From NCBI GenBank assembly GCA_017499595.2, contig CM039008.1, positions 2,728,001 to 2,792,000 on the forward strand: a DNA stretch of 64,000 bases. The letters run 5' to 3'. The notes beneath the pieces are model-generated. The model was not told where the DNA came from. It saw nothing but the letters and a program-made list of their open reading frames with translations, and ran no database searches. Positions 1-64,000 of this stretch are shown here, piece after piece (within the stretch, counting starts at the first letter, position 1; every line of letters starts with the position of its first letter). Made by a program: the position numbers and the translations under genes. This stretch comes from Psilocybe cubensis. Taxonomy: Eukaryota.

Positions 1-227
1 GTGGTATTCAGAATCGGTCTCTTCCCTTTTGCGACTCCCGTTCAATATTGTCTCCACAATGCTGCCCACAACCCCACAACCTCATCTCTCTCATCAACCG
101 GACGAACGTTTCTCAACTCGACCTCAGTGTGCCAGAGTGATGTAGAACACGAAATGCCAATGTACCCCGGAAGCATGTATGCGCATCAATACTTAGGAAA
201 GGAGGATGAGGATGAGGTGGTAGACAT
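1..227 (-). pseudogene. Decayed ORF running off the left edge, possibly a second gene of the KDZ element
   Basis: ATG at 227 reads MSTTSSSSSFPKY*CAYMLPGYIGISCSTSLWHTEVELRNVRPVDERDEVVGLWAALWRQY*TGVAKGKRPILNT. Both stops are TGA, compatible with CGA>TGA decay. No family recognised. Confidence 0.35.
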
Positions 228-737
228 GCGTGACAACAGCGCGTGTGAAGGATGTTGGGCGTTGCGGAGGTGCTGCGAGTCAAGTCAAGGTGTGGGATCA
301 GCATGGGTTGATATATGACGCGGTGAGTTTTCGGCATGTTAATGCGATTTCCTGCCTTCAGTTTCAATGTTTTTGATTCACGTTTGTTCTGGGTCTGGTT
401 ATTGATCGAGTGTTAGCACCCTAGCTTTCAATAAACTGGCATTCACACTTCACACTTTGTTGACGCCGTGCCCATATGTGTTTCTCAGTTTCATCAGTGG
501 CAAAGCTTATTACAGCTTATTGTTGTGGGGTAGCGAGGCAATACTGGATGCATGTTTTGAAAAACTGCCGCTTGTTTGATAACACCAAGGATCACCCCTG
601 GGCCGGGGTTATCGTGCGAGCGGCAGGCTTTCAAGACACAGAGCAACAACTAAACCCGGATTGCTGCTTGTTCACAACAACTAATGTAGGTTCCAACATG
701 ATTTCTAATGCTCTTTATTACAACTTCCTACATATCA

Positions 738-3025
738 CTAATCGACTCTGGGTGTATCTGGCTTGAGTAAAAAATCCCTTGGGATTTCATGTGGATTTTT
801 CCCTTTTTTCTCCAAATCCTTAATGATGTTTCGATTTCGCCTCTTGATTAACTCGTCCAAAAAGAATTCATATCTGTCGGCCTGCATCTCACGAACAATG
901 GCTTGATACCCTCCTAGCCAAGCGTTGGCTTGTTCTGCTGCAGATGAGTTAAAACGCCACTTCCCATCAGGCGTCATAAGCTCGGGCCATTTTGCTGGGT
1001 TACAATTGGCATTACATTTGTCGTCTTGAGCTTTATGTTTACACTTGAAATGGAATACGTCAACGGGTAATGCTGAGTGGGAAAAGTACGTGTCTTTCTC
1101 CTTTTCAAGCATTAACATAATTCGACAGTTATTGTCGTGCCAAAGAACTCCTGGAAGAGACTTTTGGGTAGGAAACAAAGTCTTCCAAAATGTCTGAAAA
1201 TTAAATAAGCAACAATTCTCTAGAAGCAAGAAAAATGACGCACCCGTACTCCGTTTGGGGCCTCTGAACCATAGAATGTTGCTCGTCCAAGAATTACACC
1301 ACACGATGCCACACACAGCTCTTCATTATGAGTGCGTCGCCTTCCAAACCGAGCTCGCAATGTTTGATTACCCTTCTCTGACTTCTCGTCACAGACACCA
1401 TTGGCGTCAATCAAAACCTCTTCATCGCCAAATATGGTTGACTGGCCATCATCAGTGGAAAAGGCATCAGTGGGCTGTGAGGTTTTGAGACGGGCAAGCC
1501 GAAGTTTTAATTGAAACATTGCTTTATTGTGGATATCGTTGTATGCTTCAAGAGCTCGGTGATCCTTCAGACTGCACGTTTGATAGCCCTCATCAATGGG
1601 AGCTGAGCAGCTAGTAACCGCACAGATAAGGTTCTGATCTTTATGTGTAGGGCAGAACCGATGTTTGACGGAATCCAAAGGAATATCGCAGTCATGAATA
1701 GAGCAGGTAGGCCGTCCAATAGTTATGCCATCAGTAACCACAGAACGAAGGAAAGCTAGAATCAAGCATGAGTTATATATCACTAGAATCATAAATTTTC
1801 AAAATTTACTCTGTGTTCCATCGGGCAAATCATTATACCAGCAGCATAAATCACATACATGGTTCCAAGCTTCCTGACCAGTCCCTGCCATCCGAAGGTT
1901 CCGTCTCTTTAAGGCTTTTCTGAGGCGGATGGCTTGACTAGGCGCTACATGGTCAATTTGTAAGACCTCATCTTCTTCTTCCGAGTCTTCAAGAAGCCAG
2001 AAGAGACTAAGACCATTCCATACGTCATTGTGTTCTAGCACCATGCTTTTGGAATATGCTGCAGGAAGAGAGGATGACAGGGACTTTGAAGCTATTGCTT
2101 CATTATAGATGCGGGCACAATTTGAAGCAGAAGTCCTGTACACTCCAAGTTAATGGAAGAAATTCACAACAAAAGAAAGAAGCTACCAAGACGTCAACAT
2201 CATTGTCGTAAACAATTCCAACGTGGCAATGTCCATAAAAATTCCTTCTGTAACATGCAGAAAGGTGCGATGTATACGGTAAAATGTCCGAGTGGATTGT
2301 GCTCTATCTACCCAGTAGTTAGGGTAGTATCGAGTTTGGCATCCTGCGTTTATTATTGTTAGAAGGGGGAGTTTCAACAAAATAACAATACTAAACACAT
2401 ACCCGAACAAAACATTGAAGTAGAAATACCCGGGATGGGTCCAAATGATTGTGTAAAAACAGTAACAGAACGGCTATGTGCTTCTTTCAGTGGACGTCGA
2501 TGGAGCTCATCCTTTTTAGAAGTCTTGGGCTTGATAACACATCGTGGATCAAGGCAATGACGAACAGGAGGCATTAGATGATAAAAGGCTCCGATTTTAG
2601 AATTAGTAGTGGTTTTAGCTTGATATATATGCTAACTCACCTATGCCATTCTGTCTTCCATAGTCAAGAAAGCATTGAATATGACGTTGACCAAAGGAAT
2701 GAACACAGCTTTCATCAACCCTAAAATTCCACGCAATATTGGCCATTGCACGCCAAATAATCTTCATAGCCTCATGATCGACACTTAAAGATTGTGCGAG
2801 AAAAGTGTGTACGTTCAGACGCAACCGTGCTGGACATTTGTCTTCACCCGCATCAGATTCTGCTAGTCCTGGTTGTTGTGACAGACAGATTGTTGGCTTT
2901 AGGAGTTGGATAAGTTCAATGAACTTCAAACATCCTTCAAAGTCCAAATATTTGGCAATACTAGCTTGGATTTGAAGGATTGATTGGAGAGTAGATGAAG
3001 AATATGCACTAGATGAAGAGGACAT
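738..3025 (-). mobile_element. Kyakuja-Dileera-Zisupton (KDZ)-type transposase gene with CxC5 and CxC6 domains (multi-exon)
   Basis: Spliced ORF pieces give CxC5-like (PPVRHCLDPRC...MFCSGCQTRYYPNYWV...SWTSASNCARIYN) and CxC6-like (VVTDGITIGRPTCSIHDCDIPL...RFCPTH...CAVTSC...TCSLKDH) segments. KDZ core motifs: RTHNEELCVASCGVILGRATFYGSE, WHDNNC, PVDVFHFKCKH, FNSSAAEQANAWL. GT-AG introns join the ORF pieces. Confidence 0.85.
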
Positions 3026-3359
3026 AATGGTTGCAAGGTTAGAAGTTGTTCAACGATGTAATTGTATTAGCATTTTACATCTATTGTCTACTAAAACAGC
3101 TACAATAAATACTACCTAAACGGGCCTTGTCTATGGAAGTAGCACACCGCAGGAGTAACTGGTGGAAAAGGCGGAAAAATACAGGAGAGGCGGGGTGCCA
3201 TTAAAATATTAACCAGTGGCACTTAGCATTCTCATGGCCAGGTCGGGGGCGGGGGGCGGAGGGCGGTAATGTGTCGGGGAAGGCCACTGATCGCTGTAGA
3301 GCAGAGTGAGCACGGCTGTCACTCACCCAAGTCACACAGGCCCACCCAAAGGCCTATGA

Positions 3360-3400
3360 GTCCGGCGGACAGTCCGGCGGACAGTCTGGCGGACAGTCCG
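3360..3400. repeat. Tandem 12-bp repeat (GTCCGGCGGACA x3), probable subterminal repeat of the KDZ element
   Basis: gtccggcggaca-gtccggcggaca-gtctggcggaca-gtccg, about 340 bp upstream of the transposase ATG. The element end itself is not resolved. Confidence 0.65.
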
Positions 3401-4440
3401 CGCCATTTTTTTTCGCAAACCACCTGTCCTCAATAGTGGGATCCACCTATCATGTACTATAACCCCCGAAACAGGTTCCCCGTGACTAATTTTGCCAAAT
3501 TATACGCGTTCCAACGAGCTCATCGTCTGTTTTCTTGTCTGTGTATATCCGTGGGATACATTGGATCAACATTTCATTCTGATTCGTATGGAGGAAGAAG
3601 ATCGCAGGAGTAGTCCAAACAATCCAGTACATCGTGTCTGGTTAAATGTCGGACTCCGCTGCATGGAACCGGATCGCTACCGGAATAAAGGCTACTACAA
3701 CTGAGCTGGAATTTTTTTTACAGTTCTGGATTGTATGCTACCTACCACAGAGCGTGCCCATAGATTTATTAAATAGCAACATAAACCTTACATGTAGGAA
3801 CTCTAAGGAACTCAGTGGAGAGCCAAGGACGAGTAATACACCTAGATACGTAGTGTTCCCGGACTTCGTAATATCGTACCTTTTAAATCTGTGAGGGGTT
3901 TGACAAATAATGGAAAGTAGCTATAGGATTCTCAAAATTATGAATAACGTTCACGCTTCTCTTCCTTTGAAAAGAAAATGACTAGAAGAGAATAGTAAAG
4001 CTGAAAAGATATTTGTAGATCATTTGCTTCAAGACAATCTTCAGGTTCGAAGGACTAGCCTTGCGAAGGTATGTCGAGCTCGTGTCGATATCCAAGGCTA
4101 TAAATAGATTTATCAGGTGGGACTACACGTGGCAAAGAACATTTCTATTTTGCCGCCCAGCATTCATTTTTTTCAACTTTGTCTAAATTCCGGCTACGTC
4201 TATTGACCTGGCTTTATTCTTTCTCCTCCCAGCTCACGCCTTGCATCCCGAATAACCACCGCTGTGTCATGGGATACAATCTCTCCTATTTTTCTCTGGT
4301 TGGCGAGGTCGACAGAGCATGAATACGTCACACATCGTTTGTTTGCTGGACCGACAAATCGCCTACCGAATGCAGGCGTATAAAAGACAGGCCCACCAGC
4401 TGCGGTCTTTGTGGAATTAGTATCTAGCATATCCTACAAC

Positions 4441-5508
4441 ATGTTCAAACGCCTGGCTCTCTCCTCCACTTTTGTTCTCCTCGCTCTCCAAGCCTTTGCC
4501 TCTGAGGTCGAGGTCGAAAAGCGAGCATGCCCAAACATTCACGTCTTCGGTGCCCGTGAGACCACAGCTCCTCCCGGATACGGAACCGCTGGAGTCGTTG
4601 TCAACTTGGTTCTCAATGCTCACCCAGGAGCGACCGCTGAGGCTATTAACTACCCAGCTTGCGGTGGCCAATCGTCGTGCGGAGGTGTCAGCTACGCCAA
4701 CTCTGCCGTACAAGGTGTTAAAGCTGTTGCATCTGCCGTCAACAGCTTTAACTCCCAATGCCCCGATACCCAGCTTGTTCTTGTCGGGTATTCTCAGGTA
4801 CGTTGCAGATATTTCTGTGGCATAGTTCCTGACAAATCGCATTCTAGGGTGGTCAAATTATGGATGATGCATTCTGCGGTGGAGGTGACACCAACGAGGG
4901 TCTGACCGATACTTCAATCCCCATCCAAGCTTCTGCTATCAAAAAGATTGCAGCTGCCATCTTCATGGGTGACCCTCGCCACATTCCAGGCTTGTCCTAC
5001 AATGTCGGCACATGCAATGCCAGCGGTGTATGTTCTCAGCGGCTTTATGAACACTAATAATTGCTAATAAGAGCTCCACAGTTCGCCCCTCGCCCGGCCG
5101 GCTTCCAGTGCCCCAACGCAAGCAAAATTAAGTCCTACTGCGATGCTGCCGACCCATACTGCTGCAACGGAAACGACGCCAATACTCACCAAGGCTACGG
5201 AACTGAATACGGCCAACAGGCTCTGGCTTTCATCAACTCTCAGCTTACTGCTACTGCAGGCTCAGGTGGAGGCTCATCGCCCTCATCCTCGTCGTCTGCT
5301 CCTTCCAGCACCTCCACTGGAAACCCCTCTGGCGGAACTGCGGCCCACTACGGACAGTGTGGAGGTATTGGCTGGACAGGACCAACTGTTTGTGCCTCCC
5401 CATACACATGTCAAGTATCGAACGCTTACGTGAGTTGTGGATTCTATTTTTCCGTGGGAGTTGTTCTAACACGTTTTATTGGCTTGATAGTACAGCCAGT
5501 GCCTGTAA
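4441..5508 (+). CDS. Secreted acetylxylan esterase (CE5/cutinase family) with Ser/Gly linker and C-terminal CBM1
   Basis: Signal peptide [40 protein letters not shown] nucleophile motif split by an intron after 4797; [10 protein letters not shown] and HQGYG; CBM1 [33 protein letters not shown]. Three introns. Confidence 0.93.
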
Positions 5509-5847
5509 GCTTAACAATGAAGAAGCCAAAAACATACATCCTTGTATTACTCAGACATTTGAATATATTTGTATTATATCCTTGAAATTGCCTCCATCAG
5601 AATTGGTGACGCGCCTTATCTAACTGTTCGCTCATCATTCATGCAGTCATGTCAAACCGATAGGTCGATGAATCACGAAACGTAGAGTGAAAAAGACATT
5701 CAAATAACTTGTCGGTGAGCTTAATAGTATGGAAAACTACTCCAGGGGCGTGGATGCTACTTCACAACTAATTGTCGGAAACCTCCTCCCCAACAACTGA
5801 ACCGACTAGCTTCAGATGTTCGATTGGTCGTGCTATGTTCCCGTCAT

Positions 5848-6243
5848 TTAACAGTAGATTCCATAGCTTTGGTACTCGGCGACTGAGGTGAAGATGCAGG
5901 TTCCCGTTGTATCAGTGTCCAGCCTTTGAATGACTCCCCCTTGTTGATTATTATCTGGGTATAAGCTGACATGGCAGTTTCCCAGAGCATGGGTGACAAC
6001 GATAGATGCTTGTGTGGGATTAAAATTGCCCTTGCAAGATTGACCTGGCTTGAGATCGCATGAAATGGTTGTCCCATGTCCACACGCTGTAGGTAAATTT
6101 TAATTGAGAAGTCGGCAACGTTGTAATACTAATAGGCGCCACTTACCAGTTCCCAACGGTGCGACGTTGAATGCAACGAGAGAGCCCATAGCTTGCCTGG
6201 CTATGGCCAGGACAATGAGAGTAGCAAGAGATTTAAATTGCAT
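5848..6243 (-). CDS. Small secreted cysteine-rich protein, 111 aa, 6 Cys
   Basis: Exon 6243-6147, intron 6146-6087 (GTAAGT...CTACAG), exon 6086-5848. Gives MQFKSLATLIVLAIARQAMGSLVAFNVAPLGTACGHGTTISCDLKPGQSCKGNFNPTQASIVVTHALGNCHVSLYPDNNQQGGVIQRLDTDTTGTCIFTSVAEYQSYGIYC*. Not shown as a whole in the ORF track. Confidence 0.8.
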
Positions 6244-7306
6244 ATTGTTCTGCCGTTTACAAGCATAAAGAAACCTTTTATAGCCCTGCAGTTCGTCTGG
6301 TGTAAAAATACATGTGTCACTCACGCCCATTCACGACTAACTTCAAGACTCCCTTTTGGAAATATATGTTGTTCAGCCACATGCCCGCCGTCGCCGGCCA
6401 TGCCCATGTTATATTGAAGTCAACGACATTTCACTCGTATTCGAGTTTGTCATACAAAGGCCGACAAGGGTGAACATCAGATGACTAGATTGAAAGCTGT
6501 AGTATTCACCCAACAGTATTGCGAAAGTCGGAGATATGGTAAATAGCACATACTCCTGTGCAAGTTCTTGTCCCTCGACGGGCAGGTACGGCGACACATA
6601 ACGCTAAATGATAGATGTAAGATGAAGACAATTCAAAGGCACGCGTCGATGATATTGGCTAAAGGCGCCTTGAGGTAATAATCTGTAATAATTGTGATAC
6701 CGCTGTTTCCACCGTCCTGATGCTTTGCCACTCAGTGACGAAGATTGTAAGGTTTGGTTGATAACACCCTGATAACGCATGTAGTACCGCTCACAGTGGT
6801 CACTACGTTGTTACCCGATGAGGCTGCTGCGGCGATCAAGTGTTTGTTTATAATACCAAAGTCTGATTAATAAAGTCCACATTTTTCCGCGAGTCAGTAC
6901 CTCCGACAATTTTGAAGCGGGACAGTTTATCAATCGCACCCACATGAGTCCTGTGAAAGCATGCCCGCCTTTCTCTAAATTATCCCTATCCAGGCTCTTG
7001 ACGTCAACTAAGTCAACACACCCATTTATTATTCGACCAAGCCTTTGTGTTCACTCGAACCTTAGGATTCGACTGGGCTGCTATATTCAAGGATCGCCAA
7101 TTCTTGGGGGAAATATCAATGACGTCACTTCTCCTGTATTTCGATTATATCATACAAGGTTCAAAAGCCAGGTCGTAAATTTCCACCGACCCTATTCGTC
7201 CCCTCTTCTTTCAACTACCATCTCGATTACAATTCCTAAGAACCCCGCCTTTCGTAGGGCCATTACCGCCTTCAGCGAGTTTTCGTCAACCTCTTCTTCG
7301 TCGAGA

Positions 7307-8591
7307 ATGTCACCGAAGTCCAGCATGGACAACCCCGAGGTCAATGGCAACAACATCCTCCTTTGCCAGATTCCTACCTTAGGATATACCATTCAAAACA
7401 TTTTCATTTCTCTGGCCACAATTGCGTCCTCTTGTGCTTCCCTTTTCATGACTATTTGCATCATACTTCCTATGTCTGTTATACGCACGTTGATGCCTAC
7501 GAAATACCTTCAGACATCCGGTAAAGCGGCATTGGAAGGAAAAAACAAGGTTGTGTTGATTGTAGGGGCTTCGAGAGGTATCGGGTTCAATGTTTTAAAA
7601 CAATATGCAAATGATCCGGACACCGTTATCATCGCCGCTTCTAAGTCAATTGGTATTTATCCCTATTCATATCTCTGGGTACCTAAGCTCATATATGCCA
7701 AAAGAATCGATTCGAAAAGCTGTCATTGACCTAGGCGATACTCCTGCCATTATTCAGTGTGCGGAGATTGATCTGACAGCTTCCAAAAAGCAGCTTGTGG
7801 ACAGTATAAAATCCCTCGACAAACAATATGGGCCCATTACACATCTGTACGAAGTCAGTGGCATATCTAACCACCTCAAGGACTCTAGCGCGTGGGGACT
7901 GGTGAGTAGATATTCATTTAGAGCGTTGGATACAATTTTGACGGACTAAACTAATCCCTGTGATTATTTAGGATGTCACTTCAGAGATGATCAATGTGAA
8001 CGTTTCTGGAACTGTTACCTCTGTCCTCACCATGTACGAGCTCATGAAATCTCGCGGATACGGCAAGATTGTTTGTATATCTTTCTGTAACATGGCTGAA
8101 CACGCGCTGAATTGGTGTGATTAGTGTGTGGTCGGTTCTGTGGCAGGACTTTACAGCCCTGCTAACATGATCTCGTATGCATCCACTAAGGCATTCATCA
8201 ATACCTTTTCTACCTCCCTTCGCGTTCTGGCGGCTCCATGTGGGGTCGACGTCGTGACCGTTCAACCCGGATTTATCGATACGCGTATGACAAAAATGAT
8301 GCGCGGCCAGGGAAGTACCGTACCTGGTAGAGAGTTCGCCAGTGCTGCAGGAATGGCCAAATGCATGAAGGATGCTGTTGAACATGGTGGTGTCGGCGTT
8401 GTCAGTTGGCCTGTCCGACAGAGCGTGCAAATGTACGCTTTGAAAGGTGAAGCCTCATTTTCCAGCTATAAAATTTGAGTTGGACTGCTTACTTATCTTA
8501 CTTATCTTATGTAGCCGTGAACCCTATTTGCGAGGAGTTCGGGAAGTGGGCTTCGATGAAACTGGGGATGTCTGGTAAAAAGATAACATAA
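7307..8591 (+). CDS. Classical short-chain dehydrogenase/reductase with N-terminal hydrophobic segment
   Basis: VLIVGASRGIG Rossmann motif, INVNV, GSVAG, YASTK catalytic motif, VQPGFIDTRM. About 4 introns. Start codon is the best guess. Confidence 0.85.
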
Positions 8592-9540
8592 AAGGATTTT
8601 TTCTTCGATGACTTATCCCCCAGTTCATCATAGTAGGATACATTATTATTTCACGTTCCATTATGTTTGATTATAGATTATTATCATTGTAAGTTTCTGA
8701 AAGATGACATGGACATTGTTCGGAATGTAAAGGGCTTTTTGTGCCTGTTAGAATTGGACGCCCTGTTCCCACCTAGCCTCGCGAGCCAGGCCTTCTGTGA
8801 ATCTCGTCTCTTTTCTAGATAAGGCAGGTACCGAGTGATATGTTTGTACAAATGTTGTCTTTATTTATGTCGTCAAACATTGATCGGAGTGCGAAAAGAG
8901 AGAGATTCCGTGACTCTGCCAAAACCGAACCGTTTGGCCCAGCCATTTCTGACGAAACCGAGCGGAGCTCGAAATATGCTGAGTCAGAAACGACTGGTCT
9001 ACGAGCCTAGTTCCCACCCCGTTTTAATTTGATCGGAGTTTTAAATGACGGAACATTTGCCGCTTGCGGCTCGCAAAATTGAAACCGTGTTACCCTCTTA
9101 TTCTCGTTGCCATGGCATAGTTATCCCAACATCCTCCCATTGACCATCCCTGCAAGGGCTTGTGAGTCGGTTGAGATTTTCTTCCATTAATGCAGTTGTT
9201 AAACCATCTTTCCTTGCTTTGCTTTTTCAAAATGGATAACAGGATTCAAGGTTACCCCACGTTCCAAGCAACAAATGATACGAGAACACTCTGAATCGAG
9301 ACGAGACTTGCTGCTTCGTACCTTTTGCTACTCCAAGGGACGGAATAGGTCGAGCGGAATGGCGACGGAGATCCGCAGGACTCCGTTAAACTGTAGACGA
9401 CATCAGAAACATCATTTTCTTCCTTGATTACTGATGCCTATCGACTCGAGTCAGAAGCGCCCGTGTCTTCTGGCATAAAAGCGCCTGCTGCTCATTCAAA
9501 TCTCTCAAAAGATTCTTGTAACTTCAATACACCAATCCCA

Positions 9541-10421
9541 ATGGCAGAAGCCTATGAACCCACTGAGCGCAGCAAGGTCAATCGATACAAGACAAGAGGT
9601 GCGCACGATCAATCACTCGCACAAGTCGTCATCAGCTAACTGTTTTACTAGCAAACTATGATTACGATACGATCCATGGAATCATTGATACATGTCCAGT
9701 CCTCCATGTTTCCTTCAACCCTTCGTCAATGGACGATGATCCCTTCCCGACGATTCTTCCCATGATTGGGTGCACAGGCTCTTACACCCCTCCAAATGCT
9801 GCGGAGACATCTGCCGTGTGTGTATACCTCCACGGTCACTCTTCGTCGCGGTTTATGAAGCTCCCGGCCGTTCAATCTGAATCTGACGATCCGGTTTATT
9901 CGAGTCTGCCTGGTACACCCGCATGCATTGCTGCAACTCATATGGACGGGGTGGTTCTAGCCTTGACACCATTCAACCACAGCTGCAACTACCGCAGCGC
10001 TGTAATCCACGGCTACGCGAATATTGTAACGGACTCCGCTGAAAAGATGTACGCGTTACAGCTTATCACGGACTCCCTCATCCCTTCCCGCTGGGATCAT
10101 TCAAGAGTCCCCCCGACGCCGTCAGAAATGAACTCGACTTCTGTACTTCGAGTGGACATTGTTTCAGCGAGTGCTAAGATCAGGGCAGGGCCACCGGGCA
10201 ATGATCGCGCTGATCTGGATGACGTTGGAATGCGACAGAGGGTGTGGACTGGTGTTCTCCCCGCTTGGGGAGTGTGGGGGCCACCAGTAGCTGCACCCGA
10301 GAATTTGGTTCCAGACGTGCCTGGATATATTTCTGACTTTGTGAAAGAACAGAACGACAAGGGGGAAAGATATGCCACCGAGATCGCGGGTAAAGCTTTG
10401 ACGTCCAAAAAGCAAGCTTAA
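9541..10421 (+). CDS. FMN-binding split-barrel protein (pyridoxamine 5'-phosphate oxidase-like / NimA-like flavin-nucleotide-binding family)
   Basis: One intron near 9599-9651. Motifs RANYDYDTIHGIID, PTILPMIG, YLHGHSSSR, THMDGVVLALTPFNHSCNYRSAVIHG, SAKIRAGPP, VWTGVLP. Confidence 0.88.
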
Positions 10422-10494
10422 CAGACTTGTTCACGTCTTGATGGAAATCTTAGCAATCATTATTTTCTGATAGTCTGGAAAACAAAGAACTGCT

Positions 10495-11847
10495 TCAATT
10501 GGTAGCTGTATCGCCGACAACATTTTTCCAGAACATTTCTTCTGAAAACCGCTTTACTATGGAGTAATAATAGGTTCTATTTTTCTCGTATTCAGCTTGA
10601 ACTTGCGCGTACGTCTCTCCCAGGTTCCGGTCAAATTCGTCATCCGTAATCTCCTTACTGAGCCGCTGGGCAAGCTGTAGGCCAATGTACGTGCCCATTT
10701 CCAACGCTGTCATCATTCCTTGCGATGAGAGAGGATCGAACGCCATTGCTGCGTCTCCAACGGCTGCCCAGCGCTGACTTGAGTTATAAGCTCTGTCGAG
10801 AGTGGAAGATCCGGCTGCAGTACAGCATGGGTATCCTTTTTGTAAACGGTAGTCCCATTTTGTGATGATATCGGAGATATGCGTCGAAGACGCTTGAAGT
10901 TGGTCGAGAAACCCAGCCGAACGTCGAGATGATTTAGCTGATGGGTGTGTTGGCAGTGTGTGGAAAACAACAATCCGGGTACAGGGGTTGTGGCAGATAA
11001 GGGAACTATACCACCATCCATCGATGGCGGCTTCAATAAGGGTTCGTCTATCATTGTCATTTCCTTGGACCTCTTCATAGCTCTCAGAGATAAAGATCCC
11101 GTAGAACGCAAGCAACGGTGAACGCGAGTTGATACGGCTGTCGACCTTTGTGCAGAATTAATTGTGGAAATTGTGGTCGATATCGGAGAAATCACACCTT
11201 AGTGGCCACTGAAGCCTTCCGCCCAGTTGCGTCTATGACCCATTCTGCTCTGACCAGATCTTTTTCTCCATCTACGTCTATTTCAATGTTCCAAATGCCA
11301 TCAGACCCTTTACGTACACCTTTAAACGTCGCTATCGTAAACGCAGACGCCGACCTTTTACGCGACCCGACATCCCGTACAGAGTTCCGCAGAAGCTCGT
11401 CAAAAGCTGCGCGATTTAGATGTAGACCGTGGCCAAAGGGATTCATAATGGCATGTCGTTCTTCAAGAATCGGGGACGACCATGCTGATGCATTCCCAGT
11501 GCACACAGTATGTTCTCCTCTACTAACCATTCGAGAAAGCGAGTCGGTCAACGATGGGTCAAGATACTGCAAAATCCTGCCAGATTCGGGCGGTAAAGAC
11601 TCTCCTATCTAACTTAAATTGTCAGGCTGTGGTTAAGGCTTATACGGAGATGATTTCCACACCTTGAACATCAATGGATTGGCGTTGTCAATGACTAAAC
11701 ATGACACCTCCGGTAGGTTTCTACACAGACTCAAAGCAGTTGCACAACCAGATACTCCACCACCGATGATGGCTACTGTAAGAAAAGCAGATTCAGACTT
11801 CAAAACAAAATCTGCGAGTTAAGAGTCGTACCTTGGTACACTGTCAT
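10495..11847 (-). CDS. lodB-like: LodB/GoxB-like FAD-dependent oxidoreductase (putative CTQ maturase)
   Basis: Three introns. MTVYQVAIIGGGVSGCATA (GxGxxG), KIGESLPP, NPFGHGLHLNRAAFDELL, WVIDATGRKA, EAAIDGWWYS, WAAVGDAAMAFDPLSSQGMMTAL. Divergent from a lodA-like gene. Confidence 0.85.
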
Positions 11848-12750
11848 TCTCCGTCCGTCCGAGGGGGGGGGGGGTAGACAACAGTTGTACAGGCCTCAGA
11901 CTTACGCAGAAAAGATATGGCCAGGATTAGGAATAACGAAGTAAGATGGATCGTTACGTGATCCAGAACTTTCAACTTGGATTTTTTTAGCACCGGCTGC
12001 ACAGGCAAGCCGCGACTTAAAAGAGACAATCCGTTCCCCATTGAATTCAACATTATCCTCCTTTAGCCTCCAGTTCTCATGATGATCAAACATGTGTGTG
12101 CACTTTGTGCGACTTGAGGCCAAGACGTTCAGAGGTATGCAGCCTAATGGTAACAGGAAGCCATTTGACGATAATCAGACAACGTCCGATGACTATACAG
12201 CGGCGTCCCATTGGTTGATAAAATTAACGTGAGAATTCGGAGAGTATATTTACCGTACAAAACTCGGCCAAATATGCTGGTGTTTCATTTTACCTGTCGT
12301 TCAACACCTCACCATTCTGCCAAGGCAGCCCGTGCGTCAGGGTTACGGTCTTATCTTTCAAAATCGCCCTATAATTTATCCACTCTAAGCAAATTGAAGG
12401 CGTGGCAGGGTGTCAACACCCTGAGTTCATTGGGATGATTGTCATGAACGCGGTACTTTGCCACCCAACTTTGGCCCAACTACTCTTCGAACCGCTTAAG
12501 ATTTTTATCAACTCCTCAGGGCAGAGACCATTATCCGCAAATATGTTTTGATCAATGCTATTCTTTGATCAATACGCCGCATATACACCTCTTCATACGC
12601 TCATCTGACTCTGCTATGCCACACGAGGCTGATATTCTATCTTCTATCTAGACGCAATCGACTAATCAACTTTCGTCAACATATAGGAGGGAGGGTATAA
12701 AATGGACAATACGTATTGCTACTTAGAACATTGACATTTCAACGTCAACT
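11848..12750. promoter_or_regulatory. Shared divergent intergenic region of the lodB-like/lodA-like pair
   Basis: 903 bp between the two ATGs; TATAAAA at about 12696-12702, roughly 50 bp upstream of the lodA-like ATG. Confidence 0.5.
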
Positions 12751-25523: not shown

Positions 25524-26471
25524 ATGCAGACGAGGAGTCAGCGACAACATACTGGCAATGGCAGTGTTAGGATACCTACCCAGCTACCCGAACGCCCGTC
25601 GAGCGGCCGTAAAGATCAAGTGCACGATGCCTCCGGAAGCAAAAACTATCACCCAGATCAGCATCAGGGTCCCGCCCGGGGCATGATCCAATACTGCGAC
25701 CTACCGTCAGGTTCAGTTCCCCCTTCACTTACCACGGCTCTTCAGGACATGATGATACCTTTTTGCAGCGCTGTATTTGCTCCTCCACATGGCTACGTGC
25801 TAATCTCAGAACCAAATGACTGCGTTACACTGAGGTTATCTATCCCTGAAGGCCCTGTTCCAGGACAATATATCCAACCGCCATACCACATCCTCTCCAT
25901 GCATTATATGCGAAGTTCGATGCCTGTACAGCACCGTGTAGTCGCATGGCACTGTCTGGCACTCGTAGCTGGGAACCAGCGCCCGATGATTAACCAATGC
26001 TACGAATATTACCTGCAAAACTATGGCCAGAATTTTACCGAGCCTCCAATGATTATCTTCAGCACCATGCCGTTTCTTCAGGGGGGTGACCAGCTTGCGT
26101 TTGATCTGATGGAGTACATTATCCGCATTGTGGGGCTCATAATGGGAGAACCTGGGAAGTGGCATGAGTACCAGACCAATGCCGTTGATGTTTTAGGATT
26201 GAAAAGAGACTACGGTGCACAGCAAGAGCGAATGTCGTCCATCAATCGCGTGATCATCGAATTGTTGTATCATATCATGAAAACGCTACCCGCCAGATTC
26301 AGAGCCTTGATAAAATGTGATTGGTTTCCAAAAGAGTTCTCTACGGAAGGGTTTGAGGACGGTGTGACCTGGGCTGATGCAAAAACCGTGTTTCAAAAAG
26401 GATTTGGAAAGAAAGAAAGCAGTTATGTTGCGTATCGGCTTCCTAAACGACCTGCATACATACCGGCGTAG
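25524..26471 (+). CDS. Intronless hypothetical protein, 315 aa
   Basis: Long open frame from MQTRSQRQ with a TATA-like GATATATA about 75 bp upstream; globular-looking composition. No family recognised. Confidence 0.65.
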   Translation: MQTRSQRQHTGNGSVRIPTQLPERPSSGRKDQVHDASGSKNYHPDQHQGPARGMIQYCDLPSGSVPPSLTTALQDMMIPFCSAVFAPPHGYVLISEPNDCVTLRLSIPEGPVPGQYIQPPYHILSMHYMRSSMPVQHRVVAWHCLALVAGNQRPMINQCYEYYLQNYGQNFTEPPMIIFSTMPFLQGGDQLAFDLMEYIIRIVGLIMGEPGKWHEYQTNAVDVLGLKRDYGAQQERMSSINRVIIELLYHIMKTLPARFRALIKCDWFPKEFSTEGFEDGVTWADAKTVFQKGFGKKESSYVAYRLPKRPAYIPA

Positions 26472-26862
26472 ACTTAAACCTGTAACTAATATTGTTATAT
26501 TCCCTGCACCGTTGGTATCCGTTGCAAATGTATGAAAACATTTTCCCACTATCCTGTATTACAGCCATATCATTTCATACCTAATATGTTCGGAAGTCGG
26601 TACCCAGAATTTTGACGGAACCTATCCCGGTGGACGCATCACAGGAGTCTGACAGAGAGTGCACTACAGTTTGGTTCAGTGTGTAAAGTGCTGAGCGATA
26701 CAATGGATCGGAGAGAACCGCGCTCTGGCGGGAAGGTTCGGAATGACGATCTACATGTGATATGTGTGAAATAACTGTTGGCCGAGACTTTGCCGAAGGG
26801 AGCGAACATAAACAGGATGGACAGTTACACTGCAAAATCATTTTCGGACATCACTTTGGATA

Positions 26863-28003
26863 TTAGATAAGTAGGTATCCTCCTTCGACGTCAATCTTTT
26901 GACCTGTGATATATCCACACCTTATGGACAAGAAGTAAGTGTGTTGCATAATCAATATATTTGAGAAAAGTGAACTCACTTCATGACAAATAGATATGCC
27001 TCTGCGCACTAAAAAAACGAGATATTGTAGTAAGTCTAAGTTACCCTATCATATTGATAAAAATGAAATGTTTACCTCGCTGGGATCACCACCCCGCTTC
27101 ATGAGAATCTTTTCAACATAAGTCTTTGTGATATGGTCCTTGTGCTCTCCAAACATCTTCTCAATGAGCTGTAAGTATGTCATTGTTGAATATAATTGGA
27201 CGAAAACAATCAATTTGAATTTTTAAACACAAACCTCGGTGTTGATCTATATAGCAAACAAAAAATCAGAAACTGGTAATCGGTTTGTGAAGTAGAGGAG
27301 AAAGACTTACCAATCCTGGACATATAAGATTGACTCGAACTGGAGCGATGTCTACAGCTAAGCCTCGGGTTAAACCTTCCAGAGCGGTAGCAACACTGCT
27401 TCCAAGCGCTCCGCCTGGGAAAGGTCTCTGTCCCGCAATACCTGGAGGGTACAGTCTCAGTCAATAATTTTGATTCATGCACACCAACACATTGCTTCTA
27501 CCTGAAGTGAGTGTCAGAGATCCACCTGGATTGAACTTTGCGTGTTTCGCCACAATAAAGGGCCCCCAGAATCGAATGGTGAAGAGTCCTTGATATGACA
27601 ATGGAACCCCATTTAACATCAGTAATGGGTGTGGTCTGAGTACTGAGATTTTCTCACCCTGTCCTTTGTCCACTGAGTCTGCGATGGAGAAGGGACCCGA
27701 GGGACCTCCCAGCTCGGCCTTGGGGACGTCGCCACTGGTCCAAACAATATGATCCACTGCCCCAAGTGCAACTGCAAACGCTTTCACAGCGTCGGAGTCC
27801 TTTGCATCAAGCACCTCGCCGCGGATTTCCCCAGGTAAGTTGTGCGCTTTCAACCGTGCAACGGCGTCTTCGACGCGAGCTTTGTTGCTCGAAGCGATGA
27901 TAACGAGGCTTGCAAGCGATTGGAGTGCGCCGAGGGCTACTGCAAATCCAATGCCTGATGAACCGCCAACGACGACGACCTTTTTGTTTTGTAAGGTTGC
28001 CAT
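26863..28003 (-). CDS. Short-chain dehydrogenase, atypical subgroup (paralog 2)
   Basis: MATLQNKKVVVVGGSSGIG, DHIVWTSGD, ALEGLTRGLAVDIAPVRVNLICPG, CGYITGQKIDVEGGYLLI*. Same exon structure as paralog 1. Confidence 0.87.
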
Positions 28004-29036
28004 TATATTTATGTGTGATAGATGGGAAAGAAGATTGGAGTTTTTGTTAAGTTTTCAGTAGATTCAACCAGCCTTATATAGCACTCAGTAGATCAAGCGA
28101 GATATAAAACGCACACCAATAGTATGTTCAACACGTCATCCGTTTTGCCGGAAAAGGTGGCCGTAGTCTACGACATACAGCGGCAGGTGTTGTTTACAAC
28201 ATGATATTGATGGACGATGAACTGGTGATTAGAAAGCAGTACCACTTTGGGGGTTCTGATTGGTCTAAATGACCGCATAGTGTTTGTGACGCTTGGAAAA
28301 CTACGTTTAACCCATCACAGCTTCATTATTGCAGACATACGTAGGTCAATCATGAGATGCCGAGCGTCGCCTTCACTGTGTGCCTTACTAAGTTGCTCTT
28401 CACAGTTTGTCATGAATTCTATTGCCGCGCCTCCTTCTGATAATGTCTAATAGACTTTCGCTGCCGAGCTTGCGCGGCCTTCAGTCGAATCGCTACAGAC
28501 TTTGACAACGCAGTAGAGTGGCAATGGCTGATCGCTATATTAGCAATAGTTATATGATTGATGTCGAGTAGATATATACTCACGTATGTTTATTGTCTAT
28601 CCAGGGAATCCTAAACGCGTACTCTAACACCTCCAATGGCAATGTTGCGCGAGCAACGGCCGGATCAGGAGCGGCATACAATGAATAGCAACCAATTCCA
28701 AACTCAGCCCCGCCTCCATGCCGTCATGCCACACAATATAGTCCCACATCCGGACGAGTATAATGATCATGCCCATGTTTGCGTATATGTGTGTGTCCAG
28801 GATCAGGGTCGAAACTGGAGTCACAAACCCTTTGATCATTTGAACAGATTAATTAGGCACCCCACACCCGATGGATGCGATGCAAGTTCAAAAAGTCCTG
28901 GATATTTTATACAATTCAGCACGTCCGAGCAACCCAGTACACAGTGTGCGTCTCTTATCTGCTTCTTCCACTACCATCATGGACGGATTCTTAATATTAT
29001 TGACTACAAGGTGCCCTGAATATTTGAAGGAGTGGT

Positions 29037-29218
29037 TGTTAGAGTAGGACACCCACTCTAACAGTAGACACCCTCACGTGCCTCCGTGACACACTCGTAG
29101 CTACTTAGTCGCTCCCAGTAGCTACGTAGATCCCAGTTCCTTCTTTGTTTCTGTACCCATCAACATGCTTTTGCCTTCGCTTTCCGTTCCTCGTCCCCCG
29201 TTGGGTCTCCTCCTAACA
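29037..29218 (+). repeat. Gypsy 5' LTR
   Basis: TGTTAGAG...CTAACA; direct repeat of 38082-38263. Confidence 0.95.
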
Positions 29219-29279
29219 TCAAGAAGGAACTTAACATCAACAAACCCATTCTTCCCTCTCCCCTCTCTCTCTCGCCAAA

Positions 29280-29750
29280 CTGTCTGCCTCAACCCATATC
29301 CTCGCCCTTTCTCCCCTCCAACGCGATATCGCGTCTTACACCAACCTCTGTGACCGCCTCACTTGGCGACTTTTTTTCTTGCAAGGCGATTTGTTGGCAC
29401 ACGAACGTGTTCTCCGTTTTGCTTCCGATAACGGAGAGCCTTTCTCTGTTCTTCGTGCTCTCACCGCTGCGGTTATTGACTGCAAAGCTGTAATCTCCAA
29501 TACCTCTCTGTTGCTAGCTTCTGCCGAGGATCAACGACGCTCTCTCCTAGCTCGCGCTGAACAGATCCTAGAGCTGCACGAGCAATTCCACGCCCTCTCT
29601 CTTGAGTTTACCTGCTTGTGCTCGTCTTCTCCGATTGACCCTGTCTTCCTCGCCGATATTGACAGTCGCCTTCGTGAACAAGAAGCCATTCTATTCCCTC
29701 CCTGCTCTGCTACGCCTGACAGTCTCCCTGACCTCGCTGTCGATCATTAA
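29280..29750 (+). CDS. Extra ORF upstream of gag (helical, no ATG start)
   Basis: The frame of ORF 29379-29750 stays open back to at least CTG at 29280 (LSASTHILALSPLQRDIASYTNLCDRLTWRLFFLQGDLLAHE...), with a heptad-like stretch AEDQRRSLLARAEQILELHEQF. Confidence 0.4.
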   Translation: MSASTHILALSPLQRDIASYTNLCDRLTWRLFFLQGDLLAHERVLRFASDNGEPFSVLRALTAAVIDCKAVISNTSLLLASAEDQRRSLLARAEQILELHEQFHALSLEFTCLCSSSPIDPVFLADIDSRLREQEAILFPPCSATPDSLPDLAVDH

Positions 29751-29780
29751 ACGCGCATACACCCACCTTTCAGAGTGCAT

Positions 29781-29860
29781 ACATCCTGTTTTCAAGCCTT
29801 TTCAACGCATACATTCGCTTATATCCTGTTTTCAAGCCTTTTCAACGCATACATTCGCCT
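29781..29860. repeat. 40-bp tandem duplication in the Gypsy leader
   Basis: Two near-identical copies of atcctgttttcaagccttttcaacgcatacattcgc. Confidence 0.85.
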
Positions 29861-29925
29861 TTTTCTTCTGTACAACTTCTGTTTTCTCGCTCCTCGCCTT
29901 TTCCGCCCTCTTATTCCGCTGTACG

Positions 29926-31176
29926 ATGCCTCCTGCAAAAGGTAAAGGTAAATCGAAGTCAGTCTCGCCGCGTAGGAGCGACGATGACAATTCTGTTAAT
30001 GCCCAATCCTCTCGTGCTACCGAACGGGGACGCACTCGTGAACCCCATTCCCGCGTAGACCCTGCTATCATTGCACTGATCAAGGCAAATCAGGAATCTA
30101 GCAGGGAGTCCATGAAAGATATCCTCGAGCTTTCCTGCATCCAAACCGAGACTATGTTCCGTTCTTTCCTCGCTCTACCCCAACTACAAGCCGCCCCTGC
30201 TGCGAACGCTGTTCCCGCCACCCCGGCGCAATGTCGTCACGACTCCCGTGGCTATAAAGTCCCTTTTCCAGGAGCGTTCGACGGCTCTTCTGGTGCTGTC
30301 GAGGATCTTCTTGCTTCCTGGCGTAATTTTTTCCACTCCGATCCCGATGCCTACAAAACCGACGAAGCGAAAGTTCGCACCGCCTTGAGCTCCTTCAAGT
30401 CTGGATCACCCGCAATCTGGAGGAATCAGATCATCGACCAGATGGAAACGGGCGCTTACGTGGTGTCAACTTGGGCTGATTTTGAACAACGTGTCCGGGA
30501 TTCCTTCCTACATCACTACATCCAACAACGTGCCGGCCGCGAGATCATGTCGATCAAGCAAGGCTCCCTGTCGGCGCAAGAGTTCATCATCACTTTCGAC
30601 GAACTCGCGTTCCGGTCGAAGTTCAACGACGAATCCCTCATCCAATGTTTCAAACATGCCCTCAACGAGCGTATCCTTACGGAGATTGGCCGTACTCACA
30701 GGGAAATGACCACCTTCGCGGAATGGAAGAGCGCGGCCATTCTGATGGATCATCGGCTTTGTGAGAGCGACGCTATGGTCGATTCGAAACGCCGTGCGAA
30801 TTGGAACCCCACCTGGAAGTCCGCTTCCCCACAACCTACTTTGTCTGCTACCCCTTCGATTTCGCGCGCTCCCCCTGCCCCCCAACCAACGCCCGCCCCA
30901 AACGCTTCGCTTCCCTCCACAGTTAGCACCCTACAAAACACCCGTGCTACCCTTCCATGCTTCAACTGCGGTGTCTTCGGTCATTTCATGCGCGTTTGCC
31001 CAAAACCCAAAGACCTGGAGTTTCAGAAAAAGTCCCGCGCAAAACTCGAACGTGCGCGTGCCGTGCTCGAGTGCTTCGAATCGCTGCCTGATGAGGACAA
31101 GGAGGAGATACGATGTGTAGAGGTCCAGGAGGATTTTGTGTTGAGTGACCCGGATTTTCTTTTCTGCGCCGAGTGA
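29926..31176 (+). CDS. gag: Gypsy Gag
   Basis: PGAFDG capsid-like start, IKQGSLSAQEFIITF (major-homology-like region), zinc knuckle CFNCGVFGHFMRVC. Confidence 0.9.
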   Translation: MPPAKGKGKSKSVSPRRSDDDNSVNAQSSRATERGRTREPHSRVDPAIIALIKANQESSRESMKDILELSCIQTETMFRSFLALPQLQAAPAANAVPATPAQCRHDSRGYKVPFPGAFDGSSGAVEDLLASWRNFFHSDPDAYKTDEAKVRTALSSFKSGSPAIWRNQIIDQMETGAYVVSTWADFEQRVRDSFLHHYIQQRAGREIMSIKQGSLSAQEFIITFDELAFRSKFNDESLIQCFKHALNERILTEIGRTHREMTTFAEWKSAAILMDHRLCESDAMVDSKRRANWNPTWKSASPQPTLSATPSISRAPPAPQPTPAPNASLPSTVSTLQNTRATLPCFNCGVFGHFMRVCPKPKDLEFQKKSRAKLERARAVLECFESLPDEDKEEIRCVEVQEDFVLSDPDFLFCAE

Positions 31177-31230
31177 ATTGTACGTCCTCGACGCCTGTGT
31201 ACAATATTCCTGTAATTACACCCCAATTGC

Positions 31231-34200
31231 ATGTTTGTGCCCCACAACAAACCGTACTCGCCCCTTTGCCTCCCACCCTCTCGTCTGATGATTTCTTTCT
31301 TCCCCCTTCTGAGCGACCTGAGTCCCCACCCCCCCCTCGAAGCTGCTGACGCATCCGACGACGACGATGAACCTGATGACGACGATGACACGCCGGATTC
31401 AACACCACGCGACAATAACTCTGTCCCGCCCCTCAACACCCCGCTGTTGAATACCGAACAAACGATCCCTCCGGCGTCCCCTGTCCGCAATGCCCCTTTG
31501 GATTGGGCACCTTTGGTGCCTGCCAAAGTGCGCACCATCCTGCTGCAGATACGACAACTGCACCCCGCTTCTTGGCGTATAGAGAAGTTGCTGAAGTCGT
31601 GGGCCCCAAAAGAGCGTTGGGTCGACATTGACAACGACCTCATCAACGCCCTGTGCACCCTGCCGCTCGACCGCGCCACTAATGTCCTCGTGCAGCTGAA
31701 GCAACCACGAGACTACATCTCGCGGATTGGCAGCAAATGCCTCAACATCGGGATGGAGGTTGCCCAGCCTGGTTCCGACTCTACTATTCCCCTCAACGCG
31801 TTGCTGGACAGTGGCGCAACAGGTTGTTACGTCCATGCCGACTTCGTCCGTGAACACAACCTACCCACCAAGCGCCTACCCCACCCGGTCAGCGTCTACA
31901 ACGCGGATGGCTCCCGCAATGCTAATGGTGCCATCACGGACGTCGTCTTCCTCATCATCCGGATTGGTGACCACGTTGAATGTTTGCGGCTCTCCGTCAC
32001 CAATACTGGTTTCTCATGCGTCATCATCGGACACTCCTGGCTATGGTTCCACAACCCTCTTGTTGACTGGCGGACTGCAAAGCTCTGCTTTTCCCGCTGT
32101 CCTTCTTCTTGCGGTGCCAATGTCGTGACGACTACACACCCGGATGGCCACTCGATCAACGTCTGTTGCGACGACTCTGACCCCAACGACCGTGGCACAC
32201 CCTGCGACGCTGACCCCGAGGGCCCCTTCCAACCTCCGTCCGCCGAGGACTGGGCTGCCGCCTTTGCCACCGAGCTCACGGATGGCGAATCAATGTGTGC
32301 TGTCGACATGAATGATTTCCACCTTTCAACTCACTATGCCTCATCCATCGACCCTCGCACTTCCGAGTTCTTGCGTGCTCAACGTGAAGCTGCTTCCTAC
32401 CCTGACAGATATCTGAAAGAGTTTGCACCCGTGTTCTCCAAAGAGGAATTTGACGAGCTCCCACCCCGCCGCCCTTGGGATCATGCCATTAATTTGAAAC
32501 CCGACGCTAAATCCTTCAAGGCTAAGCCGTATCGAATGTCCCCTGCCAAGAGCGCAAAAGTCAGGGAGTGGATAGCTGAGGAGAAGCGAACAGGCCGCAT
32601 TCGCGACTCCATCTCGCCCTTTGCGGCGCCCTTCTTCTTCATCCAGAAGAAGGACGGCTCCCTCCGCCCTGTCCAAGACTACCGCCGTCTCAACGACATG
32701 ACAATCAAAAACCGATACCTCTTGCCCCTCATATCCGACCTCATGGACAAGTTGAAGGGCGCAAAAGTTTTTACCAAGTTAGACGTCCGCTGGGGCTTCA
32801 ACAATGTACGGATTCGGGAAGGCGACGAGCACAAGGCTGCGTTCATCACTGAGTGCGGGCTCTTTGAACCACTCGTCATGTTCTTTGGACTCACCAATTC
32901 GCCCGCCACCTTCCAAAACATGATGAATGACCTCTTTAAAGAGCTCATTGCCAAGGGCCACGTCGTCATCTATATGGACAACATTCTCGTATTTACTGAC
33001 GACATCGATTCGCACCGCTCGCTCGTCAAGCGCGTTCTCTCCATTCTCGAAGACAACAAACTCTACCTGCGCCCCGAGAAGTGCTCCTTTGAGCAGGAAC
33101 AGGTTGAATACCTAGGGGTCATCGTTGGCAATGGCGTCATGTCCATGGACCCGAAGAAAGTTGATGCAATTACCTCTTGGCCGACACCTCGCAATAGGAA
33201 GGATGTGCAGCAGTTCTTGGGCTTCATCAACTTCTACAGACAATTTATCAAAGACTTCTCCCGCACCGCTGCCCCCCTCCACTCCCTTGGAGGTTCTGCC
33301 CCATGGAAGTGGGATGCCGAGGAATCAAACGCCTTTCAACGATTGAAGTCAGACTGTGCCTCCCACCCCGTCTTACTGCTCCCGCGCGACGGCGCACCCT
33401 TCCGCATTGAAGCTGATAGCTCAGGCTATGCAACTGGCGCTGTACTCAGCCAGTTCGTCGACGGGACTTGGCGGCCTGTTGCTTTTGCTTCGAAGTCACT
33501 CAGCCCTGTTGAACGCAACTATGAGATCCACGACCGTGAATTGCTCTCCATTATGCGGTCCCTCGAAGACTGGCGCCGCTACCTCCACGGCTCTGACACC
33601 CTGGTTGAAATTCACACTGACCACAAGAACCTGCAATACTTTATGACCGCCCAGAAACTCAACCGTCGACAAGCGCGTTGGTCCCTGCAACTCGCCGAAT
33701 TTAACTTTGTTCTCGTCCACAAGCCTGGCCCGACAATGATCTGTACTGACTCCCTATCCCGACGCCCCGACTACGACAAGGGCGACTCTGACAACGCGAA
33801 CATTACACTGCTGAAGCCAGAGCACATCCGCCGCACCGCTTCCTGCAAGCTCCCCGACGACCCCATCCTCACTGACATTCGCGTTCACAAACATCAGATC
33901 GAGGAGATGTGGGACAAGCATAAGAACCTTCCGGGCTGGACCCTCGACGACGGCTTGCTATGTTGGCACAACAGGGTCTTTGTGCCTAACAAGGGAAACC
34001 TCCGCCAGCGTATCCTGTCCAACTGCCACAATCACCACACAGCTGGACACCCAGGCCGCGCAAAGACGATTGAACTCGTCCTCCGCAATTTCTGGTGGCC
34101 AACCCTCTCTAAAGACGTGATGCGTTTTGTCGACGGATGCCTGCGCTGCCAATCAACCAAGCCTCTGCGAATGGCGCCGGCTGGACTCCTAACGCCTAAC

Positions 34201-35124
34201 AAAATCCCAACTCGCAATTGGGAGGTCATTTCCTGCGACCTCATCGTTGACCTCCCCAAATCTCGTGGCTTTGATTCTATCTTTGTGGTTGTCGACCGCC
34301 TGTCAAAAATGGTTCGCATTATCCCATGCAAGAAGACAATCACCTCCGAGGGCCTTGCCAAGCTCTTCCGTGACCATGTGTGGAAGGATTTTGGGCTGCC
34401 CCGCAGGATTATATCCGACCGCGGGTCTGTTTTCCTTTCCAATTTCACCCGCGCCCTAAACGACCTCCTCGGCATCTCACACAATGCGTCCACCGCCTTC
34501 AGGCCTCAGACCGACGGCCAGACGGAACGCGCTAACCAGGAAATCGAGCAATACCTCCGACTCTTCGTCAACGCCCGCCAGAACGACTGGGTGGAATGGC
34601 TTGCGTGCGCCGAATTCGCGATCAACAACAAGGTCAACGCTTCGACAGGGTTCTCGCCTTTCTTCCTGAACTACGGCTCCAACCCTATGCGCCCGATGCG
34701 AGTCTCGCGTCTGTCTGACAACCGCGTGCCCAAAGCCCTCGAGTTTGCAACCCAGATGGACGCACTTGCTAAGGAATCAGCAGCCGCGCTCAAACTTGCG
34801 GCCGACGCCATGAAGCAGTCCTACGATGCTTCACACCGCGATGCACCAGTGTTCAACGTTGGCGACCTCGTCATGCTCGATGCCTCCAACATCAAGTCTA
34901 CTCGCCCCTCCAAAAAGCTCGATGTCAAGCGACACGGCCCCTTCCCCGTTACCAAGCGTGTTGGCCTCCAATCTTATACCCTACAATTGCCTGCCTCCTG
35001 GTCAATCCACCCCACTTTTCACGTCTCAAAACTCACTCGCTACACGCCCCCCGCCTTCGAGTCCCAAAGTGTTCCCCACGCGCCTGCCCCGATCCCTCTC
35101 GCGACACCTTCACCTGGCATAGCC
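31231..35124 (+). CDS. pol: Gypsy Pol (protease, RT, RNase H, integrase); RT motif mutated; C-terminus displaced by an insertion
   Basis: LLDSGAT protease; KLDVRWGF, FGLTNSPATFQ, YMDN in place of YxDD; EADSSGYATG RNase H; HNHHTAGH...CLRC zinc finger; ISDRG and DGQTER integrase; GPF module. Confidence 0.93.
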
Positions 35125-37893
35125 GAGTGGTACCTACCATCTTTTTGATAAAACAATAGCAAGTGTTAGCACACTCTTTTTATAACTGTTGATGGTTTTA
35201 TCACAAAGCAAAATAATGAGAAGACTGGTCTATTTCTCATAAGTTTACTTTGCTTTTTCAAAGCCTTTTTCATTAGATAATACCCTTCTTTCTCATTATC
35301 TTTAGGGCGCTTTTTCATTACCTTTTGATTAGATACTAGCCTGGTTATTTGATAAGATTGTTCTACATCAATATATCTTATCTTTGCTTGGTCATTTCTG
35401 ATGCCATGCCATCAAATCAGGAACACTGTGGGTACTTCTAGGCCATGTCTATCAATCCATCAAAGCTATTATTAAATAAACTTTTCTCTCCTCGGCCCCT
35501 TGGTCTATAAATAGTGCTCATCCTATGCTACTTTTGTGCATTGCTGGCAATGGATTGGGCGCTTTTGGGGGCATTTCTGGACCGTTTCCCTTGGTGTTTT
35601 TTGGTAGACCTATAGTTTTAAAGTGTCCCAATCTGAATATGAAATCAGAATTGCAATATCTTTACTCATTATTGTGCAATTAAGCGTACGATGTTTTGAT
35701 CAAAAAGCGCACCTTGAATAGCACCATCCAGGGGCTGGTATGCACCATTTTGACTATGCAATTATTTTTCATTTATAATAGACGGAGTACATGCCAAGTT
35801 TCAGATCAATTGGAGCAGTGGAACCTATTGAACTAGGATGTGCACCCTACCCCTCCTCCTACTCCTTGTACAAATGCCTTCCTGATCAGATAAATTTATG
35901 CCCAACCAGGGCTGGGTAGGCGTCCATTATACCAATTTTTAGAGCCCAAAATCTTGGTTCAATTCTAAGATTTAAGGGTACTACCCCCCATCCTCTCCAG
36001 AATTTGTATATTTTATTATGGGGTAGAATGGCCATTCCCAGCACATATAGGTATGTAAATCTGCTCTATATAGTACCACAGACGCAATACATATCTTTGA
36101 AGCATTCAGAGTGAAGGGGAACACCTTGGTTATGAGGCTAATAAAAAGGTATTGGATGTACAACATAATATGACCATATCACCACTTATACTTCACCAAA
36201 ATGCACATATCTTACATTCACAGATAGCTACTAAGGTCTTCTACATATTATATTCATACTGCCAAATGACCAGAACGCTTAACAAGATGGTACAAGAAGA
36301 AGAAGCATTGTTGTTCAAAAATGGAGGAAAAGCGAAATATGATGTAAAAGATAACACTTATAAAATACATAAACTATACGGCTGTGTAGCCCTAAATGAC
36401 ACCTATCTGTGGTATATAGACTCATGGAAATCCGATGAGTATGAGCTGAGATATGTCAAAATGTATCTCGGAGAAAGGCCAAAGAGGTGACCACAAACAA
36501 AGCATAAATAAAGGCCAATATCCATCCGGGTCTCTGATGGGTTCTTCAACACCTTTCTTTCCATATCTCAGCAACCACTGGTCCGATGCACAACATCCTT
36601 AATGTTCTGGAAAGCTGCATTTTGAGGCTATACTATCCTGCTTTTATATTTCCTGATCATAATCATTTATATATGGTAAATGCGAAAATACTATGCATTT
36701 TGATGAAGAATGGTATTCCCTCTGCAGCATCTCAGCTAATGGACGGATCTTTTTGCAGCCTAAGAAAGATATTTAGGGGGCAACTATAGGTATCTGTAGA
36801 CGTCAAGAATATGATTTATGACAATGTATTTGTAGAGATATGGCCTGATCAATAACCTACCATACCTATCCTCATACCCCCCCTTAAATCAGTATGTTCC
36901 CTTGTTGAAGAGGGCTTTTAAGGGTAAATTTTGGACTCTATGTACTGTTTGTAGTGGATCTACATGTCTTTCAATGGTCTGAGAGCCCATCCTATCCCAT
37001 AATAAAATACACAAGTTCTGGAGGGAGTAGGGGGTAGTACCCTTAAATCTTAGAATTGCACCAAGATTTTGGGCTCTAAAAATTGGTATAATGGACGCCT
37101 ACCCAGCCCTGGTTGGGCATAAATTTATCTGATCAGGAAGGCATTTGTACAAGGGGTAGGAGGAGGGGTAGGGTGCACATCCTAGTTCAATAGGTTCCAC
37201 TGCTCCAATTGATCTGAAACTTGGCATGTACTCCGTCTATTATAAATGAAAAATAATTGCATAGTCAAAATGGTGCATACCAGCCCCTGGATGGTGCTAT
37301 TCAAGGTGCGCTTTTTGATCAAAACATCGTACGCTTAATTGCACAATAATGAGTAAAGATATTGCAATTCTGATTTCATATTCAGATTGGGACACTTTAA
37401 AACTATAGGTCTACCAAAAAACACCAAGGGAAACGGTCCAGAAATGCCCCCAAAAGCGCCCAATCCATTGCCAGCAATGCACAAAAGTAGCATAGGATGA
37501 GCACTATTTATAGACCAAGGGGCCGAGGAGAGAAAAGTTTATTTAATAATAGCTTTGATGGATTGATAGACATGGCCTAGAAGTACCCACAGTGTTCCTG
37601 ATTTGATGGCATGGCATCAGAAATGACCAAGCAAAGATAAGATATATTGATGTAGAACAATCTTATCAAATAACCAGGCTAGTATCTAATCAAAAGGTAA
37701 TGAAAAAGCGCCCTAAAGATAATGAGAAAGAAGGGTATTATCTAATGAAAAAGGCTTTGAAAAAGCGAAGTAAACTTATGAGAAATAGACCAGTCTTCTC
37801 ATTATTTTGCTTTGTGATAAAACCATCAACAGTTATAAAAAGAGTGTGCTAACACTTGCTATTGTTTTATCATAAAAAGTGGTAGGGACTAGT
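35125..37893. mobile_element. Non-autonomous long-TIR (foldback-like) DNA element
   Basis: 8-bp TSD GCATAGCC (35117-35124, 37894-37901). Inverted arms of about 900 bp (about 35125-36037 and 36982-37893). AT-rich spacer of about 950 bp with no recognisable transposase. Confidence 0.93.
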
Positions 37894-37901
37894 GCATAGC
37901 C

Positions 37902-38081
37902 AAAATACTCGCTCACAGATCTCTACGAAGCGGCACCCAATTCCTCATTGTTCTCGACGGTTCTTCTGACGACGACGCTACGTGGTCCGACGCGTGCAAC
38001 TTTCATGATTCTGAAATCTTACTTAATTACATGCTCGAACACAACATCCCGCGCGCCGGCGGCCCTTTAAGGAGGGGGTGA
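37902..38081 (+). pseudogene. Separated C-terminal chromodomain-like segment of Gypsy Pol
   Basis: Removing the insertion and one TSD restores the frame: ...SPGIA|KILAHRSLRSGTQFLIVLDGSSDDDATWSDACNFHDSEILLNYMLEHNIPRAGGPLRRG*, with TGA at 38079-38081 next to the 3' LTR. Confidence 0.85.
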
Positions 38082-38263
38082 TGTTAGAGTAGGACACCCA
38101 CTCTAACAGTAGACACCCTCACGTGCCTCCGTGACACACTCGTAGCTACTTAGTCGCTCCCAGTAGCTACGTAGATCCCAGTTCCTTCTTTGTTTCTGTA
38201 CCCATCAACACGCTTTTGCCTTCACTTTCCGTTCCTCGTCCCCTGTTGGGTCTGCTCCTAACA
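38082..38263 (+). repeat. Gypsy 3' LTR
   Basis: Direct repeat of 29037-29218, preceded by the PPT and followed by the TSD. Confidence 0.95.
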
Positions 38264-38710
38264 GTGGTGCTGTACAAACGCAAGATCTTGAATAGCCTTG
38301 ACGTTTGACTTCGACGAGGAGGGATGCAGATTTCACATTTCATAGCAGCACCCCATAAATTATAGAAGTTTCAAAGATGTGCGTGAACGTCAGATGGGAG
38401 CAGATGGCGGGGGATGTGAATGCCGCTGAGAAGGCGTATATATATGCTTTGCATACTGCTTGCTGCGGTGATAGTGTTTGGTGAGGATGTTATATAATAC
38501 TCTTCAAATGAAGGATGTGGTTCGTTCGAGGCTGGATGTCGGCCAGATGCAGGACATCCCATAACCAAACAGACTCATTGAGACAAGCATCAGCGACGTG
38601 AGGTGCCGATTGGAGTCAAGATGCCACAAAATTCATCGACATATATTACAAAATAGAATGCCCAAGCGGCTCATTTGCAGCAGCACAGCCTGTGTACTCG
38701 TAGAGGTAGG

Positions 38711-38750
38711 TGGGGGACAGTGGGGGACAGTGGGGACAGTGGGGGACGGG
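38711..38750. repeat. G-rich tandem repeat (TGGGGGACAG, about 4 copies)
   Basis: tgggggacag tgggggacag tggggacag tgggggacggg. Confidence 0.75.
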
Positions 38751-39858
38751 ATGAACTCCCGCAAATTGACGGAAAGGAAACCATGTGCGTGTGATCTGAC
38801 CATGTGAAAAAAATGCAAGTTACGTAATTGGTCTGGGTCAGGAGGATGTCAATCTGGTCGACGACAACGATGACGATGACGACGACCACAGTGTACCCAC
38901 TGTACTTACACAGAGCGATGCTCACAACGATGGTCCTCGGAAATTTGACGTGAACATTTTCAGCTAACAGCTAACATCAAACTTCTGGCGTACAATCAAA
39001 GGAAAAAGGGGTGGAGAACCGAGATAAGCAGAGCGGATCCTGTCTGCCTCTGTCCGTCTACTCGCTCAGATCAGAACTCGCACGACGAAGATGTAAAGTG
39101 TAGCTAGTACATGTGGGTACGCGGGTGAACGGAGACGGAATGAACGCTGAACATGAACAGCCACGGCGGGTCCCACTCCCAGATGTTCGGGAGAGGTTCC
39201 GGAAATGAATTTCTGTGACCTTTCGGGTGTCGGGTTTTGTGTAGTCCGGATCGGGGGTTGTGGGAAGGCATCTGTCTTTCGAGGTTCGAGAGACAGTCAG
39301 TCGTTTCTGGTTATCCTTTTGCGTTTGCTTGAACAAAGTTACATGTATGATGCTCGATTTTACGGTATGTAATGTGACTATATACTTCCTCAGAAAGAGT
39401 TTTATGATATGCTGTTAACTGTGATTTATCTAGGTTTGTTCGTCGAGAGCCCCCAAGTCAATCATCGTATTGTAGCAAAAGTATATGAGCTCAGACGGAT
39501 ACGAAGGTAAACGGCTGATATTGAAAGTACCTATTGTAGCAAAAGTATATGAGCTACATAAGTACGATAGTAAGAACTTTGTAATAAAATATATGAAGTA
39601 ACAAAAAGGCTAACCTCAGACGGATACGAAGGTAAACGGCTGAGGTTAGATGATTGAATGGAATGAGAAAAATACCACATTGCGGGATGCACCGCAATGT
39701 GTGGCTTCTACTATACAGTTCCAAGAGAATGAGATGTAGCGAGCACATGTGTGCACCGCGAGTGAAAAATGAAAGAAATGGTGTCTATATAAGGCAGGCA
39801 GTAATCACCGTGACTCGGTCGTCCGAATGTCTCAACACTCCCCTCAATCGAACAACCG

Positions 39859-41841
39859 TCAGTCAGCAAGTCCCATCAAGATAATTTGTTGTTCCGTAGC
39901 GTCGCGAGAGAGTGGTTTTGTGAGAATGTCCGCTAGGTTGTCTTCGGAAGGGATATGGACAACTTTGATTTCACCGTCCCCTACTCGTTCGCGTATGTAA
40001 TGGTATCGGATTTGAATATGTTTTGCTCTCTTGTGACCCTTTGCATTCTCCGTAAGAGCAATAGAACCAGTATTGTCATTGAATAGGATCGATGGATTGT
40101 CCTGTGGTAACCCTGCTTCACTCATGAACGATGACATCCAAACCGATTGTTGACACGCTCTACTGAGTGACATGTATTCGGCTTCGGTTGTCGAGAGTGC
40201 TACTGTTTCTTGTCGTTTGGAGCTCCAAGATACCGGCCCTCCTGCCATCATGAAAAGGTATGCTCCTGTCGATCTTCCGGTATCTAGTAAATCACCTGCG
40301 TAATCGGCGTCTACAAATCCGTATGGTTTGAGTCCGTCGTCAGATCCACGTAAGTAACTCAGCTTGTAGTTGAGTGTGCCTTTGATGTAGGCCAGCACAT
40401 GCATAAGTGCTTTCCAGTGCGCTGGGCCAGGGTTTATCTGGAATCGTGCGAGAAGATTGACAGCAAACAAAAGGTCAGGGCGAGTAGCGACTTGTGCCCA
40501 CATGATACCGCCTAGGACTTCTCTGTACGGTTTGTCTTGCATATAAAATTTTTGCTCGTCGGTTTCCGCGCAGTCTTTGAGTGAGAGATCGATTCCGAGT
40601 GGTAATGGTGTGTATTTGGGGTTGCAATCCCACATGTTGTGTCGTTTTAATAGTTTTTCAAGGTATGATCGTTGGGAAAGTGTAATCGTGCCCGTTGTTT
40701 TGTTCTTTTCCATCCGTAGACCCAAAATCGATCAACCTGTTGTTTCATCTTCCTCCACCCTCTTCACCTCGTATGCATCCTCCAACTCCCCTATTGCCTT
40801 CATCTTCTCTTCCTGCGATGTCGATCCACCCACTACATCATCTGTATATGTGACATTTAACGTATATTGGCCGTTGAGGACACGATGTCGTACGCATGGG
40901 TCCGCTCTCGATTTGTAGTAACCCAATGCATCATAGGTACCGGACAATTCTTTTTCCCAGTCGTGAGCCCCTGCCATCATCCCGTACACGGTTTTGTTGG
41001 CACGATATACCAGATGTTCCTCCCCTGTGGCAATGAAACCGGGTGCTTGCTCAGTGTATACATCGAACTTGTTTTCGCTGTTCAGATATGCCGCAACAAA
41101 ATCGACCTGCCATAGCTCCAGATTAAGGTGAGCAATGATTGCTATACACATCCGCATCGATTCCAGTCGGGCAACGGAAGCGTATGTCTGGTCGAAATCG
41201 ACACCTGGAATCTGGTTGTACCCGAGTGCAACAAGTCGAGCTTTCAACTTCGAGATGTTGCCGTCTGCGTCATATTTGAACCCATAGACCCATTTCAGTC
41301 CGATAACCTTTCGATCTTTCGGTCTCTCGACTTTGCTAAACACTCCACGTCGTACCATAACTGCCATCTCTGCTTCCATTGCCGGTTGCCACATATCCGG
41401 ATTTCTTATTGCGTCGTTGTACGATTTTGGGAGGTATGTGTTATTGTCATATTCTGCCATGAGCGCAATGTAAGAATCTAGATCGCTTTGGAAGTTTTCG
41501 AGGTGTTGGGATTGGAAGTCAGCGACATCTAGGTCCATATCATATCCAGGAGATGCGAGTACAAAATTTGCCTTTGGTTCATCATTTGCCCACTCCTCCC
41601 CTCTTTCCATAGCTTCCACAACTCTCCTTTCCGAGGCTTCAGATTGTTTCGCCGCTTCCGTGGTCCTAGTAAGTCGTGTCGATCTTCTGATTACTTGTGG
41701 GGGCAATTGATCTGTAGGTTTTGCATTGTGTGTTGATGTGGTTGTTTTTGTACAATCAGGGGGCATGGTATTATTCTGTGGTCCAAAACGATGTCGAGGA
41801 GCGATGGGATATGGTGTGTTCATGGGTCTATTGCTCGGTGG
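39859..41841 (-). pseudogene. pol: Copia A RT/RNase H portion
   Basis: KARLVALGYNQIPGVDF, QVDFVAAYLN, YTDD, FVDADYAG, SSKRQETVALSTTEAEY, ADILTK. In-frame TGA at 40732-40734. Confidence 0.92.
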
Positions 41842-44800
41842 TGTTGAACGACTATTATTAATAAAGTTCACGTTCGACCGTGTGACTCTCAGAGTCATAT
41901 GATAAGTCATGTGAATAGATTACTAAGTAGATAGATGACTAAGTACTATACAGTAGTTACTGTCACTAGTCACATGTAACGCACTCTAGGTGTATATAAG
42001 GGCGACACTAGTGCCCTCTAATGACAAGCGGTTTTAACAACCCACTTGAGTAGCTACAACTCAAGTAACACGACCCAAAGGGTAAGTATTAAGTCAAGTC
42101 CTTAGCCACTGCGTACATAGACTGTGTAGAGTAGTCTTGGGCACATTATGCTGCTCAACAGGTTATGGGCCCCGTAGCCATAACGACGCAGGCTTGTTAG
42201 CCTTGCTGTCGACGGCACTGGCCTAGGGACAAACTTGCCCCATGCTGCTCTGAAAGATAACGCCTATTTTGGCGATCTAGATGAGTGTGCAAAAGATCTT
42301 AATCTCGATTGGATCTTAGATCTGATCTTGAGATTGATTGGGCCTGACCAGCCCAACTGTTTCCTTCTATTTTAAGTTCAGGATGTGAGAAAAGCCTTGC
42401 TGACTTATTCTTGTCACAGGCTCAAGCTTTAAGCGCACTAAGAATGTCTTCCAAAGCAACCGTATCTGTTTCCGAATTCCCCAAATTCGATGGTTCTAAC
42501 TATCGTAAATGGGCTGACAAAATGCTTCCCATATTCCTCCTGACTGGCGTTGATGGGGTTATTTCTGGAGATGTCGTGGCCCCTTCTCCAATTGAAGGAG
42601 AGCCTGCATTCCCATCCCCTGTTGCTCCGGCAACAACTGTTAACGCAGCTCAAATTGAGCTGTGGAAAATCCAATTCCAACGCTGGTCGCAAAGATCTTC
42701 GTCGTTTGAAAAAGCGATGAAAGACTTTAAGGAGCAGAATTCCAAGGCACTAGGTGTCATCGTGAATTCCTTGATCCCATCTATTTGGGAAACAGTCAAG
42801 GGAAAGACCGCGAAGGGGGCATGGGATGATCTGAAAGCAAAATACGATAAAGTTCAATTTGTTGAAGTGATGGAGGACTTTAAACGTCTGACCACCTTCA
42901 AATTTGATCTTTTGGATCCTACCCCTCAGCTGGCCCGTTTCAGAGCCATCTACGAGCATGTCAAAAAGGTCGAAAATGCGGATCTAGTATCCGAGACCAT
43001 GGCATGTCTCATCTTATTCTCACGTTTACCCCTTGCGGTATCGCCCAATCAACCGCCCTCCATATATCAAGACCTTATTAATGATTATGGAGACAAGACC
43101 AAGATTGACGACATGAAGCTGGAGGCTATCTCCGCTGATATCCGCAATCGTTGGGGAGCGCGGTTTGGTAATCTGGATGACAGGCAAAAGCCTAAAAAGG
43201 GTACGACATATGACCCTAAGCCTGCACCAAAGACCGGCCCTTCCCGGGCACCGCAACAGTCGGCTGAACGCAATACTGTGATCCGACCAAAAGGGGAACA
43301 CCCTCACTATCATCCTTCAAAGACCCCTAATCAGGGACAGTCTCAGGGTGATAATCAGGAGAAGAGAATTCGTAAGCGTGCCCCACGAGGCAAAGGCAAG
43401 CAGCGTGCACAAGGCAATACAGCCTTAGCGGATGATGTCTTTATGGCATCAACATTGACGGTTCTCGAACCGGCAATTCCAGCTCCCACCACGTCAAGGA
43501 TCATCGAGATCAACGGTAGAGGAAGTATCTCCTCCCGTACCTCTGCTCCGGCTGGGCCCTGGAGAAATCCGGACACACGCATGGCGCCATACCCGGCTCC
43601 TGCTGCCGCACGCAGCCTAGCTTCCAGAATTGGTGTAAAGCCTACTTTGCAGGCACTCCAGATCATGGAAAGCGTTGCCACGAGCAGCTTACAAATTCCT
43701 TCGGATGTCTCCCTCGTAGAAAGGTTGAAGACTCCGTCCGTCAACTCTGAAACTATTGACAATCACATGGTCGTTGATGGTGAGATCACATCTCCGGAGA
43801 TCGAAAAGCTTAATAATGAGCTATTTGGACCGGAACCAAAGCAATGGGGTGATATCCCAAACTTTGATGATCAGAGAGAACGGTCTCCTGATGTTCCTAT
43901 TGAGGAACGTGTGGATTACGGAGAAGACAATGAGGATCTCTATGATGGTTACTACGATGACCATTTCGTTGATAGGCAAGTAAGTTCTAGTTCTAGAAAT
44001 TGGACCATAAATAACGCTGAGATTCCCACAGGGACTACCCCATCTAGAGACGACAACGACTCAACAGTCGACCGGCCGGAGGAGGAGGAGTTCCCTGTAG
44101 ATATTTACTACTCATTTGTACATGATGTATACCAAAAATATCTATCTCATTTCGCGTGTTGTCCAGATTGCAAAGGAAAAGGAACTGAAAAACCCAAAAA
44201 GGGGAAAGAAGCCATAACGGCTTGGTTAATGGACAGTGGTGCTAGTGTGCACTTTACTGGCGATAAGTCTGATTTCGCAAGTTACCAAGACTTTGCTGAG
44301 AATAATCGACCTATTTCGCAAACTGCCACTACCACAGTGCCTATCACCGGTTTTGGAACAGTCTTCGTAGAAGTGGTTTCACACTCCGAGGATCTGGGAC
44401 ATGAAGTCTGCCGACTCCATCCTGTTCTATACATGGAACAATTACATGTCCGATTAATGTCGATGGGACAACTCCTGTCATCCGGCATGACCATAGAAGG
44501 AACAGCTAAAGTCCTTCGGTTCTTTGATTTGCCTAAAAAATCATATGGCCTGCAAGCCAGGGCAGATTCAATTGAATCGAACAGACATCCAATGTATTGG
44601 GTGCATACGCGCATTGTCTCTGGAAAAGACATTAGCACGTTATCTTCGACTCTTCAAGAGTCAAGTGACCTTTGGCATCGACGCCTTGGTCATCCCTCTG
44701 ACAATGTTCTAAGACATTTTAGGGACTCCACTAAGAACTTTCCCAAAATAAGTGTACCCAAGGACAAAAATGTCTGTGAAGGCTGCGCAAAGGGAAAAAT

Positions 44801-47714
44801 GACTGATAAGTCATATGACGAAAACCCCAAACGCGCGAAGAAGCCTTTTGATCGTATTCATTGTGATCTCAAGACATTTTCTGTTTATTCCTACCAGAAG
44901 TGTAAATACTTCATGTCCTTTTTGGACGACCACACCCCACACGTATGGCTCTACTTTCTTAAAAAGAAGAGTGATGCCGCTGCGGCTGTGAATTCTTTCG
45001 AGAAAATGGTGGAAAAACAGTACGGTACCTCCGTCAAAGAATACTTCTTTGATAATGGCGGAGAATTCGTTAGTACCGAGTTCTTGGAACGGCTACAAAA
45101 TGCCGGTACACGTGCCTGCTTTACAGCTCCCTATGCTCATCAGAGCAATGGTCGAGCTGAAAGACTAAACAGGACAATTATGGAAAAGTCTGAAGCGATG
45201 AGGCATTATGCCTGTCTACCGGATAGCTGGTGGCAATTTTGCTGTGCCCACGCTGTCTTCCTATACAATAGGACTCCGGTAAAACGCATCGAGTGGAAGA
45301 CACCCCATCAGGCCCTTAAGGGGGAGTTACCGAGCCCACGGTCCGCCAGTCCTCCAAGTTCTATGCCAGGGCCTAGTTCACGTCCTCCTCGTGACGATGA
45401 CGATGATCAGGATGACGATCAGGGATACGTAACACCTCCCACGTCAAATCAAAGACCAAAAATGCCTGATACACCTGTCAAGCCTCCGCCCAGAAGGTCG
45501 GATAGAACTCGGAAAGTACCAGAGCGGGAAGGCAATGTTTACCGACCCGGAACAACAACCAATAAAGATCGACGTAAGAAGCTGCAGACTGTTTCACACG
45601 GAGTGGCATCCGTCCCTGATTACGTGCCACTTACTCGATCTAGTAGCAATCGCAATGTTGAATCTGGTATCCCTAATTCAGGGACGGAAGGGGGAGTAGC
45701 AAACAGTCTTTTCGCGACATTACTTTCCAAACGGGTCTGCAAAATTATCTGCGCTGCTGATTATGGTCTCACAAAGGATGTCCGTGACTGGACCCTGCGT
45801 GATTTGCTAAAATTACCAGCTGACCAACAGAAGGAATAGAGACAAGCCATGAAAGACGAGTTAGAGGTCCTCGTCAAAAGAGAGGTCTATGAGCTTGTCG
45901 ATCTCCCTAATGGCCAAAAAGCCATCAAATGCAGATGGGTCTACGACATCAAAACTGATGGTTGGAAAAAGGCTCGTCTGGTAGCCAAAGGCTTCTTACA
46001 GATAGAAGGCCTAGACTACGATGAGTTATTCTCACCTGTGGTCATGCTACCAAGTGTTCGCACAATATTTGCCCTTGCCGCACTCGAAGGGTGGAAAGTC
46101 TGGTCCCTTGACGTCATATCGGCCTTCCTTTATGGGCCGTTAGACGAGGAGATATATATGGAACAGCCTGAGGGCTTTGTTCTAAAGGGACAGGAGAAGA
46201 AAGTACTCCGGCTTAAAAAGGCAATTTATGGGCTCAAACAAGCCGCACGTGCATGGTGGTTCGAGCTAGACAGAAGTCTAAAAGAGCTTGGATTCACCAG
46301 ATTATACTCGGACGCCGGCATCTTCATCTCACGTCATACCGACGGCACGTTAGCAATAATGTTTGCCTATGTCGACGACATCCAGATCACCGGACCTAAC
46401 TCCGAACTCTCACGACAGAAGAAAGATCTCTTTATGAAGAAGTGGGATTGCCGGGATCTCGGAGAATCACGGGAGTTTCTCCGTATGGCTATTGATTATA
46501 AAGACGGCAAAATCCTCTTGAGTCAAGCCAACTATTTGGAGAAGGTTCTAACTCGGTTTGGCATGAGCGATGCTAAAGCTGCTAGAACTCCCTTACCCAC
46601 GGGCTATCGCCCAATGCCGTTTGATGGTACTAGTTCGGCACAACTTCGCTCGCAGTACCAATCAGTGATTGGTTCCTTGCTTTACCTAATGCTTGGAACT
46701 AGACCTGATATTGCCTATGCAGTGACTCAGATGGCAAAGTTTGCTTCCAATCCGTCTGAAGACCACATGAACAAGGCTAAATATATTATGCGGTACCTTG
46801 TTGGCACACGCAAATATGCCTTAGTTTATGATGGGAAGTCTCGCGCAGGCCTATATGCCTATTGTGACGCCTCTTATGGAGATGACCAATCAGAGCTCGA
46901 CCTTAAGCGTCGGTCTGCACAAGGTTACTTCTTTAGCTTGGCAAATGCTGCGGTCATGTGGAAATCACAGACACAGAAGTTAGTCTCGACGTCGTCTACT
47001 ATGAGTAAATACATGGCACTCTCCGACTGCGCCAAAGATTGCGCATGGATTAAAAATCTATTTGCGGAACTGGCCAAACCAATTTCCCACGTCCCAGTCT
47101 ATGCGGACTCACATGGTGCAATATTCAACGCGCAGAATCCCGTGACACAAAAAGGGATTAAGCACGTGGAGATTCGCTATCATTACATACGGGAACAAAT
47201 AGAGCAAGGCACACTCAAATTATATGCAGTTCCGACTGCTGATAACGTTGCCGATATGTTTACCAAGAATCTAGGTCCTGATCTATTCTTGAAACATAGA
47301 TCCGCTCTTGGCCTTGAGTTTTACCCGCTAGATTAGTCCGTTCATGAAAACAAGTAGAGTCCCGCCTTATGGCGCGCGCACCACTTGAAGGGGAGTGTTG
47401 AACGACTATTATTAATAAAGTTCACGTTCGACCGTGTGACTCTCAGAGTCATATGATAAGTCATGTGAATAGATTACTAAGTAGATAGATGACTAAGTAC
47501 TATACAGTAGTTACTGTCACTAGTCACATGTAACACACTCTAGGTGTATATAAGGGCGACGCTAGTGCCCTCTAATGACAAGCGGTTTTAACAACCCACT
47601 CGAGTAGCTACAACTCAAGTAACACGACCCAAAGGGTAAGTATTAAGTCAAGTCCTTAGCCACTGCGTACATAGACTGTGTAGAGTAGTCTTGGGCACAT
47701 TATGCTGCTCAACA
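41842..47714 (+). mobile_element. Ty1/copia LTR retrotransposon B nested in copia A
   Basis: 319-bp TG...CA LTRs at 41842-42160 and 47396-47714 with 3 differences; TSD GGTGG (41837-41841, 47715-47719); PBS GGTTATGGGCCCC; PPT GAAGGGGAG. Confidence 0.97.
42444..47336 (+). pseudogene. gag-pol: Copia B gag-pol polyprotein, decayed
   Basis: KFDGSNY, WLMDSGASVH protease, WHRRLGH...CEGC, DNGGEF and SNGRAER integrase, YVDD RT, YCDASYG RNase H. In-frame TAG at 45837-45839. The usual LRVFGC/SH3-like segment is missing after KGELP (about 45330). Confidence 0.92.
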
Positions 47715-50332
47715 GGTGGAGCATTTCCCGCATTTGGCGGTAGTGGCGCATTTGGTGGCGGCGCTTGCGGTACTTCGACAGGGTCGTTATGTTGTATAGA
47801 TGTTTGAGTTGCTGGATGGGGTTTGTCATCTTCGACTTCGTGAAATATGGGATCGTCGTGGAGTGCATCTTGTTTGAACATTGTTCTATGCCCTAGTCCT
47901 TCTTCAAATACTACATTCCTACTCTTGATGATGTCTCCGGTCTTTGTATCAAGAAGTTTGTATGTGTCACGTCCATAATATCCGATTAGGGTGTATTTAA
48001 TAGATGTAGTGTCGAGTTTGGATGGGTTTATTTCTTTGGGGATTTTTGCATATGCATGAGATCCTATTGCTCAAAGGTGCGATACGTCCTGTCGTTTGTT
48101 GAACCAAATTTCCGCGGGAATTCTTCCAGGATGTCGACGAGATGGCATGAGATTTAGCATGTATATCACGGCTGATAAGAGATCTGCCCAGTAAGATGGC
48201 GGAAGCCCCGAATCGCAACGGACGCAGCGCAGTCCCTCAATGACCGTACGATTAGTGCGTTCTGCAACTCCGTTGCCAGAATGTGCGTATGGTGCGGGAG
48301 TCTCGATTCGGATGCCGTTCTCTTTGCAGAAAGTTTCCAATGCCCGATTTAGAAATTCTTGTCCCATATCCATACGAAAACACTTGATTTTTCGTCCTGT
48401 TTGGAGTTCGGCTTCAGCTTTGTATTCTTTTACTGCCTGTAGGGTCGCCTCGCTAGTTTTCTCCGATAAATAGTATTCCTTTCGGTAAGAAGAACCCCCA
48501 TCCGTCATTATGAGTGCATACTCAGCTCCCCCTGTTGATCTGACCCTTGCTGGACCCCATAGATCGAGATGGACTCTGTCAAGAACTCCAATTTCAGGTT
48601 CAACCTTTTCGTCATACAGTCGGTTGGTTTGTTTTCCGTATACACAGTCCTCACACAGTCCAATAGGTTCCTTTGTTTCTGGTTGGGTAATCTGAAGACC
48701 GTCAACAAGACCTTTGGACGACATCTCCTTGATCGTGCGCTCGCTGAAATGGCAGAATCTTCGATGCCACTGGGATAAGGTAGTCGGTTTTTCGTGTGAT
48801 TTCGCAGGCATCGCCTTGTCCAAATTTTTGTTTGTAGTGAGTTCTCCATCTTTGATTTCTTCAAAGAGATACATCCCATTAGTTTTGCTAACTTCTAGCA
48901 TCACTTTTCCCTTTGGGTCTCTTCCTCCGCCAAAGTTTACGTTGAAGCCGGCGTCATCGAAACGGCTAATAGAAATGAGATTCGCAGCAAAATCGGGGGT
49001 GTGTAGAGCGTTTGACAATGATAGTGTTGTACGATGATTGTTGGATTTGTAGTGCTTGACTACCGTTCCCTTTCCGTGGATTTTAAATCTTGCTGATTTA
49101 CTTGCTGCCTGTCCCTCTCTCACGTTTGTGAACGGTTCATAGTTGGAAAAATCGGATTGATTCGCAAAACAGTGGTTGGATGCACCGGAATCAGCGTATG
49201 TAGTCCTAATTACATCCATCTTCCCTGCATTAGCTACCATTGCTTTATCACTGATTTCACATCCCTCGTTAATTAGGTACTCGATGGATGGTATGGCGGT
49301 CACTTTGTAAGTCTCTTGATCCGAGTCGGATTGTGCATCTCTCGCTGACTCGTCTGGATTAGGCGGATTGTCTGCCAGTGACATGTCAGCAACCAATGCA
49401 TATGCTGTGGTTACTACGGCAGGGTTTGCTGTGGTCGACGGGTTGGAAGCATTTGTGCTGGTGGATTCAGCCGATCCGGTAGTTCCTCCTCGTTGGCCGA
49501 AGCCTGGGGGAAACTGGCCTTCCTTTCCTCCTCCCTTCCAGTAGCACATCTCGATGGTATGTCCACGTCTCCTGCAATTTGGATTCGAGCATCGCTTTAG
49601 ATTGTAATCTGATCCGGTTTTTCCATTCGCCTTTAGAGCAACCGCTGTGATTCCTGGGGTTCTAACCTTCACATTCCGATTAATTCGACTCCAGTGCATA
49701 TCGAGGAGGACGATTGTATTGGTAGAGGTGGCACTTGTGTGGAGGGATGCAATGATAGTGTCCCAGGATGATGGTAATGATGTGAGGATTATTTCACGGA
49801 AGTCCGAGTCGCTAATGTTTGCGCCGATTGAGTTGGCATGCTTGTGCTTGATGTGCAGAGTCGCCATATGAGTAGGAAAGTCTCCTCCTTCTTCCATCCT
49901 TACGCTACGGAGATCGCGTTGCGCATAGACTCGTGCAAGGTCAGTTGAGTTCTTGTACCGATCCTCAAGAGACTTCCACGCTTCCGCAGCCGTACCATCT
50001 GTTTTCAGACCCAAACCAATCGGATTCTTCACGTTCTGCTTGATTGCGATCATGCACCAAGCGTCTCGTGCATCCCATTCTTCAGCGCTCGGCCTGAGTG
50101 AGTACCATGGAGTTTCCTCCGGTGGAAGAGGGATTGCCAACGGATCTGTAGAGAATTGTCCCGGGGATGGAGTTTCGGCAGGATTGGGAATTTTCCCTTC
50201 GAGATAACCTCGAGCGCCTCGCACACGGCATGCCATGAGTATGGTTTCGCGCCATTCTAGGTAGTTGGTACCATCGAATTTTTCGTCGTCTGGTAGTTGC
50301 GGCGGAGTGATTCCTGTCGACTTTGACGACAT
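47715..50332 (-). pseudogene. gag-pol: Copia A gag-protease-integrase portion
   Basis: KFDGTNY, CSNPNCRRRGHTIEMC knuckle, YADSGASNH, WHRRFCH...CEDC, HLDLWGP, SGNGVAER. In-frame TGA at 48071-48073, after which the frame continues (AIGSHAYAKIP...SRNVVFEE) to the copia B insertion. Confidence 0.92.
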
Positions 50333-51264
50333 GCCAATACCGATGTCTTTCAGGTATGAAGTAGTTTGAATGTGATCCGATGATAGTATCCGTGTTTACT
50401 GAGTTAATATAACTTTGTTTCGCTCACGGGGCCCATAACCTATTGTAGCAAAAGTATATGAGCTCAGACGGATACGAAGGTAAACGGCTGATATTGAAAG
50501 TACCTATTGTAGCAAAAGTATATGAGCTACATAAGTACGATAGTAAGAACTTTGTAATAAAATATATGAAGTAACAAAAAGGCTAACCTCAGACGGATAC
50601 GAAGGTAAACGGCTGAGGTTAGATGATTGAATGGAATGAGAAAAATACCACATTGCGGGATGCACCGCAATGTGTGGCTTCTACTATACAGTTCCAAGAG
50701 AATGAGATGTAGCGAGCACATGTGTGCACCGCGAGTGAAAAATGAAAGAAATGGTGTCTATATAAGGCAGGCAGTAATCACCGTGACTCGGTCGTCCGAA
50801 TGTCTCAACACATCGATCCAGATTCAACTGAGCAAGTTCGCAGTTCGCATACTTACATCTTCAAGCTTCACCCCAGCGCACTTTTTTCGCCAATTTAAGA
50901 AGTAAGTATCCCAGCATGCTGTGCTGAGAAGGATTAAACACGTTATCTTTCACTAATCACTATACGATCAGTCAAGTCATGGTCAAGGTCAAGTCAAGTT
51001 ATGTCAAAGTCAAGGGAATAGATCCCGAGATAAGGATATGCAAGTTATTTTCGCGCATCAGCCGTCGACCGTCGAACAGCGATTGACTTCTCCCCTGAAT
51101 ACACGTGGATATGGATAGCTTCGCGTTTTGGATTTTTTGCGTTTGGCGTTTTGTATTGTGCTTCGCGTCTATGTATATCTGCATAAATGCAAAATCCTCC
51201 TCGTCGTCGTATCACAGGAAGAAAGCGCCTCCCCCTCCTCCCCCTACACACAAGCACGCATCCA

Positions 51265-53584
51265 ATGTCCGCGTCTGCAGTACCACACGCTCTACTTGCT
51301 TTGTACCAGGACTATCGAGTTACACAGTATGCGCAGCGTACGTTCCTTCGTCCGTTATCTACATTTTATAATCCAGAGACTTGGTCAATAAACGTGTATT
51401 CATGCTAATTAACGTAAATTATTCCAGTGGCAGCACAGACTATGATTCTTTATGACTATGGTGAGCTGTTTATTGTAATTTTTATCTATGTATTTATGTA
51501 GAAGTGGGTTAATATGCGATTTTGTAATTTTGAACAGCTTTGACATTCGATGATGAGGTAGTTATGCTTATACCCTCTCATAGCTCCAATTTCGACAAGA
51601 GCTGACTTTGACTTGCGTTATCGCCCCAGGTAGAATTGATATGGGTGAGTCACAAAATCGACATTTGCGTTAACCCACACCCACACATTAACTGCATGCT
51701 CGGAAAAGCAAATGGACAGTAGTAAAAGGCCTATTCATATCCGTATGTACTCCAAACTCCTTTCCTATAATCCTAGTGGCATCTCGTTGATATTGGACTT
51801 TGGAGTATAGGTGCGATACTACGCTGTGGCATGTGCGATGTAAGCACACTTTAACACAGATTGTTGGCGATGACATGTACCAATGTGCCGCGCGTTGCTG
51901 CCAGCGCGAACAATTTTAGTAGGCAATGTTTTACCCATTACGCCGGGGAATGAATGACGGATTAATCGCACTCTTCTCAGTGCTATTCCCTTTCAGAGTC
52001 AGCAATGAGGTACGTGGTATACCCTGAAACGCGTCGTCTGTCTGAAGAATTAATTATTATGATATTCAGACGTAAGTTCAACCACTTCGTATCTCGGTGG
52101 ATTAACATACATTTAACATTACTCAAATTTTTGCAGTTGTGAGTGCAAAGCTAAACCACTTCTACTTTTTAATCTCACAAGCACACGTTCTCACAAAACT
52201 CGAACGATCTAGGCACCCATTTCTTCGACTGGCAAGGATGGACCTCATTTTTCATCAGTGTAATGACAGAATGTAAGTTTCGACTGGTACTATCCACCCG
52301 CCCTCCTCTCTTCTACTACTACTAATAATAACCAATAAAAAATATCTAGCAATTCTTCAAATCCGGATATACGCAATGTACTGCAGGAATAAGATATTAT
52401 CAGGCGTTTTGTTCGTGTTGTTTATTGTGTGTATATCTGTTCCGGCGTTTGTGATGGAGAACCGGTTGCATACGTTTAAAGGTATTCCCTCTTCCCTCTT
52501 CCCTCTTCCCTCTTCCCTCCACCGCAAACACCCTCACTAACACACCACACCACACCACAAACCAACCCAGCGCTCCTCCTTCCCATCCCAGGAGGCCTCG
52601 CCTGCGTGCCCCTACGATCCACACACAATTTCTACATCTTCTGGATCCCAATCCTCTGCTTCGAAGCGGTGCTTTGTGTATTGGCCGTTGGGCGCGGGGT
52701 GTACATGTCCCGAGTGAATCAGGAGCGCAGGGCGGGGTTGGGTCTGGATCTGAGGCAGGGGCAGGGGCAGGGGGTTGGGGTGTCGACGGGACTCACTGCT
52801 TCGTTCAGGGTACAGTGGCGCGGCGATGAATTGTTGAAGGTGTTGTATAGAGGATCTGTGGTTTATTTTGTTAGGTGCGTTGTGCGGACTGTGTTTGTGT
52901 GATGTTGGATTGTTGATGTCGAGAATCGACTTAATTGTCGTCACTTCCACTATCACTGCCATTGTCGTTATCGTTGTTGCCATTGGAATTGGCATAAAAC
53001 GGAAACTTGAAAACACTTTTGACTTGACTTGATTTCGATTTCGATTTGATTTGGTGGGGTACGGGGAACAACAGTATCGCTGTGACGTATATGTCTCCTA
53101 TAATCTTCTGGGTCGCTCTTCCAGTACGTCCCTCTCCATTCTCCTTCTCCATTCTCCTTCTCCTTCTCCTTCTCCCAATCTCAATCACTAGTTCCCAACA
53201 CAACATTGATTGCGCACCTCACTAATTTATCTGTCTTGTTACTTGTTACATTAATATATACAGCAAGGACTGGAAGAAGTCCCACTCGGATTCTGCGTCG
53301 CACTGCCTAGTATACTATCCACGAGACTCATACTCGCTATTCGAAAAATGGCTGTCGGGAAAGAAGGGTATGGGTGGTCCGAGGGGGATATGACGACTTT
53401 TGAGGTGAGACGGGATTTGACGGTGACGACTTTTGACGTCGGATCTGCATCTGTGTCTGGGTCGGCGTCGGCGTCGGCGTATGTGCCTGCGAGTTCGAGT
53501 TTGGGTGATGGTTGTGGTTCTGGTTGTGGTTCTGGTGGAGAGCTCACGCCCACGGCGCGTGGAGACAAATATACCGATGTGTAA
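51265..53584 (+). CDS. DUF6533-type multi-pass membrane protein (many small exons)
   Basis: Spliced MSASAVPHALLALYQDYRVTQYAQLAAQTMILYDYALTFDDEVELIW.SKWT; FFDWQGWT; ILQIRIYAMY; FWIPILCFEAVL; LYRGSVVYF; STRLILAIR. Integrity of the internal exons not fully verified. Confidence 0.75.
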
Positions 53585-54691
53585 TTGGGTAGAATAATTG
53601 TAGATGAATGTATGATTAAATAAGATGTTTGGATTAGTGATTATGCTTTTCATTCGACCTGGTTAATCTCGTCGAGGTACGGATCGACAAAAAATTGTAC
53701 CAGACAGTTCATTTATACGTATACACCCATCGACAAAGGAGGGTATCTAATGTGCGTCCACGTATAGAGGACAGGGGATCAGCGGGGCAGTAAATACACC
53801 GAGTACACATTAAGGTGAGCAGAAGCAGTGCGCGCGGGTAATGTATTCCAGAGTAGGCAGATGGTGGGCGGGCGGGCGAGAAGAGGCAGCTGTAGTGGGA
53901 ACGAATGAATGGAAAGGGCAAGCCGCAAGCCGCAAGCCGCAAGGGCAGGGGAATGCCGAAGACGCTGCTGCTGCTGCTGCTTTCCATGTGTATACCGATA
54001 CGGATGCCATCGCTTCCACTGTAACCACTGCCGTTGAGATACGTTAAGCGCGGCACGTCTTGGTCACTCGTATTGTGCGTTCGGGGAGTGGGAGAGTGGG
54101 AGGTGGGTTGATTTAGGTTGATGGATGGATGAGAGGGTATATGCATTGTTTCATAAGGATGCTCATGGTTGTGTAGAGGTTCGATGTGGGGAACGGGGTT
54201 CACATTTCAGAGAAGCACCACACAATTGCATTGATATTATCGAGATGTGCGATAAAATGCGCATACATGTGCTTTTCGTGCTGCGTCGTGAAGTGATGGT
54301 GTGCGGGGCTGAGGGATGGAGTCGCTTGCCAGATGCAAGACACAGTACACGGAATAGAAGCGATACGATGACATGTCGACTAGAGTCAAGGGTGCAGATA
54401 GAGACATTAGTCGACAGACATGACAGAATAGAAAGTCCAAGTAGGCCTATTGCAGTAGAATCGAAGAGAGACGTACTGGTAGATGGGCGTACGGAATGAA
54501 CCGCCTTGTGTCGCAGGCCCCGACGGGTCGGAAACGGTGGAGTGTCGCGTGACCAATGTGAAAAAGCAAAAGTTACGTAATTGGTCGGGGTCAGGGCAGT
54601 TTCGCTGATTTCAGATTCAACACCGCAACTTTCCCTTTTTTCTTCTCAACTACGACCACGACAACGACGAACACAGTGTGCTCAGAGAGAT

Positions 54692-56634
54692 ATGACGATG
54701 GCGACTAGAGATACGCTGCATCGTGAGTGCTGTTCTTTGTGATTGGGATGTGTTGGTGATTGAGTTGGGTGCCGTCGCTAGCTACGCCGGAGCTGAAGCA
54801 TATGACCTCGAACAGCGCGCTCGTCTCCCCGCGCAGGACATCCCAGCACCTGCGCACCTCCGACGCCCGCCTCGCAGCTGGCTCCCGCAGTCCAAGCTCT
54901 ATCCCGTCCTCCCCGACCTCTATGTACGTCACGCTTCTTCTCCCCTTCCCCACACTCCACCCTCGGAACTAATACACCGCCCACAGACACTCCTCCTCAT
55001 CCGCCATCTTCGAGCGCGACATCGAGCCCCTAGTGCCACCGTCGCCCCCGCTCGCATCGCATCACCACCACCACCACCCGCTCAAAGACCCGCATCGCAC
55101 CGCCCGCGCCAAGGGCTCCGAGGCACTCGAACAAAGCGTGCCCTCCGTCCTCGACAGCGCCGCAGCCGTCCTCAGCACCCTCGAACTCGAACCCATCCCT
55201 GGCCTACCCTCCTCCTCATCCACATCCCCATCCGCACTCTCCAGCCCCTCTTCCACCTCCGCCGATCCCCATCACCAACACTCACACTCGCATTCACACC
55301 ACCTATCAGACGGTGGCTCTGCTACCCATCTCTTCGCAGACCAGATCGCGGTCGTCGCGCCCGCCCCGCCGTCCACTACGTCGTTTGCGCTATTTGGCGG
55401 CGCGAACCCTGCGGGGCCGGGTATTGGTGGTGGTGGGGGAGGGAGCGCGAGCGGGTTCGCGAGCCCGATAGGTAGTTTCCGCAGTCGCTCCCCGAGCCCG
55501 CTCGGCGGCTCGCGCATCGCCATCGCCAGCCCGACCTCGGTGCTCGGGTTGCAGCTCAACTCTACTGCGGCGACCAGTGCGCCGGGCTCGGTAGCTGGCT
55601 CGCCGCCCCGTATCAACTCGCTGGCTGATGCTCGTCATGCGGGCGACGCTAACAACAATCACAACGGTAACACCGCCGCGGCGCCTTCGATCAAGGTGGA
55701 TGATGCCCCATCATCGATTTCGTCCGCATCGGAAGCGGAAGCGGAGGTGCGATCGACATCGCCACCTGCGCTGATCCCCATGCAGCAGTCTTCGTCCACT
55801 TCGTCCACTGCGAGTGCTGCATCCACCACGACGATAACGACGACGAGCGCTGCGTCGTCGCCTTCGTCGGCATATACACCTCTCCCTGTCCCACTTTCGC
55901 CTCTCTCGCCACTCTCACCGCTGTCCCCTCTCACACCGCCCACGTCTACATCCACATCGGCGTCCACGTCGGCGATGCCCTCGACATCGCAGCCTCTATC
56001 CCCTTCATCCCCCTCATCATCTTCGCAGCATACACTCGCACATGCACACGCACAGGCGCTCACGGCGCCGCGCACGCGCCTTTCGTTCATGTCGTACACG
56101 GACCTGTTGAGCGCGACGCCCGCTGCGACGACGAGTCTCGTGGCGCTTACGAGCGGGGCGAGTGTCGTTGAGCCGCCGCCTAGGATCGTCGGTGTTGGTG
56201 TGGGTGTGGGAGGTATTTTGAGTGGTGCGGGGAGTATACATGGTGTGGGAGCTGGAGAGGATAAGCATTTACAGGGACAGGGACAGGGACAGGGGAGTAG
56301 GACGCCGAGCGTGATTAATCTCCCGCTCCTTACACATTCGCCGTCTGCGGCTGTACCACTTGGACTCCCTCTCCCCGTCCCTCTTCCTCTTCCACTCTCC
56401 CATCCCGTCCCGTCCGGCTCACCTCCTCATCCACACTCGCAAGCACACTCACATATAAGCAAGAAAGACCGAGACGCGGCGTTACCGATTTTGGAAGATA
56501 TGACGATGACGGGGAGGGAGTGGGAGAGAGCGGGGTTGGGGAGGGGGTTGGAGGAGAGGTTGGAGGCGATTGAGGCGCTTGAGGTGGGTGGGGTTGGGGA
56601 GGTGAGGGAGGTGAGGGAGGGGGTTGAGGTGTGA
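54692..56634 (+). CDS. Uncharacterised low-complexity Ser/Pro/His-rich protein
   Basis: Two GT-AG introns join MTMATRDTLH, ...SIPSSPTSI and HSSSSAIFERDIEP... to ORF 55033-56634. Ordered-looking blocks: EQSVPSVLDSAAAVL, RLSFMSYTDLL, EWERAGLGRGLEERL. Confidence 0.75.
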
Positions 56635-57171
56635 GGTGGTGTGTGGTATGGGAGGGAGAGGTGTGAGAGGAATGTTTGGGAGGGGGAAGGGGAGGGGAGG
56701 GGAAGTTTGAGAGGGAGGTTGGAGAGGGGGAAGGGGAGGGGTATTTTCCACCATTACACTCGCTCACCTCTCATCGCATCGCATCATCCGCCACCCCGTC
56801 TCTCCGCCACCCCGTCTCTCCGTCTTCCGTCCCTCCGTCTCTCTGTCTCTCTGCACCACTATGCAACCGCCAACCGTCACGCGTATATGCACTTGCACTT
56901 GCACGCGCACGCGCACGCGAAGTTATGGTATGTTATGATAATGTTATGATAATGTTATGTCTTTCGGCTTCGGCTTCGGCTTGCTTCTGTGCGTGCTCGT
57001 TTGTTTGGGCTTGTGCTTGTGCTTGTGCTTGGGTGTGTGGATGTGTGGATGCGTGGAGTGCTTTAATCGTTCTCTTCGCTTTTTTTTCGTTTCTTTGCGT
57101 TTCTTCGTATTTCTTTGTGTCTTTTATGTCTACTTTACCTTTTCCGTTACCTTTGCATCATTAGCGCCCTA

Positions 57172-57222
57172 TTTTTTTTTTTTTTTTTTTTGTTTTTTTT
57201 GTTTGTTTTTTTTGTTTGTTTT
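57172..57222. repeat. Poly-T / T-rich low-complexity tract
   Basis: About 20 consecutive T followed by interrupted T runs, in a 3' UTR-like region. Confidence 0.8.
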
Positions 57223-57946
57223 AGTGTAATGTAGTGTAATGTACATGTTTTGGCGTTGTGTTTGTCGTTTCTTCTCCTCTCCTCTCTACTTTTTTTTTAC
57301 TTTTTACTTTTTTTTACTTTTCACGGTTTACATTTCATGATCACGGTTTACTCTACAGTTCGCGGTTTGCAATTAACACTATTTCAAAACTTCAGTTTCG
57401 GTTACTCGATGGGATACCATTGCATTGCATTGCTGATTGTGATTGTAATTGTATTGTGAGCGGACTCGGGACGCCTCCTCCCTTAGACTCTGTGAGAAAT
57501 TTGGATCTGTGAGGGGTATCGTCTGCAATCTGCAATCTGGAAAATTCAGCGCCGTTGACAGCGTTCGTATTTGAATTTATGAAAGTTGTAGCCTGTGAGC
57601 ATTCACTGAGCGTTCACTGTGCTAATGGCCCGTTTTTGATTTGTCTGTTAGTGTTAGTGTTTGCTAATTATCGGAAAGAGGTATGGAAAGTTCTAAATGG
57701 GTGATTCTGGGTTTTTTGAGAGCGGATGAGCAAGCAGGAGATGTGGTGTCCCAAGGCGGGGTCATAACAGTGCCAGTTCCCTAATTATCAAATTGGCAGT
57801 CACTATCTCTATCTTGTAAGTAGTGACCATGGGTCCTCCATGCAGAAATTTATACCCAATGACCGATGTCCAATGACCAATGTTCAATGCACAATGCACA
57901 ATCCGCCGCCCAACAGATCATACTTCACAACCATCAAAAGTGGTAC

Positions 57947-60900
57947 TTATGCATAAACCGTATGCATATGCTCTTCACCCGCACCCACACCTATACCCGT
58001 ACAACCAGAACCGACACGGTGGACGTGCACCTGCACATCAAACGCCGTCAAATCCCTTCTGACCTCAAAAGTCGTCAAATCCCCAACACCTGTACCAAGC
58101 GACCACCCGAGTCGATCTTTCGCCGCTGCTGTCCTGCGGATGCCTAGGATGAGCCGCGCGGAGAGTACGCTGGGCAGCGCGACGCAGAAGCCGAGTGGGA
58201 CTTCGCTCAGTCCTTGCTGTGAGTTGGATATATGCAACAAGACAAGCGAAAATAATTAAAAAAAACATAACAGTAACTTGTGTGAGCTTGGATTTTACGA
58301 TGAGAAGATGGATAATGATAATGGACTGACTGGAAGCGCGACCCAGAAGATTATAGGCGCCATGTACGTCATTGCGATACTTCAAATGTCCAAACGAAAG
58401 ACGCATGAGCGACAGATTGCACACAACAGTCAAGCATTAACAAAAACCGTGTGTGTGCGATACAGCACAGCATCCTCAAAAAACTTGAATCCCACGCACC
58501 TAGCGAAATAGACCACAGAGCCTCTATACAAGACCTGCACCAAGTCCCCGCCGCGCCGTCGTAGCGAAGGCAGTCCCAGACCCTCGCGCGCAGCCTGATC
58601 GCGAGCCACGGCGTTTCCACTACTGGCACCAGCACCACCGGCAACCGCAACCGCAACCGCACTCGTTCGGGACACATACACCCCGCGCCCATCGGCCAGC
58701 GCACAGAGCAGCGCCTCGAAGCATAGGATCGGGATCCAGAAGACGTAGAAGTTGTGGGTGGACTTGAGCGGGATGCATGCGAAGCCTCCTGGCGCGGCTA
58801 TTAGTATCGCTGGGTTGGGTAAATGGAATATGCATAAAGTGTGTTTCGGTATTAGTATCAGTGTCAGTGTCAGTGTCAATTTAGGTGGAGATGGATATGG
58901 GGGTGGGGGTGAAGGTGGTCGCGCCGCAGCATACCTTTGAACGTGTGCAACGATGAACCCATTACAACCGCCGACGCTGAGAGAGAGGCGGTGAACAGGA
59001 TCAGAAGGATAGTTGATAACGCCTTGTTCGCGCAGTACATCGCATACAGCCGAATTTGAAGGATGCCTGGGTTCGCACTGTCAGGACGATTACATCTGCG
59101 TATCGAATAGATGAGCCTGAGGCACGGACCTTCTGTCATTGCGCTGATGACGAACGAGGACCATGCTTGCCAGTCGAAATAGCGCACACCTGGAAGCCAC
59201 GCTCTCTTTAGGATGTATTTTTATGAGAAGTGGGTTGGCTTATCCTCACAGCTGTAGGATTTGAGCAGACGCGCAGTGTTAGACCCGCTTGGAACTGTGA
59301 CGTGGAGACGATCTTACCTCTATACGAAAATTATTTAGACGCACGATTTCTTCTTTAATGTTGTTCATAAAAGGCGTACACATACCTCGTTGCTGATTTG
59401 GAAGGGGAAAAGCACTGATAACAGTGAGATGTATCCGTCAGCCGTGCACAGCGGCGTACTCAGCAAAATAGTCCATACTAAAGTTGTTAACTCTAAACAT
59501 CGCATCATTGGAGATAGGTTGAGATCTGTCAGGACCAAAATCTTTGAGGTGTATAATCCAGTTGTACATACATGGCACACGCTACTGAGTAGTACCGTAC
59601 CTGCATTTCAAGTTAACCAAGACATTCTTGCAATTGTAAGAGATTTTCTGGGACATACAGATATGAACAGAGCCTTCACTACCGTCCACTGGCTTTTCTA
59701 AGCGTTCAGTTAAGAACCGTAGACTACAAACAAACTGTTGTGTCGCAACTTGACTTACCCATATAAATTCCACCTGAAGTGGTAATATCACAAGTCAGTA
59801 TTTGTCGAGAAAATGTATAACTGGGAAGGTGTGAGTTCGGACATACTTCCTCGTCGAATGTCAAAGCTATTCAAATATTTTCAATACTTGTAAAGTGGGC
59901 CGTTGCTACGCACGGCAGATACGAGTCCTTGTGATCAATTCCTTCGGAATTTATAAGAAATGTATTTTAGGAGGGGCTTCATCCAGTAAACTATAATATT
60001 GTAATAGTTTCATCTGACTTGAAGACAAAGACTGGACTGAAAAGAATGAAATCACTAATGTTCAAGTTGTCCTATTGTAGATAAGCTGCATAAGTAAGTA
60101 AGCCATGAATGCAAGGGTAATGAACAACTGTGAATTTCTTAGGTCTACATAAATAAGTAGGCCTTTAATGATATGGTCATGAATAACCATTTAGTTGTTG
60201 TAGGTAACTAAGTAGGCCATACAATGCTGGAGCAACAAGAAACCTTTGAAAATTCAAACAGATTTTGATTGATGTCGAGTGGCAAGATATTTAAAGTTCC
60301 GACTTCTTTGCCAAGCCATTGCCGGCTCAAAAAGCGTTTCATTCCCTGCCAAAAGCTAGTCTCGTTCCCATCCGTTATAGGGCACGATCTCCACTCCTGC
60401 GAGAGACCCGAGACTAATAAGCGGAGATCAAAGTCGGAGTCAAAAATTCTGCAAAATTTGATCGTAGAGATGTGCCCTATAACGTCTGGTGCAATTGCAT
60501 CAGTAAAGATGCGGACATGTCACGCGGGTGCTCACACATCGACTCGACGCCATCTAAGTCAAGTTTTATGGTCAAAAGACAACAGGTTTCTTTGTTTAAA
60601 GATTTCATTTTACCATATTTATAATCTCAAGTATGTAAAAGCGCCCTGTTGCCGGCAAAAATGTCAGAAAATTCCCGCTGGAAGACTTCTATGGCTCTAG
60701 CCTGTGTACAGGCAACTTGAAGCGTTAAGTGTGAAGATCTAGCATACTTGGGCAGAATGGGACAGTAGCATTGAGACAGAAAGCAAAGGTATGATGTTAC
60801 AGCATTACCAGGGCGGGTATTCACTCTGCGAGTTCACAATGCACTCTCCTTGAATAATTGTCAGTTAGGGGTGGAGGCACCAAGATATCAAGATAAGGCT

Positions 60901-61645
60901 AGTATAATGGGTAAGGCTAGTATAATGGGATTGCTCTAAAACCAAATAATATTGTATTTATTGTCATCCAGTAATTCTAAAAGGGAGTATTGGTGAGTAA
61001 ATTGTCCATTAACAAGGAGAACGGGAGTATGAGGAGCATTGATTGAGCGATGAAAACGGGAGGTGAGATGTGACTGATGTGACAACAGGGGCTGTCCGCA
61101 TCTTTACTGATGCAATTGCACCAGATGTTATGGAGAGCGATTTGCAACGGTTTTCGTCAGAATTTTTGACTCCGCTTTCATTCTCCGCCGGAGCTCTCCC
61201 GAACATCTGGAGCCGAGATTAGCCAAAAGCCTGGATTGACAGGCTTTTTGACAGCAACTGAAATTTAAACACCGACCTTGAGCTGATCGATCGCCGGCCA
61301 ATCAAAACAGCGATTCTCGCGCATGTGAACGGCCAAAATCGCTCATTCAATCGCCGATCAAACCTTGCCGATTGATCGCCGGCTCATTAAGCATTTCACG
61401 ATTTCGGATATACGTCAAGTTCGATATAAAAACAATTCCTCCAAGGGAGGACTCGTAATACATCACCACCCCTTCAAAAAATTAGTGCTCACCGTAATCA
61501 ATAAGAACGATAGTTTGTGCTGCCACTTAACAGGATACGTCAGCATGAATCAGTAGAAGACGCAGATAAAGAACGTACACTGTGCATACTGCGTGACTCA
61601 AACGTCCTTGTATAAAACATCTAGGACTTGTTGCACCACGGCCAT
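57947..61645 (-). pseudogene. Inverted DUF6533-type paralog with a nonsense codon and an intronic insertion
   Basis: Exon 1 MAVVQQVLDVLYKDV*VTQYAQ (TGA at 61598-61600 where the paralog has CGA), then AAQTIVLIDY, ALTFDEE, VEFIW, YFDWQAWS, ILQIRLYAMY, FWIPILCFEALL, SARLILGIR. Intron 2 is about 1.6 kb. Confidence 0.8.
59922..61455. mobile_element. Degenerate non-autonomous TIR element with TA target site (Tc1/mariner-like ends)
   Basis: TA|CGAGTCCT ... AGGACTCG|TA. Internal imperfect inverted repeat about 60420-60520 vs 61090-61190 (TCTGGTGCAATTGCATCAGTAAAGATGCGGACA). Removal leaves an intron of about 90 nt, similar to the paralog's. Confidence 0.6.
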
Positions 61646-62790
61646 TGAGTTTGACGGTGTCTTGTTAATCCGATACGAGGTTGAGGAGGACTCATTTTCT
61701 ATGCGGATATATAGATAAAGAAGTATACCAAGTGCTCTGTGTATTTTTGGACAATCACATCCCGTTCGACGGCTGATCATTCAGAACTCGTCTCATAATC
61801 TACTGTGTCAGTGTACTTACCTGACTTGACTTGACTTGACTTGACTTGAACTTGACTTGAATTTGAATTTGAACTTGACTGATCACCTGCAAAGCATCAC
61901 GCATTGAAAGGTGATATGTTCAATCAACAAACAAACGAGAAGTCAAGTTGATGTTTCCCGTTCCCACTTTTTACCATCCAGCAGGCAAATTTCCTAAATT
62001 AGCAACAAAGTGGATAAAGGAAGACACTAACGTGCAAAGCTTGATTTCAAGAAGACTCTGTAGATCAATATCATCCCGAGGGTGTCTGTCTTGATATCAA
62101 ACCTAATTCAAAAATACACAGTTATCTGAGTATGTTAGACAACTCCGGTAGCCTGAGGAAGAATATACATCTGTTCACGCTGATGGCCTTATCATATGTG
62201 TATTTATGCATGATTAGAGGAGACGGTGTTTAATATACCATTGGCAAAACGGATTACCACCAACAATTGACTGTCTCAAAGGACAGATATCTTCTCACTA
62301 TGTTTGATAAGGAAGATATAGCCGACTCCTGAACGTGAAATCTGACGGCCCCACTCATATTATTTGCTTTTTTTTACCTTCATTTCTTCCCTGGCACATA
62401 TTAATTTTTATAAAGGATATAGATGCAGTATTAAAACGAAATACCAGACGGTCAGAGAGCATTCCATAGGTTTTTAACCAAGTTGTTTTTCTTGAATGAC
62501 CCAGGCTGTCGATCAAAGTTTCTCTGATTCCAGTGCCAATTTTATTCCTGGATGCACACATGAGGCCGTCTAGATGACTCATCACTATGTTACTATTAGG
62601 CTGCTTTAGGGATAAGATAACTTGCCTCTTGTGTAGGAAGCCAATGAGTGATAACTGAAAATGGTTCTCAGTATGCGTGAAACCATACAAACCGAGTTAT
62701 CCAGTCAGATGAGATATCTGTGAGAAGATACGCAAGTAAACCGTTGTTCACAGAGTACTTGATGTGCCTTAGGCTTGCCCAGGCTCTTTC

Positions 62791-63263
62791 AGGCCCCGGA
62801 AAGCTCCCCTACAGGCGTATCCCCGCCGGACCCAAAATATTTGTCTGAAATCCGCGAGATTTTGGGTCTCCAATCCGTGAAACCGGACAGTCATTTTGCC
62901 AAGACCTTCCCATTTGGGTCATTCTTCTCACCCTTGGACGGAGTTAAAGGAGCAAAAAAAAGGCGCAAAAAATTCTACAGCTTTTTTCAAGCAGTCTTTT
63001 TCACAGTTCTTCTGTTTTTGGCAGTCAGAAAGCGTTTATGTCCTCACAAGGAAACTAATTTTTGTCCATATTTGGCAGCGCGCCCTATTTGCCGGCCAGA
63101 CTAGCTGCCCATGCAGATTCTTCTCCTCAAATCCGCAGTGCCCCGGTCAAAGGTAGGCCTCCGGACCTCTCAAATCCGCAAAAAACAGACAGTAAAATGC
63201 TATTTTTTCAGGTCTCAAATCCGCGAAAAGTCGATATGCCCCTAGGGGAGCTTCCCGGGGCCT
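62791..63263. mobile_element. MITE, 473 bp
   Basis: About 30-bp imperfect TIRs (AGGCCCCGGAAAGCTCCCCTA... / ...TAGGGGAGCTTCCCGGGGCCT); 8-bp TSD with one mismatch (GCTCTTTC / GCTCCTTC); internal AAATCCGC repeats. Confidence 0.75.
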
Positions 63264-63693
63264 GCTCCTTCAGTTTGGATCTTGAGCGTGATCGGCGTGT
63301 CGAATCACGTGACTTTGAACGCGTCCTGCTTGACTTGTTCGAATAGGCAAGCACGCCAAGAGCATGGTCCCGATGAAATGGATCCAATGCTTGTGGGCAC
63401 AAAGAAGGCCCATACTAAATCAAATTCAAACCTTTCAGCAAGTCCTAAAGAGAAGGAGAGCTGGGTAAGACCAGAGCACCTGGTTAGTAACATGGAGATT
63501 GGGACGAGACTGAGCCCAATCCAACCTGCTATACCAGGTGCTAAAAAGGGAGCAGTGGGTGGGAAATGAAAACTAAAGCCTAGAACGCGATTGGGATCAG
63601 AAAATCACACACAAAAGACAATCACTCTTTTGTGGATGTGCCTTAGGTACAGTCAACCTTGTTTGTATCTCTTATGATTGCAAGGCTACGGTT

Positions 63694-64000
63694 TATTGAC
63701 ATAAACGAACAGTGAGCTCAGGCGGATACAAGAAGTAAACGACTGTATATTCATGTACCTATTGACATGAATGAACAGTGAGCTATATAGGTACATGATA
63801 GTAAGAATAAATGAATATAAATGTTATAGAAACAACACTGCTAACCTCAGGCGGATACGAGAAGTAAACAACTGAGGTATATCCGTGTACGAAATGGGAA
63901 GAGTAAGCACATTGCGGAATAAACCGCAATGTATGGCTTGAGCTGTATAGTACCAAGTAAAAGACATGTGTACACATGGCAGAAGAAATAATAATCAATG
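63694..64000 (-). mobile_element. LTR of a diverged copia A-related family, running off the right edge (3' LTR or solo LTR)
   Basis: Colinear with the copia A LTR (TATTG start, GAGCTCAG.CGGATAC, GTACCTATTG, GCTAACCTCAG, CACATTGCGG...CCGCAATGT). No PBS on its left side. Confidence 0.85.

Follow-up and report, generated by a model that had tools for sequence, protein, structure and literature searches.

A split and a joined copy of two short blocks in the LTR of a mushroom Ty1/copia element suggest a leader intron that may be retained through reverse transcription

The LTR of a Ty1/copia retrotransposon from Psilocybe cubensis contains the same two short blocks, A and B, twice over: once separated by a 61-nt insert that resembles a spliceosomal intron, and once joined precisely at the LTR end, beside the primer binding site (PBS). 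We found this arrangement in both LTRs of the element and in a second, diverged LTR of the same window, by which we mean the whole 64,000-nt stretch of DNA analysed. The feature is real, and the mechanism by which we explain it is about half supported. That the insert is a spliceosomal leader intron, and that the joined A-B is the reverse-transcribed image of its spliced form, kept in step by replication, is a reading we hold to be evenly poised between right and wrong.

The element lies on the minus strand, where the LTR pair and its flanks delimit it at 39463..50815 including target duplications and at 50810-39468 without them. The 5-bp target duplication, CGATG, stands at 50815-50811 and 39467-39463, and a nested copia interrupts the element at 41842-47714. 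Its 5' LTR (50441..50810, 370 nt, TGTTGAG...ACAATA), bounded by alignment to the 3' LTR (39468..39837), is identical to it at 370/370 positions (50810-50441 vs 39837-39468), and a purine tract, GATTGAGGGGAG, sits just before the 3' LTR at 39849-39838. Pfam profiles matched gag_2 (Retrotran_gag_2), Pol_BBD, gag_pre-integrs and rve on the ORF at 50332-48071 and RVT_2 on the ORF at 41910-40732; the latter lies downstream of the rve ORF, so integrase precedes reverse transcriptase in the copia order. The last ORF (40713-39859) had no Pfam match, including none for RNase H. Both LTRs end in TG...TA rather than TG...CA, and the second LTR family likewise ends in ...CAATA; this is a variant of the terminal dinucleotides, and the protein evidence carries more weight. 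The element is a Ty1/copia (Pseudoviridae) LTR retrotransposon, and the assignment made in the preliminary description is borne out by the gag, rve and RVT_2 domains, the LTR pair and the 5-bp duplication. Gag-Pol had 64 protein relatives at E <= 1e-20 (best 66% identity), the closest named ones from Agaricales mushrooms, and neither the protein nor a 13-sequence alignment of it found a relative among viral contigs.

Read along the element, the 5' LTR presents block A copy 1, the proposed leader exon 1, which begins TCAG (29 nt, 50616-50588); the insert, GTTAGC ... TTCTTACTATC ... TGTAG (61 nt, 50587-50527); block B copy 1, the proposed exon 2 (23 nt, 50526-50504); a 12-nt spacer, GTACTTTCAATA (50503-50492), with which a proposed second intron would start; block A copy 2 (50491-50463); and block B copy 2 (50462-50440), whose last G, at 50440, is also base 1 of the PBS. 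The joined A-B within the LTR (50441..50491) consists of exact copies, and we propose it both as the spliced-leader image and as the homology for first-strand transfer. The 3' LTR has the same layout, A-insert-B-spacer-A-B. This order, through to the PBS, confirms the earlier observation, with the A copies exact and the B copies exact in the 5' and 3' LTRs alike. The earlier claim that the terminal A-B equals the spliced product of A-insert-B also held: in both LTRs it matches at 52/52 bases once the GT..AG segment is removed. Neither block was found in a shuffle control (n = 100). Block A and the insert share a terminal AG, so the 61-nt cut fits three registers, one of which is GT..AG. A B-like stretch within the insert (50572-50550, 6 edits in 23) was considered as an older layer of the same structure and set aside as too weak. 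In the element's own family, hereafter family 1, the 12 nt ahead of each A copy agree at 4/12 and identity ends at the first base of A, which fits a copied segment that starts at an RNA 5' end; this edge could instead be a recombination junction.

The second LTR was located by alignment and by the junction scan described below (63694..64000, minus strand) and is cut by the end of the window. It comprises block A copy 1 (63875-63846), a 63-nt insert, GTTAGC..TATAG (63845-63783), block B copy 1 (63782-63759), a spacer (63758-63747), block A copy 2 (63746-63717) and block B copy 2 (63716-63694). No PBS follows it at 63694, so it is a solo or a 3' LTR. This family, family 2, is also present in one contig of public run X6, whose loose ends fall at 50649 and 50680. 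The LTRs of the two families are about 70% identical, with a mean column identity of 82% along the length. The inserts agree at 47/65 columns overall and the spacers at 9/13, and GAG/GTTAGC, TTCTTACTATC and TAG/CTCA are identical in both families. Loss of GT/AG in related LTRs had been named beforehand as a result that would speak against an intron, and the diverged LTR retains GAG/GTTAGC...TAG/CTCA. Raw reads of another organism label gave two further contexts with GT directly after block A: GTTCGT in 54 reads and, in another repeat context, GTTAGCCTT in 11 reads. Comparison between families here means two families, the second being one truncated, partly decayed copy, and the B alignment between them is short and gapped (15/24 to 18/26).

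The insert is intron-like in its borders and its length. The borders read GAG/GTTAGC...TGTAG/C, with a donor that has G at +5, and the lengths are 61 and 63 nt in the two families. A general rule for basidiomycete donors is GTNNGY. We compared the insert with two host introns (n = 2) from an Old Yellow Enzyme-type gene in the window, both placed by continuity of the Pfam profile (83 to 84; 231 to 237): one of 60 or 63 nt (GTTCGT) and one of 66 nt (GTGTGT). The insert resembles both in size (60-66 nt) and in G at +5, and GTTCGT indicates that the host uses T at +3 together with G at +5. Frame-joining intron candidates in host genes measured 49-66 nt among the matches listed, with many alternatives per site. 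About 19 nt before the acceptor the insert has CTTAC, within an 11-nt block common to both families, and there is no canonical CTRAY; the 11-nt run is not significant alone, since by our estimate chance would supply about 0.4 runs of this kind at 72% identity. One host ORF gave a HET-like hint in a protein atlas search, with Ascomycota the commonest group, which did not help to place the host; for that we relied on the Agaricales names among the Gag-Pol relatives. The insert was also considered as a hairpin that reverse transcriptase skips, and was rejected as such because the predicted stems did not bridge its ends.

We searched both strands of the entire window for 12+12-nt junctions whose halves recur within 600 nt, with 35-150 nt between the halves and at most 2 mismatches (<=2). 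Clusters of more than 4 matches (>4) occurred only in the two LTRs of the element (gap 61) and in the LTR at 63.7-63.9 kb (gap 63), and all of these permit GT..AG on the minus strand. None of the remaining 31 clusters, which were single matches or small by-products of the LTR repeats, permitted GT..AG. The window also contains low-complexity DNA at 56.5-57.3 kb. These results bear on a first alternative account of the layout, in which splicing had no part: a tandem DNA duplication of ~125 nt arose and then, at AG microhomology, the second unit lost 61-63 nt or the first gained an insertion, and the GT..AG is coincidental. Tandem repeats such as enhancer or U3 duplications are common in LTRs, and the AG that ends both A and the insert supplies a 2-nt microhomology, with its three registers. 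Coincidence would nevertheless have to produce a GT..AG register, at a chance of about 3/256 and lower when G at +5 and a pyrimidine at +6 are counted, in an insert of host-intron size. It would also have to keep donor, branch-like block and acceptor while B changed at ~9/24 positions, and the scan revealed no other split and joined pair of such strength. This account leaves the co-variation of the copies, to which we now turn, unexplained, and we judge it highly improbable.

Across 53 aligned columns of A and B, 37 are invariant, 11 are family-specific with both copies of a family in agreement, and none (0) is copy-specific; the rest are 4 single changes in family 2 and 1 other. Block B is identical within the LTR at 23/23 positions in family 1 and 21/23 in family 2, and between families at 15/24. 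The corresponding values for block A are 29/29, 27/30 and 24-25/30. In these columns the joined copy changes with the split one in spite of the insert, which argues that information passes between them. The indicated route is splicing and then reverse transcription; direct repeats of 23-29 nt in DNA would not by themselves carry information over the insert. Regeneration of A-B from a spliced leader, as proposed in the preliminary description, predicts just such co-variation, and the 11 vs 0 columns agree with it, but a joined copy that originated separately in the two families predicts the same pattern just as well.

Separate origin is the core of a second alternative, in which the intron is real and the A-B image is neutral baggage. 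A rare, aberrant first-strand transfer would have attached strong-stop DNA, made on a spliced RNA, to an unspliced 3' LTR at its end. This would have happened in the two families independently, or a single time followed by recombination, and the element would otherwise replicate from unspliced RNA in the ordinary way. Separate, fairly recent duplications would predict co-variation equally well, and unspliced RNA would copy the resulting layout faithfully. Decay in family 2 is even across the unit: the stretch ahead of A and the spacer agree at 10/12 (by eye), close to the 27/30 of A and 21/23 of B, as after one evenly decaying duplication, so no ongoing copying is needed there. Reverse transcriptases may copy the cap as an extra G, which could account for the lone G that separates ...CAATA from GTAC in both families. 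Against these points, the same rare event would have had to occur twice in sister families and be fixed each time, and family 1 would need a separate replacement of the 12 nt upstream that ends at A (4/12 vs 52/52). The layout has also outlived roughly 30% divergence of the LTRs. Retrovirus work indicates that direct repeats in reverse-transcribed regions tend toward deletion, yet no deleted form (0) appeared in 4/4 sequencing runs. We consider such an accident rather unlikely, and on two families ongoing regeneration and two independent accidents are inseparable.

Those runs were X5, X6, X7 and X11 of 14 listed. The full layout occurred in 4/4 of them (3 contig sets and 1 raw-read set, including two further organism labels), and in 4/4 there was no joint that removed the 61 nt or the tandem copy. 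Run X11 had 22 reads of the filled site and 23 of the empty site, and LTR depth was ~4 times internal depth. The identical LTRs (370/370), the filled and empty sites and the LTR depth indicate that members of the family moved recently and did so with an intact layout. A degenerate block-A pattern gave 0 matches in viral contigs and 2 in metagenome contigs; both of the latter were judged to be chance and were rejected as relatives, one lying in an apparent coding region of bacterial type and the other in A-rich DNA that is unrelated.

A putative TATA-like motif read in the U3 sequence, TATATAG (50758..50764, minus strand), is ~145 nt upstream of block A and rather far for a start at 50616. A palindrome, ATTGCGG-N6-CCGCAAT with a CGG-N6-CCG core (50652..50671, minus strand), lies 36-55 nt upstream of block A. 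It had 3 matches, in the two family-1 LTRs and in the family-2 LTR at 63911-63930, and 0 in shuffles, and is a candidate upstream activating site. From the onset of the repeat and from the logic of a predicted hairpin, we infer a probable start at the first A. This first hairpin, CUAACCUCAG...CUGAGGUUAG (50583..50622, minus strand), pairs the last exon base and intron positions +1 to +5 with the 6 nt directly upstream of A. Its predicted energy is -18.6 kcal/mol (z -7.2, 0/200 shuffles as good) and it persists in a 150-nt context, whereas an RNA beginning at 50616 is predicted at only -7.0 kcal/mol, with the donor free. Family 2 keeps a shorter form (-12.8 kcal/mol) with a stem only to +2. An intact 61-nt intron would ordinarily be removed from the 3' LTR as well. 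On this folding model, burial of the donor only when upstream RNA is present, as in the 3' LTR, could be why the intron is spliced out at the 5' end but kept at the 3' end. A second predicted hairpin (50500..50538, minus strand; -14.9 kcal/mol, z -4.8) loops out B: one arm is GUACUUAUGUAGC, from the 3' end of the insert, and the other is the end of B together with GGUAC. Its core, GUACYUAU/AUAGGUAC, is kept in family 2, where C replaces U opposite G.

These elements also weigh on a third alternative, that the joined A-B is a plain R-U5: genomic RNA would start at the second A, spliced RNA would never be reverse transcribed, and the A-intron-B upstream would be a duplicated core promoter or alternative start in U3 for an intron-containing protein mRNA. 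The start-like TCAG opens both A copies, an RNA from the second A would be identical to the doubly spliced RNA with no need of a weak second intron, and textbook strand transfer would regenerate the LTR. The conserved palindrome, though, is placed 36-55 nt upstream of the first A and not of the second, and the hairpin that buries the donor would have no role. With no route for information from the split to the joined copy, the 11:0 co-variation would have to reflect repeated origins. We regard a plain R-U5 as improbable.

The second intron proposed in the preliminary description is putative. The 64-nt stretch 50503-50440 does begin with GT and end with AG; its donor is weak, reading GTACTT in family 1 and GTACAT in family 2, with G at +5 absent in both. 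Its borders coincide with the ends of the tandem unit, and a GT..AG here, with about a 1-2% chance of arising by accident, proves little. One putative host candidate, at 15970, has a cagGTACTT donor, the sole such case among the frame-joining matches listed. That removal of both introns would restore A-B-PBS follows from any tandem repeat.

The PBS, GGTTATGGGCCCCGTGAGC (50422..50440, minus strand), adjoins the 5' LTR. Its 12-mer GGTTATGGGCCC (50440-50429) also adjoins the 5' LTR of the nested copia (42161-42172) and includes TTATG, the complement of a CAU anticodon loop. No tRNA genes were found in the window. Judged from the PBS alone, the element resembles Ty5 and Drosophila copia in having, directly after the LTR, a PBS that includes the complement of a CAU anticodon loop; passages in PMC5371799 and bioRxiv 10.1101/2025.04.25.647736 describe Ty5 and copia as priming from the anticodon stem-loop half of the initiator tRNA.

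Under the leader-intron reading, transcription would start at or beside the first base of block A (TCAG, ~50616) and the leader intron would be removed from the transcript. The 64-nt tandem unit would also be lost, through the weak second intron or a template jump within B, to leave an RNA that begins A-B-PBS. Minus-strand strong-stop DNA primed at the PBS would copy B and A (~52 nt) and anneal to the joined A-B of an intron-holding 3' LTR on the same or a co-packaged RNA, and extension via spacer, B, intron, A and U3 would rebuild the full LTR. The first hairpin would bury the donor of the 3' LTR and open in the 5' LTR when the RNA starts at A; the second may link the 3' end of the intron with the donor that follows, and removal of the first intron would then free the second. 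An intron useful for mRNA accumulation in basidiomycetes would thereby be restored in every new copy. Splicing of the insert, a start near 50616, a poly(A) site after the second A, an unspliced 3' LTR, the route of strand transfer and the benefit are all what we infer from sequence. The full claim, that an agaric Ty1/copia lineage replicates from fully spliced RNA, with the LTR image serving as R, the intron rebuilt, the 3' copy kept unspliced by a hairpin and the whole route previously undescribed, is tentative and in our view somewhat more doubtful than sure. An unspliced RNA starting at A would copy the LTR faithfully by the textbook route, and the joined copy is not proven necessary.

The motive offered in the preliminary description, that mRNA accumulation in basidiomycetes depends on introns, is in print: passages in PMC3744415 state that mRNA of S. 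commune and C. neoformans accumulates to higher levels with introns and that intron-less basidiomycete genes often yield little mRNA. A literature search of papers outside subscription found no description of an intron inside an LTR or of a spliced copy kept in one. The closest parallel comes from Penelope elements, which have a promoter-proximal intron. In Drosophila virilis, Penelope has a 75 bp intron 46 bp downstream of the start site, which is spliced from most transcripts, has splice sites conserved in a relative 67% identical, and abolishes reporter expression when deleted; the authors argue that intron-less copies would be disadvantaged (passages of PMC2377424). The likeness is a short spliceosomal intron in a repeated regulatory end, the intron being predicted in our element. 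The differences are that the latter is a Ty1/copia with RVT_2, rve, a copia gag, tRNA-type priming and LTR strand transfers, and that a spliced leader image beside the intron-containing one is not described for Penelope in those passages. The hallmark of Penelope, a telomerase-like reverse transcriptase fused to a GIY-YIG endonuclease, is absent, as Pfam identified copia-type domains only. By analogy, the element may retain a leader intron as Penelope does, and it does not belong to that group.

More familiar systems share parts of the arrangement. Splice sites occur in the leader or body of Drosophila copia gag RNA, plant Ogre and retroviral env RNAs, and retroviruses and LTR retrotransposons have both spliced and unspliced RNAs, and the known solution is that only the unspliced is packaged. 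Our element resembles these in having splice sites in the primary transcript, functional there and predicted here. Their introns, however, lie outside the LTR or span it and are not known to leave a processed copy, whereas here a whole predicted intron lies inside the LTR with its processed product in tandem. Ordinary LTR tandem repeats are likewise units repeated head to tail, but as straight copies; here the second unit lacks an intron-size GT..AG segment and the units co-vary. Processed gene copies exhibit the same exact intron loss as the joined A-B, which differs in being 52 nt long, placed 12 nt downstream of its source inside an LTR, and apparently refreshed.

Because reverse transcription of spliced RNA erases introns, one expects retroelements to have few of them or to restrict packaging to unspliced RNA. 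A basidiomycete retrotransposon is thus in a bind, with introns needed for mRNA and erased by reverse transcription. If the leader-intron reading is true, this LTR would offer a third way out, in which a stored spliced image provides a landing site and the intron is copied back from the 3' LTR. It would also leave a signature searchable in any genome (a split block, GT..AG, and a joined block beside the PBS), a natural record in DNA of a start site and a splice junction, and an idea for the design of fungal retro-vectors that carry introns. Even if the joined copy is the fossil of an accident, it would preserve in DNA a clean imprint of an aberrant strand transfer that used a spliced template.

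The split and joined blocks lie in the LTRs of a Ty1/copia retrotransposon on the minus strand (family 1; 5′ LTR 50810-50441, 3′ LTR 39837-39468), delineated by its LTR pair and domains. The LTRs were identical (370/370), had TG..TA termini, and were flanked by a 5-bp duplication (CGATG), with the purine tract GATTGAGGGGAG directly before the 3′ LTR and the primer binding site (PBS) GGTTATGGGCCCCGTGAGC directly after the 5′ LTR. Half-tRNA priming, documented for Ty5 and copia, would fit this PBS as judged from its sequence. An ORF from 50332 had predicted copia-type gag, protease barrel, pre-integrase, and integrase domains (Pfam), with RVT_2 further downstream. The closest named protein relatives were from Agaricales (Panaeolus, Agrocybe, Agaricus, Cyclocybe, Psilocybe, and Mycena) at ≤66% identity, which makes an agaric the most probable host and means that family 1 itself is absent from the protein collection searched.

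Family 1 is young and mobile, given its identical LTRs and polymorphic insertion site. Among reads of the public sequencing run X11, 22 contained the 3′ flank of the insertion vs 23 with the empty site (50811/39467), which was also present in contigs from runs X5, X6, and X7; in both the X11 reads and these contigs, the empty site joins the flanks directly, with one letter different. LTR depth in X11 was ~4x internal depth. Differences among LTR copies (50441-50810; X5-X7 and X11) were mostly G>A and C>T (8 of 13 listed places in X11); cytosine deamination or a mutation process directed at repeats may be the cause. A second Ty1/copia (41842-47714, plus strand), recognized by its LTR pair and PBS, interrupts the RT region of the family 1 element. 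Its 319-nt LTRs ended TG..CA, it had the target site duplication GGTGG, and its PBS 12-mer GGTTATGGGCCC was the same as that of family 1. Oddly, the LTRs of this younger element had three differences while those of the older surrounding element had none. A further LTR-like pair (29028-38263, plus strand; 191 nt, 96% identical, 9045 nt apart) enclosing ORFs of 534 and 1310 aa is probably another retrotransposon, and a 78-nt repeat occurred in three copies with 72-78% identity (22260-22337, 24270-24347, and 26854-26931; spacing 2.0 and 2.6 kb).

Each family 1 LTR contained, in order, a 29-nt block A, the 61-nt segment GTTAGC...TGTAG, a 23-nt block B, GTACTTTCAATA, and A joined directly to B; in the 5′ LTR, the PBS begins with the final G of the joined B. 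The identical structure was present in the 3′ LTR. Re-reading the sequence bore out every coordinate in the preliminary description for the blocks, the insert, and the joined copy. AG is the final dinucleotide of A and of the 61-nt segment alike, which allows the cut to be placed in three registers, one of them GT..AG, and we estimate the chance of such a register at ~3 in 256. A weak B-like stretch within the insert (50550-50572, minus strand; 6 edits in 23, ending ACAAAG) is probably chance in AT-rich sequence. Scanning the whole window for split/joined pairs returned clusters of >4 hits only in the family 1 LTRs and one further LTR. Low-complexity G/A-rich and C/T-rich tracts with GGGAGG-type repeats (55200-57300) swamped repeat scans.

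A fuzzy search for block A found a diverged LTR with the same layout (family 2; 64000-63694, minus strand). The window ends within this LTR, and no PBS follows it, indicating a solo or 3′ LTR. In it, a 30-nt A precedes a 63-nt GTTAGC...TATATAG segment and a 24-nt B; a 12-nt spacer, which starts with GTAC, then leads to a joined A-B ending ...CAATA. The families were identical at the donor (GAG/GTTAGC), at TAG/CTCA, and across an 11-nt block (TTCTTACTATC) ~20 nt before the acceptor that alone is not significant; overall the segments matched at 47/65 columns. Conservation of GT/AG in related LTRs, on which the preliminary description had staked its reading, thus held. An X6 contig, which belongs to another organism label, also contained family 2 (loose ends at 50649 and 50680). 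Raw reads with that label had block A followed by GTTCGT (54 reads) or by GTTAGCCTT and then unrelated sequence (11 reads). In X11, a 36-nt block-A hairpin (50585-50620) had ~2.5x the depth of the remaining LTR, and it occurred between other flanking sequences in at least one further, commoner repeat (54 and 59 loose-end reads; a 479-nt X6 contig). It looks like a module common to several LTR families. The U3 of both families contained the palindrome ATTGCGG-N6-CCGCAAT 36-55 nt upstream of A (50652-50671, 39679-39698, and 63911-63930), whose CGG-N6-CCG core has the type of spacing typical of zinc-cluster factor sites.

The strongest new evidence is co-variation of the split and joined copies. 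In an alignment of A+B (53 columns; four sequences, from two families with two copies each), 37 columns were invariant, 11 were family-specific with both copies agreeing, and none were copy-specific; the rest comprised four single changes in the decayed family 2 copy and one other. B identity was 23/23 (family 1) and 21/23 (family 2) within an LTR and 15/24 between families. An ancient duplication left drifting would instead yield copy-specific or unshared changes. Either sequence information is therefore transferred between the two copies over the intervening 61-63 nt, or each family has made its joined copy afresh, and by either route the process would remove exactly the GT..AG segment. Such removal fits splicing followed by reverse transcription and not DNA-level conversion between 23-29-nt repeats; we consider a DNA duplication plus indel, with GT..AG arising by chance, very improbable. 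In family 1, identity began at the very first base of A (4/12 matches in the preceding 12 nt), as expected if the copied piece starts at an RNA 5′ end.

The segments also resemble host introns. Pfam profile continuity (83 to 84; 231 to 237) located two introns in an Old Yellow Enzyme-type NADH:flavin oxidoreductase gene (18030-19233, minus strand), of 60 or 63 nt (donor GTTCGT) and 66 nt (donor GTGTGT); the LTR segments therefore fit, being 61 and 63 nt long and having T at +3 and G at +5 of the donor. A candidate branch site was CTTAC. Other host genes near the elements, likewise on the minus strand, were a HET-domain gene (19740-21897) and a CxC6 cysteine cluster (1220-1798), a type associated with KDZ transposases. 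The proposed second, 64-nt intron (50503-50440) is no more than the tandem unit and has a poor donor, which is a weak point of the model below. The nested copia LTR had a candidate leader intron (consensus donor AAAGG/GTAAGT at 42082, possible ends 42119 or 42128), yet a joined copy was absent from it.

RNA with 6 nt upstream of A, as from the 3′ LTR, had a predicted hairpin CUAACCUCAG...CUGAGGUUAG (-18.6 kcal/mol, z -7.2) in which the final base of the exon and positions +1 to +5 of the intron are paired, while RNA starting at A reached only -7.0 kcal/mol with the donor predicted single-stranded. The family 2 hairpin was shorter (-12.8 kcal/mol, reaching +2), and reads implied an 8-bp version. 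In a second predicted hairpin (-14.9 kcal/mol, z -4.8), the 3′ end of the segment pairs with the last bases of B and GGUAC; family 2 retains the core, with a C facing G where family 1 has U. If formed, these hairpins are a possible reason for splicing of the 5′ copy and retention in the 3′ copy, and for the conserved GTAC at the spacer start.

The best-supported reading, which we hold with middling confidence, refines the earlier proposal of strong-stop DNA jumping to an unspliced 3′ LTR. Transcription would begin at A, the intron and 64-nt tandem unit would both be removed, a 52-nt strong-stop DNA would be synthesized on A-B and jump to the joined copy in a 3′ LTR still holding the intron, and the complete LTR would be rebuilt. 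What the sequence shows is the layout and the fact that it is conserved, the co-variation of the copies, and the hairpin predictions; every RNA-level step is inferred. Weak points of this reading are the position of a TATA-like motif ~145 nt upstream of A, the comparison of only two families, and that the LTR would be replicable from unspliced RNA anyway. An actual start at the second A, which would place the upstream unit in U3, seems doubtful. That the joined copy is the fossil of an accident, possibly twice arisen, is a tentative but real contender. Forms without the 61 nt or the tandem unit were not found in reads or contigs of the four runs, a weak result given the few copies.

Our literature search for an intron inside an LTR, or a spliced copy in one, found no description. 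The nearest analogue is Penelope, where the accessible text describes a 75-bp intron 46 bp past the start site in the repeated end that is spliced, conserved, required for reporter expression, and kept on transposition (PMC2377424). Penelope differs in being another element class, and that text does not describe any spliced image next to its intron. Dependence of mRNA accumulation on introns is documented for S. commune and C. neoformans (PMC3744415). The split and joined A-B feature is real, non-random, and conserved. Taking the refined, accident, and second-A readings together, we consider it likely, with good confidence, that the joined copy arose through splicing, and its proposed role in intron retention is plausible.
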